Positions 1 through 64,000 of a stretch of 64,000 bases of DNA are shown one piece after another. The stretch spans positions 65 to 64,064 of the forward strand of contig CAYFQP010000034.1 of the NCBI GenBank assembly GCA_964345375.1, read 5' to 3'. Both the position numbers and the translations under genes were made by a program. Below the pieces are notes generated by a model. It did not search any database. It worked only from the letters and a program-made list of their open reading frames with translations, and had not been told where the DNA came from. Position 1 is the stretch's first letter, and every line of letters starts with the position of its first letter. This DNA is from an uncultured Gammaproteobacteria bacterium (GTDB lineage Bacteria > Patescibacteriota > Microgenomatia > CAYFQP01).

Positions 1-98
1 TAAAGACGGAGAGGTGATTGAGTTTAAGGCCAGTGGTTAATTGGCTATTTTTGTCTCCTTATTTACTCAAGCTAAATCAATGTGTTATACTTTTCCAG

Positions 99-380
99 AT
101 GAGAAAATACGAATTGGTCTTGATTATTAATCCTGATTTGAATGCTAGTAAGAAAAAAGAGTTGGTGGCTAAACTTAAGAAGATGATTGAGGGAGGGAAA
201 GGTAAGATTGAGAAAACCGATGAATGGGGGAAAAAGCAGTTTAGTTATCCAATTAAAAAATTGAAAGAAGGCGATTATCTTTTTTGGGAGGTTTCTCTTC
301 CTGAACAAGGCTTAGGAGAAATTGACCGGAAGTTGAGGTTAGAGACTGAAGTCTTACGCTTTCTTTTGGTGAAGAAATAA
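99..380 (+). CDS. rpsF: 30S ribosomal protein S6
   Basis: Translation MRKYELVLIINPDL...; the ORF-track start at 18 looks like a spurious extension, and an in-frame ATG at 99 gives the typical S6 N-terminus. rpsF-ssb-rpsR order is conserved. Confidence 0.88.
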   Translation: MRKYELVLIINPDLNASKKKELVAKLKKMIEGGKGKIEKTDEWGKKQFSYPIKKLKEGDYLFWEVSLPEQGLGEIDRKLRLETEVLRFLLVKK

Positions 381-434
381 TAGGAGAGGGGGTGAAAAGT
401 TTAGACTTAAGAGATTAGGATTTAAACGAGAACA

Positions 435-944
435 GTGGCAGTTAGGTCCTTGAACAAAGTTCAGTTAATTGGGAATTTGACTCGTGATCCAGAGCTGAGG
501 TATACCCCTCAGGGAACAGCTGTTTGTACTTTTGGGGTTGCCACTAACCGGCAATGGACAACGGATACAGGTGAGAAAAGGGAAGAGGCAGACTTTCATC
601 GGATAGTGGCTTGGAACAAACTAGCTGAAGTCTGTGCCCAACTTTTAACTAAAGGAAGAAAGGTTTACCTTGAGGGGAGATTACAGACAAGGAAATGGAC
701 GGCCCAAGACGGCTCGTCAAGACAAACAACAGAGATCGTCATTAGTGATATGATTCTTCTCGATTCTCGAGGAGCACCAACCGGAGAGATGGCTGAACCG
801 ACCGAAGAGGAAGAACCGTCTCCTTCGGTTGAAGAAAGTAAAGAGAAGAAAGCTGCGGTTAAGAAAAAGGCTGAAGAAAAGAAGCCTAAGAAACAAGGAA
901 AAACAATAGGAAAGAAAATCAAAAAAGGAGACATCCCTTTTTAA
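435..944 (+). CDS. ssb: single-stranded DNA-binding protein
   Basis: OB-fold SSB core (NKVQLIGNLTRDPELRYTPQG...), an acidic/Lys-rich linker and the conserved C-terminal DIPF tail. Sits between rpsF and rpsR. Confidence 0.9.
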   Translation: MAVRSLNKVQLIGNLTRDPELRYTPQGTAVCTFGVATNRQWTTDTGEKREEADFHRIVAWNKLAEVCAQLLTKGRKVYLEGRLQTRKWTAQDGSSRQTTEIVISDMILLDSRGAPTGEMAEPTEEEEPSPSVEESKEKKAAVKKKAEEKKPKKQGKTIGKKIKKGDIPF

Positions 945-961
945 ATTAGATAAGGAGTCAG

Positions 962-1207
962 ATGGTAAGAAGAAGAAGAAGAATTAAGAGGAGGGCAAGA
1001 CCGCCCGGGCAATGTTATTTTTGTCAGCAAAAAAAGGAACCGGATTATAAAAACCCGGAGACTTTGAAGCGGTTTATCAGTGATCGGGGGAAGATTTTTC
1101 CCAAATCAAGAACTGGCTTGTGTGCTAAACACCAACGTTCTCTGGCAAAACAGGTTAAAAGGAGCCGCTTTATTGCTCTCTTACCGTTCATGGTAAAGGC
1201 CGATTAG
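962..1207 (+). CDS. rpsR: 30S ribosomal protein S18
   Basis: Arg-rich N-terminus, CYFC motif, [22 protein letters not shown] typical of S18. Confidence 0.9.
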
Positions 1208-1211
1208 TTTA

Positions 1212-1997
1212 ATGAAATTAACTGCTCCCCAGATAGATTCAGGCGAAGCGAAGATTGGAATCCCTCTTCCTTCTGGAACCAAATTAGATTGTCAAGAGGG
1301 TGATGAAATAGCCGAAGATGAAGTCCTTGGCCAGGTTGTTTCCAAAGGCGAGATTAAAGAGTATGACTTGGCTAAAATCCTGAAAGTTAATCCCAAGAAA
1401 GTCCAAAAATTTCTTCTTTGTTCTTTGGGTAGTGAAATTAAAACCGACCAGTTAATCGCTGAGAAAAAGTCTGTTTTTGGTTCAGTTTCTTTTAAATCTC
1501 CGGTCAGTGGTCTGGTTGAAGCCTTGACTGAAAAAGGAATTTTGAAAATCAGAATCACTGGTGGCAAAATTAATATCGAAATGCCGGTTAAAGGAGAGAT
1601 TGAGAAAATTTCTTCAAATTCAATGACAATTAAATTTCCAGCCATAATTTTAAAGGCAACTAAAGGGTTGGGAGGAGAGGCTTGGGGAACTCTAAAACTT
1701 TTAGGTGAAGATGGGAAGAAAACTGACTTCAATCAGTTGGGAGATGATGTTAAGGGTAAGATTTTGGTTATTCCTGGTAAAATTAATCAGGCCTTATTCC
1801 ACAAAAGTGAGGCCTTAGGAGCTGTTGGTCTGGTTGGCGGCGAGTTTGATCAAGAAGAAAGCGAAGAGCTGATTCTTTTAGAAGCCGGAGAAAAAGAAGG
1901 ATTGATTTCAGAAAAAATCTGGCAAGAATTGAGTAAATATCAAGAGAAAAAAGCCTTTATCTCAGGAGAAAAAAAGGAGTTAATTATTCCAAAATGA
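1212..1997 (+). CDS. hypothetical protein (occupies the position where rplI/L9 normally follows rpsR)
   Basis: 261-aa ORF tightly packed after rpsR; its stop TGA overlaps the next ATG (ATGA). No recognisable family; not L9-like. Confidence 0.5.
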   Translation: MKLTAPQIDSGEAKIGIPLPSGTKLDCQEGDEIAEDEVLGQVVSKGEIKEYDLAKILKVNPKKVQKFLLCSLGSEIKTDQLIAEKKSVFGSVSFKSPVSGLVEALTEKGILKIRITGGKINIEMPVKGEIEKISSNSMTIKFPAIILKATKGLGGEAWGTLKLLGEDGKKTDFNQLGDDVKGKILVIPGKINQALFHKSEALGAVGLVGGEFDQEESEELILLEAGEKEGLISEKIWQELSKYQEKKAFISGEKKELIIPK

Positions 1998-3253
1998 AAA
2001 TAAGAATTTCTTTAAAAAGGGTTAGGGTTATTATTCTAGTCTTGGCTTTAATCATTCTCGCTGGTGGTTCAGGTTACTGGTTGGGTCAGCGAGAAGTTAA
2101 GGTTAGTCTGAATAGATATCGACCCCAGGTAGAGATTAAGCGCCAAGTTCCAGTTGGTAAGGAAAATCTTGATTTTTCTCTTTTCTGGGAAGTCTGGGAT
2201 CGGCTCGAAGCTAGTTATCTTGACAAAGGCGCGATTGATTATTCGAAAATGATTGAAGGTGCTATCTCAGGGATGGTCGCTTCCTTAGGTGATCCTTATA
2301 CTGTTTTCCTGCCACCTGAAGAGAATAAAAAGTCAAAAGATGATTTGGCTGGCAGTTTTGAGGGTGTTGGCATGCAGCTTGGTTTTAAGGATTCTAAAGT
2401 GGTTGTCGTTGCTCCTTTAAAAGGAACCCCAGCTGATAAAGCCGGCGTCAAAGCTGGAGATATTATCAGCCACGTTAAAGATGGGGAAAAGGGGATTGAT
2501 CAGGACATCGATAGTATGCCCTTGCCTGAGGTGGTGACGATTATTCGGGGACCAAGGGGAATGCCAATCACGATTACCTTTCTTCGAGAAGGAATCGAAG
2601 AACCTTTAGAGATTACCATTGTCCGGGGAACAATCATTATTCCCAGTGTTGAAGTTGATTTTATTGAAAAAGACAACAAAAAAGTCGCTCATTTGAAATT
2701 AAGTCGTTTTGGTGACCGGACTGATCAGGAATGGCAGGCAGCAATTAATCAGATTGTTGGTGAAAAGACAAAGACTAATTTTAAAGGCGTGGTTTTAGAC
2801 TTGAGAAATAATCCTGGCGGCTACCTTCAGGGAGCGGTCTATATTGCCAGTGAGTTTTTAAGTCAAGGGGTAGTCGTTCAACAAGAAAAAGGTGGGAATG
2901 GTGGCACCGAGACGTTTTCCGTTAATCGCCAGGGAAGATTGACAGACATTCCCTTAATAGTTTTGGTTAACCAGGGCTCAGCTTCGGCTTCAGAGATTGT
3001 GGCTGGTGCTCTTTTTGAAAGAGAAAGAGCCGAGTTAGTTGGTGAGAAAACTTTTGGCAAGGGGACGATTCAAGAAGCTGAAGACTTAAGCGCTGGTTCA
3101 GGCTTACATATTACCATTGCTCGTTGGCTTTTGCCTTCTGGAGAGAACATTGATGGTCAAGGAATTAGTCCAGACTATGAAGTAGCCATGGACGAGACTG
3201 ACCAGACAAAAGACCCTCAACTTGACAAAGCAATCGAATTGTTGTCAAAATAG
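1994..3253 (+). CDS. ctpA: S41 family C-terminal processing peptidase (CtpA-like) with N-terminal TM and PDZ domain
   Basis: Motifs GVGMQLG (PDZ), NPGGYLQGAVYIASEF and GSASASEIVAGAL (S41 catalytic Ser region), KGTIQE. Confidence 0.85.
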   Translation: MKIRISLKRVRVIILVLALIILAGGSGYWLGQREVKVSLNRYRPQVEIKRQVPVGKENLDFSLFWEVWDRLEASYLDKGAIDYSKMIEGAISGMVASLGDPYTVFLPPEENKKSKDDLAGSFEGVGMQLGFKDSKVVVVAPLKGTPADKAGVKAGDIISHVKDGEKGIDQDIDSMPLPEVVTIIRGPRGMPITITFLREGIEEPLEITIVRGTIIIPSVEVDFIEKDNKKVAHLKLSRFGDRTDQEWQAAINQIVGEKTKTNFKGVVLDLRNNPGGYLQGAVYIASEFLSQGVVVQQEKGGNGGTETFSVNRQGRLTDIPLIVLVNQGSASASEIVAGALFERERAELVGEKTFGKGTIQEAEDLSAGSGLHITIARWLLPSGENIDGQGISPDYEVAMDETDQTKDPQLDKAIELLSK

Positions 3254-3257
3254 CCAG

Positions 3258-4427
3258 ATGCCTAAAATTAAACATTATCTTATTGGTTTCGCGATTGGAG
3301 TAGTCATCATTGTTTCTGTTCTTGGTGGGGCTATCTCTGATCGACTTTTTGGTTATCGAATTTTAGATAAATTTTTCCCTCGAACTGAAGAAGGTTTTCA
3401 TCTTCCAACTGAAACTCAGCGGATTCTTCGGGAAGAGTCAGTCGTTATTGAAGTAGCTGAGAACGTTTCACCTTCAGTGGTCACCATTGGTATTAGTAAA
3501 ACCCAAAGAGTCCTTGAATTTCCTACTTTACCTGGTTTTGAATCTTTTTTTGGCTTGCCTGAGTCTGGAACAAGAGAAGAAGAGATTGAGCAAGATATTG
3601 CTACTGGTTTTATCATCACTGCTGATGGCTTGATTGTGACCAACAAACACGTTGTTGCTGACAGCCAGGCAAGGTATCGGGTGATTGCTCAGGATGATAA
3701 GACGTATGAGGTTGAGAAAATCTACCGTGATCCAGCTAATGATATCGCTATTCTGAAGATTAACGCTTCTGGTTTACCACCAGTGGAGTTAGGCGATTCT
3801 TCTAATTTAAAAGTGGGTCAGTTTGTCATTGCCATTGGCACGGCCTTAGGAGAATTTCGCCACACCGTGACGACCGGAGTTATTTCAGGCTTGGGGAGAG
3901 GCATTACGGCTGGTTCACCCTTAGAGGGATATGTTGAAGAATTAGATAATGTTATCCAGACTGATGCGGCCATTAATCCTGGCAACTCGGGTGGACCTTT
4001 ACTCAATTCGGCTGGTCAGGTAATTGGTATTAATGTGGCGGTGGCTGCAGCCGGAGAGAATATTGGTTTTGCTTTACCGATTAACATTGTTAAAGAGTCA
4101 ATCAATAATTTTAACCAAACAGGCCAATTCAGCCGACCGTTTCTGGGTATTCGTTACCGGATGATTTCTCGAGAAGCAGCAATAATGAACGAAATACCAG
4201 AAGGTGCTTACGTCGCCGAAGTGATTACTGATTCACCGGCTGAGAGAGCCGGCATTCAAGCTGGTGACATTATTACCCACCTTGATAATCAGAGATTAGC
4301 TGAAGTTGAAGGTGGTTTAGCGGTTGTTATCTCCAAAAAGAAAGTCGGTGACTCAATTAGTATTACCATCTGGCGAGACGGAGAAGAAATCAAAACGAGT
4401 GCGGTTTTAACCGAGATGGAAGGTTAA
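3258..4427 (+). CDS. htrA: HtrA/DegP family trypsin-like serine protease with C-terminal PDZ
   Basis: TNKHVV (His), DIAILKI (Asp), GNSGGPLLNSAGQVIGIN (Ser) catalytic motifs; N-terminal TM; PDZ region ITDSPAERAGIQAGDII. Start placed at MPKIKHYLIG to avoid overlap with ctpA. Confidence 0.85.
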   Translation: MPKIKHYLIGFAIGVVIIVSVLGGAISDRLFGYRILDKFFPRTEEGFHLPTETQRILREESVVIEVAENVSPSVVTIGISKTQRVLEFPTLPGFESFFGLPESGTREEEIEQDIATGFIITADGLIVTNKHVVADSQARYRVIAQDDKTYEVEKIYRDPANDIAILKINASGLPPVELGDSSNLKVGQFVIAIGTALGEFRHTVTTGVISGLGRGITAGSPLEGYVEELDNVIQTDAAINPGNSGGPLLNSAGQVIGINVAVAAAGENIGFALPINIVKESINNFNQTGQFSRPFLGIRYRMISREAAIMNEIPEGAYVAEVITDSPAERAGIQAGDIITHLDNQRLAEVEGGLAVVISKKKVGDSISITIWRDGEEIKTSAVLTEMEG

Positions 4428-5122
4428 TTACGGCCTTGAAGTAGAGAAACAATCTTTTTGAGATCGCCACCGAGAACAGCATCTAAATTCTTCCAAGATT
4501 TATTTAGTCGGTGATCTGTTACCCGGTTTTGAGGAAAATTATAAGTCCTTATCTTTTCAGCTCGCATCCCTCGGCCAATGGCGGAGCGATAGTTTTGGAT
4601 TTCTTCTTCCCTTTCTTCTTCCTCTTTTTGGAAGAGTTTTGATCTTAAAATTTCTAAGGCAATTTGCCGATTTTGTTCTTGACTTCTTTCGGCTTGGGAG
4701 GTGACTGTAATTCCAGAAGGGTTGTGTTTTAATCTCACTGCGGTGGCTACTTTATTAACAAATTGACCACCAGGGCCTGAAGAGCGGAAAGTTTGGAGTT
4801 CTAAATCCTGGGGATTAATCTTAATCTTTGTTTCTGGGATTTCAGGTAAGACCGCCACGGTTGCGGTTGAGGTGTGGATTCGACCATAACGCTCGGTTTT
4901 CGGCACGCGTTGAACTCGGTGAACACCAGCTTCGGATTTTAGTTTTTTAAAAGCATCAGGGCCAGTGATTTTAATCACGCCTTCGTCAATTTCGCTGACC
5001 TGCCATTTTTGAGAATTGGCAAAGCGGGTATACATTCTTAATAAATCATCAGCCCAGATTTTAGCTTCATCACCACCAGCTCCTGGCCGAATCTCTAAGA
5101 TGACTTTATTGGAGTCTTTCAT
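4424..5122 (-). CDS. prfA: class I peptide chain release factor, RF1-type (PKT = PxT motif, GGQ), lacking N-terminal domain 1
   Basis: RVQRVPKTERYGRIHTSTATVAVLPE (PxT decoding motif), RSSGPGGQFVNK (GGQ), RTYNFPQNRVTDHR. Only 232 aa; the start ATG directly follows the rpmE stop (TAAATG), so there is no room for domain 1. Confidence 0.75.
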   Translation of the reverse strand: MKDSNKVILEIRPGAGGDEAKIWADDLLRMYTRFANSQKWQVSEIDEGVIKITGPDAFKKLKSEAGVHRVQRVPKTERYGRIHTSTATVAVLPEIPETKIKINPQDLELQTFRSSGPGGQFVNKVATAVRLKHNPSGITVTSQAERSQEQNRQIALEILRSKLFQKEEEEREEEIQNYRSAIGRGMRAEKIRTYNFPQNRVTDHRLNKSWKNLDAVLGGDLKKIVSLLQGRN

Positions 5123-5482
5123 TTATTCTTTCTCTTTTCTAGCCTTTTTCTGAGGAGCGGTTTTCTTCTTCTCCTTAGTTAACATTTCCTTAAGAGTCTT
5201 GGGTCTGGCTTTTTCGGCTTTCTTTTCTTGAAGTTTCTTCAATCTTCTTCTTTCTTTTTTCTTGACATATTTTTTACCAGCCACTTTTTCTCTTTTAATT
5301 TGGAACTTTTCTACCTGACCAGCTTCATCAACATACTTCATTTCGCCAGTAAAAAAAGGATGACAATGAGAGCAGATTTGAACTTTAATTTCTGGTTCAG
5401 TTGAGCCGACTGTAAAAGTATGGCCACAAGAGCAAGTGACCTTAGCTTCTGGATACCACTGAGGATGAGTTTTAGTTTTCAT
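5123..5482 (-). CDS. rpmE: 50S ribosomal protein L31 with ~50-aa Lys/Glu-rich C-terminal extension
   Basis: MKTKTHPQWYPEAKVTCSCGH...CSHCHPFFTG L31 zinc-ribbon core (~65 aa) followed by a KKYVKKKERRRLKK... tail. Confidence 0.85.
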   Translation of the reverse strand: MKTKTHPQWYPEAKVTCSCGHTFTVGSTEPEIKVQICSHCHPFFTGEMKYVDEAGQVEKFQIKREKVAGKKYVKKKERRRLKKLQEKKAEKARPKTLKEMLTKEKKKTAPQKKARKEKE

Positions 5483-5497
5483 CTGGAGAATATTGTA

Positions 5498-6424
5498 TCA
5501 TTTCTTCGAGGCTCGAGCAAGCCTGCGAGGTTTATATTCACTGAGAAAAACACCCAAGGCAATAACTCCCGCGCCGAGGAGAAAAGGAAGAGTGACAACT
5601 TCTTTAAGCCAGAGGACAGCAAAGGGAGCGGCAAAAACTGGTTGAAGATAGGAGAAGATCGCTGACTCAGAAACTTCGATTTTACTGATGCCAAAGTTAT
5701 AAAGGAAATAGGCGAGAAGATAGGAGAGAATAGCCATGTAGCTGACGCCGAAAAGAGATTCGATATTAATAATGAGAGGTTTAAGATTTAAAATAGTTAA
5801 TCCCTGCTCCCAGATTGCTAGAGGAAAGAAGGTAAGCAGACCAACGATACCTGCCGAGGCGGTGATTACTAAAGGAGAGTGAGACTTCAAGTCATCTTTA
5901 GCCAAAAGGACATAACTTGTCCATTGAAGTCCAGCCGTAAGAATAAGAAGGTTGCCCAGTAAGTTCTCTTGGGCAAAAAAACCTTTTTCGAGAATGGGCT
6001 GGATAACAGTAATTAGAGCTCCAATGAGAACAGCCATGAGACCGATTTTTTCTAATTTAGTAACCTCGTCTTTGAAGAAAATTATTCCGCCAATGACAAT
6101 AAAAATAGGCGTGATTGAGGAGAGAAGGGTACCATCTAGAGCGGTTGTTCGTTCAAAACCGAGAAAAATCAGAGAGAGATTGATAGTTGTCGACATTAAA
6201 CCAAGAAAGAAAAGCTTGGGTAAATCTCGAAAAGAGATTTTGGATTTTTTCCAGAGATAGAAAAGAAGGGGTAAACAAAAGATAGCAACAAGAAGAAAAC
6301 GATAAAAGAGAAAAGTAAAAGGGGGTAGAAAATGAAGGGTGTATTTAATCACCGGTCCGGCAATCCCCCAGATAGCTGCTACAGTCAATAAAGCAATATA
6401 AGCCTGAAGCCTTTTCTTATTCAT
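5498..6424 (-). CDS. EamA/DMT superfamily transporter
   Basis: About 10 predicted TM helices in two EamA-like halves (AAIWGIAGPVIKY..., second half LQWTSYVLLAKD). Confidence 0.7.
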   Translation of the reverse strand: MNKKRLQAYIALLTVAAIWGIAGPVIKYTLHFLPPFTFLFYRFLLVAIFCLPLLFYLWKKSKISFRDLPKLFFLGLMSTTINLSLIFLGFERTTALDGTLLSSITPIFIVIGGIIFFKDEVTKLEKIGLMAVLIGALITVIQPILEKGFFAQENLLGNLLILTAGLQWTSYVLLAKDDLKSHSPLVITASAGIVGLLTFFPLAIWEQGLTILNLKPLIINIESLFGVSYMAILSYLLAYFLYNFGISKIEVSESAIFSYLQPVFAAPFAVLWLKEVVTLPFLLGAGVIALGVFLSEYKPRRLARASKK

Positions 6425-7686
6425 TACTTGGGTTTTTGGATGAGTTTTTCTAAGGTTAGGGTTTCTTGCTTTCCGCTTTTCATTTCTTTAACCGTTACCT
6501 CTTTTTTCTTAATCTCTTCCGGCCCGATGATAATTACATAAGGAATACCCTTTTTATCAGCATATTTAAGTTGTTTATCAATCTTTGTTTCTGGGTCAAG
6601 ATAGAGCTCGGTCGAGATGCCCGCTTTCCTTAATTGACGAGCAACTTCAATAGATTTTTCTAAATATTCAGCCGAAAAAATGGTCACCAAAACTTTAGTA
6701 GGAGTAGGAGAAAGATCTGGCCAGAGCTTTTGCTCTTTAATAACTTCACAAATTCTATCTAAGCCAAAGGAGACACCAGTGGCGGGGATCTTGGGGCCTC
6801 CTAGGTCAGCAATCAATTCATCATATCGTCCTCCGCCGACGACAGAGCCAATTTTTGGCTTTTCTACGATTGCTTCAAAAATTGGACCCGTATAGTAGTC
6901 AAGACCTCGGACTAAAGTAGGATCAAATTGGTAGAATTTCTTATCTAAACCAAAACTCTTTAAATAATTAAAGAGGAGTTTCAAATTCTGATCAGGTTTA
7001 ACTTCAGAGATAAGCGAAAAAAGTTTTTCAATTTTATCTTGAGAAAGTTTAATCTTTATTAGTTCTTCTTTAACTTTTGCTTGGCCAATTTTTTCTAATT
7101 TGTCTAAGATTCGGATAACTGCCAATTGCTTTTCTGTTTGAGAGATGCCGATTTTCTTAATCAAATCAAAAAGGATTTGACGGCTATTAATTTTAATGAC
7201 AAATTCTTTAAAACCGAGGTTTTTTAAACAGTTATAAATAACAGCAATGATTTCAGCATCGGCTAGGGGAGAGAGAGAACCGAAAGAATCAATATCGCAT
7301 TGGGTAAATTCTCGGTATCTACCTTTCTGGGGTTTTTCTGCCCGCCAAGTGGTCTGGATTTGATAGCGCTTAAAGGGTAGGGGAATTTGGCCTTGATATT
7401 GGGCCAAGACTCGGGAAACAGGCACAGTTAAATCATATCTTAAACCAATTTCTCTGCCACCTTTATCTTTAAAAGTGTAAACTAATTTCTCTGTCTCTTC
7501 ACCAGATTTTTCAAGTAGTGTTTCCGCATATTCTAAAGCTGGTGTTTCTAAAGGTTCGAAACCATATGATTCAAACACCTCTTTCAAGATTTTAATCACT
7601 CTTTGGCGAATAACCATCTCTTCAGGCAAAAAATCCCGAAAACCTTTTAGGGTTTGAGGCTTAATTTTTTTCATTGTTTTAATCAT
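6424..7686 (-). CDS. hisS: histidyl-tRNA synthetase
   Basis: LKGFRDFLPEE, class II motifs (FRAEKPQKGRYREFTQCD, GGGRYDELI), C-terminal anticodon-binding domain. Confidence 0.9.
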   Translation of the reverse strand: MIKTMKKIKPQTLKGFRDFLPEEMVIRQRVIKILKEVFESYGFEPLETPALEYAETLLEKSGEETEKLVYTFKDKGGREIGLRYDLTVPVSRVLAQYQGQIPLPFKRYQIQTTWRAEKPQKGRYREFTQCDIDSFGSLSPLADAEIIAVIYNCLKNLGFKEFVIKINSRQILFDLIKKIGISQTEKQLAVIRILDKLEKIGQAKVKEELIKIKLSQDKIEKLFSLISEVKPDQNLKLLFNYLKSFGLDKKFYQFDPTLVRGLDYYTGPIFEAIVEKPKIGSVVGGGRYDELIADLGGPKIPATGVSFGLDRICEVIKEQKLWPDLSPTPTKVLVTIFSAEYLEKSIEVARQLRKAGISTELYLDPETKIDKQLKYADKKGIPYVIIIGPEEIKKKEVTVKEMKSGKQETLTLEKLIQKPK

Positions 7687-7721
7687 ATCATAGACTTCTC
7701 AAATCTTAAAAGCTTTTTCAT

Positions 7722-9059
7722 TTAACTTCTTTCATTATACAAGACATAAATTTTCGGGAAGGGATCGAAACCCTTAGATTTCAAACCAGCATCTATAGTT
7801 GAATTGCGACGGGTTGATTCGTTCCAGGCGATGATCACATTATCACCAAGCATTTCCCTGATTATTAGTCCCTCAGCCGCATATTGACGAATGTATAATT
7901 TGGAAAAAGATTCGAGAAAGGGTTGAAGTTCAGGGCCAAAGGTGGAGCTTTTAGTAATAATTTCCATTTCGGTATCGACAATGTTTTGAGGAAGAAATGG
8001 TAGGAGCTCTTCGATTGAGATATCATCAAACAATCGAATTAATCTTCTGAAACGCTCTTTACCGAGGAATTCGGAAACGGTCCAAACAATAATCTTCCCC
8101 TTGCCCAGTTCTCTGTTAAGGCGCTCCTGGACGTATCTTGCGTAGCTCGCTATTTCTTCCATTGTTTTTTGTTCACCGTCTTTTTTCAGGCAATAAGGAT
8201 ATAGACAATAGGGATTATCGTCGGCCACAAGCTTGAGGTACAAAAAAGGAACCCCTGTTCTTTCAAATGCTCTAATAAGTTTTTTTTCAAGATTGAGGCG
8301 AGGAAGGAGGAGGTAGTCCTTCTCAAAACCTGCCTTTTGATTTATTCCTAGATAACTCCTCCATATACCCGAGGCGTCAGGAGCCAGTTTCCTTGGGGTA
8401 CTGGCTGGACAAATCCAGTTTATTACTATGAAGGGATCTCTGGTTAAAACCGCTTGAGTAGCGAGCTCTTTAATTTTAGAAGGCCTTTGTGGAGACATAA
8501 CTGATGAGGAACTGAGAATATCGAGTAGTTTGCTGCTCTTCTCACCAGCCTCTTTCATTCCTTGTCTGGTAGCCTTTATCTGAGGGCCCCTGGCTTTACT
8601 CATCCATCTAATTTCAAATTTTCTTTTCATTTCGTCACGAGCTTTTTTCCTTCCTTGACTCTTCTGTTCAGAGACTTCTTCATCGCTTTTAAGTCGAAAC
8701 CTTACTCTTTCCATTTGATATTTTGCTGTTAAGTTATCAGCTTTTCTTCGTGTTGTTTTGGGTACTGAAGAATTAGGAAATTGAGGTCTCCTTTGAAATC
8801 TCTGTCTTTCTTTTTGAATTCCACTGATAATTTTATCTCTCCTTTTAGAGGGAGAGGGGGTTTGGACCTCTTTTAGCCATTTTCTAGGATCTTGATTGAC
8901 CAATCCAATTGGGGAAGCGATTGAATCTGGTGAAATGAGGTATTTTATGACCGGCATTGGTGGCAAGCCAGTGATTCGACACATTTCTAATACCATAAAT
9001 GTTGGTGATATCATTCCAGCCTCAAACCAACGGTTGGCCTCTTCATTTATTGTTTGCAT
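7722..9059 (-). CDS. hypothetical protein; highly basic low-complexity N-terminal half, conserved-looking C-terminal half
   Basis: 445-aa ORF between hisS and tRNA-His; no recognisable motifs. Confidence 0.45.
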   Translation of the reverse strand: MQTINEEANRWFEAGMISPTFMVLEMCRITGLPPMPVIKYLISPDSIASPIGLVNQDPRKWLKEVQTPSPSKRRDKIISGIQKERQRFQRRPQFPNSSVPKTTRRKADNLTAKYQMERVRFRLKSDEEVSEQKSQGRKKARDEMKRKFEIRWMSKARGPQIKATRQGMKEAGEKSSKLLDILSSSSVMSPQRPSKIKELATQAVLTRDPFIVINWICPASTPRKLAPDASGIWRSYLGINQKAGFEKDYLLLPRLNLEKKLIRAFERTGVPFLYLKLVADDNPYCLYPYCLKKDGEQKTMEEIASYARYVQERLNRELGKGKIIVWTVSEFLGKERFRRLIRLFDDISIEELLPFLPQNIVDTEMEIITKSSTFGPELQPFLESFSKLYIRQYAAEGLIIREMLGDNVIIAWNESTRRNSTIDAGLKSKGFDPFPKIYVLYNERS

Positions 9060-9140
9060 AATGATTTGATTATAATCCGGGGTGAACCCACCCCCGTTTA
9101 GATTCTTTCATTTTCCTCCTTTGGAATGTCAAGCGTTTCT

Positions 9141-9216
9141 TGGGGTGGCTGAGGGGATTTGAACCCCCGACCTTCCCGTTCACAGCGGGACGCTCTACCC
9201 CTGAGCTACAACCACC
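9141..9216 (-). tRNA. tRNA-His (anticodon GUG) with genomically encoded G-1 and CCA
   Basis: Reverse complement GGTGGTTGTAGCTCAGGGGTAGAGCGTCCCGCTGTGAACGGGAAGGTCGGGGGTTCAAATCCCCTCAGCCACCCCA folds as a cloverleaf: extra 5' G, 7-bp acceptor stem, anticodon loop CUGUGAA, C73 discriminator. Confidence 0.85.
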
Positions 9217-9231
9217 AAGTTTTTTCTCATC

Positions 9232-9253
9232 AAAAAACCAGCCCGTTGGCTGG
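9232..9253 (-). terminator. intrinsic terminator hairpin downstream of the 9375-10139 gene
   Basis: CCAGCC-CGTT-GGCTGG stem-loop followed on the minus strand by a 6-U run. Confidence 0.5.
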
Positions 9254-9374
9254 TTTCCTCTCTTTTCTCTCCACACCAAAACCAACCAACGATTACTCGT
9301 GGCTGTGGTGATGATGAAGAGATAAAGATCTCATCTTGGTTAATATTCTATCTTCTTTAGGCTTGATTGTCAAA

Positions 9375-10139
9375 TTATTCCTCTTCCTCAGGAGTGGGGG
9401 AAGCTTTAGGAGTAGGGATAATCTCTTCTTCTGTTTCAGCTGATAGAAGACGGATAAGGGTAGCGGCAATCGTTTTGTTTTCGTTCTCTAGGGTGCCAAC
9501 AACAACCAAGCGATCACCAATTTCCAGATCTTTGAATCCAATCTCTTCAGTTTCTTCATCAATCTTTTGATTGATTTCTGTTTTAGCAGTGACTTCAATT
9601 TCATAAGTCACTTCTTCTTTTAGAGTGTTGAGGCTAATGATTTCTTCTTCTTGGCTGAGATCAGCGATTGTTCCATAAACTGCTTCTCTTACTTCAGTTG
9701 GTTCAGGCTCTTCAGCCAGGACCGAAATTCTTTTACCAGTCAGAATATCTTCTTCTAAATAACCCATGGCAATAATAAAGTCTTCAATTTCTAAGTCATT
9801 AATCTCAATCGCTTGGTTACTCTTACCAATAAAAGTCGTCTCGTCATCGGTCTTGACAATCTCTTCTTTTTCTTGATATTCAAGTATTAGAGTCGAGTTG
9901 CTAATATCAGTTAAATTGCCAAAGAAGGCGCCCTTCCTTGAGCCTGATTCTTTGATGGCTTCGATTCTTTCCTGAACTTTTTCTTTGATTTCTGGACTGA
10001 TTTCTTCTTCCTCTTCTGCTGGAGTTGGGGTTGGGGTTTGGGCAAGTGACTTTGTTAGTAAGAGAGAACCGACGACAAAGAAAGAAGCAAAGAGAATAAG
10101 AATGAATTTTAGGTATTTTTTATTGTTGATTCCTTTCAT
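9375..10139 (-). CDS. membrane-anchored/secreted acidic protein with PT-rich linkers
   Basis: N-terminal TM/signal (LKFILILFASFFVVGSLLL) then PTPTPAEEEEE linker; C-terminal PTPKASPTPEEEE. Start set at MKGINNKK to avoid overlapping the upstream gene. Confidence 0.5.
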   Translation of the reverse strand: MKGINNKKYLKFILILFASFFVVGSLLLTKSLAQTPTPTPAEEEEEISPEIKEKVQERIEAIKESGSRKGAFFGNLTDISNSTLILEYQEKEEIVKTDDETTFIGKSNQAIEINDLEIEDFIIAMGYLEEDILTGKRISVLAEEPEPTEVREAVYGTIADLSQEEEIISLNTLKEEVTYEIEVTAKTEINQKIDEETEEIGFKDLEIGDRLVVVGTLENENKTIAATLIRLLSAETEEEIIPTPKASPTPEEEE

Positions 10140-10140
10140 T

Positions 10141-10569
10141 TTAGATTTCTGCGGTTGAATAAACAATGTTGACAGTCTTACTGGTTTTTTCTCCCTCAGG
10201 ACTAAAAGCAATAACTTGGATTTCATTAATACCCCTGATTAAACCAATCTCAGTGGCAAAACTACCGTTCTCATCAGCTTCAATGATTTTCTCTCCTCTC
10301 TCAGTAGCAATAATAATAATCGCTTCAGGCACAGATGAGCCTTTAAACTCGATTTCACTGGTATCAACCAGAGCATTTTCTTCTGGCGAACTAATGTCCA
10401 GAGAAATTCCTATAGGTGTAGGAGTTGGCTCTAAAGTTTCGGCGGCTTCTTGTTCAGGAGGAGCTTCTCTTTTAGTCTGAATGGCTTTGTTAGCAGTCCA
10501 AATTCCGAAGGTAATCAAGAGACCAAGGGCAAATCCAATGACAATGGCAATCAGGATTTCCTTTTTCAT
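10141..10569 (-). CDS. small membrane-anchored protein with PT linker (paralogous architecture to the downstream gene)
   Basis: MKKEILIAIVIGFALGLLITFGIW TM, then EPTPTPIG linker and a ~90-aa domain. Confidence 0.5.
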   Translation of the reverse strand: MKKEILIAIVIGFALGLLITFGIWTANKAIQTKREAPPEQEAAETLEPTPTPIGISLDISSPEENALVDTSEIEFKGSSVPEAIIIIATERGEKIIEADENGSFATEIGLIRGINEIQVIAFSPEGEKTSKTVNIVYSTAEI

Positions 10570-10635
10570 GGCTAAATACTATAGCGTAAAATATCCTCCT
10601 TGTCAAGCCGAGAAGTTTTTGCTATTATCAATCTA

Positions 10636-11283
10636 ATGGAAATTAAATATCTAGGCCACTCTTCCTTCAGAATCAAAGGTAAAAACGCGGTGGTTGTTAC
10701 TGATCCCTACGCTGATTATGTTGGTTTTAAATTTCCCCAAACCGAAGCAGACATTGTTACTATTTCTCATGACCACCAAGACCATAATCAGAAAGACTTA
10801 GTTAAAGGAAACCCTTTTGTTATCAAAGGACCGGGTGAATATGAAGTCAAAGGAGTTTCTGTTTTTGGGATTCAGACTTTCCACGACGAGTCTCAAGGAG
10901 CCAAGCGAGGTGAAAATACGGTTTACCGACTAGAATTAGACGGCATTAGCCTCTGTCATTTAGGTGACTTAGGCCATCTTCTCTCATCTCAGCAGCTAGG
11001 TGAATTAAATGGAGTTGACATTTTGTTTATCCCGGTTGGTGGCGTTTATACAATTGGACCAAAAAGAGCAGTGGAAGTTATTGGCCAGATTGAGCCAAAA
11101 ATTGTTATTCCCATGCACTATCTTGTTCCTGAACAGAAAGGAAATAAGACTTTTGCTGATTTAGCCAAGGTTGAAGAGTTTCTTAAGGAGATTGGTGAGG
11201 AAGTCAAGCCCCAGCCAAAATTGACTGTCAGTCGAGAAAGACTTCCAACTGAGCGCGAAGTGGTCGTTTTGGAAAGGAAATAG
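10636..11283 (+). CDS. MBL-fold metal-dependent hydrolase (UPF0173-like)
   Basis: ISHDHQDHN (HxHxDH) motif, later conserved His and Asp residues; start placed at MEIKYLGHSSF. Confidence 0.75.
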   Translation: MEIKYLGHSSFRIKGKNAVVVTDPYADYVGFKFPQTEADIVTISHDHQDHNQKDLVKGNPFVIKGPGEYEVKGVSVFGIQTFHDESQGAKRGENTVYRLELDGISLCHLGDLGHLLSSQQLGELNGVDILFIPVGGVYTIGPKRAVEVIGQIEPKIVIPMHYLVPEQKGNKTFADLAKVEEFLKEIGEEVKPQPKLTVSRERLPTEREVVVLERK

Positions 11284-11286
11284 CCA

Positions 11287-12600
11287 ATGCCAGAAGCGAG
11301 AGTCCCTCCTCACTCCAAAGAGGTGGAAGAATCAGTCCTAGGTGCCTGCCTAATCGATAAAGACGCGATTATTGCCGTGGTTGAGTTTCTTCGGCCTGAG
11401 CACTTCTATGATGAAAATAATGGCCAGATTTTTGAAGCCATTCTTAGTCTCTATGAAGATCGAGAGCCAATTGACATTGTCACCCTGGCGGAAAAATTAA
11501 AAAAACAAAAGGCTCTCAAGAAAATCGGGGGAGCCGCTTATTTATCTTCTTTAGCTTCTTCGGTGCCTACAGCCGCTAATGTTGAGCATTATGGCCGGAT
11601 TATTAAAGATAATTTTACTAAGCGGAGATTAATTTCAGCGGCCGCTAAGGTCTCGGAACAGGCTTTTGACGAATCAACAGAAGCCGGCCAAGTTTTAGAT
11701 AAAGCCGAACAAGAGATTTTTGCTCTTTCTCAGGCTCATCTTAAGCAGGTTTTTATTCCCGTTAAAGACGCTCTGGCCGAGTCTTTTGACCGCTTGGACG
11801 AGCTTCATAAAAAAGCGAGTGGTTTAAGAGGAGTACCAACTGGATTTAAGGACTTAGATGATTTACTGGCTGGTTTTCAGCCTTCAAATATGGTTGTTTT
11901 GGCGGCTCGGCCAGGAATTGGTAAAACAGCTCTGGCTCTCAATATTGCCCGCTATGCTGCGGTTGAGGAAAAGACTCCGGTTGGTTTCTTTTCCTTAGAA
12001 ATGAGTAAAGAGGAATTGGTTGACCGTCTCTTGGTAAGACAGGCAGAGATTGATGCCTGGAAATTAAAGACTGGAAGATTGGAAGAAGAAGATTTTACTC
12101 GTTTGTCTGAGGCAATGGGAGTTTTGGCTGAGGCGCCTCTTTTTGTTGACGATACGCCAGCTGCGAGTATCCTGGAGATGAGAACCAAGGCAAGAAGATT
12201 ACAGGTGGAAAAAGGCCTGGAGTTGATTATTGTTGACTATCTTCAGTTAGTCAGAGCCAGACAAATGGATAACCGAGTTCAAGAAGTTTCAGAGATTTCC
12301 ATGGGCTTAAAGAACTTAGCTCGGGAATTAAAATTACCGGTTTTAGCTGTTTCCCAGTTATCAAGAGCGGTTGAGGTTAGAGGCGGAGCCAGACCAAGAC
12401 TGGCTGACTTAAGAGAATCAGGTTCAATTGAGCAGGATGCGGATGTGGTTGTCTTTCTTTACCGGGAAGATGAAGAAGCTCCAGAGAATGTGACCGCTGA
12501 AATTGCCAAACATAGAAATGGACCAACAGGCAGTTTTAAACTCCGCTTTGTTCCCGCCAGAATCAGTTTCTACGGGATGGAAGTTAAGAGGGAAAAATAA
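11287..12600 (+). CDS. dnaB: replicative DNA helicase DnaB (no intein)
   Basis: N-terminal DnaB domain (PHSKEVEESVLGACL), Walker A ARPGIGKTALALN, Walker B IIVDYLQL, RESGSIEQDADVV. Confidence 0.92.
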   Translation: MPEARVPPHSKEVEESVLGACLIDKDAIIAVVEFLRPEHFYDENNGQIFEAILSLYEDREPIDIVTLAEKLKKQKALKKIGGAAYLSSLASSVPTAANVEHYGRIIKDNFTKRRLISAAAKVSEQAFDESTEAGQVLDKAEQEIFALSQAHLKQVFIPVKDALAESFDRLDELHKKASGLRGVPTGFKDLDDLLAGFQPSNMVVLAARPGIGKTALALNIARYAAVEEKTPVGFFSLEMSKEELVDRLLVRQAEIDAWKLKTGRLEEEDFTRLSEAMGVLAEAPLFVDDTPAASILEMRTKARRLQVEKGLELIIVDYLQLVRARQMDNRVQEVSEISMGLKNLARELKLPVLAVSQLSRAVEVRGGARPRLADLRESGSIEQDADVVVFLYREDEEAPENVTAEIAKHRNGPTGSFKLRFVPARISFYGMEVKREK

Positions 12601-12633
12601 GAAATTTCCTGCCTGGAGGAGGTGGAAACTTAA

Positions 12634-13152
12634 TTGAGTGAGAGAAGAAGAGAAGACTTGGCTGACGAAGGACTCGATCAAGCCTTTGAAGAAGGACTTA
12701 AATGGCTAAATTCATTATCAGTTAGAATGGGAATTCGCGAGTCCGATGTAGTTGTTGTGATTGGCGGTGGAACGTATGTTGAAGGAATGGGTTTAGGTCC
12801 AAAAAAAGTTAAGGGCGTGAGACTGTTTTCAGTTAATTTAAGATTTTCTAATGGAACGACTGAGAACTACTCGATTTCTTCAGAAACCGGCTTATTATCG
12901 GTCGAAAGAAGAGGCGATTTACAGATGGACACAATGATATTGGGAAAACTGCCGATTCGGGGAATCCGCAAACTTTCTGGTTGTCCTAATAGTTGGGGAT
13001 GGGAGACAATTGAGGAGGGTCGTTATGAGCTGGTTTATAATGAGCCTCGTGCAGATTTTAGCAATGAGGGTGTACTACAATCTGATGAAGTTAAGGAGAG
13101 AAAGATTAGAGCTTTAGAGGTTATCTCTTGGCTAGGAAGAAATTTTACCTAA
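12634..13152 (+). CDS. hypothetical protein (TTG start, strong SD GGAGGAGGTGG)
   Basis: 172-aa ORF with a good upstream Shine-Dalgarno, unusual in this window, and locally higher GC. No recognisable family. Confidence 0.45.
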   Translation: MSERRREDLADEGLDQAFEEGLKWLNSLSVRMGIRESDVVVVIGGGTYVEGMGLGPKKVKGVRLFSVNLRFSNGTTENYSISSETGLLSVERRGDLQMDTMILGKLPIRGIRKLSGCPNSWGWETIEEGRYELVYNEPRADFSNEGVLQSDEVKERKIRALEVISWLGRNFT

Positions 13153-13159
13153 TCGTTTG

Positions 13160-13245
13160 TGCCGAGGGCCGGAGTCGAACCGGCACGGAGTTTTACCTCC
13201 ATAGGTTTTTGAGACCTACGTGTCTACCAATTCCACCACCTCGGC
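13160..13245 (-). tRNA. tRNA-Leu (anticodon CAA), long variable arm, CCA not encoded
   Basis: Reverse complement GCCGAGGTGGTGGAATTGGTAGACACGTAGGTCTCAAAAACCTATGGAGGTAAAACTCCGTGCCGGTTCGACTCCGGCCCTCGGCA: 7-bp acceptor stem, anticodon loop CUCAAAA, class II variable arm. Confidence 0.8.
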
Positions 13246-13330
13246 TTAGTTCTTAATTTTATCATTCTCAACCTGTTTTATCAATTTATTTCCCTTGTTT
13301 TTAGCCTTGATTTGAGTTAAAATTCAACAG

Positions 13331-13891
13331 ATGATTGGTGTGACTGAATTAAGAGCCGGGAAAACATTTAAAGAAAAAGGTGATCCCTACCTTGTTCTTA
13401 AGTATGAGCACACCAAGATAGGCCGGGGAACAGCCAATATTAAGGTCAAGGTCAGGAACCTAAGAACCGGCTCGGTGATGGAAAAGACCTTTATCTCTGG
13501 CGCCAAAGTCGAGGAAGTTTCCACTCAGAAGAAAAAACTTCAGTATCTCTATTCTGACCAGACAGGTTATCATTTTATTGACCCAAAGAGTTATGAGCAG
13601 TTTGTTATTTCTCCTCAACTTTTAGAGGACCAAACTAATTTTCTAAAAGAAGAAGCTAAGATTGATGTTCTCTTTATCGAGGCTGAGCCGGTTTCAGTTG
13701 AATTACCAACCAAAATGAAATTTAAGATAAGGGAGACAGGGCCAGGGATTAAAGGCAATAGTGCAACCAATATTTTTAAACCAGCCATTTTGGAAAATGG
13801 AGTGAAGATTAAGGTGCCCCTTTTTATTAAGACTGGCGAGGAAATCTGGCTGGATACGAGAACAGGGGAGTATTTGGAGAGAGTTAAGTAA
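13331..13891 (+). CDS. efp: elongation factor P
   Basis: 186 aa, MIGVTELRAGKTFKEKGDPYLVLKYEHTKIGRGTANIKVKVRNLRTG typical EF-P domain I with the loop Lys. Confidence 0.9.
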   Translation: MIGVTELRAGKTFKEKGDPYLVLKYEHTKIGRGTANIKVKVRNLRTGSVMEKTFISGAKVEEVSTQKKKLQYLYSDQTGYHFIDPKSYEQFVISPQLLEDQTNFLKEEAKIDVLFIEAEPVSVELPTKMKFKIRETGPGIKGNSATNIFKPAILENGVKIKVPLFIKTGEEIWLDTRTGEYLERVK

Positions 13892-14348
13892 AGAAGATTA
13901 GGTAAAAGCAGAACAAGAGAAGAATTGCTTGGCTAAAGATTCCTGGCCAAAAGGAAACATTCCATTGAAGCTTTCGTTGAAGATTGATTAACTTGATAAT
14001 ATATTTGTTCCTCCAGCCTAAAAAGAAATAAGGTGCTTCGAACAAATCCATCGAGACAGCTAGAAAACAGCTTCCCAAGACCACAGCCACTCGGAATAAG
14101 TCCGGATAAAATCGAAAAGCAAGGAAAAGGCCGAGAATTAAGGCGAGACTGGAATCAAAGAGAACGATTTTTAATGACCGAGAGGAAATTTTTCCTTTTT
14201 GATTGACTTCAGTAAAAAGATGAGGGTTCCAGTGGGGAAGAAAGTCAAGGACAAAATTAGAGAGGAAGGCTAGAGGAAAAGCAATTAAAGGATTACCGGT
14301 CTTGGTAGCGATCGTGACGCCAATAATTGCGTGTGGCAATTCAAGCAC
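13884..14348 (-). CDS. hypothetical integral membrane protein
   Basis: 154 aa, about 4 hydrophobic helices, convergent with efp. Confidence 0.4.
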   Translation of the reverse strand: MLELPHAIIGVTIATKTGNPLIAFPLAFLSNFVLDFLPHWNPHLFTEVNQKGKISSRSLKIVLFDSSLALILGLFLAFRFYPDLFRVAVVLGSCFLAVSMDLFEAPYFFLGWRNKYIIKLINLQRKLQWNVSFWPGIFSQAILLLFCFYLIFFT

Positions 14349-14437
14349 AGTGTTTAAGAGTATACTCTTGAGACTAGAGAGTTGTCAACTGATTAAAAAG
14401 ATGGACAGAATCAAAGTTTAATTGTATTATTAAATTA

Positions 14438-15181
14438 ATGGTTCCCGTGATTTTTAGTTTAGGTCCAATTACTATTTCTCCCTTAACTATCTTGATCCCA
14501 GTCGCTTTTCTCTTTGCCTCCTTTTTTCTTTGGCAGTCTCTTAAGGAAGATTATCCAGGAGAAGAGGTTATCAGTTTAACAATCTATTTAACCCTAGTTT
14601 TTTTAATCGGCGCCAGAATAATCCATATTCTTTTATTTTTCCAAGAATTTAGATTTTCTTTAATCAAATGGCTCTTAATTAACCATTATCCTGGTTTCTC
14701 TTTTCTCGGTGGTTTTTTAGCCTCATCTGCCTTTCTCATTTTCTGGGCTAAGAAAAAAAATTGGGATTTTTGGGAATTAGCTGAAGTCATTGTTCCAGCC
14801 TGGTTTTTAGTTGCTTTTTTAGTCGGGATTGGTCTTTATCTAGTCTCAGCTAAAATAATTTTCTTAGCTGAAAGTTTTTTAGCTTTTCTTCTCTTTTTTC
14901 TTAGTCATTATCTGAAAAGAAAATATCGTTCCTTTACCTGGTATAAAAGTGGCAAGCTAGGTTTTGTTGGTTGTTTGACGACCTCCTTTTATATGATTGG
15001 GAAGTTTTTACTTGAAATTTATAATCATTCTGGTTTATACTGGGAGGGTATTTTTCTCTGGGGATTGGCAATTGCTTGTTGGGTTTTTATTTATTTAAGA
15101 TCAGGGAGAAAACCTAGAGAAGATTTAGGAAAAATTTCTTTGCTAAGAAAGAGAAGAGGTTATGAAGAAACCGAGTATTAA
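14438..15181 (+). CDS. lgt: prolipoprotein diacylglyceryl transferase-like membrane protein
   Basis: N-terminus PVIFSLGPITISPL matches the Lgt signature (E. coli PVIFSIGPVAL); LIGARIIHILLF resembles the Lgt GARLGHV region; multi-TM. The canonical GRxGNFxNxE motif is not evident, so the call is tentative. Confidence 0.5.
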   Translation: MVPVIFSLGPITISPLTILIPVAFLFASFFLWQSLKEDYPGEEVISLTIYLTLVFLIGARIIHILLFFQEFRFSLIKWLLINHYPGFSFLGGFLASSAFLIFWAKKKNWDFWELAEVIVPAWFLVAFLVGIGLYLVSAKIIFLAESFLAFLLFFLSHYLKRKYRSFTWYKSGKLGFVGCLTTSFYMIGKFLLEIYNHSGLYWEGIFLWGLAIACWVFIYLRSGRKPREDLGKISLLRKRRGYEETEY

Positions 15182-15536
15182 ATTTCCGGCCAGACTCTTG
15201 AGGCCGATTGCGACTTTTCTTCGTCGAGAAGAGAAGAGATTAGAAAAACGGAAAAAAGACTTAGAAAAAGAAGACCCTTTTTCTGACCCAATCCGCTTGA
15301 CTGATAACGCTGCTTCTGATGCTGATGCGGCTGAACAATTTGGTCATGCCCGGATTGAGGCAATGAAAAGACAGATTGAAAAAAGGCAGATTGACATTAG
15401 AAAAGCTTTAGGAAGAATAAAGATTGGTCATTATGGTACTTGTGAGAAATGTGGCAAGATGATTGACACTGACCGATTAATGGTTAAGCCAGAGGCGACT
15501 CTTTGTATTGATTGTGAGAGAAAAAAAGGAAAATGA
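15162..15536 (+). CDS. dksA: DksA/TraR family C4-type zinc-finger protein
   Basis: Coiled-coil region then CEKCGKMI...CIDCERKK zinc finger. Confidence 0.75.
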   Translation: MKKPSIKFPARLLRPIATFLRREEKRLEKRKKDLEKEDPFSDPIRLTDNAASDADAAEQFGHARIEAMKRQIEKRQIDIRKALGRIKIGHYGTCEKCGKMIDTDRLMVKPEATLCIDCERKKGK

Positions 15537-15579
15537 GTTAGTCTTTAGATTCTAAACAGAATTTATTATTAGAGAGAAT

Positions 15580-15602
15580 CCCGCTAAAGAGGCGGGTTTT
15601 TT
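15580..15602 (+). terminator. rho-independent terminator after dksA
   Basis: CCCGC-TAAAGAG-GCGGG hairpin followed by TTTTTT. Confidence 0.6.
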
Positions 15603-15616
15603 GATAGAATAGGACT

Positions 15617-16318
15617 ATGAAACCAAAAGTCACTTTTGAAGATAAAGAGATTTTAATCATCGATAAACCAGCCGGAATGGTGGTTAATCGAGCCAAATCA
15701 GTTAAAGAAGAAACAGTTCAAGACTGGGTAGGCAATTATTTAAAGATAAAAGGAAGGGGGATAGGAGACAGGGCCGGGATTGTTCACCGCCTAGACAAAG
15801 AAACGAGTGGCTTATTAATCATTGCCAAGACAGAAAAAGCTTTTAAGAATCTACAAAAACAATTTAAGGAAAGAAGAGTAGAGAAGAGATATTTAGCCTT
15901 AGTCCATGGTAAGGTTGAACCCGAGAAAGGAGAAATTAAGGCCCCAGTTGGCAGACTACCTTGGCAGAGAGAAAAATTTGGGGTCATTCCAGGCGGAAGA
16001 GAAGCAAAAACAAAATATAAAAGAACCTCAAGTTTTCAACATCAAGATTCAGATTATTCTTTATTAGAATTAAAGCCTGAAACTGGAAGGACCCATCAAA
16101 TTAGAGTTCATCTTAAATACTGGGGCCATCCAATTGTGGCTGATGAGAAATATGCGGGCCGAAAAACCAGTCGAAAAGACCGAGAGTGGTGTCCGCGATT
16201 ATTCTTACATGCTGCTTATCTTGCCTTTAATCATCCTAAAACAAATAAACAGGTCGAATTTTCATCTTCTTTATCTTTGGATTTAAAAAATGCTCTCAGG
16301 TTTAATTTATTGTCCTAA
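15617..16318 (+). CDS. RluA-family pseudouridine synthase (no N-terminal S4 domain)
   Basis: HRLDKETSGLLIIAKT catalytic Asp motif, HQIRVHL, ADEKYAGR. Confidence 0.85.
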   Translation: MKPKVTFEDKEILIIDKPAGMVVNRAKSVKEETVQDWVGNYLKIKGRGIGDRAGIVHRLDKETSGLLIIAKTEKAFKNLQKQFKERRVEKRYLALVHGKVEPEKGEIKAPVGRLPWQREKFGVIPGGREAKTKYKRTSSFQHQDSDYSLLELKPETGRTHQIRVHLKYWGHPIVADEKYAGRKTSRKDREWCPRLFLHAAYLAFNHPKTNKQVEFSSSLSLDLKNALRFNLLS

Positions 16319-16320
16319 AA

Positions 16321-16329
16321 TGGTATAAT
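16321..16329 (+). promoter_or_regulatory. extended -10 promoter element (TGGTATAAT) upstream of the 16390 gene
   Basis: Perfect TGnTATAAT followed by an AT-rich leader. Confidence 0.4.
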
Positions 16330-16389
16330 GTCTTTATAAATTCTTTTTGGTTTATATAAGAAGAAATCTTATACATTTAGAAATTAAAA

Positions 16390-16737
16390 ATGAGCCAAGA
16401 ATTAGAAAGTCATCTAAGTAATCAACAAGAAGCTCGGCGGCAAAAGATGGAGCTTATAAAGGCGTGGACAAAACGTTTAGCGCCGGCAGTTTTACTTTTG
16501 GCACTTCGAGGCGAACCAGAGATGGTGGCTCCCTCATCTTTTGATCCATCGGTTGAGGAAGCTAAGAAGGTTTGTCCTAGTGAACGACATGAATTAGGTG
16601 CTGCTCCATGGGGCGAAGAGTCAAAGAGTGACGAATATGGATGCTGGATTGAAGTAATTAGAGAGGACGATGGTCTTTACCATGTTTATGTTGGCCCCGG
16701 ATCAGCTAATCAGAACACCTCAAATAGCGAAAAATAA
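16390..16737 (+). CDS. hypothetical acidic cytoplasmic protein
   Basis: 115-aa ORF with noticeably higher GC than its surroundings; no known motif. Confidence 0.45.
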   Translation: MSQELESHLSNQQEARRQKMELIKAWTKRLAPAVLLLALRGEPEMVAPSSFDPSVEEAKKVCPSERHELGAAPWGEESKSDEYGCWIEVIREDDGLYHVYVGPGSANQNTSNSEK

Positions 16738-16765
16738 AAAATCTCCTGGTTGACATGGCTCCTTT

Positions 16766-17224
16766 TTGTCCTTTATCCTTAAGGCAAGAATGTTGACTTG
16801 GGAAAAAAGAAGAATTGTCATTTTTAGTCTCTTGTTGTTTTTTTTCACATCCCTTCTTTCTTTAGGAGTCCTTTATTGGTATACCGATGGTGAATTGTGG
16901 AATTATGAGGTAGGAAAGTTGAGAATAAAAAAGAAAGGAATATATACTTATGTTCAGTCTGAGGAAATGGGAACAGACAGGTTTCTTCAGGGAACGATTA
17001 CAGAGGCACATACTGACGGCTCATTTTCCCTAAGAGTTAAAGATTCAGATAGAATAATAAACCTTATTTTAAAACAAGGAGCAACTCTTTTTAGTTGGCA
17101 AGAGGGAGAAAATCAAGCACATCATGGCGAAGAACTCGAATTGGGAGATCAAGTTTTGGTTTCTGGTATCTCCGAATTAAGCAAAGATCAAATCGAAGTA
17201 AGTCGGATAACTGTTTTAAGATGA
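16766..17224 (+). CDS. hypothetical membrane-anchored protein
   Basis: N-terminal TM (IVIFSLLLFFFTSLLSLGVLYW); the stop overlaps the next start (ATGA). Confidence 0.4.
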   Translation: MSFILKARMLTWEKRRIVIFSLLLFFFTSLLSLGVLYWYTDGELWNYEVGKLRIKKKGIYTYVQSEEMGTDRFLQGTITEAHTDGSFSLRVKDSDRIINLILKQGATLFSWQEGENQAHHGEELELGDQVLVSGISELSKDQIEVSRITVLR

Positions 17225-17760
17225 AGACTTTCTTTTTATTTATTATTGGAATTTTCACTTTTGGCTTAATTCTTGGTCTTCAAACCTCACCGGTTTTGAG
17301 TCAATGTCCTGCTAGTTGTCAACTTTTAGGTTGTGCACCGTGGGGAGAACCCTCTTGTACTTGTAATACTTGTTGCGGAAAAACAGAATGTAGCGGAGGA
17401 ACTTGTTGCGTCTACGATTGTCCTCCAGGATCTTGCGGTTGTTTTTTAGGAGAGACAGAGATAGACACAGAAAACTCCAAGACTCAAAAACTCCAAATAA
17501 AAGACTTTAAAGAAGGCGAAGTTATTTCTTCATTTGATCCGGAAACAGGAGAGATATCTGAAGGAGAAGTTACTGATGTGAGTGATTTAATAAGAGAAGG
17601 ATATTATGAATTGGAAACCGAGAGTGGGAAGAAGGTTAAGGTGACCGGAGAACACCCGTTCCTGGCTGTTAAAAAAGAGAGTTCTTATCATTCAAGGTTT
17701 AAACTACAGTTAGATAAGCTCCTTTCCTCCATTCAGAATAAATTAAGTAAAATATTTTAA
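17221..17760 (+). CDS. secreted Cys-rich protein with Hint (Hedgehog/intein-like) N-terminal half
   Basis: Signal peptide MKTFFLFIIGIFTFGLILGLQTSPVLS; 14 Cys in CPASCQLLGCAPWGEPSCTCNTCCGKTECSGGTCCVYDCPPGSCGC; then CFLGETEID... (intein block A) and KVKVTGEHPFLAV (block B TxxH). The ORF stops about 30 aa later, so the C-terminal Hint blocks are absent. Confidence 0.6.
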   Translation: MKTFFLFIIGIFTFGLILGLQTSPVLSQCPASCQLLGCAPWGEPSCTCNTCCGKTECSGGTCCVYDCPPGSCGCFLGETEIDTENSKTQKLQIKDFKEGEVISSFDPETGEISEGEVTDVSDLIREGYYELETESGKKVKVTGEHPFLAVKKESSYHSRFKLQLDKLLSSIQNKLSKIF

Positions 17761-17861
17761 AGATCTTCACAGGCTCGGAGATTCAGATGAGATTCAATCT
17801 TTATGATTGACCAGGTTTGAACCCTGGGATTGCTTTGTGATATTCTTTTTACAAGAGGAAC

Positions 17862-19571
17862 ATGAGTATGGGGCTAGCCTACGCACTTTTTCTGATTCTT
17901 CTGGCTGGGTTTTTAGGTGGGTTTATTGCCAGAAAACTTCGTCAACCTCTTCTTTTGGGTTATATCTTGGCTGGAGTGATTATTGGTGCTTTAGCTTTAC
18001 CGATTTTAGACCAGGGAGCAGTCAAGACTTTGGCGGAAATTGGGGTGGCTCTTTTAATGTTTGCCTTGGGAATTGAGTTTTCTTTGGTCAGGCTTAAAAG
18101 GGTTAAAGAAATTGCGGTCTGGGGTGGTTTAATTCAAATTCTCTTAACTATTCTTTTAGGCTTGCTTATTTTTCCTCGATTTGGCTTTGATTTTTATTCT
18201 TCTTTATTTATGGCTTCAGCTTTTTCTCTTTCTTCAACCGCAGTGGTGACTAAATTACTTTCTGAGAAAGGAGAATTAGATTCTTTACCCGGAGAAATCA
18301 TGGTTGGCTGGTTGCTTATCCAAGATTTAGCTGTTTTGCCGATGTTAGCCATTTTACCTAAAGTAGCCATTTTAGAAACCAGTCAATTTTGGCAGATTCT
18401 TCTCAGTGTTGGTGAAGCGGCTGGTTTGTTATTCTTGGTCATTCTTTTAGGCAGGAGTTTGATTACCAAACTAATTGACCGAATTGCCGCCATCAATTCC
18501 CGGGAGCTTCTTCTTCTCTCAGTCGTTGCTTTATGTCTGGCAGCCGCTTTTGGCACTTATTGGTTAGGCCTTTCTTTTGCTTTAGGTGCCTTTTTAGCTG
18601 GCCTGATTGTTTCTGAATCTTCCCAAAATCACGCCATTTTTTCAGAGATTAGGCCTCTTCGGGATGTCTTTGTGATTGTCTTTTTTGTTTCTTTAGGAAT
18701 GATGATTACTCCTAACTTTATTCTTGCCAAACTTTCAATCATTCTTGGTTTATTAATTCTGGTTCTTTTGGTCAAGTTTATTGTTGTCATTGGTCTGGTT
18801 CTCTATCTTGGTTATCACACCAAGACCGCTTTCTTAGTAGCCATTGGCTTGGTTCAGGTAGGCGAATTCTCTTTTGTCTTAGCCAGATTGGGAATTAATC
18901 AAGGCTTAATTACTGAGGAAATTTATAGTTATATTCTGGCTGTGGCCATGCTCTCAATTCTCTTAACGCCCTTCTTGTTTAGTTTAGCACCCAAAGTCTA
19001 TCTTTGGATAAGAAAGATGGCTGGTAAACGGTTTCCCAAGCTTTATTCCTTGGTTTTTGCTCGGTTCGAACACCGCCAAGCTCAAGAAGAATTACCTTTA
19101 GAAAATCATGTCATTATTTGTGGCTATGGCCGGGTTGGTGGTTGGTTAGGCAGAGCTTTAGAGATGGCTGAGGTCCCTTTTGTAGTTGTTGATTATAATT
19201 TTAAAGTGGTAGCTGATTTAAAAGAGAAGGGGATACCCGTTATTTATGGTGATCCCGGAGACATTGATGTTCTTAATGTGGCTCAAGTCAAGAAAGCGAA
19301 GACAATCGTGATTGCCATTCCTGATCGCCACACTCAAGAACTGGTAATAGGTAATTGCCAAACCCTTAATCCGAATTTAAGTATTATTTCCCGAATCCAC
19401 CATAAAGAAGATCAAGCCAGATTAAAAGCCTTAGGCGTAAAAACAATCATCCAACCAGAATTCGAAGCCAGTTTGTCAATGATTCACCGAATTCTCCAGA
19501 CTTATGGTTTAGAAAAAGAAGAAGTTAGTAAGAAAATCAAAAGAATCAAGATTGAACATGGGATGGGGTAG
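17862..19571 (+). CDS. CPA2 family monovalent cation:proton antiporter (KefB-like) with C-terminal RCK/TrkA-N domain
   Basis: About 12 TM helices; C-terminal Rossmann motif VIICGYGRVGGWLG. Confidence 0.85.
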   Translation: MSMGLAYALFLILLAGFLGGFIARKLRQPLLLGYILAGVIIGALALPILDQGAVKTLAEIGVALLMFALGIEFSLVRLKRVKEIAVWGGLIQILLTILLGLLIFPRFGFDFYSSLFMASAFSLSSTAVVTKLLSEKGELDSLPGEIMVGWLLIQDLAVLPMLAILPKVAILETSQFWQILLSVGEAAGLLFLVILLGRSLITKLIDRIAAINSRELLLLSVVALCLAAAFGTYWLGLSFALGAFLAGLIVSESSQNHAIFSEIRPLRDVFVIVFFVSLGMMITPNFILAKLSIILGLLILVLLVKFIVVIGLVLYLGYHTKTAFLVAIGLVQVGEFSFVLARLGINQGLITEEIYSYILAVAMLSILLTPFLFSLAPKVYLWIRKMAGKRFPKLYSLVFARFEHRQAQEELPLENHVIICGYGRVGGWLGRALEMAEVPFVVVDYNFKVVADLKEKGIPVIYGDPGDIDVLNVAQVKKAKTIVIAIPDRHTQELVIGNCQTLNPNLSIISRIHHKEDQARLKALGVKTIIQPEFEASLSMIHRILQTYGLEKEEVSKKIKRIKIEHGMG

Positions 19572-19619
19572 GTAATTAGAAGAAGCATTTTGTAAATCCT
19601 TCCACTATAATAAATTCTA

Positions 19620-20615
19620 ATGAATCCAAAGAAAAAAACTAGAACCATTAAAGAAAAAGAACCAAGGTGGAAAAGGGAGCATAAAAATGAACAGGCAAAG
19701 AAGAGGCTGAGGTTGGTTAAAGTCTGGGTGTTTATTTTCTTTCTTCTTATCCTTCTTGGTTTGGGAATCAAAGCCTGGTTAAGTTATCGTTATCGAATTT
19801 GGGATGGAAAAAGCCAACTTAATTTAGCCATTAGCGCTGAGGAGACCTATCTCTTAAGTCTTGATCCAGTTGCCTCAGAAATGGTTTTTCTCAAGATTCC
19901 TGCCAAAACAGAAATGCAAGTTGCCTTTGGTTATGGTTTCTATCCGCTTGGTTCAGTCTACGAACTGAGTTGTTTAGAAAAAAAGGAAGGCGAGCTTTTA
20001 GCGGCTACCTTAGAGAACAACCTGGCTTTACCAGTTAAAGGCTGGTTATCTTTTTCTGATAGAATTAATCCTCAAGAACCTAAGGCTTGGTTAAACCAAG
20101 TGATTTATTTATTGCTTCAACGCCAGGCAAAGAGCAATCTTACCTCCTGGGATCTCCTTTCCTTATTGTTGGCAAACAGGAATGTCCCTATTTATAAGGT
20201 CGAAACATTCGATTTGGGTAATTTAAATTTACTAGAAGAAATCGAACTTCCGGATAAAACTAAAGGACTAAAAATCAATCCAGAAATCTTAGATAGTTTT
20301 CTTCAAAAGCATTTTCAAGAAAGAAAAATTCGTCAGGAGAACTTAGTTGTTGAGGTGATTAATTCAACCCAGTCTCCTGGTTTGGCAGAGAGGGGAGCGA
20401 GATTATTAACTAATATTGGTTTTGAAGTAGCGGCGGTGGGTAACCAAGAAGAGAAGATTAATCGTTGTTTGTTGATTGGCAATCAGGAGATGAAAAAGAC
20501 TTTTTCAGCCGAGCGGATTCAACAGATTTTTGACTGTCAATGGCAAAACAGCCAAGAGCAGGGAAGAGCGGATTTAATTCTTGTCTCAGGAGAAGAATAT
20601 CAAAAGCGATTTTAG
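19620..20615 (+). CDS. membrane protein with C-terminal LytR_C domain
   Basis: Basic N-terminus, single TM, C-terminal LVVEVINSTQSPGLAERGARLLTNIGFEVAAVGN pattern typical of LytR_C. Confidence 0.55.
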   Translation: MNPKKKTRTIKEKEPRWKREHKNEQAKKRLRLVKVWVFIFFLLILLGLGIKAWLSYRYRIWDGKSQLNLAISAEETYLLSLDPVASEMVFLKIPAKTEMQVAFGYGFYPLGSVYELSCLEKKEGELLAATLENNLALPVKGWLSFSDRINPQEPKAWLNQVIYLLLQRQAKSNLTSWDLLSLLLANRNVPIYKVETFDLGNLNLLEEIELPDKTKGLKINPEILDSFLQKHFQERKIRQENLVVEVINSTQSPGLAERGARLLTNIGFEVAAVGNQEEKINRCLLIGNQEMKKTFSAERIQQIFDCQWQNSQEQGRADLILVSGEEYQKRF

Positions 20616-21304
20616 TCTAATTCCTCGTCTTCATTAATCATTTCCGGTGGTTCCTCATGAACTAAATCTGGAGGAGTGAAGGACTGATATTCTGATTCTT
20701 GGCTGACAAAAGAAGGAAAATTGGCAAATTTTTTTGAACGGAAGGTCTCCCTAAGAAAAACTTTGACGCCATCACTAGTAGAGCGAATAAAAGCTTGGTA
20801 TTTATTACCACCCTTGATTAAGGATATCAGTCTTTGAGAACTATCATCTGGTAATTTACCAATGTAAACATCTGTTTGAGTAAGAAGGCTAATTCTTCTT
20901 TGGCGGGGAACAAGTTTGACTTCTTCACCAATCGCCAGTTTGTTAATGACGGCTTTATCAGCTAGATTGATAAGGCTAATGGTTTTGGTTTTACCTGGTT
21001 CTTCAATAAAAAGATCAGGGTCGCTTGGGCCTAAAAATCCTTTTTTAGCGGTTGAGACACCAATCTTATTAAGATTTTTTAGAGCAATTGGATTGAATTT
21101 ATCAATGGAAAGAACTTTTTTAATTGTCGCCCGGCCGTCTTTCTTTTTACCAAGCTCGAGAAAAGCTTTGGTGAGCCGGTTTAAGGCCGGAACATTTTTC
21201 GGATCTTTTTTGATGATTTTTTGATTTAACTTAACCGCTTCTTGCCATTGATTAAGAAGAGCGGCGTCAATTGCTCGTTGGGCAAGTTTTTTGATTTCGT
21301 CCAT
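20612..21304 (-). CDS. hypothetical protein with N-terminal TPR-like repeats
   Basis: AEAxxxxxxG-like helical repeats (WQEAVKLNQKIIKKDPKNVPALNRLTKAFLELGKKKDG); C-terminal part unknown. Confidence 0.5.
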   Translation of the reverse strand: MDEIKKLAQRAIDAALLNQWQEAVKLNQKIIKKDPKNVPALNRLTKAFLELGKKKDGRATIKKVLSIDKFNPIALKNLNKIGVSTAKKGFLGPSDPDLFIEEPGKTKTISLINLADKAVINKLAIGEEVKLVPRQRRISLLTQTDVYIGKLPDDSSQRLISLIKGGNKYQAFIRSTSDGVKVFLRETFRSKKFANFPSFVSQESEYQSFTPPDLVHEEPPEMINEDEELD

Positions 21305-21369
21305 TTGATTGTTTAACAGTATAGAGAATTAAGAGGAGTTGTCAAGAGGTTATGTGTTAAAATATACCC

Positions 21370-22122
21370 ATGTCTGGGCATTCTAAGTGGTCAAAAATCC
21401 ATCGCCAGAAAGAAGTGGCTGACGCTAAAAGAGGCAGACTGTTTACCAAATTAGGCAGAGCGATTAGCGTGGCTGTTCGTGAAGGTGAGGGAGTAACTGA
21501 TCCGGACGCTAATTTCCAGCTTCGTTTGGCTGTTGAAAAAGCCAAACAATACAATATGCCCAAAGTTAATATCGAACGAGCCATTCAGCGAGGAGTAGGC
21601 AAGGGAGAGGAGAGCAGGCTTGAAGAAATTATTTATGAAGGTTATGGACCTGAAGGAACAGCTCTTCTAATCAAAACGACAACTGACAATAAACAACGGA
21701 CTGGTCAGGAAATCAAGAACATCTTTACTAGAGGAGGAGGGAGTTTGGCTGGCCCAGGCTCTGTCTCATATCAATTTGAAACTCAAGGTTCTCTACTAAT
21801 TGAGAAACCGAGTAGAGAAGAGGCGATTTTAAAATTAATTGATTTAGGGGTTAGAGATTTTGAAGAAAGTGAGGATGAAGTAGAAATTTATGTTGAACCA
21901 GAGAAATTAGAGACGATAAAACAGAAGTTAGATGAAGCAGGTTATAAGATAAAGAGTTATGAGCTCTCAATGGAGCCAAAGAATTTAATTAAGATTGGAG
22001 ACAAGCAAAAAGCAATCAAAGTCCTTAATTTTATGGAAAAACTCCAAGAGCATGATGATGTCCAGAAAGTTTTTGCTAATTTTGATATTCCTGATGAGAT
22101 TCTTGATCAAATAAAAAAGTGA
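21370..22122 (+). CDS. yebC: YebC/PmpR family DNA-binding regulatory protein
   Basis: MSGHSKWSKIHRQKEVADAKRGRLFTKLGRAISVAV signature N-terminus. Confidence 0.9.
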   Translation: MSGHSKWSKIHRQKEVADAKRGRLFTKLGRAISVAVREGEGVTDPDANFQLRLAVEKAKQYNMPKVNIERAIQRGVGKGEESRLEEIIYEGYGPEGTALLIKTTTDNKQRTGQEIKNIFTRGGGSLAGPGSVSYQFETQGSLLIEKPSREEAILKLIDLGVRDFEESEDEVEIYVEPEKLETIKQKLDEAGYKIKSYELSMEPKNLIKIGDKQKAIKVLNFMEKLQEHDDVQKVFANFDIPDEILDQIKK

Positions 22123-22886
22123 GTAAACGTCAAAAATTTATTCTTTCCTCAGTCAGCCTTTCGGCCGGGTTAATGCTCATTCAAATGGCTGGTTTCCAAT
22201 GGCGTTATTCAGCCATTGCTCTTCTTTCTTTATTAGCCGCTGGTTTTACTCTTTGGTCTTTGAGAGAGGCCTTAGCCGGAGTTCGCTATCTAACAACAAT
22301 TATCTTACCGGCTCTTTTTACGGCTGGAGTAGGCCTTTTCTATTTTCTTTTACCAAGCACCTGGTTAGCTGTTTTACCAATTGCCTTGCTTTATGGTTTT
22401 GGTTTTTATGCTCTTTTATTAACTGAAAATATTTTTTCAGTCTCCGCAATTAGAACAATTCAGCTTTTCCGGGCGGCTCAAGCAGTCGGTTTTCTTTTAA
22501 CTTTATTGACTGCCTTTTTTCTCTTTGATACGGTTTATTCCTTTAAGTTCTATCCTTGGATTAATGCTTTTTTTGTCTTTATTATTGCCTTACCTCTTTA
22601 TTTTCAAGGATTATGGAGTATTGAGCTTGAAGAAAAAATTAGTCGTCGGTCAGTTGTTTTTTCTCTGGTTTTAGCCTTAGTTTCAGCTGAATTAGCCCTC
22701 ATAATTTCTTTCATGCCTTTAACCATTGCCATGAGTTCTTTGTTTTTAACAACAACAGTCTATGTTGGTCTTGGTCTTTCTCAGGCCCATTTTCAAGCTC
22801 GACTCTTTCGGAGAACGATTTATGAATATTTGGCTGTCGGCGCAATTGTTCTGCTGGTGATGATCTTAACTGTTAATTGGGGATAG
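22119..22886 (+). CDS. hypothetical polytopic membrane protein
   Basis: 255 aa, about 7 hydrophobic segments; ATGA overlap with yebC. Confidence 0.5.
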   Translation: MSKRQKFILSSVSLSAGLMLIQMAGFQWRYSAIALLSLLAAGFTLWSLREALAGVRYLTTIILPALFTAGVGLFYFLLPSTWLAVLPIALLYGFGFYALLLTENIFSVSAIRTIQLFRAAQAVGFLLTLLTAFFLFDTVYSFKFYPWINAFFVFIIALPLYFQGLWSIELEEKISRRSVVFSLVLALVSAELALIISFMPLTIAMSSLFLTTTVYVGLGLSQAHFQARLFRRTIYEYLAVGAIVLLVMILTVNWG

Positions 22887-23271
22887 GGGAGTCATAAAAA
22901 TTATACATTCTTGTCTGAATTCCGAATTTTTCCAATAAAAATCATCTTTGGTGTTTAATCGAACAAGAAAAACTTGCTCAAGAAACAAAAAAAATTTTGA
23001 CAGACATCTCAACTAGGGGAGAGAGGTAAGAGAAAATTATCAATGATTAAATTTTAACCACTAATATCCTATAATAAATGCAACATTTTCATGAAAATCA
23101 TAGGCTATTTTTCACAAGACGGCAAATAATAGAGAAGACTGCTAATTAATTTAACTCTTCAGACACCCAACTAAGAACCTAAAACCATAGAGTTAACTTC
23201 CGTAGGGAGCTTCACTCCTCTCCACTTTAGCCTTGAAAATAAAGAAACGTGCCTAAATATTGCCCCAAATT

Positions 23272-23291
23272 TTTGATATAGTTTGATATAG
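23272..23291. repeat. tandem direct repeat TTTGATATAG x2 immediately upstream of a DnaA box
   Basis: Direct reading of the sequence. Confidence 0.6.
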
Positions 23292-23294
23292 TTC

Positions 23295-23303
23295 TGTGGA
23301 TAA
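23295..23303. promoter_or_regulatory. perfect DnaA box (TGTGGATAA = TTATCCACA reverse complement) within a 1.2 kb AT-rich non-coding region
   Basis: Exact 9-mer consensus; a second 8/9 match TTATCCAAA lies at 23700-23708. Confidence 0.35.
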
Positions 23304-24048
23304 GTCTAGAGGGAGAGAAGAAGACCGTTTGTTTAGGAAACAAATAATCATAGGAAGAACAAGAATAAAATAAAGACAGAATGTTGAAGAGAAGGAGCTT
23401 TCTCTATCACCCCCTTAAAAGAAAAACAGAGGCACCTGTTAAGAGGGAGTCTTGTTCTTACATTGTCGCACAAAAAAACCTTTGCGACTTTAAATCTCCT
23501 CCCTTTCGGAGAAGGTTCTAAAGATGAAGATAGGAATTATTTTCAAAAAGTTTTTCTTAATTTTTGTCTGGCTCGATTACTATTTATTTAATTAACTCTC
23601 TATTTTTTGATTTTTCTATTTTCTTTTATTTTTATAAAAACCCGAAAATTAGTTATTTCAAACTATTACTTTTTATAACTCCTCTTCCCCGGTCGGTTTT
23701 TATCCAAATTTTTTCCGCAAGACAAAAATTTAAAAAATCTTGATCAAGGATGATTAGAGACATTGCTTATCATTTAAAAAACGGTTCTAGGGCTTCTAAG
23801 AAACCCTTAGCCTCAGACTCAAGGCTAAAAAGAAATCTTAAAATCGCCTTCTCAGCCACTTTTAGACTTTTCCTTTTAAAATGTTTTCTTTTTTCTTTTT
23901 CAGAAACTTCATTAATTTTTTCAAAATCCTCTGGTTCTATTTTTCTTAGATTTTTATTTTAAAATCATTTTTAAAAATATTTATTAAGATAATAAAAGAC
24001 AATTTATTATTAAAAAATATTAGCCACTCTCTCAATGTCGCACAATAT

Positions 24049-24077
24049 TTGACAAATCATTTCCTTTGGAGTAAACT
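24049..24077 (+). promoter_or_regulatory. sigma70-like promoter (TTGACA - 17 nt - TAAACT) for the recombinase gene
   Basis: Consensus -35, 17-nt spacer and a 4/6 -10, eight nt before the ATG at 24085; overlaps the repeated motif TGTCGCACAA. Confidence 0.4.
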
Positions 24078-24084
24078 TTGATTA

Positions 24085-25023
24085 ATGCCCAAAACAACTT
24101 CTTTGTCAGAATTAAATCAACAATTTCTTGAATATTTAGAGATTGAACGCAATTGTTCTCCCTTGACGATCAGAAATTACAAACATTATCTCGATCGCTT
24201 TCTGAACTTTGCCTCCCCTACTCCAGAAAAACTATCTCCAAAAAATATTAATTTAGAGTTGATTAGAAAGTATCGTCTCTTTCTTTCAAGATATTCAGAC
24301 GATAAAGGGAAAACCCTTTCTCGAAAAACCCAGGCCTATCATGTTGTTGCTCTTCGTTCTTTTCTTCGTTGGCTAGTAAAGAATGATTACGAAACTTTAG
24401 CTCCAGAAAAAATTGATTTACCCAAACAAGAAACTCACTCTTTAAAATTCCTTAATGCTGAACAGATAGAAAGATTGCTTTCTCAACCAAATGTTTCTAA
24501 ACCTTTGGGATTAAGAAATAAGGCAATTTTGGAAGTTTTATTTTCAACTGGTTTGCGAGTTTCAGAGCTAGTGAATCTTAATCGTGATCAAATAAATCTT
24601 TCTCGGAGAGAGTTTGGGGTTATCGGCAAGGGTGGTCGGTCAAGAGTGGTTTTTCTTTCTGAAAGAGCAGTTAGATGGTTAAAACGATATCTTGATTCTC
24701 GCGATGACCAATACAAACCCTTGTTTATCAGAATCGCTGGTTCAGTTGACCCAACCACCCCAGGAGAAAAAATGCGATTGTCAGCCCGCTCAATTCAAAG
24801 GATTGTTGAAAAATATGCCAAAAAGGCAAAATTGCCAATTAAAATCACTCCTCATGGTCTCCGCCACACTTTTGCCACTGATTTATTAATGGCTGGAGCT
24901 GATATCCGAAGTGTTCAAGAACTCTTAGGTCATAAAAACATCCAAACTACTCAAGTCTATACCCATGTGACTGATAAAAAATTACGTGAAGTCCACGAAA
25001 AATATCACGGTAAGGGAAAATAA
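24085..25023 (+). CDS. tyrosine site-specific recombinase, XerC/XerD-like
   Basis: N-terminal SAM-like core-binding domain; catalytic region GLRVSEL, HGLRHTFATDLLMAGADIRSVQELLGHKNIQTTQVYTHV (R..HxxR..Y). Confidence 0.8.
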   Translation: MPKTTSLSELNQQFLEYLEIERNCSPLTIRNYKHYLDRFLNFASPTPEKLSPKNINLELIRKYRLFLSRYSDDKGKTLSRKTQAYHVVALRSFLRWLVKNDYETLAPEKIDLPKQETHSLKFLNAEQIERLLSQPNVSKPLGLRNKAILEVLFSTGLRVSELVNLNRDQINLSRREFGVIGKGGRSRVVFLSERAVRWLKRYLDSRDDQYKPLFIRIAGSVDPTTPGEKMRLSARSIQRIVEKYAKKAKLPIKITPHGLRHTFATDLLMAGADIRSVQELLGHKNIQTTQVYTHVTDKKLREVHEKYHGKGK

Positions 25024-25036
25024 AGCCCTGTGGTTG

Positions 25037-25045
25037 TGATATAAT
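25037..25045 (+). promoter_or_regulatory. extended -10 (TGATATAAT) ending 7 nt before the ATG of the 25053 gene, suggesting a leaderless transcript
   Basis: Perfect TGnTATAAT; no room for an SD before the ATG at 25053. Confidence 0.4.
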
Positions 25046-25052
25046 ATCTTTC

Positions 25053-25862
25053 ATGCATTCTGAAAAAAGTGAAAGAGTCCCAGAGTCTGAGGAGTTGGAG
25101 CCTCGGAAAATCATTTTAGATAAAGTTATTCCTGTTATTTCCTCTTATATTGAGCAGTTGTCAAATGACCCTTCCGAGTTAGCTCAGGAACGTGATTATC
25201 TTCTTGGAGAAATGTCTCGAAAAGATCTTGAGAGAAACAATGCGAATTTAAAGCGCCTCCAAGAATTTTTAAGAAAATTCGCAGATAATCCTGATGAGTT
25301 TAGGCTCACTTTTAGAAACGATCGCACGAATCCATTTAAGCATACATACTTGCTTTCCCTAAGGGACCCAGAAGACCCGCCGGAGTTCTCAACCAATTCT
25401 GATTTACCAGACACGGAATTTAATATCCAACTAGTTCTTCTTAAAAAAGAGGCTCCAGAATTAAGTGAGGGTAAAGAGGAAAGATTGAGATCTTTAGGGC
25501 GTAATGTTCCTCCTGAAAGGGCATTGGAAAGATCCCAAGAACAAGCTCCTAAGGAAATGACCCTTTATTTGACAGCCACTCAGGTTTATTGGCAAAAAAG
25601 AGAGCGAGGACCTAGTCTGGTGCCAGGACAAGACCATATCAGGCGAATCAATTATGAATCCGGAGTTGCTCTTTGTTGGTCTTCTCAAGAAGGCTCCCTC
25701 TCTTATGGTGTATTTTATTTAGGAGCGACCCCCCATTATTCGCGAATCTATGAAGAGACGAAAATTAGCCAAAAAGAATGTAAAGTTTTAAAAGATTTTT
25801 TCCTCCAACATTTTGAAAAAAGAAACCAGGAAAGAATTCCTTCCCAGAAATTCAGAAGCTAA
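25053..25862 (+). CDS. hypothetical protein
   Basis: 269-aa charged protein downstream of the recombinase; no known motif. Confidence 0.5.
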   Translation: MHSEKSERVPESEELEPRKIILDKVIPVISSYIEQLSNDPSELAQERDYLLGEMSRKDLERNNANLKRLQEFLRKFADNPDEFRLTFRNDRTNPFKHTYLLSLRDPEDPPEFSTNSDLPDTEFNIQLVLLKKEAPELSEGKEERLRSLGRNVPPERALERSQEQAPKEMTLYLTATQVYWQKRERGPSLVPGQDHIRRINYESGVALCWSSQEGSLSYGVFYLGATPHYSRIYEETKISQKECKVLKDFFLQHFEKRNQERIPSQKFRS

Positions 25863-25864
25863 AT

Positions 25865-28456
25865 TTACTTTTCTAGGCAGGTGATGGCTGCGACCGAATC
25901 ATCAGGCTTGCTGAATCTCATTAAGATTACTCCTTGGGTTCGACGGCCAAGCCTGGGAATATTTTTTAAAGGTAGTTTAATTACTTGGGCTGATTTTGAA
26001 GTAATGATGATTTGGTCTGTTTTTTGATTAACCATTCGGGCAGCTACAACTTTGCCTGTCTTGGGAGTAATCTCGGCCACCTTGACGCCAACCCCACCTC
26101 TTTTTTGAATCGGAAATTCTTTAAGTCCACTCCTCTTGCCTATCCCCTTCTCCATGATAACAAAAATGTCTCTGAAGAATTTTCTCCTTTTATCTTTTGG
26201 TTGAGCCATCTTGGCGGGAAAAACTTCCATTCCCACCAGATAATCCTTGGGTTTAAGCCTGATTCCCCTAACGCCCATGGTATCACGAGCTGTTGGTCGA
26301 ATATCTTTCTCTGAAAAACGAATCGACTTGCCTTCATGGGTAACTAAAAGAACTTGATCATTCCCTCCACTCACTCGAGCCCAACAAAGCTCATCTCCCT
26401 TAGTTAATTTAATGGCAATGATTCCTGACGAACGGATATGAGCATAATCACTAATTAAGGTCTTCTTAACCGTTCCCTTTTTTGTTGCCAGGATAAGGTG
26501 TTTTTCTTCTTTTGTTTTATCATGCCTTAAAATCACAGTTGACTGGATCTTTTCATCAGGTTCAATATTAATTAGATTAATAATCGCCTGGCCTTTTGCT
26601 TGCCGAGAAGCTTCTGGAATTTCCCAGACTTTGAGTTGATAGACCTTGCCTTTATCAGAGAAGAAAAGAATATTATCATGAGTATTGGCAATAAAGATCT
26701 GAGCAATCTTGTCTTTAGCCTTAGTGGCCATGCCGGTGACTCCTTTTCCGCCTCGGCGCTGGGTCCGAAAAGTGCCTTTGGCTAATCGTTTAACATAACC
26801 GCCAGTGGTAATCGTAATGATTGTTTCTTCTTTGGCCACCAAATCTGCCTCCCTAAATTCACCTAGTTTTTGGGGAAAGACTTTGGTCCGGCGAGGATCA
26901 CCATATTTTTCTTTTAAGTCAAGAAGTTCTTTTTTAATTACCTTGAGAATTTTTTCTGGGTGAGCGAGCAAGTCAGTTAAAGATTCAATCGTCTCGCCAA
27001 CTGTCTTGTATTCATCTTCAATTTTTTGTCTTTCTAAAGCAGCTAAACGACGAAGCTGCATTTCCAGAATGGCATTAGCCTGAATTTCAGTTAAACCGAA
27101 CTTTTTTATTAATCTCTTCCTAGCTTGGTCAACGTCCCGAGAGCGCTTGATAGTGGTAATGACCGCATCAAGATTATCAAGAGCGATTTTTAAGCCTTCA
27201 AGAATGTGAGCCCTGGCTTTGGCTTGAGCTAATTCAAACTGGCTTCTTTTGGTAATGATTTCTTGACGGTGGCGGATATAGAGAGTGAGGATTTGTTTGA
27301 GGTTAAGAGTTTGGGGAGTGCCATCGACTAAAGCAACAATGTTAGCGGGATAGATTGTTTGGAGGTTGGTGTGTTTATAGAGATTATTAAGAACTGATTT
27401 TGGCTTAGCTGTTTTTTTAAGTTCGATGACGATTCTGATTCCCTGACGGTCTGATTCATCTCTGAGGTCGGCAATGCCGTCAAGCCTTTTTTCTTTAGCT
27501 AGAAAAGCGATTTTAGCGACCAAATCAGCCTTGTTAACTTGATAAGGAAGTTCATTAATTAGGATTTGGAATCGGCCTCGCTTGGTTTCTTCGATTTCTG
27601 CTTTTCCTCGGACAACAACTCGTCCCCGGCCAGTCGCATAAACATCTTTAATTGCTTCAGCGTCATAAATCTGGCCACCAGTAGGAAAATCAGGTCCTTT
27701 AATAAATTTTAAGAGATCCTCGATTTGAGCCTGGCTTTCAAAAAGACTAGCCTTTCTCTCAGGATTCTTTTCTGGTTCATTAGTCTCAAATTCAATTTTC
27801 TTAAGGCCAAACTCTTCCCCCTTTTCTTCTTCTTTTTTTGGCTCTTGAGTTTTAGTGATTCCTTTGTCAATCATCTGGATAATTGCCTCGACGAGTTCAC
27901 TTAAGTTATGAGGAGGAATTTTCGTGGCCACACCGACAGCGATTCCGTCTGCTCCCATAAGAAGAAGATTAGGGAGTTTGGCCGGAAGATAGACTGGCTC
28001 GGTTAGGGTGGCATCAAAGTTATCAGCCTCAGGAACAGTTTCTTTTTGAATATCAACCAGCATTTCTTGGCTGATTTTGGCCATTTTGACTTCGGTATAC
28101 CGCATCGCGGCTGGAGCATCACCATCAATTGAACCAAAGTTACCCTGGCCCTGAATTAAAGGATAACGAAGAGAAAAGTCCTGAGCCATTCTGACTAAGG
28201 CATCATAGACCGGCATGTCGCCATGAGGATGGTACTTACCTAAGACTTCACCAACAACCTTGGCTGATTTCGAAAAACTGGCTTGATGAGTTAAACCGAT
28301 TTGGTGCATGGCATAAAGGATTCGGCGGTGAACTGGTTTTAAACCATCGCGGACATCAGGCAGAGCCCGGGCAACAATCACTGACATGGCGTAGTCCAGG
28401 TAGGACTTTTCCATTTCTCGAGTGATTTCAACTGGTTTTAATTTGCCGATTTCCAT
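25865..28456 (-). CDS. gyrA: DNA gyrase subunit A (no intein)
   Basis: [21 protein letters not shown], active-site Tyr region, C-terminal beta-pinwheel repeats; 863 aa. Confidence 0.95.
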
Positions 28457-28473
28457 ATGAAGACTTAAGAGGT

Positions 28474-29025
28474 TTAACTAAATTTTTCTTGATATTCTTT
28501 AATTCCCTCTTTAATGATTTTTTCAGCCTGACTTCTGCCACTCCAACCAATAATCTTGATTTTTTTATCAGGTTGAAGCTCAGCATAATTCTCAAAAAAA
28601 TTCTCAATTTCTTTTTTGTAATGAGGAGCAAGATCAGTTAGTTCTTTAATCTGGTCAAAGCGAGGGTCATCATGAGGAACAGCGATGATTTTATTATCTT
28701 CCTCACCAGTGTCTTCTAATCTTAAGACACCAATTGCTCGACAGTTAATAATGCAGCCAGAAAAAGTGGGAAATGAAGAAAGAACCATGATATCTTGAGG
28801 ATCTCCATCTTTTTCATTCCAAGTTTGGGGAATAATTCCGTATTCAGCCGGAAAAAAGACAGCCTCGTATAGGACTCGGTCAAGCTTAAAAAAACCAAGC
28901 TGGTGGTCATATTCATACTTATTAGTGCTTCCTTTAGGGATTTCAACCAAACAGTGGACCTCTTTTGGTGGTTTGGGTCCAGCTGGAACTAAGTGGAATA
29001 GATTTTTTAAATTCATTTTATTCAT
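28474..29025 (-). CDS. ppa: inorganic pyrophosphatase (family I)
   Basis: [24 protein letters not shown], metal-binding Asp cluster. Confidence 0.85.
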
Positions 29026-29064
29026 TATACCTTATTTAGAATAAATATTAATATTAGATTAATA

Positions 29065-31065
<2,001 letters not shown>

Positions 31066-31089
31066 TTAGAGCCAGGATGCAAGGAAAGA

Positions 31090-31809
31090 TTAGTTTTTTT
31101 CCTGCTTAAATGGGTATAAAAGAAGAAGGTTGTCGAGAGCTAATCTGGGATTAACATTTGCCTTAAGATAGTTAAGGGTTTTCTCGATTTGGCGAAGAGA
31201 GGTGGTGATTTCTTTGTTTGAGAGGTGAGTTAAAAAAGCTTTTCCTTTAATTTTTTTTAAGAGAATGGCTCGCCAGAGAACTAGTTGGTTTTGACAAAAA
31301 CAAAGGGTTTCATCTCTTGCTCTCAATTGGTCTGTGTATTGAAGCCTTTTTCCGGGTGAAGATTTTAAAATTTTCTCTAGTTCTTGACTCAGTTCTTTTA
31401 TCTCTCTTTGATCAAGCTCGATTTCAGCTTTTTCAGGAAGACTGATTAATCGGCAGCGAGAAACAACAGTTGTCAAAAGATTCTCTTTTCGGGGAGCGGT
31501 TAAGACTAAGACCGAGTCTCCGATTGGCTCTTCAAGGATTTTTAAGAGGGCGTTTTGGGCCTCAGTGGTTAGTTTTTCTGCTTGAGCAATCCAGCCAATT
31601 TTGGGAGGAAAACTATGAGGTTTTAAAGAAAGAGTCTCTTCTAATTTCCTTATCTGATTAATGCCGATTGAGGTTTCGCCTCTTAATTGAAGGAGATCAG
31701 GATCTTGGGTTTGTTGGGCCTTTTTTGGTTTTAATTGAGAGTAAAGTTTTTCAAAAGTTTTCTCTCTTTCTCTAAGATTGCCTCCCAGGATGAGATAACT
31801 GCCAGCCAT
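31090..31809 (-). CDS. holB: DNA polymerase III delta-prime subunit-like clamp-loader protein
   Basis: AQNALLKILEEP and TVVSRC (SRC motif), no Walker A; 239 aa. Confidence 0.65.
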   Translation of the reverse strand: MAGSYLILGGNLREREKTFEKLYSQLKPKKAQQTQDPDLLQLRGETSIGINQIRKLEETLSLKPHSFPPKIGWIAQAEKLTTEAQNALLKILEEPIGDSVLVLTAPRKENLLTTVVSRCRLISLPEKAEIELDQREIKELSQELEKILKSSPGKRLQYTDQLRARDETLCFCQNQLVLWRAILLKKIKGKAFLTHLSNKEITTSLRQIEKTLNYLKANVNPRLALDNLLLLYPFKQEKN

Positions 31810-31847
31810 ATTGACATTCTACCAGAAGGTTTGTAAGATGAAAAGTA

Positions 31848-33611
31848 ATGGCTGCCCAGACTGCCCAGGCTACTCAAGTTACCCAGGCTGGTAACACTCC
31901 GGCTAAAAACCTGGCTGATATCCTTGTTAAACAAGGAGCTCTTAAGGCTGATCAGGCCGAAAAAGTGAAACTTGAGAATATTAATACTGGTAAGCCGGTT
32001 GAGGAAATTGTTGCTAAGGATAAACTTGTTTCTGAAGAGGCTTTAATTAAGGCCAAGGCTGAATTCTACAACGTTTCTTTTGTTAACTTAATGGAAACCC
32101 CCTCTTCTCCCGAAGCCTTGGCTTTGATCCCAAAATCAGTGGCTGAGGCGAATAATCTCATTCCCTTTGCTCTTGATAAGAAAAAGAATGAACTTTCGGT
32201 TGCCCTGGTTAATCCTCTTGATTTGGAAATCATTGAGTTTATTGAAAAGAAATCCGGGGCCAAAATCAAACCCTTCATGGCTTCTCCCAGTCAGATTAAG
32301 GCGGCCATTGCCGAGCGCTACGGAGTTGGTTTAACGACCGAGGTGACAGCGGCCTTAAAAGAAGCGGTTCCCGAAGTGACGCCAACGAAGACGGTGGATA
32401 TCAAAAAATTGGGTGAGGTTATTCGGGAGGCACCAATTGCCAAGATTGTTTCTACTTTGCTTGAGTTTGCCATGCGGAGTCGAGCTTCGGATATTCACAT
32501 CGAGCCAGAAGAGGGTAAAACCCGAGTCAGGTATCGGATTGATGGCATTATGCACGAGAAATTAATTCTGCCTAAAACAGTCCACGAAGCCCTTGTTTCT
32601 CGGATTAAGATTCTTTCAGGAATGAAGATTGATGAAAAACGGTTACCTCAAGACGGCCGTTTTAATTTCCGGGCTGATGGTGATGAGGTCGATTTGCGGG
32701 TCTCTTGTTTGCCAACGGTTCATGGCGAGAAAATGGTCATGAGGCTCTTGAAAAAAACCGGTGGTGTGCCTGATTTGCCTGAGCTAGGTTTAAGAGGTCG
32801 GGCCTTAAAGCAGGTTGAAGAAGCGATTACCAAACCAGTAGGTATTATCCTTGTTTGTGGACCAACTGGTTCTGGAAAAACAACGACTCTTTATTCAATC
32901 ATTCAGCGAATTAATTCTACCCGAGTCAACATTATCACTCTTGAGGATCCAGTCGAATATCAAATTGCTGGCGTTAATCAGGTTCAGGTTAATCCCAAAG
33001 CCGGTTTGACTTTTGCTTCTGGTCTGCGGTCTTTTGTTCGTCAAGATCCAGACATTATTCTTGTGGGTGAAATTCGGGATAAAGAAACAACCGAACTGGC
33101 AATTCAGGCCTCTCTGACTGGCCATTTAGTTTTCTCGACTCTTCACACTAATTCAGCGGCTGGCGCTCTTCCCCGTTTACTAGATTTAGGAGCTGAACCC
33201 TTCTTATTAGCTTCCTCAGCCTCAGCCATTCTTGGTCAGCGAGTTTGTCGCCGGGTTTGCCCTTATTGTCGCCAAGAATTCGAGCCTTCAGAACAGCTAG
33301 TGGCTGATATCAAGAAGGTTTTAGGCCAGTTATTTGATGAAAAAAAATATGGTCCAGGTTTTAAAATGGTCAAAGGTAAAGGCTGTCAGGAGTGTAATAG
33401 CTCTGGTTATCTAGGTCGGGTGGGAATTTTTGAAGTCCTACCAGTAACCGAAAAAATCGGCCGTTTGATTTTAGAAAGTACCCCCGCTAGCAAAGTCGAA
33501 CAGCAAGCGGTTGAAGAAGGAATGGTTACGATGAAACAGGATGGATATTTGAAATCTTTGGAGGGAATTACTACTATAGAAGAAGTCCTTCGGGTTGCCG
33601 AAGTAAGTTAA
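31848..33611 (+). CDS. pilB: type IV pilus assembly / T2SS ATPase PilB/GspE
   Basis: N-terminal GSPII_E_N domain, Walker A VCGPTGSGKTTTLY, Asp/His boxes, tetracysteine CPYC...CQECNSSGY. Confidence 0.9.
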   Translation: MAAQTAQATQVTQAGNTPAKNLADILVKQGALKADQAEKVKLENINTGKPVEEIVAKDKLVSEEALIKAKAEFYNVSFVNLMETPSSPEALALIPKSVAEANNLIPFALDKKKNELSVALVNPLDLEIIEFIEKKSGAKIKPFMASPSQIKAAIAERYGVGLTTEVTAALKEAVPEVTPTKTVDIKKLGEVIREAPIAKIVSTLLEFAMRSRASDIHIEPEEGKTRVRYRIDGIMHEKLILPKTVHEALVSRIKILSGMKIDEKRLPQDGRFNFRADGDEVDLRVSCLPTVHGEKMVMRLLKKTGGVPDLPELGLRGRALKQVEEAITKPVGIILVCGPTGSGKTTTLYSIIQRINSTRVNIITLEDPVEYQIAGVNQVQVNPKAGLTFASGLRSFVRQDPDIILVGEIRDKETTELAIQASLTGHLVFSTLHTNSAAGALPRLLDLGAEPFLLASSASAILGQRVCRRVCPYCRQEFEPSEQLVADIKKVLGQLFDEKKYGPGFKMVKGKGCQECNSSGYLGRVGIFEVLPVTEKIGRLILESTPASKVEQQAVEEGMVTMKQDGYLKSLEGITTIEEVLRVAEVS

Positions 33612-33617
33612 AAACAA

Positions 33618-34676
33618 ATGGAAATTAGAGAATTACTGAAAATTACTTTAGACCGCAACGCCTCTGACCTCCACCTCTTGGTGGGCATTCCTCCGGCCCT
33701 GAGAATTGATGGAGTTTTGACTTTATTAACTGATTATCCTGCCCTGAATCAAAATATGATTCAGGAATTGGTTAATTCTCTTCTCAATCAGGAACAAAAA
33801 GAAATTCTTAATGTTAATCGGGAATTAGATTTCTCTTTTGAATTAGAAGGTCAGGCTCGTTTCCGGGTTAATGCTTACCACCAGAGGGGCACTTTGGCGG
33901 TTGCCCTTCGGTTGATTCCTTTAAAGATAAGGAATATCGAAGAATTAAAATTACCTCAGATCTGCCATCGCTTTGCTGAACTGAAACAAGGCTTTATTCT
34001 CATCACTGGTCCGACTGGGCACGGTAAGTCAACCACCTTGGCGGCCATCTTAAATGAGATTAACACCAAACGAGCTGAGCACATTGTCACGATTGAAGAT
34101 CCGATTGAATTCATTCTTCCTCAAAGCAAGTCAATTGTTTCCCAAAGAGAAATTCATGCTGACACCCATTCTTGGGAAATTTCTCTTCGGTCTTGTTTAC
34201 GAGAAGATCCGAACGTAGTTCTCGTTGGTGAGATGAGGGATTATGAAACCATTGCTGCCGCCTTAACGATTGCTGAAACCGGCCATTTGGTTTTTGCCAC
34301 CCTCCATACCAACTCTGCTGCCCAGACAATTGACCGAATTGTTGATGTTTTTCCTGAACACTCCAAAAGTCAAGTAAGAATGCAGCTCGCTTTTACGATT
34401 GAGGCCGTCTTTTCTCAGCGGTTGATTCCTTGTTTAAAAGGCGGTAGGGTAGTGGCGACCGAGGTAATGGTTGCCACTCCAGCCATTCGGACTTCTGTTC
34501 GAGAGGGCAAGACCCACATGATTGATAACATCATCCAAACTTCAAGAGAATTGAGCATGTGGACGCTAGAGACCGACCTAGCCCGGTTAGTCAAAGAGGG
34601 AGAAGTGAGCTTAGAGACAGCCAAGGCCTATGCTCTTCGCCCAGAAGATCTTATCAGACAGGTTAGGGGCAAGTGA
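33618..34676 (+). CDS. pilT: twitching motility retraction ATPase PilT
   Basis: ITGPTGHGKSTTLAAIL Walker A, IVTIEDPIEF, LVGEMRD, ATLHTNSAAQTIDRI. Confidence 0.9.
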   Translation: MEIRELLKITLDRNASDLHLLVGIPPALRIDGVLTLLTDYPALNQNMIQELVNSLLNQEQKEILNVNRELDFSFELEGQARFRVNAYHQRGTLAVALRLIPLKIRNIEELKLPQICHRFAELKQGFILITGPTGHGKSTTLAAILNEINTKRAEHIVTIEDPIEFILPQSKSIVSQREIHADTHSWEISLRSCLREDPNVVLVGEMRDYETIAAALTIAETGHLVFATLHTNSAAQTIDRIVDVFPEHSKSQVRMQLAFTIEAVFSQRLIPCLKGGRVVATEVMVATPAIRTSVREGKTHMIDNIIQTSRELSMWTLETDLARLVKEGEVSLETAKAYALRPEDLIRQVRGK

Positions 34677-35878
34677 GAAAATTTAACTATAAAGCCAAAG
34701 ATAAACAAGGAAAGACCGTTAAAGGCGTGGTTGAGGCCGCTGGTGAGAAGCAAGCGGCTAAAGTTCTTCGAGATAAAGGTTTGGTTCCAATCTCCTTGAG
34801 TTTTTCTAAGAGAGATATTTTTAAGGTTATCTCTGAACGGTATTTTCAACGAATTGGTTTGGCTGAGCTCGCCACTTTCACCCGTCAGCTTTCAACCATG
34901 GTGACTGCTGGTTTGACCGTGGCTGATGCCCTCCGGATTCTTAAAGAGCAATCTTCACCTAAGTTTGGCCATGTGATTGATGATGTTCTCAGATCAGTTG
35001 AGGGTGGTGCCACCTTGGCTGAGTCATTGGAGAACCACCCTCGAGTTTTTGGTGAAGTCTATATCGCCCTGGTTCGTTCAGGAGAAGCGGCTGGTGTTTT
35101 GGATGAAGTTTTATCAAGATTGGCTGAGAATTTAGAAAAAGAACGAGAATTTCGGAATAAAGTTAAGGGAGCAATGATCTATCCAGTGGTGATTATTGTT
35201 GGGATGGTCGCCGTAGGCGGGATTATGATGGTTTTTGTCATCCCTAAGCTTTTAGGACTCTACCAAGAATTTGAGGCCGAGTTACCCATGGCGACTAAAA
35301 TCCTGATTACCATTTCTAATTTAGCCACTCGTTTCTGGTGGATCACTCTTTTAATTATTGTGGTGGCTGTTTTTTCCTTAAGAAACTTTCAAAAAACACC
35401 AGTCGGCAAGAAAAAGATTGATCGGTTAAAAATTCAGTTACCCGTGGTTGGCGGCTTGATAAAAATGTCCATCATGGCGGAAATGACCAGAACCTTGGGT
35501 CTCTTAGTTGGCACTGGCATCTCGATTATCGACGCCTTAACAATTGTTTCTCGGGCCGTAGGCAACTCGGTTTATGAAGAAGAGCTCCAAGTGGCGGCTG
35601 ACAGAGTTGAAAAAGGTTTGCCTTTAGGTGGAACCTTAGCTGAATACGAGGACTTTCCTCCAGTTGTTCCCCACATGGTTTCAGTGGGCGAAGAAACCGG
35701 CAAGCTAGATGAAGTTCTGACCAAACTCTCTCAATATTTTGAGTCAGAATCAGAGCAGATGGTTAAAGGCTTGACAACCCTCATCGAGCCCCTTATCATG
35801 GTAGTCTTAGGACTAGGAGTTGGTTTTTTGATTATTGCTGTAATTTTACCAATTTATAATTTGACGACATCATTTTAA
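34673..35878 (+). CDS. pilC: type IV pilus / T2SS platform protein PilC/GspF
   Basis: Two GspF repeats with a 3-TM topology; typical length of 401 aa. Confidence 0.85.
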   Translation: MRKFNYKAKDKQGKTVKGVVEAAGEKQAAKVLRDKGLVPISLSFSKRDIFKVISERYFQRIGLAELATFTRQLSTMVTAGLTVADALRILKEQSSPKFGHVIDDVLRSVEGGATLAESLENHPRVFGEVYIALVRSGEAAGVLDEVLSRLAENLEKEREFRNKVKGAMIYPVVIIVGMVAVGGIMMVFVIPKLLGLYQEFEAELPMATKILITISNLATRFWWITLLIIVVAVFSLRNFQKTPVGKKKIDRLKIQLPVVGGLIKMSIMAEMTRTLGLLVGTGISIIDALTIVSRAVGNSVYEEELQVAADRVEKGLPLGGTLAEYEDFPPVVPHMVSVGEETGKLDEVLTKLSQYFESESEQMVKGLTTLIEPLIMVVLGLGVGFLIIAVILPIYNLTTSF

Positions 35879-35901
35879 GAGAAAGGGGGTGAAAAAAAGA
35901 G

Positions 35902-36543
35902 ATGAAGACTGCCCGTTTTTTAATGGCAAAAGGTTTTACCTTGGTTGAGCTTTTGATTGTTATTGCTCTAATTGGGATCTTGGCGGTGGCTATTTTGGCG
36001 GCCATTAACCCCTTAGAGCAGCTTAATCGAGCCCGGGACACAGGGATGGAATCAGACGCCTCTCAGCTTTTGGCAGCGATTGACCGATATTACGCTGCTC
36101 ATGAAGAGTTCCCTTGGACAACAGTCAGTGAGGATGATGCGGTTATGACTGACATCAGTGGAGAGGATACAATTGGATTTATTTCCGCCCAAGATCCTCT
36201 GATCGGAGTTTGTGATACTACTGGATGTGGAGATCAAGGCGTTCTCCTTGTTAACCTTGAGCTAAAATCAGAGTTTTTGAGGAGGAATTTTATTCTTGCT
36301 ACCCAGCCGGTTGACATGCTCTACTTAGGCAAAGATGAAGGCGCTTCTAGCTCGGTTTACGCTTGTTGGGTGCCTCGGTCTTTAGCTAAGAGACAAAGCT
36401 CATCCGTAAGTCTTACAGGCACTGAAGGAACCGAACCTTATGGACTAGACGACAATGTTTGTGATCCCAACGCAACAGGCACTGACTTTACTGATGTTAC
36501 AAAAGCCTGTTTGTATTGTGTTCCTGGTGCTCCAGTTTGGTAA
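35902..36543 (+). CDS. type IV pilin (prepilin with class III signal; candidate major pilin)
   Basis: MKTARFLMAKG|FTLVELLIVIALIGILAVA with Glu+5; located between pilC and pilD; C-terminal Cys pairs. Confidence 0.75.
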   Translation: MKTARFLMAKGFTLVELLIVIALIGILAVAILAAINPLEQLNRARDTGMESDASQLLAAIDRYYAAHEEFPWTTVSEDDAVMTDISGEDTIGFISAQDPLIGVCDTTGCGDQGVLLVNLELKSEFLRRNFILATQPVDMLYLGKDEGASSSVYACWVPRSLAKRQSSSVSLTGTEGTEPYGLDDNVCDPNATGTDFTDVTKACLYCVPGAPVW

Positions 36544-36643
36544 GGCGAGATTTTTTTGATAACAACTAGGCAGTTATCATTTGGGGAGTTGAAGTGTAAA
36601 GATGAGTTAATAGTCGAAAAATTGGTGGGGAAATATTAGTGAA

Positions 36644-37432
36644 GTGGCTTTATTTTTTTTTCTTTTTATTTTCGGCTTGGGTTTGAGCATTGGCTCATTC
36701 TTAAATGTCCTCATTTATCGCCTACCCCGGTCGATTCCATTAACAGGTCGTTCTTTCTGTCCTAGGTGTAAAAAAAAGATTTCTTGGCAAGATAATTTTC
36801 CTTTATTGTCTTTCATCTTTTTAAGAGGAAAGTGTCGTCATTGCCACTCCCCTATTTCCTGGCAATATCCAGTGGTAGAGTTTTTAACCGCCTTTCTTTT
36901 TTTCTTAACTGCTTTCTGGGTCTTTAAGCAAAACCCTGATTTAACCTTGTTAACCCCCCAATATTACTTAATCCTTGGCTACTACCTTTTTCTTTTTTCA
37001 GCCTTAGTGGTAATTTTTTTCACTGATTTATTCCAACAAATTATTCCTGATCAAGTTGTCTATCCGGCAATGGTAATCAGCCTAATAGGTGGCTTTTTCC
37101 TTGATGGAATTCAAAGATATAATCTTCTCTCAGCCCTAGGAGGAGGTCTTTTCTTTCTCTTCCTCCATTTGATTACTAAGAAGAAAGGAATGGGTTCGGG
37201 TGATATAAAATTAGTTGTCTTAATGGGATTGATTCTTGGTTTTCCTAAGATTGTCCTTGCTTCATACTTAGCTTTCTTGACAGGTGCTCTGGTAGGTGTC
37301 ATACTGATTTTAGCAAAAAAAAAGAAGTTTGGGGAGCATATTCCCTTTGGCCCGTTTCTAGCTGGGTCAACGATTATTGCCCTTTTTTGGGGTGAAGAAT
37401 TAATTAAATGGCTGACTGCCCGCTTATTTTAA
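36644..37432 (+). CDS. pilD: prepilin peptidase PilD (A24 family)
   Basis: CPRCKKKI...CRHCHSPI zinc finger, 8 TM, catalytic Asp regions (TDLFQQIIPD; GMGSGDIKL). Confidence 0.85.
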   Translation: MALFFFLFIFGLGLSIGSFLNVLIYRLPRSIPLTGRSFCPRCKKKISWQDNFPLLSFIFLRGKCRHCHSPISWQYPVVEFLTAFLFFLTAFWVFKQNPDLTLLTPQYYLILGYYLFLFSALVVIFFTDLFQQIIPDQVVYPAMVISLIGGFFLDGIQRYNLLSALGGGLFFLFLHLITKKKGMGSGDIKLVVLMGLILGFPKIVLASYLAFLTGALVGVILILAKKKKFGEHIPFGPFLAGSTIIALFWGEELIKWLTARLF

Positions 37433-38046
37433 AAAGGAAAAAACCTCAAGGAATCTCCCTGACTGAATTATTAATCGTTGTCGCCGTTATTGCTGTTCTA
37501 ATCCTGGCTCTGATTGCTGCTTTTAAACCTTGGACCCAGCAAGCTAAAGCCCGCGATGCTCAGCGAAAAGCTGATCTTCAGAAGATTAAGGCTCCCCTTG
37601 AAGATTATTATAATGATAATAATTGCTACCCCTATCCAACTCTTGATGATTTGGTTCCCGATTATATTGGTGAGAAACCAACCGATCCGGAAACAGGCGA
37701 AGATTATATTTATATTCCAGACCCAAATTGCAATTTCTACCAGATTTATACTAGACTAGAATATATCAATGATCCAGAGATTATCGAGGTCGGTTGTGGA
37801 GCTGGTTGCGGGCCAGGAGGAGATGATGGCACTTGTGAATATAATTATGGGATTTCGGGTGGTGGAGAGAGCCTAGAATGTTGCACGGCACCTGAAGACA
37901 TCTGTCCGTTTGGTGGAAGACCCTGGGTGGCCCCGCCTGATTGTGAAAACCCAGGCGACTATTGTGGGAAACCGACCTGTTGTTATCAAAACTGGGTTAT
38001 GGTTTGTGACGGAGAGGAATATTGGTGTTGTCAACCTGAAGAATAA
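37408..38046 (+). CDS. pilin-like protein with Cys-rich C-terminal domain
   Basis: KRKKPQG|ISLTELLIVVAVIAVL prepilin N-terminus; ARDAQRKADLQKIKAPLEDYY GspG-like helix; 14 Cys in the last ~85 aa. Confidence 0.65.
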   Translation: MADCPLILKRKKPQGISLTELLIVVAVIAVLILALIAAFKPWTQQAKARDAQRKADLQKIKAPLEDYYNDNNCYPYPTLDDLVPDYIGEKPTDPETGEDYIYIPDPNCNFYQIYTRLEYINDPEIIEVGCGAGCGPGGDDGTCEYNYGISGGGESLECCTAPEDICPFGGRPWVAPPDCENPGDYCGKPTCCYQNWVMVCDGEEYWCCQPEE

Positions 38047-38048
38047 TA

Positions 38049-38579
38049 ATGAAATTAAAAAAGCTTAAAGTTAAAAACCAAAAACACGGTTTTACTTTAG
38101 TTGAACTGTTGGTAGTGATGGCCATTCTCGCCATTTTGGCGACTGTCACTTTAGCCAATTTCCGAACTTCTCAAATTAAAGCCCGCGATGCCCAGAGAAA
38201 ACATGATTTACGCCAGATTGTTAATGCTTTAGAGGCCTATTTTAGTGATCATAATGGCTATCCAGAGGCCAGTAATGGAAAAATCATGGCTTGTGGTTGT
38301 CAAGATCCAGGACTGGCTTGTGGTTGGGATGATCCTGTTGGTCAACGAGAGTTTTGTGATGGTAATAACACTGTTTACATGGCTAAAGTTCCTGGTGACC
38401 CTCTTTCGGATCCTAATCACTCCTATTGCTATCAATCTGATGGAAATTACTTTAAACTTTATGCTATTCTAGAAAATGAGAAAGACCCAGAAGCAACGAT
38501 TGAGGTCACCTGTGCTGGTAAAGACTATAATTTTGGCCTTGCCAGCCCGAACGTGCCTTTAGTTGAGGAGGAAGAATGA
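38049..38579 (+). CDS. pilin-like protein (GspG/PulG-like pseudopilin)
   Basis: KHG|FTLVELLVVMAILAILA, KARDAQRKHDLRQIVNALEAYFSDHNGYP. Confidence 0.7.
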   Translation: MKLKKLKVKNQKHGFTLVELLVVMAILAILATVTLANFRTSQIKARDAQRKHDLRQIVNALEAYFSDHNGYPEASNGKIMACGCQDPGLACGWDDPVGQREFCDGNNTVYMAKVPGDPLSDPNHSYCYQSDGNYFKLYAILENEKDPEATIEVTCAGKDYNFGLASPNVPLVEEEE

Positions 38580-38668
38580 AAAAACTGATTAATAACTTTG
38601 GTTTTACCCTGATTGAACTCTTGGTCGTCATCTCGATTATTGGCATTTTAGCCACCCTCTTGATTGCT
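38576..38668 (+). repeat. 93-nt segment identical to 39068-39160 (first 31 codons of two adjacent pilin genes)
   Basis: Direct comparison of the sequence: 93/93 identity starting exactly at each ATG, with divergence immediately afterwards. Confidence 0.85.
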
Positions 38669-39064
38669 AATCTTGGTGGGATAAGGGAAAGGGCCCGAGA
38701 TGCTCAGAGAAAGAATGATCTCAATCAGATTCAGAAAGCGTTAGAGATGTATAAAAATAGTCAGGACCCGCCTACTTATCCAGCTGATGGAATTGACAGC
38801 CTAATGGATACCTTAAAAGCTAAAAACTTTGTCCAAGATGAATTGCATGACCCAAAATGTACTTATAATTCTGATGACGATCTTTGGGAATGTACTGGCG
38901 ATTGGCCTGATTATAGTTATGATTTAGATCCAGAAGACATGGGTGATGATTTGACTTACGAACTAGTTGTTTGCCTAGAGAATCCCTCTGACCCCCAGGC
39001 AGATAGCAGTCTCCATTCTGATTGTTCTGGAGCAGGAGGTAGTATTTCCAGGAGGGAACCCTAA
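38576..39064 (+). CDS. pilin-like protein (paralog A)
   Basis: MKKLINNFG|FTLIELLVVISIIGILATLLIA; ERARDAQRKNDLNQIQKALEMY. Confidence 0.7.
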   Translation: MKKLINNFGFTLIELLVVISIIGILATLLIANLGGIRERARDAQRKNDLNQIQKALEMYKNSQDPPTYPADGIDSLMDTLKAKNFVQDELHDPKCTYNSDDDLWECTGDWPDYSYDLDPEDMGDDLTYELVVCLENPSDPQADSSLHSDCSGAGGSISRREP

Positions 39065-39067
39065 AAG

Positions 39068-39160
39068 ATGAAAAAACTGATTAATAACTTTGGTTTTACC
39101 CTGATTGAACTCTTGGTCGTCATCTCGATTATTGGCATTTTAGCCACCCTCTTGATTGCT
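39068..39160 (+). repeat. second copy of the 93-nt pilin N-terminal repeat
   Basis: Identical to 38576-38668. Confidence 0.85.
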
Positions 39161-39565
39161 CGTTATGGGATGGCTGAAAAAAGTGCTCGAGACACAGAGA
39201 GAAAATCTGATTTGAATCAATACCGGATTGGCCTTGAGAATTTTGCTTCTCAGACAGGTGGTCTTTACCCTGCCCGGCCTTCTCGGGGTGATGCTTCAGA
39301 CGGAGAGCCTTGCGATGCACTTACCAGTGATGATTATCTTTCTCAGTGTCCTCAAGATCCCCGCCAGGAAGAGGATGAAACGACTTACCTTTACCTTTAT
39401 CATTCAAATGGGACTGCAGGTGAAAGTGACGCCACTAATTATATTCTCTGGGCGAGATTAGAAACAGGGACTCAACCTCATCATCATTGGTATGTTTGTG
39501 CTGATGGCCGGGCTGGTGAGAAACAGGGGCCGGCACCAAGTTTAGCCGATGATTGCGGTGGCTAA
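39068..39565 (+). CDS. pilin-like protein (paralog B)
   Basis: Identical N-terminal 31 aa to the preceding gene, then a divergent C-terminus (SARDTERKSDLNQYRIGLENF...). Confidence 0.7.
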   Translation: MKKLINNFGFTLIELLVVISIIGILATLLIARYGMAEKSARDTERKSDLNQYRIGLENFASQTGGLYPARPSRGDASDGEPCDALTSDDYLSQCPQDPRQEEDETTYLYLYHSNGTAGESDATNYILWARLETGTQPHHHWYVCADGRAGEKQGPAPSLADDCGG

Positions 39566-40004
39566 AATGAGGAAAAAGATTGCTGGTTTTACTTTAATTG
39601 AGTTATTGGTAGTAATTACTATCATTGGTATCCTAATGGGTATTCTCTTAGTCGCCTATCAAGGCACAAGGGTGACAGCTCGAGACGGCAAAAGAAAAGC
39701 GGATTTAGAACAAATCCGAGCCGCTCTTCAACTCTATCATGCTGATTGTGGTGTCTATCCAAGTTCTCCCAATTTTGGTGGTAGTTTAACCTCCACAAAG
39801 CCTCCTTGTCCCGATTCTTCAACTAAATATATGAGTAAAGTTCCCCAGGATCCCCTCTACCCTACTTATGAATACAGTTATGTTCCAGGAGCAACTGGTC
39901 ATACCTATACTCTTTGTGCCTATCTTGAGAAAGGCTCTGGCAGTGTTTCTGGTTGTGGCAGCTGTGGTGATTCATCTTGTAATTATCAAACAACCCAACC
40001 CTAG
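39549..40004 (+). CDS. pilin-like protein
   Basis: KIAG|FTLIELLVVITIIGILMGILL; ARDGKRKADLEQIRAALQLY. Confidence 0.7.
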   Translation: MIAVAKMRKKIAGFTLIELLVVITIIGILMGILLVAYQGTRVTARDGKRKADLEQIRAALQLYHADCGVYPSSPNFGGSLTSTKPPCPDSSTKYMSKVPQDPLYPTYEYSYVPGATGHTYTLCAYLEKGSGSVSGCGSCGDSSCNYQTTQP

Positions 40005-40013
40005 AATTAAATA

Positions 40014-41063
40014 ATGATCAATGAGAAGGATCTTCAAAAGAAAAAAGGCTTTACCCTGATTGAGCTTCTGGTTGCCCTCTCCATTATTGGGATGATCTTT
40101 ACTTTTGGTTTTGCTTATTATCAGGATTTTAATCGTCGCCAAGTAGTTAATCAAGCAGCCAAAGAATTAAAAAATAATCTTCGTCTTGCCCAGAGCAAGG
40201 CTTTAGCCGGCGAAAAACCAGAAGGCTGTCAAGGCCAGTTGGAGGGTTATCTAGTCGAATTTGGTTTAAATGAATACATAATTTCAGCCAAATGTAGTCT
40301 CAGTGGAAAGGTTGATTCTAGTTCGATTGTCTATCCCCTAGTCTCTGGAGTTCAGATTGTTAACTCTCCTGGAACAATTGTTTTTAATGTTTTAAGTCTA
40401 GGAGTTAGCGAGCCTGGGGTGATTACTCTCAGTGGAACGAATTACTCGAACGAGGTTGAAGTTAAAGAAGGCGGCGAAATTTCTATTGATGACAGTGTTC
40501 CCTATACGTCTATGCCAACGCCTACTCCTTCACCTTCACCTGCTCCGACACCCACTTGTGTTGAAGAGGGTGATGTTAAGATAGTCTATCCAGGAATGCC
40601 GGACTGTTGCCCAGGGCTCAACCCAATCGGTAATTACACCATAAATAAGGCCGGTCAATGTCAACCCCTTTTGGGAGGAGAAGTCTGTGCTTATTGCCCC
40701 AATGGAGTTTGTGGTCTAGGAGAAGATTATTGTAATTGCCCTGAAGATTGTGGTACCTTGCCAACACCCACTCCATCGTGTGTACCTGAGGGAGGGACTA
40801 AATTAACCTCTCCAGGGGCGCCAGATTGTTGTCCCGGCCTGGCTCTTTTGGTTAATTATACCATTGATGAGGAAGGGGTTTGTCACCCTCTTTATGGCGG
40901 TGGAGTTTGTGCTTATTGCCCTGATGATCAATGCGGTCTAGGAGAAGATTATTGTAATTGCCCTGAAGATTGTTGTGCCGACCGATTTGAGAGTTGTGAT
41001 GTTAAACCCTGCTGTAGTCCCTTTACTTGTCAACAGTTTTTGTTTACTGAGAGATGTTTCTAG
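40014..41063 (+). CDS. minor pilin-like protein with two tandem ~74-aa Cys-rich repeats and PT linkers
   Basis: KKKG|FTLIELLVALSIIGMIF; PTPTPSPSPAPTPT linker; repeats with 10 Cys each (CCPGL...NYTI...C.PL.GG.VCAYCP..CGLGEDYCNCPEDC). Confidence 0.7.
   Translation: MINEKDLQKKKGFTLIELLVALSIIGMIFTFGFAYYQDFNRRQVVNQAAKELKNNLRLAQSKALAGEKPEGCQGQLEGYLVEFGLNEYIISAKCSLSGKVDSSSIVYPLVSGVQIVNSPGTIVFNVLSLGVSEPGVITLSGTNYSNEVEVKEGGEISIDDSVPYTSMPTPTPSPSPAPTPTCVEEGDVKIVYPGMPDCCPGLNPIGNYTINKAGQCQPLLGGEVCAYCPNGVCGLGEDYCNCPEDCGTLPTPTPSCVPEGGTKLTSPGAPDCCPGLALLVNYTIDEEGVCHPLYGGGVCAYCPDDQCGLGEDYCNCPEDCCADRFESCDVKPCCSPFTCQQFLFTERCF
40545..40980 (+). repeat. tandem coding repeat (~222 nt x2) encoding the Cys-rich module; includes a 39-nt identical core at 40713-40751 and 40935-40973
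   Basis: GGTCTAGGAGAAGATTATTGTAATTGCCCTGAAGATTGT occurs twice; the flanking TGTGCTTATTGCCC also occurs twice. Confidence 0.75.
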
Positions 41064-41095
41064 GGAAAGAGAGCCAACCAGCTTTTTTGATTATC

Positions 41096-41593
41096 ATGGA
41101 TGAGAGGAGACGAGGAAAAATAAAAAGACTGACTGGCTTCACCCTCATCGAGCTTTTAATCGTGATTTCGATTATGGGACTGTTTTTGACAGCAGGTTTG
41201 GTTTACTACCAAGACTTTAATCGCCGTCAGATTCTTGGCCAGGCAACTAAGGAATTAGAAAATAATCTTCGTCTTGCCCAGAGTAAGGCTTTAGCCGGCG
41301 AAAAACCAGAAGGTTGGTGTAAGGGTGAAAATGACTCGCTGGTTGGTTGTTCCCTGGAGTTTACTTCAGCTAATAATTATCAAGTTAAAGCAATTTGTTC
41401 TAATCCGGGAGTTGAGCCATTTGAGTTCACCTCAATCGATTTACCCGAGCAATTATCAGGATCAAGTGGTCAAAAAGCTTTGTTTAAGGTTCTTGGCCAA
41501 GGAGTAGCAGAAAAGACGACTTTTAATCTCTCAGGCTATGGAATGGAGAAAGAGGTTATTGTTGAAGAAGCAGGCAATATTTATATAAAATAA
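41096..41593 (+). CDS. pilin-like protein (N-terminal paralog of the 40014 gene)
   Basis: MDERRRGKIKRLTG|FTLIELLIVISIMGLF; shares YYQDFNRRQ...ELxNNLRLAQSKALAGEKPEG with the preceding gene. Confidence 0.65.
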   Translation: MDERRRGKIKRLTGFTLIELLIVISIMGLFLTAGLVYYQDFNRRQILGQATKELENNLRLAQSKALAGEKPEGWCKGENDSLVGCSLEFTSANNYQVKAICSNPGVEPFEFTSIDLPEQLSGSSGQKALFKVLGQGVAEKTTFNLSGYGMEKEVIVEEAGNIYIK

Positions 41594-41633
41594 TCTTTAG
41601 AGGAAATATTTTTATTCAAAGATATTCAAAAAA

Positions 41634-42086
41634 ATGATTAATTTAAGAAAAGAAAAAGGTCAAACCCTTCTTGAAGTTTTGGTTGCCTTAGCCGTGGTTG
41701 TTCTGGTGATTGTGGCTCTGATTAAAGCAACAACCTATTCCCTTAAAGGGAGCGACTTCTCTAAGACTCAGGCCTTAGCCACCAGATATGCTCAGGAAGC
41801 AATTGAGTGGACCAGGGCGGAAAGAGACAAGAGTTGGGATAATCTGGCTGATAGGTCGAGTGCAGATGGCAGCACTTATTGTTTGACCTCTCTCAGTTGG
41901 CCTGGAGCTGGTGGTTGTAGCGAGTCAGGTTTTTTAGAGGCTGACAATCGGTTTAAAAGAGAGGTCGTTCTTAAGAATGTTGGTGGCGAAGGAAATAGAA
42001 TCGAGGTTAGGGTTGAGGTTAGTTGGCAGGACGCTAGTGGCGAGCATCACTCTCGTTTAGAAACTTATTTATCAAATTGGCGATGA
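41634..42086 (+). CDS. pilin-like protein (GspI/PilV-like)
   Basis: KG|QTLLEVLVALAVVVLVIVALI prepilin-type N-terminus. Confidence 0.55.
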   Translation: MINLRKEKGQTLLEVLVALAVVVLVIVALIKATTYSLKGSDFSKTQALATRYAQEAIEWTRAERDKSWDNLADRSSADGSTYCLTSLSWPGAGGCSESGFLEADNRFKREVVLKNVGGEGNRIEVRVEVSWQDASGEHHSRLETYLSNWR

Positions 42087-42604
42087 AGAAAAAGAGTTTG
42101 GGATTCACCTTAATCGAAACCTTAGTAGTCATTTTCCTGATTGGGATTGTTTTAGTGGCTGGGGGGAATATCTTTTTTGGCATCATGAAGGGAGCCAGCA
42201 AGGCAGAAGTAGAAAGAGAAGTTAAACAGAACGGAGACTACGCTTTGGCAATTATGGAGAGAATGATTAGAAATTCGAGAGGAGTAGTTGTCTGTGATGA
42301 AGACCAAGATGAGTTGACGATTACCAACTTAGATTTTTACCAGACCACTTTTGAGCGAGTCCCGGACTCTGACCTAGGCATCAACCGGGTCGCTTCCTCG
42401 GGTGCCTATTTAACTGGTGAGAATGTTGACGTTCTTTCTTTAAACTTCGATTGTATTTATGAACCAGAAACAAGCTCGGATGAAAAAGACATCAGGCGAG
42501 TGGAGATTAACTTCTCTTTAATTCCCAGAGGAGGAGAAAAGGAAGTACCAGAGACCTACACGATCATTGACTTCAAGACGAGTATTAGTCTGAGGAATTT
42601 TTAG
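42077..42604 (+). CDS. pilin-like protein (GspJ/PilW-like)
   Basis: KSLG|FTLIETLVVIFLIGIVLVAGG. Confidence 0.6.
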   Translation: MAMKKKSLGFTLIETLVVIFLIGIVLVAGGNIFFGIMKGASKAEVEREVKQNGDYALAIMERMIRNSRGVVVCDEDQDELTITNLDFYQTTFERVPDSDLGINRVASSGAYLTGENVDVLSLNFDCIYEPETSSDEKDIRRVEINFSLIPRGGEKEVPETYTIIDFKTSISLRNF

Positions 42605-42642
42605 ATTTGACAATCAATTCTTGAATAGGTAAACTGAAATCA

Positions 42643-43530
42643 ATGATAAAACTGCCTCTTCGTCGTTTTTCTCCTCAGTTAAAGAAAGCAAGGGATTTAC
42701 CCCAAGGACAGGCTCTCCTGGTGATTCTTCTGGTTATGGCGGTTGGTTTGACCATTGGTTTAGCCGTGACCTCAAGGACAGTGACCGACATTGAGATTTC
42801 CGAGAAAACTGAAGAGGCCGCCCGAGCCTTCTCAGCGGCCGAGGCTGGCGTGGAAGAGGCTTTGGTCACAGCCGGGTTTGGAGAACTTCCTTCTGGTGAA
42901 TTTGAAGGAGGCGTCAGTTATACGACCAGGAAGGACCCCCTTGGAGAAGAAAAGACTTATCTTTTTCCTTCAGTGGAAAATAATGAAACAAAAACTCTTT
43001 GGCTAGCTGAATATCCAGATACAGAAAGTTATGCTGAAGACAGTTTAATTTTGTATTGGGGAGATTTTGATTCTTCTGAAAATCCTAGTTTAGAAGTTAT
43101 TGTTTATTATCTAGATGGAGGTAATTATAAAACTTGGCGTTATGCTCTCAACCCGATTGATAGAGGTGATGGTTTTTGTCAACCAGATCTAGCGGGAGAT
43201 ACCTGCGATAAAGTTCTCGATTTTGACCAGTTTGGCCCTCATTCAATTGGCAGCCAAGAAGCAAGTTATAAAGCAACCATTGAGTTGCCAGGAGGGCCTA
43301 ATGTTGTTCTCCTTTTTGCCAGATTGAGACTTTTGTATTCAGACGAATCCCAAGTTCTAGGTGCTGAAGCTGTTGGCGATAGCATTATCCTCCCCTCTCA
43401 AGGAGTCAAAATCACTTCAACAGGCACAGCCGGAGCTTCAACCAGAAAAGTCGAAGTAATTCGAGAGCACCCTGCTCCTTCAGAAATTTTTGACTTTTTG
43501 CTTTACTCAGGAACCGATTTAGAGAAATGA
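42643..43530 (+). CDS. GspK/PilX-like minor pseudopilin (large, no Glu+5)
   Basis: LPQGQALLVILLVMAVGLTIGLAV hydrophobic N-terminus resembling GspK; 295 aa. Confidence 0.45.
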   Translation: MIKLPLRRFSPQLKKARDLPQGQALLVILLVMAVGLTIGLAVTSRTVTDIEISEKTEEAARAFSAAEAGVEEALVTAGFGELPSGEFEGGVSYTTRKDPLGEEKTYLFPSVENNETKTLWLAEYPDTESYAEDSLILYWGDFDSSENPSLEVIVYYLDGGNYKTWRYALNPIDRGDGFCQPDLAGDTCDKVLDFDQFGPHSIGSQEASYKATIELPGGPNVVLLFARLRLLYSDESQVLGAEAVGDSIILPSQGVKITSTGTAGASTRKVEVIREHPAPSEIFDFLLYSGTDLEK

Positions 43531-44546
43531 ACGTCTTTGGCTTAGACATTGGCTCGACCTCTATTAAGATTGCCCAGGCTCAGAAAGAGGGTAACAAATT
43601 TCGTCTTTATTCGGCTGGCTTGGTCCAATCGCCTTCACCTGGGATTAACTCTGAAGCGAAAAAGGATTTGGTTGCCTTAGCGACGGCGATTAAAAAACTT
43701 CATCAAGACACAAAGATTAATAACCGGAGCGCGGTTGTCTCTTTGCCTGAAAGCAAAATTTTCTCTCGGGTGATTAGCTTGCCAGTTATGAGCGAGGATG
43801 AACTTTCTCAATCTCTTCAATGGGAGGCAGAACAATTTGTTCCTATGCCAATTGAAGACATTAGTCTCGACAGTGTTATTATCAGTCGGGGTCAACCAGG
43901 AAAAGTTGAGCAGAAGATGGAAGTTTTTGTTGTCGCTGCTCCCAATAATTTGATTAAGAAGTACCAGCAGGTGATTGAAATGGCTGGTTTTAAAATGGTG
44001 GCGATTGAAACCGAGCTTATTGCCGCTGCTCGAGCCTTAGTGGCTCCTGATTCGCCTCCTGTTTTAATCATTGATTTTGGCGCCGAGACAACAGACATTG
44101 CCATTGCTAAACAAGGCCGGGTGGTTTTCACTCGCTCAATTCCCGCTGCTGGCCAGGCTTTTACCCGGGCGATTTCTTCAGGTCTTTCAATCGACATTTC
44201 TCAAGCAGAAAAATACAAAACTGCTTATGGGTTAGAGGAAAAAAAGCTCGAAGGAAAAGTTAAAGAGGCCATTGCTCCAGTAGTAAATCAGGTTGTCAAT
44301 GAAGTCCGGAAAGCAATCCAATTCTGGCGAGAAAAAGAGAAAGAAGAGGTCAAATCACTTATTCTCACTGGCGGCTCGGCTAACCTTCCTAATCTGACTG
44401 CCTTTTTAACTCAATCATTAGGGATAGAGGTCCAAGTAGCTAACCCGTTTGCCCACTTAGTGGCTAACGAAAAACAGATTGCTCGTTTAAGTCAGAACAC
44501 TCCCCTCTTCGCTGTTGCCGTTGGTTTAGCCATGAAGGAGGTATAA
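43527..44546 (+). CDS. pilM: type IV pilus assembly protein PilM (actin-like ATPase fold)
   Basis: MNVFGLDIGSTSIKIAQ N-terminus, typical PilM length and motifs. Confidence 0.85.
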   Translation: MNVFGLDIGSTSIKIAQAQKEGNKFRLYSAGLVQSPSPGINSEAKKDLVALATAIKKLHQDTKINNRSAVVSLPESKIFSRVISLPVMSEDELSQSLQWEAEQFVPMPIEDISLDSVIISRGQPGKVEQKMEVFVVAAPNNLIKKYQQVIEMAGFKMVAIETELIAAARALVAPDSPPVLIIDFGAETTDIAIAKQGRVVFTRSIPAAGQAFTRAISSGLSIDISQAEKYKTAYGLEEKKLEGKVKEAIAPVVNQVVNEVRKAIQFWREKEKEEVKSLILTGGSANLPNLTAFLTQSLGIEVQVANPFAHLVANEKQIARLSQNTPLFAVAVGLAMKEV

Positions 44547-45083
44547 ATGCAATTTGGAATTAATCTTCTAGCCAGAGAAAAACCACCAACAGTTGTTGAA
44601 AAGCAAATAATCGGCAGACTAAAAAAAATTTCTCTTTTAGTCCTAGTGGTCTATGCTCTGGTAACTGGGATTCTTCTTGGCGGTGGTTATTATTTTTCTC
44701 TAGAAAGTAGAAATCTCTCTCGCCAGGCCAGTCAACTAGAAACGAGAATTAAATCTTTTCAAAAAGTGGAAACTTTAGAAGTCCTGATTAAAGACAGAAT
44801 TGTTAATAGTCAAAAAATCCTTGGCGCCCGGTCTCATCCTGAAGAGACTTTGACCAAAATCATTAATATAGTCGAGGAAGGAGTGAATATCTCAGAAATT
44901 GATTTTGGGGTCAAGGATAGACTAACTTTTAGCGTTGACACCCGTGACGTAACGAGCATGGAAATTTTTCTAGAAAAAATCAAAAAGGTTTTAGCCGAGT
45001 TAGGCTACCAAACTGTTAGGCTTGAGATGATTAGCCGTAATAAAAATGGCGGTTATTATTTTCAATTAATCGCTGAGAAGTAA
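44547..45083 (+). CDS. pilN: PilN-like bitopic membrane protein
   Basis: Short cytoplasmic N-terminus (binds PilM), single TM, coiled coil; immediately downstream of pilM. Confidence 0.6.
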   Translation: MQFGINLLAREKPPTVVEKQIIGRLKKISLLVLVVYALVTGILLGGGYYFSLESRNLSRQASQLETRIKSFQKVETLEVLIKDRIVNSQKILGARSHPEETLTKIINIVEEGVNISEIDFGVKDRLTFSVDTRDVTSMEIFLEKIKKVLAELGYQTVRLEMISRNKNGGYYFQLIAEK

Positions 45084-45084
45084 A

Positions 45085-45792
45085 ATGGCTGATTTAAAAA
45101 AAATCTTGTTTAAATATCATCAACTCTTTCTTCCTTTTATCTTTATCATCTCTTTGTTAATTTTTTGGTTTTTCCTGATGCCCAGGTTTAACCAGATAAA
45201 GAAAGTTTATTATTCAAATCAAAAAGAAAGAGAAAGGATTAGGAGCCTCCAAGTAAAAATCAGTGATTTAGAAACCCTTAATGAATACGAACTAACGGAA
45301 AAATCAGAGATTCTTCTTCTGGCTCTGCCCTCAGAGAAAAATGGGGTGGCGATGATGGGAGCGGTGAGCAATTTAGTTGAGGAGAATGGATTGGTAATCG
45401 AGTCAATTAGTGTTTCTCCTGGTGAGATAGCCACTGGCTCGGCTGAAGAATCGGCTGAAGAATCGGCCATGGATTTTTTACCTTTTAGATTAACGATTAC
45501 TGGTGAGATTACCCAATTTTTGAATTTTTTGGAAGCTGCTAGCCAGACTCTTCCGTTAATGGATGTAGAAATGAGGAATTTTGACATCACTGGTGAGCAG
45601 TCAACCTCTGATTGTTTAATTAAGTTTTATTATACTGGTTTACCGACAACGCTTGGAAAAATTGAGACGCCTGTGCCTAAACTATCTAGCCAAGAGGAAT
45701 TATTTCTTGATGAGCTCCAAAAGTTTAATGCCTATCAATTAGAACCGTTTGAGCCCAGTGTCGGCGGTCGAGCTAACCCCTTTACTTTTTAG
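45085..45792 (+). CDS. pilO: PilO-like bitopic membrane protein
   Basis: N-terminal TM plus coiled coil, then a periplasmic-type domain; position after pilN. Confidence 0.5.
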   Translation: MADLKKILFKYHQLFLPFIFIISLLIFWFFLMPRFNQIKKVYYSNQKERERIRSLQVKISDLETLNEYELTEKSEILLLALPSEKNGVAMMGAVSNLVEENGLVIESISVSPGEIATGSAEESAEESAMDFLPFRLTITGEITQFLNFLEAASQTLPLMDVEMRNFDITGEQSTSDCLIKFYYTGLPTTLGKIETPVPKLSSQEELFLDELQKFNAYQLEPFEPSVGGRANPFTF

Positions 45793-46036
45793 ATTCTTTG
45801 CTTTCAGATTCTTCGAGGATTAATTGGACTTTTTTCTTTTCGGTCAGTCCCCGAGCTTTGAGAAGGGTTCTGATTGCCTTAATTACTTTTCCTTGTCGAC
45901 CAATAACCATGCCCATGTCTTCTTTGGCCACTTTCAGGTTGAGGTTAATTACCCCATTTTTTTCTTCTCCTTCAATCTCAACTGCTTGGGGTTGAGAAAC
46001 AAGAGACTTAATAATGAATTCAAGAAGCTCTTTCAT
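45782..46036 (-). CDS. KH-domain RNA-binding protein (YlqC/UPF0109 family)
   Basis: VIGRQGKVIKAIRTLL KH GxxG motif; adjacent to rpsP as in many bacteria. Confidence 0.75.
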   Translation of the reverse strand: MKELLEFIIKSLVSQPQAVEIEGEEKNGVINLNLKVAKEDMGMVIGRQGKVIKAIRTLLKARGLTEKKKVQLILEESESKESKK

Positions 46037-46049
46037 TCCTTTTCTAATT

Positions 46050-46280
46050 CTATTTTTTTTCTAAAAGCTTAAGAACAGATTTGGTTGGTTGGGCCCCTTT
46101 TTTTCTCCAAGCCTGATACTCGTCCATCTTGATTTTGAGAGTCGGTGGTTTAGTCCTTGGATTATAGGAGCCAAGAATGGCCACATTCTTACTGTCTCTT
46201 TTTGTCTTTGCTTCAGAGACAACAATTCGGTAAGAGACGTCTCCTTTTCTACCAACTTTAGCTAATCTTATCTTAAGCAT
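46050..46280 (-). CDS. rpsP: 30S ribosomal protein S16
   Basis: MLKIRLAKVGRKGDVSYRIVV typical S16 N-terminus. Confidence 0.9.
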   Translation of the reverse strand: MLKIRLAKVGRKGDVSYRIVVSEAKTKRDSKNVAILGSYNPRTKPPTLKIKMDEYQAWRKKGAQPTKSVLKLLEKK

Positions 46281-46959
46281 AAATTTTTAGACCCTTTTTA
46301 GCGGCCTGTTGTTCTGCTTCTTGCTTTGATTTGCCTTTTCCCTGGGTAATTTTCTTTTTTCCCAGGAAAACACCGACGATGAATATTTTATCATGGTCTG
46401 GCCCAAAACCTCTAATCAATCGATAAACTGGGGTTAGTTTTTCTTTTTCTTGAGCTTTTTCTTGGAAAAGACTCTTATAATCTTTAAGGCTCTTTTGGTG
46501 ACTAATCTTAGTTATCCTTTTTCCTAGAAAAGAATCAATAAACTTTTTTGTTTTTTCTAGGCCCTGGTCAAGATAAATGGCGCCGATTAGAGCCTCAAAG
46601 GCATTGGCGAGGAGGCTTTTGTTTTTCCTTCCTCCGCCCTCTTCTTCACCCTTGCTTAAAAGAAGATATTCACCAAGCTGAAATTGATTGGCTGCTTGAG
46701 CCAGAGAGTCAGTTTTAACGATTTGAGAACGAAAAGTGGTTAAAATGCCCTCGTTTAATTCTGGGAAGAGAGTGTATATTTTTTCGGAAATAATAAATTC
46801 TAAGATAGCGTCGCCGAGAAATTCTAGTCTTTCGTTTGAGGGAAGCTTTTCTTTGGGGTGTTCATTGAGATAGGAACGGTGAATGAGAGCCTTTTTAAGG
46901 AGGTTTTTATCCTTAAAATCAATCTCGATCTTTTTTTCTAGGGATTGGGTTTTAATCAT
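46273..46959 (-). CDS. rnc: ribonuclease III
   Basis: ERLEFLGDAIL signature, C-terminal dsRBD. Confidence 0.9.
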   Translation of the reverse strand: MIKTQSLEKKIEIDFKDKNLLKKALIHRSYLNEHPKEKLPSNERLEFLGDAILEFIISEKIYTLFPELNEGILTTFRSQIVKTDSLAQAANQFQLGEYLLLSKGEEEGGGRKNKSLLANAFEALIGAIYLDQGLEKTKKFIDSFLGKRITKISHQKSLKDYKSLFQEKAQEKEKLTPVYRLIRGFGPDHDKIFIVGVFLGKKKITQGKGKSKQEAEQQAAKKGLKIYA

Positions 46960-47189
46960 TCTGCTTCGGAAACAAGGTTAATAATGTCATTAACTGTTTT
47001 AATCTTTTTAATTTCTTCATCAGAAATCTCGATTGAAAATTCTTGATTGATTTCCATAATAATGTCCGCGATTTCTAAGAATTCAGCATTAAAATCTTCA
47101 ACCAGGTCTGAGTCTGGCTCAATTTTTTCCAGAGGCGTGCCTAATTTATTGGCAATAATTTCTTTAATCTTTTGAATTTTTCCTTCCAT
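46956..47189 (-). CDS. acyl carrier protein homolog lacking the phosphopantetheine-attachment Ser (Phe at the DSL position)
   Basis: Aligns ungapped with E. coli AcpP: DLVEDFNAEFLEIADIIMEINQEF against [20 protein letters not shown]. Start set at MEGKIQKIKEI; the ORF-track N-terminal extension overlaps nusB. Confidence 0.6.
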   Translation of the reverse strand: MEGKIQKIKEIIANKLGTPLEKIEPDSDLVEDFNAEFLEIADIIMEINQEFSIEISDEEIKKIKTVNDIINLVSEAE

Positions 47190-47544
47190 TTTCTTTCTCC
47201 TTAACCACACTACCGAGAACACCGTTGACAAAGGCTGGCGATGATTCGCTTCCGAATTCTTTAGCCAGCTCGATTGCCTCATCAATGATTACCTTAATTG
47301 GCTCTTTCTTTTTAATTTTCAGCTCAAAAATAGCCAGTCTCAAGATCGCCAAATCAAGTCGATTGATTTGTTCAATTGGCCAGAGAGGAGCTCCTTTTTT
47401 GATGATTTTGTCAGTCTTTTCTAAACTATTAATGACCTCTCGAGCCAGCTGATCATTGATCCTCTGCTTTTCAAAGCTCCAGCTGAATAAGGCTTTAAGC
47501 GCCTTTTGTCTTTTTAGATGGCGAGGGTCGCTTGCCTTTTTCAT
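47164..47544 (-). CDS. nusB: transcription antitermination factor NusB
   Basis: RHLKRQKALKALFSWSF N-terminus matching the NusB ARRxARexAvQALYqw pattern. Confidence 0.85.
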   Translation of the reverse strand: MKKASDPRHLKRQKALKALFSWSFEKQRINDQLAREVINSLEKTDKIIKKGAPLWPIEQINRLDLAILRLAIFELKIKKKEPIKVIIDEAIELAKEFGSESSPAFVNGVLGSVVKEKENGRKNSKD

Positions 47545-47734
47545 CTTTCTTTTTTTCTTTGATCTCGATTACCTTTTTACCTTTATAATAGCCACAATGG
47601 GGGCAAACCTGATGAGACTGTTTTGGCTGACCACAATTAGGACAAGGGTAAAGAGAAGAAGGCTTAATTTTTATTGCCGCTCGTCTCTTTCCCTTACGAT
47701 GAGTTGATATTCTTCTTTTAGGTAAAGCGCCCAT
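47495..47734 (-). CDS. rpmF: 50S ribosomal protein L32 with Lys-rich C-terminal extension (overlaps nusB start by 50 nt)
   Basis: MGALPKRRISTHRKGKRR...CPNCGQPKQSHQVCPHCGYYKGKKV. Confidence 0.8.
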   Translation of the reverse strand: MGALPKRRISTHRKGKRRAAIKIKPSSLYPCPNCGQPKQSHQVCPHCGYYKGKKVIEIKEKKKDEKGKRPSPSKKTKGA

Positions 47735-47779
47735 ACAGCTTATATTTTAGCTTCTTTGGAAGGCTAAAGCAAGAAGAGA

Positions 47780-49798
47780 TTAATTTGGCTCAACAGATTT
47801 TTCTTTATAATCTCTAAGTGCCTTTTTTAAAAGAGGAGATTGGGAGAGTTTGGTGATCAATTCTTCAGCGACTTGGCGACTTTTCTGGATAAGATCAAGA
47901 TCAGTGAAAGAGGCTACTCTTAGGTCAGGAAAACCGTGTTGCCTCGTGCCGTAGATTTCACCTGGGCCCCGGAGCTTTAAATCAAGCTCAGCTAAATCCA
48001 TGCCTAAGTAAACTCTCTCCATTGCCTTTAATCTCTGAAAAGCTTTTCCCTTGGTTATTTCTGTGAATAAAAGGCAAAAAGATTTTTTTTGACCGCGACC
48101 AACCCGACCCCGGAGTTGATGAAGCTGGGCTAAGCCGAATCTCTCTGCTCCTTCAATCATCATAATCGTTGCTTGAGGAATATCAATGCCCACTTCCACC
48201 ACTGGAGTGGAAACAAGAAGATCAAGTTTACCTTGCCGGAATTGATCAATGATTTTGTCTTTTTCTTTGACTTTCATCCGGCCATGGAGAAGACCGAGAT
48301 TAAGATTTTTAAAGACTTTTTTAGACAATCTCTTATATTCAACCGTCGCCGCCTTAACTGACTGAAGAGATTCAGATTCCTCGATTAAAGGACAGATGAT
48401 AAAAGCTTGTTCATCAGTGCCTTTGATTCTTTTGCTTATCCATTGATAGGCGGCTTCTCGTTTGCTTGGCGGCACGACCCAGGTTTTGACCTTTTTCCTG
48501 CCTGGAGGCATTTGATCGATGATTGAGAGATCAAGGTCACCATAAAGAGTTAAGGCGATTGTTCGAGGGATTGGAGTGGCGGTCATGGTTAAGATGTGAG
48601 GCGCTTTGCCTCTTTTAATCAGCCTGGCTCTTTGTTCAACGCCAAAGCGATGCTGTTCGTCAATAATCGCCAAACCAAGTTTGGCAAAATGAGCCCGGCG
48701 ATGAATTAGAGCATGGGTGCCGACAAGAAGATCAAATTGGTTTTTAGTTTTTTTTCTGCCTCCGGTCAGGAGTTCAACTTTTACTCCAAGAGAAGAAAGC
48801 ATCTGTTTTAAAGTAATAAAGTGCTGGTTAGCTAAAATAGCGGTCGGTGCCATGACGGCTGTTTGGAAGCCATTAAGAAAAGCAACATAGGCCGCAACAG
48901 CAGCAACCACGGTTTTTCCTGAACCAACATCACCTTCGAGAAGACGGTTCATTGGTTTATTTTTAGAGAGATCTTTTAAGATTTCCTTAACACACCTTTT
49001 TTGGGCCTTGGTTAATTCAAAAGGAAGAAGACTAAGGAATTCAAGAATCTTTTCTTGATCAACCGAGAACTGATGGGCTAGATTCTTTTTTTGCCATTCT
49101 TTCTTCCTTTTTAGGCCAGCCAGCTGGACAAAAAAGAGTTCGTCAAAAGCGAGTCTTTTTCTGGCTTTTTCTGCCTGAGTTTTATTTTCCGGAAAGTGGA
49201 TCCATTTAATTGCTTGAGCTAAGTCGATTAAATCATTTTTCTTCTTGATTTTATCAGCAAGGAAATCATCAACCTCAGGCAAAACTTGGCCTAATAATGG
49301 TGAGATTCTTGACCGAAGCCATTTAGAGGAAACCCTGGCAGTTTCCGGATAGACAGGTACTAACCTACCCGTGTGGATGGTTGGTTTATCTTCTAATCTT
49401 AAAAATTCATATTGAGGGGAAACCATGACGATTTTCCGGCCAAACCAATCAACTTTACCCGAAAAACTATACTTCTCCCCTATCTTGATGGTTTTGACCA
49501 AAAAGGGCTGATTAAACCAGACAACTTCAATTTCTCCGGATTGATCTTGAATAACTCCTTTCTGGATTTTTTTACCTGACTTAGTATATTCATTTTTCAT
49601 TGAGACAACCTCTCCCCTAATAGTGGCTGTTTCGCCAGGCTGGAGTCTATTGATCGGAGAAATCAGAGTTAGGTCATCATAACGAAAAGGAAAATGATAG
49701 ATTAAATCTTTGACTGTCTTAATCTTTAATTTTTCCAACCTTTTAGCATAAGTTGGACCAACCATGAAAATTTTTGAGGCTGGTGTATCAAGCTTCAT
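47780..49798 (-). CDS. recG: ATP-dependent DNA helicase RecG
   Basis: Wedge domain, helicase motifs (GDVGSGKT, DEQHRFG, QLRGRVGRG). Confidence 0.9.
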   Translation of the reverse strand: MKLDTPASKIFMVGPTYAKRLEKLKIKTVKDLIYHFPFRYDDLTLISPINRLQPGETATIRGEVVSMKNEYTKSGKKIQKGVIQDQSGEIEVVWFNQPFLVKTIKIGEKYSFSGKVDWFGRKIVMVSPQYEFLRLEDKPTIHTGRLVPVYPETARVSSKWLRSRISPLLGQVLPEVDDFLADKIKKKNDLIDLAQAIKWIHFPENKTQAEKARKRLAFDELFFVQLAGLKRKKEWQKKNLAHQFSVDQEKILEFLSLLPFELTKAQKRCVKEILKDLSKNKPMNRLLEGDVGSGKTVVAAVAAYVAFLNGFQTAVMAPTAILANQHFITLKQMLSSLGVKVELLTGGRKKTKNQFDLLVGTHALIHRRAHFAKLGLAIIDEQHRFGVEQRARLIKRGKAPHILTMTATPIPRTIALTLYGDLDLSIIDQMPPGRKKVKTWVVPPSKREAAYQWISKRIKGTDEQAFIICPLIEESESLQSVKAATVEYKRLSKKVFKNLNLGLLHGRMKVKEKDKIIDQFRQGKLDLLVSTPVVEVGIDIPQATIMMIEGAERFGLAQLHQLRGRVGRGQKKSFCLLFTEITKGKAFQRLKAMERVYLGMDLAELDLKLRGPGEIYGTRQHGFPDLRVASFTDLDLIQKSRQVAEELITKLSQSPLLKKALRDYKEKSVEPN

Positions 49799-49946
49799 CT
49801 TAGGCTAATTATATCACCCTTAATAGAAGATACTGGAGAAAAGAGGAATTAGTGAGGTTAGAATTAAGGCTAGGCCAGCAATAATAACCATGACTGTCCA
49901 AAGCTTTTTCTGTTTCTTAGAAAGTCTCATACAAATGAAATTACAA

Positions 49947-51140
49947 TTAATCCGAGTTAACCCGAATTTTTAGAAATTTCAATCTTCCCACTCTTAATAT
50001 TTCTCCACCTTTTAGATGAACTTTATATTGTGGATCCTTAATAGTCTTTTTGTTTAGTTTTACTGCTCCCTCTTTAATAAGTCGTTTTGCGTTAGCCCTA
50101 GTCATGGGGACGGCATAGTTAACTAATTGTGCAAGCGTATAATCACCGCGACACATTTTCTTGGGGATAGAAGCTGTAGGAATTTTCCTTGGCAATTCTC
50201 TTTTCTGAAATACTTTCTCAAAGTATTTTTGAGCCTCATTAGCTGCTTTTTCTCCATGATAAAGTTTAACCAATTCCCAAGCAAGCTGTTTTTTCAATTT
50301 CATTGGGTTGGTTTTAAGAGACTTTTTATATTCTTCAATCTTTTTTAAAGGGACATTGGTGCACATTTCAGAGTATTCAATAATTAAATCATCAACCATC
50401 GACATCACCTTGCCATAGATATCATTAGGTTTATCGAGAAGATTAATCGTATTACCCGAGGTTTTACTCATCATTTTTCCATCTAAACCAGTAATCATCT
50501 TGGTGGTTAGAACAAACATCTCCTTCTTGTTGTAGATTTTTTGCAAGGTTCTTCCGGCCAGCATGTTAAAGGTTTGGTCACTGCCTCCTACTTGAAGATC
50601 AACGTTCATGGCGACCGCGTCATAGCCTTGAAGTAAAGGATAGAGAAACTCGTGAAGAAAAATTGGTTTTCTATCTTTTAATCTTCTTTGAAACAAGTCT
50701 CTCTCAATCATTTGCTGAACCGTAAAATTTGAAGCTAACTTAATGATTTCAGCAAAATCTAATTTTGAAAGCCACTGAGAGTTGTATTTTATTCTTGCCT
50801 TAGAAAAATCAAGGATTTTAGAAGCTTGTTGGCGATAAGTGACCATGTTTTCTTTGATTTCTTTTAAAGTTAGACTTTTTCTAGCTTTTTCATGGCCTGA
50901 GGGATCACCGCAAAGAGCAGTGAAATCACCAACAAGGAAAATAACTTGATGACCTAGTTCAACTAATTCCTGGAGTTTCATTAAAGGAATGGCATGGCCA
51001 AGATGGAGATTGACTCCAGTTGGATCAATACCTAGATAAAGGCTGATTTTTCTGCCAGAACGAAGAACCTTCTCAAAGGCCTCTTTAGAAGGATAAATCT
51101 TCTCCACTCTTCGGCTCAAAACTTCATCGATTTTGTCCAT
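49947..51140 (-). CDS. tyrS: tyrosyl-tRNA synthetase with C-terminal S4 domain
   Basis: HLGH (HIGH) motif, KMSKTSGN (KMSKS) motif, S4-like C-terminus. Confidence 0.9.
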   Translation of the reverse strand: MDKIDEVLSRRVEKIYPSKEAFEKVLRSGRKISLYLGIDPTGVNLHLGHAIPLMKLQELVELGHQVIFLVGDFTALCGDPSGHEKARKSLTLKEIKENMVTYRQQASKILDFSKARIKYNSQWLSKLDFAEIIKLASNFTVQQMIERDLFQRRLKDRKPIFLHEFLYPLLQGYDAVAMNVDLQVGGSDQTFNMLAGRTLQKIYNKKEMFVLTTKMITGLDGKMMSKTSGNTINLLDKPNDIYGKVMSMVDDLIIEYSEMCTNVPLKKIEEYKKSLKTNPMKLKKQLAWELVKLYHGEKAANEAQKYFEKVFQKRELPRKIPTASIPKKMCRGDYTLAQLVNYAVPMTRANAKRLIKEGAVKLNKKTIKDPQYKVHLKGGEILRVGRLKFLKIRVNSD

Positions 51141-51198
51141 TAAGACAAGTATACCATAATTTCTTGCTTCTAGAAGAGGAATTAGGTAGAATTTTTAT

Positions 51199-53820
51199 AT
51201 GTCCTGGAAAAGAGCTTGGCGAAAGCGGGTGAAAGAGGCAGAGTCTTACCGCCGAAGAACAAGAAGAACCTCATATCGAAGCTTAAGAGTTGCTCGGGCT
51301 CAGTTAATCTCCCGGTTTTCTAAACTGACTCTTCTGGCGGTTATTGCTGGCGTTTTATTTACTGCCTTTCTTTTTATCTGGTATGCTCGAGATTTACCTC
51401 GACCAGACCGGATTGTTAGGAAGGAGGGTTTTGCGACTAAGATTTATGATCGAAACAATGAGCTTCTCTATGACGTCTTTGCTGAGCAAAGAAGAACCCC
51501 AGTCAAGCTAGACGAAGTGCCTCTTTATCTTCGTCAGGCAACTGTGGCCATTGAAGACAAGAATTTCTACGCCCATCGAGGGTTTGATCCCACTGGTTGG
51601 ATGAGAGCGGTTTTTAATATTTTTGTTCGCCGAAGGCTTCAAGGAGGTTCAACTTTAACCCAACAATTAGTCAAAAATGTTCTCCTGACTCCAGAAAGAA
51701 CCATCACCCGAAAAATTAAGGAATTTATCTTAGCTGTTCAAATTGAGAGTCGTTATAGCAAAGACCAGATTCTCCAGATGTATCTCAATGAGGCTCCTTA
51801 TGGCGGTACAGCCTGGGGAGTTGAAGCTGCGGCTGAGATTTATTTTGAAAAGAAAGTTTCTGACTTAACCCTGGTTGAGTCAGCTATTCTGGCGGGCCTG
51901 CCTCAACGACCCTCAGCCTATTCTCCTTTTGGTGAGGACCCTAAAGCCTATCTCTGGCGAACCGAACAGGTTTTAAGAAGAATGAGGGAAGACGACTATA
52001 TTACTTCTGAGCAGGAAGAAGAGGCAAAAAAACAGTTAGCTGAAGTTGAGTTTGCGGCCGAAGGTCCTGGTTTCCGGGCGCCTCACTTTGTCATGTATGT
52101 TAAAAAACTACTTGAAGAAAGGTATGGCGCCAGGATGGTTGAACAAGGCGGTTTGAGAGTAACCACCACCCTTGATTTAGACCTTCAGGAAACAGCTCAA
52201 GAAGTGGTGGCCGAGGAAATTGCCAAGGTTGAAGGAATTCACATTACCAATGGTGCCGCCCTGATAATCGATCCCCAAACCGGAGAAATTCTAGCCATGG
52301 TAGGCTCAAAGAATTATAATGATCCGGATTATGATGGTAAAGTCAATGTCACTCTTTCTCTTCGTCAGCCTGGTTCAGCCATCAAGCCGGTCACCTATGT
52401 GACTGCTTTTAAGGAAGGTTATACCCCTTCATCTTTAATTATGGATGTTAAGACCTCTTTTCCAGGAGGTAACAAACCTGAGTATGTGCCCGTTAATTAT
52501 GATGGCCAATTTCATGGACCTTTACAAATAAGGTATGCTCTCGGTAGCTCAATTAATATTCCGGCAGTGAAAATGCTGGCAATGGTCGGAGTGAAAGACA
52601 TGCTTCAGACAGCCTGGGAAATGGGCTTTACCACTTTAGAGCCAACCCAAGAAAATCTCAGTCGTCTCGGTCTCTCAGTTACTCTTGGCGGAGGTGAGGT
52701 AAGATTATTGGACATGGTTTCTGCCTATTCAGCCTTTGCTAATGGAGGCTATAAGGTAACGCCAACAGCCATTTTGAAGGTGACTGACAAAGATGGCCAC
52801 GTTTTGGAAGAGAGCCAACCCAAAAAAGGAAGAAGGGTTCTGACCGAAGAACAGACTTTCCTGATTAATCATATTCTTTCTGATAATACTGCCCGTTTGA
52901 TCACCTTTGGTGAAAATTCACTGATTAATCTTCAAGGAGTAGCCGCTAAGACAGGGACAACCAATGATAAACGAGATAACTGGACGGTTGGCTGGACGCC
53001 TTCAATTATTACCGGAGTCTGGGTGGGTAATAATGACAATACAGAGATGAAGCAGGTAGCTTCAGGTGTTTCCGGAGCAGCCCCGATTTGGCGAAGGATT
53101 ATTCTTGAAGCCTTAAAAGAAAGACCTCAACGAGGTTTTGAAATTCCTTCAGGGACTGTCACCGCTGAGGTTGATAAAATTTCTGGCTACCGAGCTCATG
53201 ATGGTTTTCCTTCAAGAATGGAGTTTTTTATCAAAGGGACTGAGCCTCAAGGAGAGGATCCGGTTCACACAAAATTAAAAATTTGTAAAAGCGAAGGGAA
53301 ATTAGCCACCCCAGTCGATATTGCCCGGGGTGATTATGATGAAAAAGAATATTTTGTTTTTAAAGAGAGCGATCCTCTGACTGATGAAGACCGTTGGCAG
53401 AAAGGGATTGATGGATGGCTAGCCGGGATTGGTGATGAAAGATATCATCCGCCAACAGAGTATTGTGGTACTTCAGGCCAGATTGAAGTCAGGATTGAAG
53501 AGCCAGAGAACCAGTCAGAAGTTGATTCAAGCTTCAGGGTCGTGGTTAGACCAATTTCGATTAATAAAATTAAAAAAGTGGAGATTTATATTGACGGCGA
53601 GAAGAAAGCGAGTATTGATAGTCCCCCATTCGAGCGAGACTTTACCTTAAGTGATGGCACTTATACGATTAAGGCAAAAGCTGAAGACGAGAAAGGTAAT
53701 TCAGGTGAAACAGAGATTAAGATTGGGGTTAATCTTCCCTGGGACTGGTCTCCCACACCAACACCAACTATGACTCCCACACCAACTCCAATCCCAACTC
53801 TTTCACCCACACCAACTTAA
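51199..53820 (+). CDS. class A penicillin-binding protein (PBP1A-type glycosyltransferase/transpeptidase) with extra C-terminal domain and PT-rich tail
   Basis: GT51 motifs (EDKNFYAHRGFD, GGSTLTQQLVKN), SAIKP (SxxK), KTGTTND (KTG), C-terminal WSPTPTPTMTPTPTPIPTLSPTPT. Confidence 0.9.
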   Translation: MSWKRAWRKRVKEAESYRRRTRRTSYRSLRVARAQLISRFSKLTLLAVIAGVLFTAFLFIWYARDLPRPDRIVRKEGFATKIYDRNNELLYDVFAEQRRTPVKLDEVPLYLRQATVAIEDKNFYAHRGFDPTGWMRAVFNIFVRRRLQGGSTLTQQLVKNVLLTPERTITRKIKEFILAVQIESRYSKDQILQMYLNEAPYGGTAWGVEAAAEIYFEKKVSDLTLVESAILAGLPQRPSAYSPFGEDPKAYLWRTEQVLRRMREDDYITSEQEEEAKKQLAEVEFAAEGPGFRAPHFVMYVKKLLEERYGARMVEQGGLRVTTTLDLDLQETAQEVVAEEIAKVEGIHITNGAALIIDPQTGEILAMVGSKNYNDPDYDGKVNVTLSLRQPGSAIKPVTYVTAFKEGYTPSSLIMDVKTSFPGGNKPEYVPVNYDGQFHGPLQIRYALGSSINIPAVKMLAMVGVKDMLQTAWEMGFTTLEPTQENLSRLGLSVTLGGGEVRLLDMVSAYSAFANGGYKVTPTAILKVTDKDGHVLEESQPKKGRRVLTEEQTFLINHILSDNTARLITFGENSLINLQGVAAKTGTTNDKRDNWTVGWTPSIITGVWVGNNDNTEMKQVASGVSGAAPIWRRIILEALKERPQRGFEIPSGTVTAEVDKISGYRAHDGFPSRMEFFIKGTEPQGEDPVHTKLKICKSEGKLATPVDIARGDYDEKEYFVFKESDPLTDEDRWQKGIDGWLAGIGDERYHPPTEYCGTSGQIEVRIEEPENQSEVDSSFRVVVRPISINKIKKVEIYIDGEKKASIDSPPFERDFTLSDGTYTIKAKAEDEKGNSGETEIKIGVNLPWDWSPTPTPTMTPTPTPIPTLSPTPT

Positions 53821-53996
53821 TAGTCTTTTTATATAATTGATTCTTAATTCGTATTTTGTTAGAATTCCCCTACTGGTTCTTTTAAGATCAGCGCCCATGA
53901 GAGAAAGAGTAAAATTTCCTGCCCTCTTGGAAATGCCTCTTAAGCCATCCGAGGGAGAGTGGGTAGAGGCTAGTTTTAGAAAAAGAACCTCCAGAG

Positions 53997-54248
53997 ATGA
54001 CTGGAATTGAGAAAGAACAGGCAATTTATCCTTTGCCAGCTAAAGACATGAAGAGTCTTTTGCTAGAGTACTTTGAAGGACTAGATAAGCTTTATCAGCC
54101 TGTTTTTTTGAATTTGATAAGATCAGAAAGGACTAAGGAGAATTGGGTAATCGTGCCTGCAACAGGCGAAAAAGAACTAGAAAATGGGACCCACTATTTA
54201 ATTAGGATAGAAGATGCTTATGAATGGTTAAGAGAAGAGTTCTTCTAA
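53997..54248 (+). CDS. small hypothetical protein
   Basis: 83-aa ORF, convergent with pheT (4-nt overlap), non-repetitive composition. Confidence 0.35.
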   Translation: MTGIEKEQAIYPLPAKDMKSLLLEYFEGLDKLYQPVFLNLIRSERTKENWVIVPATGEKELENGTHYLIRIEDAYEWLREEFF

Positions 54249-56293
54249 GATGTTTTAAGGCTTGCTCCGGATTTTTGTTTTACTTTTTTAATCACCTTTT
54301 CTCTGATTTTGCCTACTTCTTTATCAGTCAAAGTCCTTTTTGGGTTTTGATAAGTGATTCTTAAGGTTCGATTGTTTTTATAAGTATCAATTAATTCTAC
54401 TTTTTGAATAATTGAACTGGTATCTTTAATCAATTGAATCAAATCACCAACTGGTGTTTTAGGTTTAAGAACAAAAGTTAAGTCTTCAACAATGACTGGG
54501 TATTTAGGGATGGGAGTATATGTTTTAGTAGTGGTTGCCAGTTTGGTTAATTTTTTAAAGTCGAGATCAAAAATAATTACCTTTTCTTCTATTTCAAATT
54601 TAGCCAATCTTTGAGAACTGATTTCTCCAATAGTTCCTAATAAATCTTTACTGGTTTCAATGATGGCTGTTTTACCAGAGGCAAAATACGGTTCTCTACC
54701 CACCCAAGGCTTAAAACTAAGATTATCAATTCCCATTTGTTTAAGAAGAAGTTCACAGACGCCTTTGAGATAGGAGAACTTCTTGCCTGTTACCAAGCAG
54801 ATAAGTCTTGGCCTCTCGTCTGGTAATTTCTTTTCTTGAGGAAGGTAAATACTAGCGAGCTCAAAAATTTTCATTCGAGGAAAAAAGGCTTGATTTTGAG
54901 CACAGGTTTTAAGAAGGGAAGGAACCAGAGAGGTCCGAAGATATTTAAGTTCATTGGTCAGAGGATTTTGGAGTTTAAGGTGGTTTTTTGTCTTTAGTCC
55001 AGCCTGCTTAATCAATTCTTCGCTGGTGAAAGAATAATTGTAAATCTCAGAGAATCCCTGGCTAACGAGAAAGTCCTTAATTTTATTTTCCCATTGAAAG
55101 TAAGGCTCGATTTTGCCTTTTTTAGGTTGAGGGAGAGGTGAAAAACCATATTGGGAGTCAAGAGGTGGTAAATTACTGGGGAGGCGGTGATAGCCATAAA
55201 CTCGGGTCACTTCTTCAACTAGATCTTCTTCAATAGCAATGTCTTGAGTCCGCCAAGTAGGTGCTTGGACCTTAAGAGATTTTGATGAAGAGCTGATAAT
55301 TTTAAAACCAAGAGAGTTTAAGATTCTTTTAACCTTTTCTGGGCTTAGCCTAATTCCTACTCTTGATTCCAAAAATTTGTAATTTAATTCAATCTCTGCC
55401 CTTTTTTGTGGTTTGGGATAAATATCGATTAGTTTACTGGCCACTACTCCTCCCGAAAGATCTTTTACCATCTTTACTCCTTGAGCCATGACCGGAAGGA
55501 TACCCTCAAGATCGATCCCCCGTTCAAATCTAGCCGCAGCATCAGTCCGAAGACCAAGAGCAAAGGATGTTTTTCTAATCCTGGTTGGATTGTAAGCTTG
55601 GACAAAAAAGAGAACTCGTTGAGTTTTTTCATCAATTTGACTATTTTCTGCTCCCATAATGCCACAAAGGTCGATTAATCTTCCTTCACCGTCTTCAATA
55701 ACAATGTCTCCACCTGGTAATTCTCGATTGATTCCATCTAAAGTAGTTATCTTTTCTCCTGGTTTAGAAAGCCTCATGATCATCTTTTGCCCCAGAATTT
55801 TATCGTAATCAAAAGTGTGAATAGGCTGGCCGGTTTCAATCATTAAATAGTTTGAAATATCAACCACATTTGAAAGAGAACGGATGCCTACTTTTTCTAA
55901 TCTTTCAGCTAGCCATTTTGGTGAAGGTTTAATTTTCACTTGATCAATAACTATGGCTGAAAATCGTGGGCAAATATCTTTCTCTTTTATCTCAACCTCA
56001 AGCTGATATTTTGGCTGTTTAACCTCATTAATTGAAGGAATTTTTGGAGACTTAAAACTGGCCTTAATGCCAAATTCAGGTAGGACAGTAGCTGCCTCTC
56101 GGGCAATACCGACAATTGATAGACAATCATATCGATTGACCGTAATTTCGATTTCCAGAATAGAGTCACCTTTCTTTTTATGAATTTTTTCCACTGACTG
56201 GCTACATAGCGAGAGAGCTTCAGCTGTTTTTTCTGGACTAGCTGAAGTTTTAAGAAACTCTTTCAGCCAAGAATAAGGAACAAGGATATTCAT
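54245..56293 (-). CDS. pheT: phenylalanyl-tRNA synthetase beta subunit (short form)
   Basis: B3/B4, B5 and catalytic-like domains; 682 aa. Confidence 0.9.
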   Translation of the reverse strand: MNILVPYSWLKEFLKTSASPEKTAEALSLCSQSVEKIHKKKGDSILEIEITVNRYDCLSIVGIAREAATVLPEFGIKASFKSPKIPSINEVKQPKYQLEVEIKEKDICPRFSAIVIDQVKIKPSPKWLAERLEKVGIRSLSNVVDISNYLMIETGQPIHTFDYDKILGQKMIMRLSKPGEKITTLDGINRELPGGDIVIEDGEGRLIDLCGIMGAENSQIDEKTQRVLFFVQAYNPTRIRKTSFALGLRTDAAARFERGIDLEGILPVMAQGVKMVKDLSGGVVASKLIDIYPKPQKRAEIELNYKFLESRVGIRLSPEKVKRILNSLGFKIISSSSKSLKVQAPTWRTQDIAIEEDLVEEVTRVYGYHRLPSNLPPLDSQYGFSPLPQPKKGKIEPYFQWENKIKDFLVSQGFSEIYNYSFTSEELIKQAGLKTKNHLKLQNPLTNELKYLRTSLVPSLLKTCAQNQAFFPRMKIFELASIYLPQEKKLPDERPRLICLVTGKKFSYLKGVCELLLKQMGIDNLSFKPWVGREPYFASGKTAIIETSKDLLGTIGEISSQRLAKFEIEEKVIIFDLDFKKLTKLATTTKTYTPIPKYPVIVEDLTFVLKPKTPVGDLIQLIKDTSSIIQKVELIDTYKNNRTLRITYQNPKRTLTDKEVGKIREKVIKKVKQKSGASLKTS

Positions 56294-56295
56294 AA

Positions 56296-57330
56296 TTAGA
56301 ATTGGTTAATAAATCTTAAATCAGGCTCATATAAAGGCCGAATATCATCTAAGTTAAGTCCAGATTTCATTAAGTAATTCCTTTCTACTCCCCAACCAAA
56401 AGCAAAGCCTGAATATTTCCTTGGATCAATACCGCCGGATTCAAGAACAAGAGGATGGACCATTCCTGAGCCTCCTAATTCGTGCCAACCGCCTTTACAA
56501 ACTTTGCAGCCTTTACCTAGACAAAGAGGGCAATTAACGTCAACTTCAAAGGATGGTTCAGTGAACTGAAAATGGAAAGGCCGGAGACGGATTTTTCTCT
56601 TTGGGCCAAAGAAGTTTTTGGCAAAATAATCGAAAACCCCTTTTAGGTGAGTGACATTAATTCCCCTATCAATTACTAATCCTTCAAACTGGTGAAAGGT
56701 TGGCGTATGGGTAGCATCGTAATTAGGCCGGCCACAACGACCAATATTAATCATTCTAATTGGCGGTTCAGTTCTTTGCATTTCCCTGATTTGGCCTGAG
56801 GATGTATGGGGGGTGATAACCATCCTGCCATATTTTGAATGAGGCTTTTGATCAACAAAAAAGCTTTCAAAGTCATCTCTAGCCGGATGATCCTCGGGCA
56901 TGTTAAGAGCCTCAAAAGCAAACCATTCCCACTCAACCTCTGGATAGCTAACCCGGATAAAACCGATTTTTTCAAAAACAACCGAAATTTCTTTTATCGC
57001 CTGGCTGATTAAATGAAGATGTCCTTGAGGAATTTTTTCTCCAGGGACAGTGATGTCAGACCATTCTTTATCTTCAGGAGGAATTCTTTGAAGTTTGGCT
57101 TGAGTTTGTTCAAGAGCGTCTTCAATTGCTTTCTTGACATCATTAAGAAGACCACCGATTTCTTTTCTTTTTTCGACTTCGAGTTCGGGTAACTCTTTGA
57201 TAAGCTTGGTAATCTCCCCTTTTCGGCCTAGATATTGGATTCTTAATCTCTCTAACTCTTTTTTATCCTCAGCCTCAAGAATACTAGAAATGGCTTGATT
57301 TTTAAGATTTTGAATTTTATTGATATTCAT
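56296..57330 (-). CDS. pheS: phenylalanyl-tRNA synthetase alpha subunit
   Basis: Class II motifs (FRPFHFQFTEPSFEVD, GWGVER). Confidence 0.9.
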   Translation of the reverse strand: MNINKIQNLKNQAISSILEAEDKKELERLRIQYLGRKGEITKLIKELPELEVEKRKEIGGLLNDVKKAIEDALEQTQAKLQRIPPEDKEWSDITVPGEKIPQGHLHLISQAIKEISVVFEKIGFIRVSYPEVEWEWFAFEALNMPEDHPARDDFESFFVDQKPHSKYGRMVITPHTSSGQIREMQRTEPPIRMINIGRCGRPNYDATHTPTFHQFEGLVIDRGINVTHLKGVFDYFAKNFFGPKRKIRLRPFHFQFTEPSFEVDVNCPLCLGKGCKVCKGGWHELGGSGMVHPLVLESGGIDPRKYSGFAFGWGVERNYLMKSGLNLDDIRPLYEPDLRFINQF

Positions 57331-57363
57331 CTTATTTTATTCTAGCAGATTTTAAGTTTTTTC

Positions 57364-57391
57364 AACAAAAAAACTCTCCTGGGGAGAGTTT
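57364..57391 (-). terminator. intrinsic terminator 40 nt upstream of pheS (attenuator terminator)
   Basis: Minus-strand RNA AAACUCUCC-CCA-GGAGAGUUU followed by UUUUUUG. Confidence 0.65.
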
Positions 57392-57429
57392 AAAAAATGC
57401 CAAAACCAACCTCTCCCTTTTATTCCTGC

Positions 57430-57477
57430 TTATCTAAAGAAAAAATATAAGCAATGGGAGTTGGTTGGTTTTCGCAT
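57430..57477 (-). CDS. pheST leader peptide MRKPTNSHCLYFFFR (three consecutive Phe codons UUU UUC UUU)
   Basis: ATG 13 nt after the rplT stop. The ORF sits inside alternative hairpins: segment 1 AACCAACCAACUCCC pairs with segment 2 GGGAGAGGUUGGUU, and segment 2 GGGAGAG can instead pair with the CUCUCCC of the terminator 5' arm. Confidence 0.55.
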   Translation of the reverse strand: MRKPTNSHCLYFFFR

Positions 57478-57490
57478 TAAATAAATTCTA

Positions 57491-57841
57491 TCAAGCTGGC
57501 TTAGCTTTGTCAACTATTTTTTGAAAGGTTTTTGGATCAGAGATGGCTAAATCAGCTAAAGTTTTTCGATCAAGCTCGATCTTGGCTTTTTTCAGGCCAG
57601 CAATAAATTGATTATAGGAAAGCTCAGAATCAGCCAGAGCTGCATTTATCCTGGTTATCCAGAGCTTTCTCATGTCTCTTTTTCTTAATTTCCGACCAGC
57701 AAAGGCATATTCGCCAGCATGCAAATCAGCCTCTTTAGAGACTTTGTAAAGCCTTCCTTTAGTCATCCGAAAGCCCTTGGTGCGTTTTAGCACCTTTTTA
57801 TGTCTTTTTTTTCTGGTTGGACCAGTTTTAACTCTTGTCAT
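57491..57841 (-). CDS. rplT: 50S ribosomal protein L20
   Basis: MTRVKTGPTRKKRHKKVLKRTKGF typical L20. Confidence 0.9.
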   Translation of the reverse strand: MTRVKTGPTRKKRHKKVLKRTKGFRMTKGRLYKVSKEADLHAGEYAFAGRKLRKRDMRKLWITRINAALADSELSYNQFIAGLKKAKIELDRKTLADLAISDPKTFQKIVDKAKPA

Positions 57842-58056
57842 TTGCCTAATAATTTCTTTATATTTTTCTTATATTTTCCCTTAAGCTCTTTAGGAATTTT
57901 ATGAGCTCTTTTAGTAGATTTCTTCTTTTTTGATTGAAGATGACGACTCCGAGAAGACCGATGGAGAACTTTACCAGTCTTGGTTATTTTAAACCTTTTG
58001 CTGGCTGACGTTCTTGTCTTTAGTTTTATCTTTTTTTTGTTTTTCTTCTTTTTCAT
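57838..58056 (-). CDS. rpmI: 50S ribosomal protein L35 (Lys-rich)
   Basis: KLKTRTSASKRFKITKTGKVLHR L35 core. Start uncertain: an internal Met is chosen, and the ORF track extends to 58080. Confidence 0.75.
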   Translation of the reverse strand: MKKKKNKKKIKLKTRTSASKRFKITKTGKVLHRSSRSRHLQSKKKKSTKRAHKIPKELKGKYKKNIKKLLGK

Positions 58057-58588
58057 TTTTTTCTCCTTGGCTGGCAACAAAGGTTAGAGTTAACCGTTTA
58101 CCCATCCACTTGGGATCATGTTCGGGCTTGGCTTCTTCGCTCAAACGGTTAATGAATTCCTTTAAGATTTTATATCCAAACTCCTTTTTGGTCAACTGAC
58201 GACCAAAGAATCTAACTTCGACTCTAACTTTATCGCCTTCCTTAACGAACTCTTTTGCTTTTTTGACCCTAATGTCAAGATCACCTTCGGCAATAAAAGG
58301 TGAAACCCGAATTGTCTTTAATTCTCCTCCCTTGGCCTTCTTTTTGTTTTTCTTAATCTTTTTTGCTTCCTGATAGCGAAATTTTTTAAAATCTACTATT
58401 TTAACAACCGGTGGCTTAGCCGCTGGGGCTACTTCAACTAAATCAAGGCCACTCTTTTTTGCCTTTTCGAGGGCTTGAGAGCGAGACAAAACACCGATTT
58501 GTTTTCCATCTTGACCGATAACTCTCAGTTTAGGAGACCTGATTTTTTCGTTAATCCGGTAGAACTTAAATTTTCTCTTCCGTGCCAC
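57989..58588 (-). CDS. infC: translation initiation factor IF-3 with Lys-rich C-terminal tail
   Basis: INEKIRSPKLRVIGQDGKQIGVL N-domain plus C-domain. The C-terminal KNEKEEKQKKDKTKDK tail overlaps the rpmI 5' end in another frame. Confidence 0.85.
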   Translation of the reverse strand: MARKRKFKFYRINEKIRSPKLRVIGQDGKQIGVLSRSQALEKAKKSGLDLVEVAPAAKPPVVKIVDFKKFRYQEAKKIKKNKKKAKGGELKTIRVSPFIAEGDLDIRVKKAKEFVKEGDKVRVEVRFFGRQLTKKEFGYKILKEFINRLSEEAKPEHDPKWMGKRLTLTFVASQGEKNEKEEKQKKDKTKDKNVSQQKV

Positions 58589-58610
58589 CTATGCTTAAAT
58601 AATAGCAAAA

Positions 58611-60347
58611 TTACTCTTTATTTTCAATTTCTTTCTTGATTTTATCAATAAACTTATTGAGCTTGATTTTACCCAAATCTCCCCTACTCCGTTCTCGAAC
58701 TGAAATATTCTTCTCTTTGACCTCTTTCTCACCAACGACAATCATATAAGGCACTTTTTGAAGCTCAGCATCCCGAATTTTGGCGGAGGTAGTTTCGTTC
58801 CGATCATCAAGCTCAACCCTTAGGCCTTCATCTTTAAGCTTTTGATAAACACTCTGAGCATAATCAAGCTGCTTGTCAGTAATGGGAATAACCACTACCT
58901 GAACTGGTGATAGCCAAGTTGGAAAAGCGCCAGCATAGTGCTCGACTAAAACTCCTAAAAAGCGCTCGACTGAGCCATAAACAACCCGGTGGATCATAAC
59001 TGGTTGTTCTCTTTTCCCTTCTGGAGTGATATATTTCAAATTAAAATTTTCAGGTTGGGCAAAGTCCAACTGAATGGTGGCGCATTGCCAGGTCCGGCCA
59101 ATAGCATCTTTGAGACGGAAATCAAGTTTAGGGCCATAAAAAGCACCTTCGCCCTCATTAATTAAATGGGGTATCTTTTTTTCTTTTAAGACTTGTTTCA
59201 TAATCTTTTCTGCCTTATCCCAGATCTTTTTTGAACCAATTGACTTTTCTGGCCGGGTCGAAAGTTCTAGACGATCCAGTTTAAGGCCAAAAGTAGCGTA
59301 AACCTCAAAACAAAGATCAATGATTTTTTTCAATTCATCTTTTACTTGACCTGAAGTGCAATAAATATGGGCATCATCTTGGGTAAATTCACGAGGACGA
59401 AGAATGCCATGAACTTCTCCAGAGCTTTCGTAACGGTGACAAACACCGTACTCCGCCATTTTTAAAGGAAATTCTTTATATGAACGCTGTTTTGACTTAT
59501 AGATCATCATCCCGCCATCGCAGTTCATTGGTTTAATGGCCATATTCCATTCTCGAGCATCAGGAGTAATGACTTTATACATTTTGTCGATGAAAAAGGT
59601 GGTGTGGCCACTCTGATCCCAGGTCTTCCGAGTTAAGATTTCAGGCGTCCGAACTTCCAGATAACCCTCTCGGTCATGGATCTTTTTCCAGTATTCATAT
59701 AACTCTCTATAAATAATTAAGCCTTTATGATGCCAAAAAATGTCGCCCGGTGCAGAAGGATGAAAAGAAAAGAGTTCTTGTTCCCTACCTATTTTTCGAT
59801 GATCTCTTTTCTTGGCTTCTTCAAGCATCTTGAGATGATTGTCGAGTTCTTTTTGAGTTGGAAAACAAATCCCGTAAATCCGAGTGAGCATCGGGTTTTT
59901 CTCATCTCCGCGCCAGTAGGCTCCAGCTAAAGAGAGAAGTTTGAAAGGACCGATTTTTGAGGTATCAGTGAGATGAGGGCCAGCACAGAGATCAAGAAAG
60001 TCTCCAGAACGGTAAAGACTGACTTTTTTTACTCCTTCTTTGACTAAATCATCAATCAATTCTAATTTATAGGGTTGATTCTTGAAAAGCTCTCGAGCTT
60101 TTTTAATCGAAACTTCTTCTTTCTTAAAAGCATCTTTAGCTTTGATTATTTTAGCCATCTCTTTGGAGATTTTATCTAAGTCTTTTTCAGAGATTTTCTT
60201 CTTACCAAAGTCAAAGTCATAATAGAAGCCGTCTTCAATCGCTGGACCAATACCCAGTTTAACTTGCGGATAAAGCTTTAAAACCGCTGCTGCCAAAACA
60301 TGGCTACAGCCATGTCTCATTTTCTCTAACTGATCTTTAGATGCCAT
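58611..60347 (-). CDS. thrS: threonyl-tRNA synthetase (lacks N-terminal TGS domain)
   Basis: Begins at the N2/editing domain (HGCSHVLAAAVLKLYPQVKLGIGPAIEDGFYYDFDF), followed by class II core and anticodon-binding domain; 578 aa. Confidence 0.9.
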   Translation of the reverse strand: MASKDQLEKMRHGCSHVLAAAVLKLYPQVKLGIGPAIEDGFYYDFDFGKKKISEKDLDKISKEMAKIIKAKDAFKKEEVSIKKARELFKNQPYKLELIDDLVKEGVKKVSLYRSGDFLDLCAGPHLTDTSKIGPFKLLSLAGAYWRGDEKNPMLTRIYGICFPTQKELDNHLKMLEEAKKRDHRKIGREQELFSFHPSAPGDIFWHHKGLIIYRELYEYWKKIHDREGYLEVRTPEILTRKTWDQSGHTTFFIDKMYKVITPDAREWNMAIKPMNCDGGMMIYKSKQRSYKEFPLKMAEYGVCHRYESSGEVHGILRPREFTQDDAHIYCTSGQVKDELKKIIDLCFEVYATFGLKLDRLELSTRPEKSIGSKKIWDKAEKIMKQVLKEKKIPHLINEGEGAFYGPKLDFRLKDAIGRTWQCATIQLDFAQPENFNLKYITPEGKREQPVMIHRVVYGSVERFLGVLVEHYAGAFPTWLSPVQVVVIPITDKQLDYAQSVYQKLKDEGLRVELDDRNETTSAKIRDAELQKVPYMIVVGEKEVKEKNISVRERSRGDLGKIKLNKFIDKIKKEIENKE

Positions 60348-60361
60348 TAGACTTATTATAC

Positions 60362-60390
60362 AAAAAAACCGCCTCTTTGTTTAGAGGCGG
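60362..60390 (-). terminator. intrinsic terminator after the small membrane protein / tRNA-Val transcription unit
   Basis: CCGCCUCU-AAACAA-AGAGGCGG hairpin followed by UUUUUUU on the minus strand. Confidence 0.55.
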
Positions 60391-60409
60391 AGGCAAAGCC
60401 AATTCCCTG

Positions 60410-60625
60410 CTATCTTGGAATTAGCTTTTTGGCCTCCAGGGCCGTGTTAGTTGCCTCAATAATATTAGCTAAAAACTGGCCAATAATTGGTAGACCGTCA
60501 ATCCAGTTGAGAACCAGAGTCAGAAAAGTTAAGAGAAGAGCAAAGCCAATCGTGGCACCAATCATCCAGCCTAAACCAGAGAGAAAACCCTTAACAAAAG
60601 AAAATCTAATGCTATTTTTATTCAT
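60410..60625 (-). CDS. small hypothetical membrane protein (71 aa)
   Basis: Two TM helices. Its start ATG shares its A with the 3' terminal A of the tRNA-Val CCA, and a terminator follows. Confidence 0.4.
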   Translation of the reverse strand: MNKNSIRFSFVKGFLSGLGWMIGATIGFALLLTFLTLVLNWIDGLPIIGQFLANIIEATNTALEAKKLIPR

Positions 60626-60701
60626 GGTGGGTAGTACAGGACTTGAACCTGTGACCTTCTCGATGTCAACGAGACGCTCTAGCCATCTGAGCTAACCACC
60701 C
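60625..60701 (-). tRNA. tRNA-Val (anticodon GAC), CCA encoded
   Basis: Reverse complement GGGTGGTTAGCTCAGATGGCTAGAGCGTCTCGTTGACATCGAGAAGGTCACAGGTTCAAGTCCTGTACTACCCACCA folds as a cloverleaf with anticodon loop UUGACAU. Confidence 0.85.
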
Positions 60702-60781
60702 AATATAAAATACAAGATAAGAATATTTTAACATGAAGAAAGGCTTTAGACAATTAAAATTAAATAAAATTGAAGAAGTAA

Positions 60782-61402
60782 TTAGCCGGCTTGAGTGGCC
60801 ATGTACCGTTCTTGAGAGAGCATGAATTTGGTGCCTGACTTTTTAACTTGGCGCCAATAGAAAGGCTGTCTTTTAGCTCTTTTATTAGTGGCTGCCAGCC
60901 ATTCAGAGGCATTGTTAACTTTTTTGCTCAAAGATTTGATGAAAGAAGCTAATTTCTCAAAAAAGGTTTCATGATAGACACCAGGGTTAACGGTTTGCTG
61001 GATAGCAGCTGTTTTGACTTCCCGGTCAAATTTCTCAATTGACTTGGCTAATTCAATTACCTCAGCTTGAAGAGCCTCAATTTTCTTTTTTTCTGTTTGT
61101 TTCCGGGCTGAAAAAACCTCAAATTCTTGACGTCGTAATTGTTCTTGTTGCCTTAATTTTCTCTCGTATTCTCTCCTGATTTCGGCTTCTCTGGAGACAA
61201 CGTCAACTGACTCATTAGGTTTGAGTTCGCCCTGGAATCTCTTTGGTCGGAAAAGCATGTCGGCTGCATCCTCAGGAACTTTTTGGATTAAGTCTCTTTT
61301 CATTGAAGAAACAGAAGACTGGCCAATATCCCGAAGAGCCTCCAAGACTGAGTCGTGGCGGACAACCTTTTTCTTTTTATTGTTTTTATCCATCAAAATC
61401 AT
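60782..61402 (-). CDS. hypothetical protein with central coiled coil
   Basis: 206 aa, charged, EIRREYERKLRQQEQLRRQEFE coiled-coil segment. Confidence 0.45.
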   Translation of the reverse strand: MILMDKNNKKKKVVRHDSVLEALRDIGQSSVSSMKRDLIQKVPEDAADMLFRPKRFQGELKPNESVDVVSREAEIRREYERKLRQQEQLRRQEFEVFSARKQTEKKKIEALQAEVIELAKSIEKFDREVKTAAIQQTVNPGVYHETFFEKLASFIKSLSKKVNNASEWLAATNKRAKRQPFYWRQVKKSGTKFMLSQERYMATQAG

Positions 61403-61482
61403 CTACCTGGACAGGTAGGTTTTTGGAATGATGAGCTTATAATAAGAAAATTTAGACCAAAAGTCAAGACCTTCAGGCCCTT

Positions 61483-62352
61483 TTAGAGTCTGGCTAGATT
61501 TTCCAGAGCTTTTCTCCGGGCAATGATCCCTCTCAGATATTCTTTTTGAAGAGGGTCAGAGAGTTGCTTGGTCAGCTTTTCATCACCACTCGCTTTGGCT
61601 AAATTCTCAATTTCCTGGTCAGTAACCTTAATTTCTTCCTTGTTGACAACCTCATTGAGGATTAAAAGAATCCTCAAGTCCTTCTCTACTCTGTCCTGAT
61701 ATTCCTGCCGAAGTTGATTAGGTGTTTTTCCGATTGATTGAGCGTATTGCTCAACCGTCATCCCTAGAGAATTAGTTTGATTAATTAAACTGGATAAGGA
61801 ACGGTTGAGTTCGTCTTCGACCAAGATTAAAGGTAAGTTGAATTGACCGATCTTAAGAAGGACCTCAATCACTCTTTGGATTTTCTCATCTAAACTGGCC
61901 TCTTTTTCTTTTTTTCCTTTCTCACCCTTGTCTTTATCTGGTGTCCAAAGTTTAGCCGGAGCAAGAGCTTTTCTGATCTCTTCTTTATAGTTTTTAAGCT
62001 CTATTTTAGGTGCCTCACAGGTTGTCGTTCTGACTTGCCAGTCTTCACCCTCTTTAGCTTTTAATAACTCAATCTTGGGAGTGATTACTGGTTTGATTTT
62101 ATGTTCTTTAATCGCCTCAAGATAGGCTTCAGGAACTAGTTTTTGAATTATTTTTTCGTAAAGCTTGGCTTTATCAATTTTCTCTTCAACAATCTTTTTA
62201 GGTGCCTTGCCCTTCCGAAAACCAGGAACCTTGGCTTCTTTAACTGCTTGAGTTAATTCCTCTTGATAGGCTTTTTTGACTCTGGATTGACCAATGGTAA
62301 TCGTCAACTGGATTGTTCCATCAGGTTGTTTAGCAATCGTTGATTTTGGCAT
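61483..62352 (-). CDS. tig: trigger factor-like chaperone (short; ribosome-binding N-domain present, PPIase domain apparently absent)
   Basis: PGFRKGKAPKKIVEEK matches the trigger factor GFRxGxxP ribosome-binding signature; 289 aa against the usual ~430. Confidence 0.55.
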   Translation of the reverse strand: MPKSTIAKQPDGTIQLTITIGQSRVKKAYQEELTQAVKEAKVPGFRKGKAPKKIVEEKIDKAKLYEKIIQKLVPEAYLEAIKEHKIKPVITPKIELLKAKEGEDWQVRTTTCEAPKIELKNYKEEIRKALAPAKLWTPDKDKGEKGKKEKEASLDEKIQRVIEVLLKIGQFNLPLILVEDELNRSLSSLINQTNSLGMTVEQYAQSIGKTPNQLRQEYQDRVEKDLRILLILNEVVNKEEIKVTDQEIENLAKASGDEKLTKQLSDPLQKEYLRGIIARRKALENLARL

Positions 62353-62510
62353 GGGGTGATTATACCATTTTGAAGGTGGCTAAGCCAGATTAAGTTCGTT
62401 TTTTAAAGAATCTTTTCTTTTTTTGAGGAGAAGGCTTTGGTCGAAAGAATCTTTTTTGTTTAAAGAAGTCACTGGTTCTAAAACCTAATTTTTTAAAATT
62501 CTTTTTAAAT

Positions 62511-63668
62511 CTAGACATTGCTGATATTAGAATTTTTGTAAAGTCGCTGAAAAGCCCTGATTTTCTCGTAATGGCCAATTTTAGCTTTCTGAATGGCTTG
62601 GCGAAGGAATTCGATTGATTGATCATAAGTCTTTCGGTCAACCGGGTAAGGGGTGCCGTCTTTGCCTCCGTGAGCAAAAGAATAGCGAGCCGGATCTTGG
62701 GTGGAAATTGGCGCTCCGTAAATTAGCTCAGAGATTAAGGACAAAGCCCGAATTGTTTTTGGCCCGACTCCTTTCATCCCTAAAAGTTTCTCAAAATCCT
62801 CTGGTTTTTGTTCATAAGTGCTCAGAAAGATTTTTCTAAGATTTTTAGGCTTGATGTCTGAAACAAGAAGCTGGTGTCTTTCAGGCAGTTTTGCTTCCTG
62901 AAGTTTTTTAATTAATTTGATTGTTTTTTCTGGTTTATTTTGAGAGACTTTAGCTGTAATCTGACGGTTATTTTTACTCACTGAAGCAACCAGGTTTAAG
63001 ACCTTTTTTTTGTTAATTTCTTCAGGGTTTTGGCTAGCAATTGCGCTCTGGGGTTCATTAACAAAGTCCTTAACATCATCAGAGAGCCAGTGATAGCGTC
63101 TGGCCCAATGAGAGGAGTCATTCATTCCTTGCTGAATAACTGCCCATTGACCATTTTTAGTAAAAAAGAAAGAGTGATGATAGAGCTGATAGCCGTCCTG
63201 GAGAGCATTATTATCGACCTTGGCTGATATTTTTGAGGCATAAACAAGGGGTTGATGATTCAGAGAAAAACGCTGACTGATTTCTTTAATTTGATAAGGA
63301 GTTTTTCGAGAAGTTCTGCCTTTACCACCACAGATAAAAAGACCAAGCTCTTTTTCAATTGGTTTTAATCCTTCTTTAAGAGCACCACAAGTGGTTGTCG
63401 TCAAACCTGATGAGTGCCAATCAAATCCAAGAACACAGCCCAAAGCCTGAAACCAATTAGGATTAGCGAGGCGTTTTAAATATTCCTCCTGGCCATTTTC
63501 AGTAATCAGGATAATCGAGATTTCCCGAGCCAGTTTGGTCATTTTTTCAAACAACCAACGAGGTGCAGAGCCATAATGAAGAGGTAAATGAGCAGTTCCA
63601 GTTTTCATTAGTTTCGGATTTTCTTTGGGTTTGATTTTCAGTATAATATGGTAAGCTAGAGTTGTCAA
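62511..63668 (-). CDS. DUF763 family protein
   Basis: N-terminal HLPLHYGSAPRWLFEKM motif characteristic of DUF763; 385 aa. Confidence 0.5.
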   Translation of the reverse strand: MTTLAYHIILKIKPKENPKLMKTGTAHLPLHYGSAPRWLFEKMTKLAREISIILITENGQEEYLKRLANPNWFQALGCVLGFDWHSSGLTTTTCGALKEGLKPIEKELGLFICGGKGRTSRKTPYQIKEISQRFSLNHQPLVYASKISAKVDNNALQDGYQLYHHSFFFTKNGQWAVIQQGMNDSSHWARRYHWLSDDVKDFVNEPQSAIASQNPEEINKKKVLNLVASVSKNNRQITAKVSQNKPEKTIKLIKKLQEAKLPERHQLLVSDIKPKNLRKIFLSTYEQKPEDFEKLLGMKGVGPKTIRALSLISELIYGAPISTQDPARYSFAHGGKDGTPYPVDRKTYDQSIEFLRQAIQKAKIGHYEKIRAFQRLYKNSNISNV

Positions 63669-63669
63669 G

Positions 63670-64000
63670 ATGAAACCAAGTTATTTAAAACTTTCAAAAA
63701 AAGAATTAAAAGAAAGAACTGAGAAAGCCTGGAAATTACTTAATCCCTGTCGAGTTTGCCCAAGAAAGTGTGGGACTAATCGTTTAAAAAATGAAAAAAC
63801 AGGTTTTTGTCAGATGGCTAAAAAACCAAAAATAAGCTCAGCCCACCCTCATTTTGGTGAAGAAGCACCTTTGGTTGGCACTCATGGTTCAGGAACAATC
63901 TTCTTTTCTTCTTGTAACTTAGCTTGTGTTTATTGTCAAAATTTTGAAATCAGCCAATTAAGATATGGCGAAGAGATTGAGATCAAAGACTTAGCTTCAA
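63670..64000 (+). CDS. radical SAM protein (AmmeMemoRadiSam/PflA-like), 5' partial at window end
   Basis: Translation MKPSYLKLSKKELKERTEKAWKLLNPCRVCPRKCGTNRLKNEKTGFCQ...GSGTIFFSSCNLACVYCQNFEIS with the CxxxCxxC cluster. Not in the ORF track because no stop lies within the window. Confidence 0.65.
   Translation, partial: MKPSYLKLSKKELKERTEKAWKLLNPCRVCPRKCGTNRLKNEKTGFCQMAKKPKISSAHPHFGEEAPLVGTHGSGTIFFSSCNLACVYCQNFEISQLRYGEEIEIKDLAS

Follow-up and report, generated by a model that had tools for sequence, protein, structure and literature searches.

An acyl carrier protein homologue without the phosphopantetheine serine, kept between nusB and rnc in Patescibacteria

A 77-aa homologue of the acyl carrier protein (ACP) AcpP, with phenylalanine in place of the serine that carries 4'-phosphopantetheine, is encoded between nusB and rnc in the window, by which we mean the whole 64-kb stretch of DNA analysed here. 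The gene is probably a descendant of acpP that has been retained as a cofactor-free, acidic, protein-binding subunit with an accessory role, and NusB is the best candidate for its partner. Literature searches on ACP in CPR, Patescibacteria and Saccharibacteria, on ACP together with NusB or RNase III, and on apo or moonlighting ACP found no description of the serine-less ACP family.

Results

The genes tyrS, recG, rpmF, nusB, ACP-like, rnc, rpsP and a KhpA-like KH gene follow each other on the minus strand. Each was assigned by Pfam and NCBIfam, which bears out the order from rpmF to KH proposed in an earlier, sequence-only reading of this DNA. recG (47780..49798; RecG_wedge, DEAD and Helicase_C domains) forms the upstream boundary of the conserved block and has the same position in relatives. 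It is followed by rpmF, encoding ribosomal protein L32 (47495..47734; PF01783, 5.8e-22; TIGR01031), and by nusB (47164..47544; 126 aa, pI 9.8; PF01029, 1.6e-26; TIGR01951, 99.3 bits). The ACP-like gene (46956..47189; pI 4.2), an in-situ acpP orthologue that lacks the phosphopantetheine Ser, starts with the ATG at 47189-47187, and an AAGGAG Shine-Dalgarno sequence (47197..47202) lies 7 nt 5' of this codon, within the nusB coding sequence. Downstream are rnc for RNase III (46273..46959; TIGR02191, 259.9 bits), rpsP for ribosomal protein S16 (46050..46280; TIGR00002, 87.6 bits) and the gene for the KhpA-like KH-domain RNA-binding protein (45782..46036; PF13083, 6.5e-20). The tight overlaps of the ACP-like gene noted earlier were confirmed: the 3' end of nusB (stop, 47164) overlaps its start by 26 nt, and its stop and the rnc start share an ATGA (46959). 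Likewise, the end of rpmF is overlapped by nusB over 50 nt and that of rnc by rpsP over 8 nt. A promoter and terminator scan gave fewer promoter-like sites than in shuffled sequences and no informative terminators within the operon.

The ACP-like gene occupies the chromosomal slot of acpP. Ordinary acpP loci, the sole kind among the matches listed by a genome-contig search with the close-family alignment, served as synteny comparators. The order is yceD-rpmF-plsX-acpP-rnc in a Clostridium locus (L003), rpmF-plsX-fabH-fabD-fabG-acpP-fabF-rnc in Elusimicrobia (L002) and recG...rpmF-plsX-fabD-fabG-acpP in Omnitrophota (L001), and of the 80 ordinary acpP loci listed, rnc lies downstream in 33, rpmF lies upstream in 28, and 20 combine the two. 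Judged against these three loci and the 80 listed, the ACP-like gene, with rpmF upstream and rnc downstream, is a positional orthologue of acpP, and the same comparators uphold the earlier proposal of a collapsed fab locus. Gene order thus supports a reading of the block recG-rpmF-nusB-ACP-rnc-rpsP-KH as the widespread rpmF-plsX-fab-acpP-(fabF)-rnc cluster minus its fab genes, with nusB as a derived insertion into the old acpP cluster. Because the adjacency of acpP and rnc is ancestral and predates fab loss, inertia may account for some of the synteny. The ~50 ORFs scanned across the window, a fraction of the genome, include no fab, plsX, acpS or coa gene, and no fab or plsX gene and no holo-ACP synthase was found in any related locus examined. 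Fatty-acid synthesis is absent from CPR genomes, including a complete Microgenomates genome (PMC7143001), and even Nealsonbacteria, which do bear fab genes, are reported to lack ACP synthase (bioRxiv 10.1101/465690). From the locus and this literature we infer that type II fatty-acid synthesis (FASII) was lost in the lineage; the absence of a phosphopantetheinyl transferase (PPTase) is taken from the CPR literature.

The protein is an ACP by sequence and by predicted fold. It matches PF00550 (5.2e-10; 39.9 bits against a cutoff of 20.8) and the NCBIfam family 'acyl carrier protein' NF002148 (71.2 bits, cutoff 71), and it scores under the cutoff of the TIGR00517 equivalog (60.3 against 70.45 bits). 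BLASTP aligns it with E. coli AcpP at 35% identity over 69 residues without gaps; E. coli DLGADSLD corresponds to DFNAEFLE, Phe37 sits on Ser36, and the Asp-Ser-Leu motif with the attachment Ser reads Glu-Phe-Leu. Codon 37 (TTC, 47079..47081), which encodes this Phe, specifies the first residue of helix II. An AF2 model (pLDDT 87.4) has four helices, at residues 2-16, 37-51, 57-62 and 66-76, and Foldseek matches it to solved type II ACPs with TM scores of 0.85-0.92. The top PDB sequence match is Aquifex ACP (2ehs, 1.6e-19); the matches also include NDUFAB1 of complex I (8iuf) and the entries 7aoi and 7am2, which we take to be mitoribosome assembly intermediates with ACP-LYR modules. A word-indexed homologue search with the single protein matched itself alone. 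Alignment, profiles and fold agree with the earlier description of a 77-aa homologue that aligns ungapped with AcpP and has Phe at the Ser36 position.

Loss of the Ser is a property of the family. Among 171 short ACP matches, Ser is missing in 25, and 22 of these belong to the ACP-like family. The residue at the site in syntenic orthologues is F, I, P, T, V, D, E, K or Ser; Ser, encoded by TCT or TCC, is kept in 4 of 22 non-redundant family sequences. A DNA-pattern scan in which the Ser codon was left free returned 13 family members, three with Ser and ten with other residues. P0088, a Ser-containing match on a 305-kb contig with a different context, was left out of the family. In the 22 non-redundant sequences, column 37 has an entropy of 2.85 bits (P6, S4, D4, F2, E2 and others) and column 36, the preceding Asp site, one of 2.43 bits; D32, E39 and G17 are invariant, and L33, N34, A35, I40, A41 and D42 nearly so. 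Helix II (L-E-I-A-D) is nearly invariant apart from the Asp-Ser site. The other orthologue codons at the Ser site are TTY (Phe), CCN (Pro), ACC (Thr), ATT (Ile), GAA (Glu) and GAT (Asp), and the set fits an ancestral TCY. On a neighbour-joining tree of a single protein, RNase III, the Ser-bearing loci L148 and L202 nest among lineages with F and I, and the Ser therefore appears to have been replaced repeatedly and independently. The two outcomes named as refuting the sequence-only reading were not seen: orthologue alignment found Ser missing in most orthologues and kept in a minority, and the ORF and its position are kept in many relatives. A strain-specific point mutation was rejected, as syntenic orthologues mostly lack Ser, and a sequencing error was rejected, as Phe recurs in independent samples and contigs.

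Because of the Phe at the attachment site and established ACP chemistry, the protein would be permanently apo, unable to become holo-ACP or to carry acyl chains. This expectation is reinforced because the positions of Asp35 and Ser36 are both free of constraint across the family, and the earlier claim that the protein cannot carry 4'-phosphopantetheine is supported to the same degree. In E. coli ACP, D35N alone blocks modification by AcpS (bioRxiv 10.1101/2025.01.28.635281). It is most improbable that the family still acts as a carrier, through modification of another residue, through an unusual transferase, or with Ser-bearing orthologues as holo-ACPs and Ser-less ones as recent failures. The four Ser-bearing sequences favour such an activity, but Ser-bearing members read E-S, S-S or T-S, so that the Asp required by AcpS is gone there too. 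Moreover, Pro, Phe, Ile, Glu, Asp and Lys are among the replacements, the Ser-less lineages are old and diverse rather than recent, and no locus examined has a fab or PPTase gene. An alternative attachment residue was rejected since the family has no conserved Ser, Thr or Cys at the start of helix II or close to it.

Sequence comparison indicates that the gene is under purifying selection in its carriers and is not a pseudogene, because dN/dS is ~0.1-0.25 and helix II, the Asp-Ser site aside, hardly varies. The dN/dS values, rough since dS is saturated, are 0.17 for the window against L084, 0.11 for L081 against L084 and 0.25 for L087 against L092; pairs offset by a codon, for example the window against L087, are invalid and were left out. 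Compared locus by locus, the ACP-like protein is 64-67% identical to that of the window, and the figures for the neighbouring proteins are 71-73% for NusB, 68-70% for RNase III, 69-72% for S16 and 56-57% for KH.

The order tyrS-recG-rpmF-nusB-ACP-rnc-rpsP-KH-pilONM is present in 17 of 17 loci examined. Among five relatives sampled through rnc, four lack the ACP-like gene cleanly, with nusB abutting rnc (L212, Pacebacteria; L213, Shapirobacteria; L215; L216), and on the RNase III tree these lineages are interspersed among carriers. Any function of the gene is accessory, not essential, because several sister lineages excised it cleanly. The patchy absence also favours a neutral remnant, that is, a functionless leftover of fatty-acid synthesis wedged between and overlapping essential genes and heading for deletion, as do the degenerate catalytic site and the copy in L198, which has lost part of loop I and the helix III region. 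We nevertheless consider a neutral remnant unlikely. The low dN/dS stands against it, and even at ~40% identity the 77-aa length and the four-helix fold are retained. The Asp-Ser site alone is free, with no variation in helix II and at several core positions, divergence equals that of S16, KH and NusB of the same loci, and the overlaps constrain no more than 26 nt at the 5' end of the gene and 4 nt at its 3' end. The sequence-only reading had offered a decaying remnant or a repurposed scaffold; the comparisons speak for a gene still selected where present, which diverges like its ribosomal neighbours, and the remnant option is right in part, in that the gene has been deleted in most of the rnc-sampled relatives.

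Two relatives, L198 and L141 (both metagenomic contigs), encode NusB and the ACP-like domain as one continuous in-frame ORF, and their RNase III proteins are only 66% identical. NusB is the best candidate partner because this in-frame fusion occurs in two diverged relatives. The multi-domain matches of an exhaustive search contained no NusB fusions. It may be that the two overlapping genes became fused by accident and that this was tolerated, and translation of the fused ORFs may also start internally.

Discussion

We propose that a CPR/Patescibacteria lineage, probably Microgenomatia, deleted plsX and the fab genes from an rpmF-plsX-fab-acpP-rnc cluster in which acpP stayed, and that nusB now occupies the former fab position. 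The pantetheine site would then have been lost, with Phe for Ser36 in the window and free variation of Asp35 and Ser36 in the family. The acidic four-helix ACP fold would have been kept and would evolve at the pace of the adjoining ribosomal and RNA-binding proteins, and the protein would be expressed together with NusB and RNase III from one operon of tightly overlapping genes. As a cofactor-free acidic subunit it probably binds a protein via the former recognition surface on helix II. NusB, which is basic, is the candidate partner, and by way of NusB the subunit may act in rRNA transcription and processing with RNase III. Gene order and the one fusion lineage point to NusB, or possibly RNase III, as partner and possibly to a role in rRNA synthesis; gene context together with the fusion suggests a link to ribosome biogenesis. 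It is a more speculative idea, and to us a doubtful one, that a CPR branch has domesticated the ACP fold as a pantetheine-free subunit of rRNA transcription and processing that binds NusB, sometimes as its covalent C-terminal domain, and perhaps RNase III.

The partner of a cofactor-free ACP might also be encoded elsewhere. Cysteine desulfurase (Fe-S), an SMC/MukB-type condensin, a RelA/SpoT enzyme and a lipid-scavenging acyltransferase are candidates that come from the known interactors of bacterial and organellar ACP outside fatty-acid synthesis. The conserved helix II is a generic ACP docking surface, and the acpP-rnc linkage is older than fab loss, so gene order need not mark the partner. 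There is also a precedent in the mitochondrial ACP (mACP, PF3D7_1208300) of Plasmodium falciparum, in which Ser is replaced by Phe and which binds Isd11-Nfs1 and is essential without pantetheine (PMC8547962). However, genes of the LYR/Isd11-like, desulfurase, SMC or Rel type are absent from the conserved block and from the ~50 window ORFs scanned. In contrast to Phe113 of the Plasmodium protein, the residue at the Ser site varies, so that it cannot serve as a specific contact, and the sole fusion seen is with NusB. A non-neighbour partner therefore seems rather unlikely to us.

The pantetheine arm is regarded as an inseparable part of ACP, and the apicomplexan mitochondrial ACP is, to our knowledge, the only well-studied exception. 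A family of AcpP orthologues that has lost the arm many times and is still selected would place a cofactor-independent activity of the ACP fold in bacteria too, and would indicate that moonlighting interactions can survive the loss of the primary pathway when genomes shrink. Annotation would be corrected as well, as genes named 'acyl carrier protein' could be miscounted as CPR lipid metabolism. The fusion to NusB offers a concrete, testable lead to a component of rRNA synthesis, as yet uncharacterised, in a major radiation of uncultivated bacteria.

The ACP-like protein shares its length and four-helix fold with AcpP of bacterial type II fatty-acid synthesis (E. coli AcpP, B. subtilis AcpA, Aquifex aeolicus ACP 2ehs), and it is 46% identical to the Aquifex protein. 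It is acidic like E. coli AcpP (pI 4.05), and its gene has the rpmF/rnc slot that acpP has in the comparator loci. In contrast to AcpP, the window protein lacks Ser36, Asp35 is not conserved, no fab or plsX gene lies nearby and nusB is inserted upstream. Helix II reads LEIAD in the family and LD(T/I/L/V)VE in AcpP, and several canonical acidic positions (49, 61) are often Lys in the family.

The Ser-to-Phe mACP of Plasmodium appears to be the closest precedent; its authors found no Ser-less ACP outside Apicomplexa and chromerids (PMC8547962). Both are ACPs retained after loss of FASII and the transferase, a loss to which locus and CPR literature point in our case, and the window protein has the same substitution, with F, I, P, T, V, D, E or K in orthologues. 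The Plasmodium protein works as a pantetheine-free protein-binding subunit, which is the putative role of the window protein. However, it is eukaryotic and organellar, whereas the window protein is bacterial. The Plasmodium protein pairs with the LYR protein Isd11 and with Nfs1 and needs Phe113 itself as a contact, whereas the site is hypervariable in the window family and no LYR protein is evident among the ~50 window ORFs scanned. The Plasmodium mACP is essential, whereas the window gene, under purifying selection in carriers and absent from 4/5 rnc-sampled relatives, is dispensable in sister lineages and is linked in the genome to nusB and rnc.

Mitochondrial ACP, as NDUFAB1 and in the ACP-LYR modules of the mitoribosome, is another case in which the ACP fold serves as a small, acidic subunit with a structural or assembly role, ribosome biogenesis included. 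Its structural contacts depend on the acyl-pantetheine arm inserted into the LYR protein, whereas the window protein is predicted to bear no arm and has no LYR partner among the ORFs scanned. If a domesticated subunit of the rRNA machinery were true, it would be a bacterial counterpart of the mitochondrial ribosome-assembly ACP modules, reached by a different, cofactor-independent route.

Identity and genomic setting of the ACP-like protein

The ACP-like gene (window 46956-47189, minus strand) encodes a 77-residue protein that matches PF00550 at 5.2e-10 and the NCBIfam 'acyl carrier protein' model NF002148 at 71.2 bits (cutoff 71); against the TIGR00517 equivalog it scores 60.3, under the cutoff of 70.45. 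E. coli AcpP aligns to it without gaps at 35% identity, and since DLGADSLD faces DFNAEFLE in this alignment, Phe37 (TTC, 47081-47079) occupies the position of Ser36. An AlphaFold2 model based on 149 homologues (mean pLDDT 87.4) has the four ACP helices (2-16, 37-51, 57-62 and 66-76), with helix II starting exactly at Phe37. A Foldseek search of the PDB with this model returned carrier proteins only, with TM-scores of 0.85-0.92 to the ACPs of B. subtilis, Thermotoga, Aquifex, Helicobacter and E. coli, and the top sequence match among solved structures is the Aquifex ACP 2ehs (1.6e-19). In acidity it equals E. coli AcpP (pI 4.2 compared to 4.05), and the neighbouring NusB is basic (pI 9.8).

The gene lies in a highly compact minus-strand run of tyrS (49947-51140), recG (47780-49798), rpmF (47495-47734), nusB (47164-47544), the ACP-like ORF, rnc (46273-46959), rpsP (46050-46280) and a KhpA-like KH gene (45782-46036), which converges with the type IV pilus genes pilM/N/O on the opposite strand. 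Its ribosome-binding site (AAGGAG, 7 nt 5' of the ATG) lies inside nusB, so that the two genes overlap, by 26 nt; its stop codon and the rnc start share ATGA, and rpmF/nusB and rnc/rpsP also overlap. Sequence, domain profiles and the AcpP alignment confirm the ORF, gene order, overlaps and Phe described in the sequence-only reading. At their 3' ends, pilO and the KH gene share 11 nt (45782-45792), leaving no space for a terminator, and this tail-to-tail layout is kept in all related loci.

Three other regions of the window stood out. A minus-strand release-factor ORF of only 232 residues (4424-5122) covers the PCRF profile at positions 97-194 only; as it begins at domain 2 and has the motifs PKT (PxT-type) and GGQ, it is RF1-like without N-terminal domain 1. 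Directly upstream lies an L31 gene (5123-5482, minus strand) with a Lys-rich C-terminal tail of 57 residues. An Lgt-like (prolipoprotein diacylglyceryl transferase) ORF (14438-15181, plus strand) aligns to its 240-position profile over the first 131 positions only and is followed by an overlapping DksA/TraR zinc-finger gene. Finally, 1.2 kb at 22886-24085, just upstream of a XerC/phage-integrase-family gene (24085-25023), hold no ORF above 70 residues, have the lowest GC of the window (~0.33) and give no Rfam match at the gathering threshold.

Host lineage and the ancestral cluster

The host genome belongs to the CPR (Patescibacteria), probably to Microgenomatia. RNase III homologues at 55-59% identity come from sources named Patescibacteria group, Pacebacteria, Shapirobacteria and Saccharimonadales, and the window (GC ~40%) carries DUF5656, DUF5660 and an information-processing and pilus gene set. 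Among the ~50 ORFs scanned in the 64-kb window there are no fab, plsX, acpS or CoA-synthesis genes. Fatty-acid synthesis is reported to be missing from a complete Microgenomates genome (PMC7143001), and ACP synthase was reported absent from Nealsonbacteria even where fab genes are present (bioRxiv 10.1101/465690).

The proposal of a collapsed rpmF-fab-acpP-rnc locus is supported by ordinary acpP loci. In 33 of 80 listed from a genome scan, acpP is followed by rnc on the same strand, within 500 nt in 27 of them; rpmF precedes acpP in 28, and 20 show both features. With intervening ORFs assigned by Pfam, Clostridium algifaecis (L003) reads yceD-rpmF-plsX-acpP-rnc, an Elusimicrobia MAG (L002) rpmF-plsX-fabH-fabD-fabG-acpP-fabF-rnc and an Omnitrophota MAG (L001) recG...rpmF-plsX-fabD-fabG-acpP. 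The B. subtilis order, recG-fapR-plsX-fabD-fabG-acpA-rnc-...-rpsP-khpA, has the same backbone as the CPR block. The CPR arrangement is the ancestral cluster minus plsX and the fab genes, with nusB in their place, and the adjacency of acpP and rnc is inherited.

Repeated loss of the serine

A one-off loss of the serine is ruled out by its replacement in many relatives. A profile search and an exhaustive phmmer search gave a close set (56-67% identical, all 77 residues) and a distant set (40-47%) that share the motif D-L-N-A-x-x-L-E-I-A-D. Ser is absent from its column in 25 of 171 short ACP matches, 22 of them in this motif group. The column holds Phe (window protein, P0157), Pro (P0159, P0131, P0166, P0168, P0182, P0200), Ile (P0161-P0165), Thr (P0067, P0154-P0156), Val (P0158), Asp (P0034, P0194), Glu (P0031) or Lys (P0118), and Ser is kept in P0012, P0114 and P0147. 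A scan of metagenome contigs unbiased at this site, using a degenerate DNA pattern for D[LF]NAxx.EI[AT]D with the Ser codon as NNN, found 13 true family members: a minority of three with Ser (L148, L186, L202) and ten with Phe, Ile, Pro, Glu or Asp. In 17/17 loci with usable flanks (L081-L089, L092, L141-L203, L214) the block (tyrS-recG-rpmF-)nusB-ACP-rnc-rpsP-KH is followed by pilO/N/M; Ser-bearing and Ser-less copies share this one conserved block and are therefore orthologues.

Three short ACP homologues with an otherwise canonical DLGAD-L (P0097, P0121, P0138) replace the Ser by Ile, Asp or Trp, and further lineages may have Ser-less ACPs. A Ser-containing match (P0088; L090:8001-8632, also L091) lies beside another PP-binding gene on a 305-kb contig with Translin, QueH and RuvB, a context unlike that of the CPR family, and no fab genes lie near it on that contig.

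Among 22 sequences, non-redundant at 85% identity, the columns of Ser36 (entropy 2.85 bits; P6, S4, D4, F2, E2, others) and Asp35 (entropy 2.43 bits) are among the most variable of the protein and the most variable within helix II. G17, D32 and E39 are invariant, and L16, L33, N34, A35, I40, A41, D42, T65 and V66 nearly so. Constraint is released specifically at the two residues needed for pantetheinylation. In E. coli ACP, D35N by itself blocks AcpS modification (bioRxiv 10.1101/2025.01.28.635281), and in family members that keep Ser the pair is E-S, S-S or T-S. The codons (Ser TCT/TCC, Phe TTY, Pro CCN, Thr ACC, Ile ATT, Glu GAA, Asp GAT) fit a TCY ancestor with many separate exits, those for Phe, Pro and Thr being one step off. 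On a neighbor-joining (NJ) tree of RNase III, Ser-bearing L148 and L202 fall between the window (Phe), L084 (Ile) and L178/L081 (Phe), which makes the two Phe lineages independent. With the deeper branches counted, the tree requires roughly eight or more replacement events, an approximate number from a single-protein NJ tree.

Selection and loss

The sequence-only reading had offered two explanations, a decaying remnant or a repurposed scaffold. Within carriers of the gene decay does not hold: Nei-Gojobori dN/dS for ungapped pairs is 0.17 (window and L084), 0.11 (L081 and L084) and 0.25 (L087 and L092), rough figures as dS is saturated, with dN still far under dS. The ACP-like proteins of L178 and L203 are 64-67% identical to that of the window, compared with 71-73% (NusB), 68-70% (RNase III), 69-72% (S16) and 56-57% (KH) for the other products of these loci, and in the more distant L144 the values are 38%, 42% and 38% for ACP-like, S16 and KH; the protein thus changes at a pace like that of its bona fide neighbours. 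What speaks for dispensability is that four of five relatives sampled through RNase III instead of ACP (L212, Pacebacteria; L213, Shapirobacteria; L215; L216) lack the gene. There nusB abuts or overlaps rnc in an otherwise unchanged gene order, recG-rpmF-nusB-rnc-rpsP-KH-pilONM; the fifth, L214, carries the gene, with Pro in place of the Ser. The absences are scattered over the RNase III tree, suggesting that the gene was cleanly excised several times, in at least three deletions, and any function must be accessory. We consider a functionless remnant improbable. Very probably the protein is an AcpP orthologue that is permanently apo and that selection maintains in this clade; the original finding is real and its interpretation supported.

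A candidate partner

On two metagenomic contigs, L198 (~3201-3737) and L141 (1-396), nusB is joined in frame to the ACP-like gene as a single uninterrupted ORF. The conserved NusB C-terminus (...EFGGETSPSF[VI]NG.LGKVL) runs directly into ACP helix I (...R[IV].KVIAD.LG...), and the fused ACP parts match the family profile at 2e-13 and 2.7e-20, the L198 copy being shortened in loop I and in the region of helix III. The contigs are sisters on the tree, and as their RNase III proteins are only 66% identical, the fusion has been maintained across substantial divergence. Internal initiation may occur within the fused ORFs. The natural fusion, the conserved translational coupling and the opposite charges make NusB the best candidate partner, through which the ACP-like protein could be linked to rRNA antitermination and processing with RNase III. 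An assignment to NusB or the rRNA machinery is nonetheless tentative and less probable than not, and part of the synteny may reflect the inherited adjacency of acpP and rnc.

Comparison with known systems

Searches of the literature for ACPs of CPR, Patescibacteria or Saccharibacteria, and for ACP together with NusB or RNase III, turned up no account of this family; one study names an acpP gene, and only as putatively transferred horizontally into Patescibacteria (PMC12455944). The family extends the cofactor-less carrier protein to bacteria, offers a concrete hypothesis that can be tested and puts right an annotation that might mislead CPR metabolic reconstructions. The nearest precedent comes from Plasmodium falciparum, whose mitochondrial ACP has Phe for the serine, as in the window protein, in an organism that has lost FASII and the transferase. 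That ACP is essential and partners Isd11-Nfs1 without pantetheine; the study describing it found none lacking the Ser beyond Apicomplexa and a chromerid (PMC8547962). Unlike that protein, the CPR family is bacterial and a positional orthologue of acpP, is without an evident LYR partner and is dispensable in sister lineages. Its Ser site is hypervariable, whereas that of the Plasmodium protein makes a specific contact, and genetically the CPR family is linked to NusB and RNase III.

Follow-up and report, generated by a model that had tools for sequence, protein, structure and literature searches.

In the trp, his, leu, thr and pheA attenuators, stalling of a ribosome at cognate codons of a leader peptide determines whether an antiterminator or a terminator forms. 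These classical amino-acid attenuators regulate biosynthetic operons. In Escherichia coli, the pheM leader occupies the slot between rplT and pheS and regulates pheST. Translation of pheM starts with the help of a Shine-Dalgarno (SD) sequence, and a ribosome stalled at the pheM Phe codons masks segment 1 directly, these codons being located within the 5′ strand of stem 1:2. Leader-peptide attenuators of aminoacyl-tRNA synthetase (aaRS) genes have also been reported or predicted in Streptomyces (PMC1262725), in Firmicutes (PMC2965389) and, with leaderless leader peptides, in Deinococcus (PMC4007540); the initial annotation of the locus described here, which called such control of pheST classically proteobacterial, was therefore too narrow. 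T-box leaders of pheS in Firmicutes share with our locus the gene, the signal of tRNA-Phe charging and the terminator/antiterminator output, but their sensor is uncharged tRNA that binds the RNA directly, whereas the sensor proposed here is the ribosome. Interchange of T-boxes and leader peptides has been described by Naville and Gautheret (PMC2965389).

Here we analyze a leader upstream of pheS in a stretch of 64,000 nucleotides (hereafter the window) from the genome of an ultra-small bacterium of the Candidate Phyla Radiation (CPR). We conclude, with a probability of roughly 0.8, that ribosomes translating a leader peptide sense charged tRNA-Phe at this leader and, by transcription attenuation, control read-through into pheST. 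Like the classical attenuators, it would select antiterminator or terminator by stalling at cognate codons, although the gene that it regulates encodes an aaRS. The Phe leader-peptide attenuators described below are a genuine, previously undescribed family within this known mechanistic class.

A Phe codon-rich leader between rplT and pheS

The leader follows the cluster thrS-infC-rpmI-rplT, of which rplT is the last gene, and precedes pheS and pheT (Table 1). The encoded PheS has homologues with 54-84% identity in metagenome-assembled genomes of Patescibacteria/Microgenomates. As first annotated, the minus strand carries, in the spacer from rplT to pheS, a 15-codon ORF with the codons UUU UUC UUU, together with the 1:2 stem, the alternative pairing of GGGAGAG with CUCUCCC and the terminator with U7, the stem of which ends 40 nt before the pheS ATG (57330). 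Three features had been overlooked: a predicted promoter (P1) placed for leaderless transcription, an inner hairpin that holds the Phe codons, and a second −10 box before pheS.

Table 1. Features of the pheS leader and its surroundings (positions in the window)
Feature	Position	Strand	Details
Promoter P1 (predicted)	57513..57485	−	TTGACA 57513-57508; 17-nt spacer; TG 57493-57492; TAGAAT 57490-57485
rplT (L20)	57491..57841	−	stop 57493-57491; 13 nt before mini-ORF ATG
Segment 1	57478-57456	−	AAUGC-G-AAAACCAACC-AA-CUCCC; 5′ strand of anti-antiterminator stem; in MFE and centroid structure
Leader mini-ORF, 15 codons + TAA	57477-57430	−	ATG 57477-57475; TAA 57432-57430; product MRKPTNSHCLYFFFR
Inner hairpin	57454..57426	−	UUGCUUAU / AUAAGCAG; 57454-57447 with 57433-57426
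Regulatory Phe codons UUU UUC UUU	57444-57436	−	codons 12-14; in apical loop of inner hairpin
Segment 2	57417-57396	−	2a GGGAGAG 57417-57411; 2b GGUUGGUUUU-G-GCAUU 57411-57396
Intrinsic terminator	57391..57364	−	stem-loop AAACUCUCC-CCA-GGAGAGUUU at 57391-57371; U7 at 57373-57367
Candidate promoter P2	57347-57339	−	extended −10 TGcTAGAAT; ends 8 nt before pheS ATG
pheS (regulated gene)	56296..57330	−	ATG at 57330
pheT	54245-56293		next gene after pheS

The start codon of the mini-ORF is itself part of segment 1. The 13-nt loop of the inner hairpin contains the Phe codons plus AG, and the stop codon lies in the 3′ strand of this hairpin. Segment 2a can pair either with the CUCCC of segment 1 or with segment 3, whereas segment 2b has its partner in segment 1. 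Segment 3 is the terminator 5′ arm AAACUCUCC, of which CUCUCCC (57388-57382) pairs with 2a, and segment 4 is GGAGAGUUU. The terminator consists of a 9-bp stem, the 3-nt loop CCA and U7, with a hairpin energy of −10.4 kcal/mol. The leader region folds with −46.3 kcal/mol (z = −4.2), an energy equaled by none of 200 shuffled sequences. The folding first proposed holds in part: the 1:2 stem and the terminator are both contained in the minimum free energy (MFE) structure, but the 2:3 pairing is not reached with a plain ribosome footprint.

The window leader and E. coli pheM have in common a leader of 14-15 codons with a Phe run and a terminator that ends in U residues. In both, the pairings 1:2, 2:3 and 3:4 exclude one another, and segment 2 is purine-rich (AGGAGGCU in E. 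coli, GGGAGAG in the window). In contrast to pheM, the window has its Phe codons in an apical loop downstream of segment 1. Its leader starts 13 nt after the rplT stop and is predicted to be leaderless, while that of E. coli starts 122 nt after rplT; the distance from leader stop to pheS is 99 nt instead of 283 nt, and a possible extra promoter follows the terminator. Homology to pheM was not detected when the two leaders were compared side by side, only a T-rich run of Phe/Tyr codons being common to both, and an independent origin is thus likely.

Distribution and enrichment among Microgenomates

We assembled 146 nonredundant regions upstream of pheS from Microgenomates genomes and metagenomes, the window included. 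A terminator lies within 130 nt of pheS in 58 of these regions, and at 29 of the 58 loci an ATG mini-ORF with at least three Phe codons is found just upstream of it. Together with two weaker homologues, leaders number 31, and comprise 12 of type A (among them the window), 17 of a compact type B and 2 others.

Phe-rich ORFs are specific to this position. FFF runs occur at 16 of the 58 pheS-upstream terminators and at 4 of 609 (0.7%) other terminator-like sites of the same loci (Fisher p = 5e-15; p-values of this test overstate independence because the loci are phylogenetically related). For ORFs with at least three Phe, the corresponding counts are 29/58 and 73/609 (12%). FFF ORFs are thereby enriched 23-fold at pheS terminators, at 27.6% versus the 1.2% expected from backgrounds of 0.7-12%. 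Moreover, the excess lies in the reading frame, with 122 Phe codons in-frame across the family and 60 and 62 in the other frames, and with the in-frame count strictly highest in 26 of 31 leaders. Phe accounts for 26.5% of leader residues versus 4.5% in neighboring proteins. Frame bias is weak in the MQVPT subfamily of type A, two members of which have only 1-2 Phe. In type A the run always includes codons at position 12 or beyond, that is, one ribosome length from the 5′ end, and in the apical loop. Chance is a poor explanation for a Phe mini-ORF combined with a terminator.

The leader is linked to pheS, and not to rplT. In 1.9 Mb, the type A signature GAGGTTGSWTTTKGC is found 14 times, and each copy lies 62-138 nt upstream of pheS. 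At locus L001, where a transposase-like gene separates rplT from the leader, leader and promoter still precede pheS. Type B leaders lack a dedicated promoter; they begin at the rplT stop codon, with ORF starts from −4 to +5 nt relative to that stop. At seven type B loci the terminator stem ends at most 14 nt before the pheS ATG, leaving a promoter no space; since pheS is essential, the terminator at these loci must be conditional.

These data also bear on whether the unit from P1 to the terminator is merely a neighbor of pheS that acts in trans, as a stand-alone sRNA or as the gene of a 15-residue hydrophobic peptide. A strong promoter followed by an efficient-looking terminator would indeed give an abundant RNA of ∼110 nt, and released attenuator RNAs and leader peptides of Sinorhizobium can act in trans (PMC6614838, PMC7298713). 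However, the leader peptides are alike only in the Phe run and in an N-terminus that is constrained by the RNA stem. The element is always on the pheS strand and immediately upstream of the gene, and type B is promoterless and starts at the rplT stop codon. We therefore regard this explanation as highly improbable, and a role in trans would in any case be compatible with one in cis.

Conservation of RNA structure

Comparison of the leaders reveals conserved 1:2, 2:3 and 3:4 complementarity, with clear covariation only for the type A 1:2 stem and the inner hairpin. Paired cells make up 92% of the type A 1:2 stem, compared with 28-55% in slid controls; three pairs have changed on both sides, and the covariation score was reached by none of 500 shuffles. 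At the position of the inner hairpin, L001 has one of wholly unrelated sequence (AAAGUGUC/GACACUUU); L082 and L083 carry GGCUU/AAGCC there. For type B, the RNAalifold consensus is the 2:3 antiterminator, 95.5% paired, whose covariation is not significant (score reached by 59 of 500 shuffles), the helix being simply conserved. The conservation in related spacers by which the initial annotation proposed to test the leader is found for the Phe-rich mini-ORF with terminator (31/146) and, as covariation, for the type A 1:2 stem, but not as significant covariation for the type B 2:3 helix. The 3:4 pair count (80% paired) understates pairing because the MAFFT alignment places type A terminators and half of those of type B out of register.

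The terminator 5′ arm pairs with upstream RNA more stably in leaders (−7.6 kcal/mol) than in 189 ordinary terminators (−4.2 kcal/mol; p = 3e-10), and the window falls at the 4.8th percentile of the ordinary set. Its 2:3 helix has only 7 bp and is weaker than the terminator. Exchanging segment 2 regions against the terminator arms of other classes gave no significant difference (native −7.6, swapped −7.0, p = 0.22), a test made uninformative by the CUCC core common to all classes and by an arm definition that omitted the loop bases of type B segment 3.

The Rfam scans assigned the element to no family. At the gathering threshold, Rfam scans of the whole window and 10 loci returned only tRNAs, and a permissive scan of the leader (57300-57560, E up to 10) gave only chance-level matches; no pheM family was returned in any of these scans. 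We rejected membership in Phe_leader (RF01859), because the window leader reaches only 17 of the 55 bits set as its gathering threshold (E = 1.8). A T-box (RF00230) was likewise rejected, as the T-box sequence GGUGGNACC, the bulge and a model match are all absent (57300-57560, E up to 10), and so was an L20 leader (RF00558), whose model gave no match with E up to 10; in L001, the element stays with pheS and not with rplT.

T-box-like leaders do occur upstream of pheS elsewhere in the sample. The pheS leader of L009 is T-box-like (47.8 bits, E = 2e-9) and aligns UUC with the specifier, and L018 and L014 also give T-box matches upstream of pheS. Side by side with the leader-peptide loci, these three represent an interchange of the kind described in PMC2965389. 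An FFF ORF in L009 (MDKVRPYFFFRVKT), at first taken as a homologue, lies inside the T-box terminator and is attributed to chance; FFF ORFs can arise in this manner in T-rich sequence.

Could the hairpin then be sensed by a factor other than the ribosome, for example by a protein (L20 or PheRS, say) or, if it were a minimal T-box-like switch, by uncharged tRNA-Phe? We find this very improbable. The apical loop does present UUC and segment 2b presents UGGU, T-box-like pheS leaders exist in sister lineages, and the footprint model described below does not by itself give a type A switch. Likewise, the pairing ACCAACC:GGUUGG is almost invariant. However, L090 has GCAACC/GGUUGC in its place, a replacement that loses the ACCA/UGGU motifs but keeps the pairing. 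The window leader matches neither T-box nor L20_leader models at E up to 10, its 2:3 loop contains no T-box bulge or A2 helix, and a riboswitch has no need of a 5′-terminal ATG, of 3-6 in-frame Phe codons or of a stop just before 2a.

Promoters and translation initiation

P1 is the best σ70-like match within 54000-61000 (7 kb), with 11 of 12 consensus positions plus TG. It overlaps the final codons and stop of rplT, and its −10 box is followed after 7 nt by the mini-ORF ATG, whereby the leader peptide would be made from a leaderless or nearly leaderless mRNA. From its position, transcription is predicted to start at ∼57478, with the ATG at about +2. The order TTGACA, a spacer of 16-18 nt, TAnnnT and then 7-8 nt to the ATG is shared by all 12 type A relatives. 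The mini-ORF has no SD, and a −10-to-ATG spacing like that of P1 is seen at 22 of the 58 genes of the window.

This arrangement resembles one in Deinococcus deserti and mycobacteria, where, according to two reports (PMC4007540; bioRxiv 10.1101/834739), short ORFs rich in the cognate residue begin at a 5′-terminal AUG before tRNA-synthetase or amino-acid genes, and where leaderless mRNAs are common, as is predicted for the window. In contrast to these leaders, that of the window belongs to another phylum, has other sequences and uses its start codon as part of the anti-antiterminator stem. Nothing on pheS is said in the main text of the Deinococcus report (PMC4007540).

A second −10 box, P2, follows the terminator and lacks a good −35. 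Boxes like it occur between terminator and pheS at all 12 type A and at 3 of 17 type B loci. P2 may drive attenuator-independent expression, and its presence in every type A locus suggests that pheS may be expressed independently there. On read-through mRNAs, pheS is preceded by no SD and would presumably be translated from that context.

The presence of P2 raises the possibility that the terminator is an ordinary one, free of regulation, which serves to insulate the unit upstream of it, with pheS transcribed leaderless from P2 (TGcTAGAAT, 8 nt, ATG) and with mini-ORF and pairings as by-products of T-rich, low-complexity sequence. Consistent with this, the −10-like box lies 5-9 nt before the pheS ATG in 12/12 type A loci, and thrS in the window is preceded by a like layout (terminator, TGTATAAT, 7 nt, ATG). 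ORFs with at least three Phe precede 12% of control terminators, L009 provides an FFF ORF that arose by chance in its T-box terminator, and the antiterminator complementarity of the window stands only at the 4.8th percentile of background. Nonetheless, an unregulated terminator leaves unexplained why a dedicated consensus promoter should make only a terminated RNA of ∼110 nt, and accounts neither for the 23-fold FFF enrichment with its in-frame bias nor for a conserved 1:2 stem in which changes compensate one another. It also fails to explain why the leader has stayed with pheS in L001, and why some type B loci leave no space for a promoter. We thus judge it improbable and retain the leader-peptide attenuator as the preferred reading.

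Ribosome masking and the proposed switch

To model stalling, we masked a plain footprint from −15 to +13 around the A site (30 nt) and folded the remainder with RNAfold. E. coli pheM, used as a positive control, gives antiterminator gains of −0.7 kcal/mol with no ribosome, −6.5 with a stalled ribosome and −0.7 with a ribosome at the stop codon. Type B leaders behave similarly, with values of −1.2, −9.7 and −3.1 kcal/mol. The masking model therefore reproduces the attenuator of E. coli pheM as well as type B.

In contrast, neither the window nor the majority of type A leaders switch with the plain footprint; L082 and L083 do so partially. It had been supposed that a stalled ribosome masks segment 1. 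However, in the window a ribosome whose A site holds a Phe codon reaches no further than the 3′ edge of that segment, and the free 5′ tail can re-pair with 2b, such that RNAfold yields no switch unless pairing across the ribosome is forbidden. With the 5′ tail excluded, the window gives 0.0 kcal/mol with no ribosome and −9.7 kcal/mol with a stalled one. In structural terms, the lower 1:2 stem (AAUGC.AAAACCAACC with GGUUGGUUUU.GCAUU) can re-form behind the ribosome. The 2a:3 helix would then be a pseudoknot, and by geometric estimate its connecting loop of 7-9 nt is probably too short to span that stem. A working switch would thus require that segment 1a be unable to re-pair with 2b across the stalled ribosome.

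The expectation that a ribosome at the stop codon covers segment 2 also fails in this model. The stop codon of the window lies 12 nt before GGGAGAG, a ribosome edge at +13 nt leaves segment 2 uncovered, and the antiterminator gain is still −10.2 kcal/mol with a terminating ribosome. Termination at plentiful Phe must therefore rely on release of the ribosome and re-formation of 1:2. Among the 12 type A leaders, 8 have their stop codon 0-6 nt ahead of 2a, and across the family a ribosome on the last Phe codon leaves 2a free in all leaders in which 2a was located (28 of 31).

With these provisions, the attenuator might operate as follows. Transcripts would begin at P1, and those arriving from rplT would also enter the leader. 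With no ribosome present, or with a ribosome that has left after 15 codons, the very stable 1:2 hairpin would form and segment 3 would be free to build the 3:4 terminator, stopping transcription at U7. Conversely, when Phe-tRNA is scarce, a ribosome translating the mini-ORF would stall near the apex of the hairpin, on codons 12-14, and separate CUCCC (segment 1b) from GGGAGAG (segment 2a). GGGAGAG could then pair with CUCUCCC of the terminator 5′ arm, no terminator would form, and RNA polymerase would read into pheS-pheT. The device most likely raises synthetase output when charged Phe-tRNA is low.

It is also conceivable, if rather doubtful, that type A represents a mechanistically distinct form of attenuation. 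Here the anti-antiterminator takes its 5′ strand from the start codon and the first seven codons of the ORF, on a putatively leaderless mRNA, and a single stalled ribosome would leave segment 1 unmasked. Switching might then depend on steric exclusion of a helix that closes around the ribosome. Alternatively, a second 70S ribosome on the exposed 5′-terminal AUG could cover segment 1a, in which case attenuation would depend on a disome or queue. Either arrangement would work alongside a basal leaderless pheS promoter directly after the terminator.

Implications for CPR bacteria

CPR bacteria have reduced genomes and unusual ribosomes, and very little is known of their gene regulation. Full-text literature searches returned no paper that joins leader peptides or attenuators with Patescibacteria, and none that joins T-boxes or riboswitches with the Candidate Phyla Radiation. 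The initial proposal of a Phe leader-peptide attenuator of pheST in a CPR genome is well supported by the comparative evidence presented here. If correct, ribosome-mediated attenuation, and hence physical or kinetic coupling of transcription and translation, extends to this radiation.

The leaders form a family for which Rfam has no model and which could become one. Within a single lineage, pheS is controlled by a leaderless leader peptide, by a leader peptide coupled to rplT in translation, by a T-box-like leader or by nothing recognizable, a series that constitutes a compact natural set for studying the exchange of sensors. The prevailing view of CPR bacteria is that they rely on hosts for amino acids. 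For this reason, the ratio of terminated to read-through transcripts in metatranscriptomes could report Phe-tRNA starvation in uncultivated cells.

A Phe-codon leader between rplT and pheS

The minus strand of the window carries tRNA-Val, thrS, infC, rpmI, rplT, a 160-nt spacer, pheS and pheT in this order. The spacer features proposed in the initial annotation, a mini-ORF with consecutive Phe codons, two complementary segments and a terminator, are all present as described. RNAfold assigns the leader a free energy of -46.3 kcal/mol (z = -4.2; 0 of 200 shuffles are as good), with a long stem between segments 1 and 2 (1:2, the anti-antiterminator) around an inner hairpin that displays the three Phe codons in a 13-nt loop, followed by the terminator (3:4). 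At the gathering threshold no Rfam family matches the leader, and a permissive scan gave chance-level matches only, with no T-box, no L20 leader, and a Phe_leader score of 17 bits versus a gathering score of 55.

Features of the window leader and of loci compared with it (L-numbers denote pheS-upstream loci retrieved from relatives; L161 is the E. coli pheM locus)
Feature	Locus	Coordinates	Strand	Remarks
Predicted promoter P1	window	57513-57485		TTGACA-17-TAGAAT with TG extension
Segment 1	window	57478-57456	minus	pairs with segment 2
Mini-ORF	window	57477-57430	minus	ATG start, peptide MRKPTNSHCLYFFFR
Phe codons	window	57444-57436	minus	UUU UUC UUU
Segment 2	window	57417-57396	minus	partner of segment 1
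Terminator hairpin	window	57391-57371	minus	with U7 run; 40 nt between stem end and pheS
Putative leaderless start, thrS	window	60390-60345	minus	-10-like hexamer before ATG
Other putative leaderless starts	window	31089-31850; 24040-24090; 42600-42645		-10-like hexamer before ATG
Inserted ORF	L001	2072-2728	opposite	218 aa, between rplT and leader
T-box-like leader	L009 (= L106)	2469-2824		upstream of pheS; 47.8 bits, E = 2e-9
T-box-like leader	L018	2786-2958		upstream of pheS; 38.3 bits
T-box-like leader	L014	2612-2851		upstream of pheS; 35.2 bits
14-mer TTTTTTTACTTTAG	L081	within 2352-2475		in leader
14-mer TTTTTTTACTTTAG	L161	2227-2271	minus	in E. coli pheM, whose coordinates are given

A family of leaders in relatives

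Retrieval by PheS, with no selection on the leader, yielded 80 loci from species-representative genomes and 80 from metagenomes. All are Patescibacteria/Microgenomates-like; PheS identities are 54-84%, and rplT-pheS distances range from gene overlap to more than 2 kb. Many of the GTDB records (L002, L011-L013, L017, L023 and others) bear the title 'uncultured Gammaproteobacteria' or 'Pseudomonadales', and in one case 'Bathyarchaeia'; they look like mislabelled Patescibacteria MAGs. A terminator lies no more than 130 nt from pheS in 58 of 146 non-redundant upstream regions (counting that of the window), and 29 of these 58 terminators directly follow an ATG mini-ORF with at least three Phe codons. 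Two weaker homologues bring the set to 31 leaders in three groups; the Phe-rich leader ORF is conserved in relatives.

Type A (12 loci, among them the window) has a P1-like site in every member: an exact TTGACA, TAnnnT at a spacing of 16-18 nt, and a further 7-8 nt to the ATG. Its stem base is conserved (AUGC..CCAACC with GGUUGG..GCAU) and its upper hairpin is variable in sequence; leader peptides include MREPTNPYCLFFYFR in L081 (84% PheS identity), MRRPTNPDKVSFFFRTL in L001, and MREPTSSQFFGFFDFRSQR, MLKATYAKRPFFPFFFFGNDA, MQVPTITRAAIEVSFFFT and MQVPTITLQHLASFFFFA elsewhere. The compact type B (17 loci) starts its mini-ORF -4 to +5 nt from the rplT stop, often as ATGA, and encodes peptides that include MRLFFFTSFYFRIS, MKSFFFASFFG and MKLFTFTSFFFRI. 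Here CUUCACC, inside the Phe codons, pairs with GGUGGAG, which can alternatively pair with CUCCACC of the terminator (2:3, the antiterminator). Two leaders, L010 and L029, belong to neither type. In L001, rplT and the leader are separated by an ORF that resembles an IS200/RAYT-type transposase and has an HUH-like motif (MPNHFHFQV); the leader, together with its own promoter, remained next to pheS, so the element belongs to that gene and not to rplT.

ORFs with at least three Phe codons lie upstream of 50% of pheS terminators versus 12% of 609 other terminator-like sites of the same loci (Fisher p = 5e-11), and FFF runs upstream of 28% versus 0.7% (p = 5e-15), although both p-values overstate independence because the loci are related. 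The leader frame contains 122 Phe codons, the two alternative frames 60 and 62; in 26 of 31 leaders the leader frame has strictly the most, and Phe makes up 26.5% of leader residues versus 4.5% in neighbouring proteins. The MQVPT subfamily of type A shows this bias only weakly, and two of its members, L016 and L102, have only 1-2 Phe. All 14 matches to the type A segment-2 signature in 1.9 Mb lie 62-138 nt upstream of pheS, and 19 of 20 type B signature matches lie upstream of this gene.

Conservation of the alternative pairings

The alternative pairings are conserved as complementarity; clear covariation is confined to the type A 1:2 stem and the inner hairpin, and the type B 2:3 pairing is nearly invariant. 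In type A, 92% of 1:2 cells are paired (28-55% in slid controls), and three pairs changed on both sides, with a covariation score reached by 0 of 500 shuffles; compensatory pairs include A:U to U:A (6 versus 6 sequences) and, in L090, C:G to G:C. At the inner hairpin, pairing persists between strands of unrelated sequence: the window has UUGCUUAU/AUAAGCAG, L001 has AAAGUGUC/GACACUUU, and L082 has GGCUU/AAGCC. In type B, 96% of 1:2 cells are paired, with mostly one-sided G·U changes, and 95.5% of 2:3 cells (slid controls, 45-72%), for which covariation is not significant (59 of 500 shuffles). The RNAalifold consensus of type B is the antiterminator itself. Pairing of the terminator 5' arm with the 45 nt upstream amounts to -7.6 kcal/mol in leaders versus -4.2 in 189 ordinary terminators (p = 3e-10), and the window's own complementarity falls at the 4.8th percentile of the latter. 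Swapping segment 2 and terminator arms between classes was uninformative.

Modelled response to the ribosome

Each nascent transcript, ending at the terminator loop, was folded without a ribosome, with one stalled on a Phe codon and with one on the stop codon; the switch score is the gain in ensemble free energy when segment 3 pairs upstream.

Switch scores by ribosome state
Leader	No ribosome	Phe codon in A site	Ribosome on stop codon
E. coli pheM (positive control)	-0.7	-6.5 (best -9.6)	-0.7
Type B (mean)	-1.2	-9.7	-3.1
Window, plain footprint	0.0	0.0	0.0
Window, 5' RNA barred across ribosome	0.0	-9.7 (7 bp, GGGAGAG:CUCUCCC)	-10.2 at +13 edge

With a plain footprint, neither the window nor most type A leaders switch (L082 and L083 do so partially), because the free 5' tail AAUGC.AAAACCAACC re-pairs with segment 2b. 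The pairing of segment 2a (GGGAGAG) with segment 3 would then be a pseudoknot, and by our own geometric estimate its connecting loop of 7-9 nt is probably too short to span it. The window is predicted to switch under the steric assumption that 5' RNA does not pair across the ribosome. For the window, a stalled ribosome would promote the antiterminator with this assumption but not under the plain footprint, and the type A mechanism, as modelled for the window, would require that segment 1a be kept from re-pairing. The companion claim, that a ribosome at the stop codon covers segment 2, does not hold for the window in this model, since a gap of 12 nt leaves the segment exposed. Segment 2a could be placed in 28 of 31 leaders, and in all 28 a ribosome on the last Phe codon leaves it free. 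Eight of the 12 type A leaders have 0-6 nt between the stop codon and 2a; in the window, L081, L093 and L113 this gap is 10-12 nt. The geometry across the family fits an attenuator design. Phe codons occur at position 12 or later in every type A leader, leaving room, we speculate, for a second ribosome on the 5'-terminal AUG.

Putative promoters and leaderless starts

P1, the best sigma-70-like site within 7 kb, shares sequence with the 3' end of rplT, and 7 nt separate it from the mini-ORF ATG. Of 58 long window ORFs, 22 have a -10-like hexamer whose end is 5-10 nt from their ATG (versus 6% of random positions), in many cases preceded at 16-18 nt by TTGACA; only 10 have an SD-like 4-mer. It appears that genes in this genome usually start leaderless, and the mini-ORF, having the usual -10-to-ATG layout, looks like one of them. 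By our heuristic, about 26 of the 58 genes have neither element, which suggests that SD-independent internal initiation is probably common; the predicted pheS read-through mRNAs also lack an SD.

Downstream of the window terminator, a TGcTAGAAT box 8 nt before the pheS ATG (P2) is a possible promoter of pheS itself. A -10-like box lies between the terminator and this ATG, 5-9 nt from the latter, in each of the 12 type A loci (7 with a TGn extension) but in just 3 of the 17 type B loci. Seven of the type B loci have no more than 14 nt between the terminator stem and the pheS ATG, and the position of an essential gene directly behind the terminator, with no room for a promoter, argues strongly that the type B terminator is conditional. 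Type A, including the window, may combine basal, attenuator-independent pheS expression from P2 with read-through from the strong P1. In front of the window's thrS stands a strong terminator (CCGCCTCT-AAACAA-AGAGGCGG + T7); TGTATAAT follows directly, and 7 nt after that comes the thrS ATG at 60347; the layout of terminator, promoter and leaderless ATG is common to thrS and pheS.

Other elements upstream of pheS

Three T-box-like leaders from sister Microgenomates lineages all score below the Rfam gathering score of 93. The L009 example contains the GGUGGUACCGUG motif, its aligned specifier position reads UUC, and the three may be divergent CPR T-boxes missed by the threshold. Interchange of T-box and leader-peptide sensors has been described for other aaRS genes (PMC2965389); judged from sequence, the pheS leaders of Microgenomates show it as well.

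In many relatives without a mini-ORF, the rplT stop codon is immediately followed by a G-run, GGGG(A)G (e.g. ..AAG-TAA-GGGGGG), in the last ~80 nt before pheS (L002, L038, L043, L046, L052, L061, L065, L068, L073, L130; also L086 and L103). A few tens of nt further on lies a terminator whose 5' arm could pair with the run. L086 and L103 look like type A remnants that kept segment 2 and the terminator and lost the ORF. In L002, L038, L061, L065, L068 and L073, rplT has a C-terminal extension ending AGF.... The G-run loci could be attenuators that sense the ribosome as it terminates on rplT, or no more than terminators. Other leader-less relatives carry one of two conserved motifs, 'TTTATGCTATTCTT(A/G)AA' or 'GCATTTTGCCTCAAAATTCGATATACTTA', ending a few nt before the pheS ATG (last ~35 nt before pheS in L037, L042, L047, L049, L051, L137, L140, L152, L153 and L159; also L055, L059, L062, L064, L072 and L078-L080), probably lineage-specific leaderless promoters.

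Relation to known attenuators

In function, the nearest counterpart is the pheM-pheST attenuator of E. coli, with the same genes and the same slot after rplT (PMC1262725). Sequence homology between the two leaders is not evident, and the Phe codons occupy the 5' strand of stem 1:2 in E. coli but the apical loop in the window. For the identical 14-mer (..FFYF..) in L081 and pheM, convergence of Phe/Tyr codon runs is a more probable explanation than homology. Leaderless leader peptides have been predicted upstream of aaRS and amino-acid genes in Deinococcus deserti (PMC4007540), and leaderless polycysteine sORF attenuators reported in mycobacteria (10.1101/834739); the leaderless start is therefore not new in itself. 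Our literature searches found no link of leader peptides or attenuators with Patescibacteria, nor of T-boxes or riboswitches with the Candidate Phyla Radiation.

We consider the window element real and, with a probability of roughly 0.8, a Phe-sensing leader-peptide attenuator of pheST, which may work alongside a separate basal promoter. It represents a previously undescribed leader family that is widespread in Microgenomates and has two main architectures.
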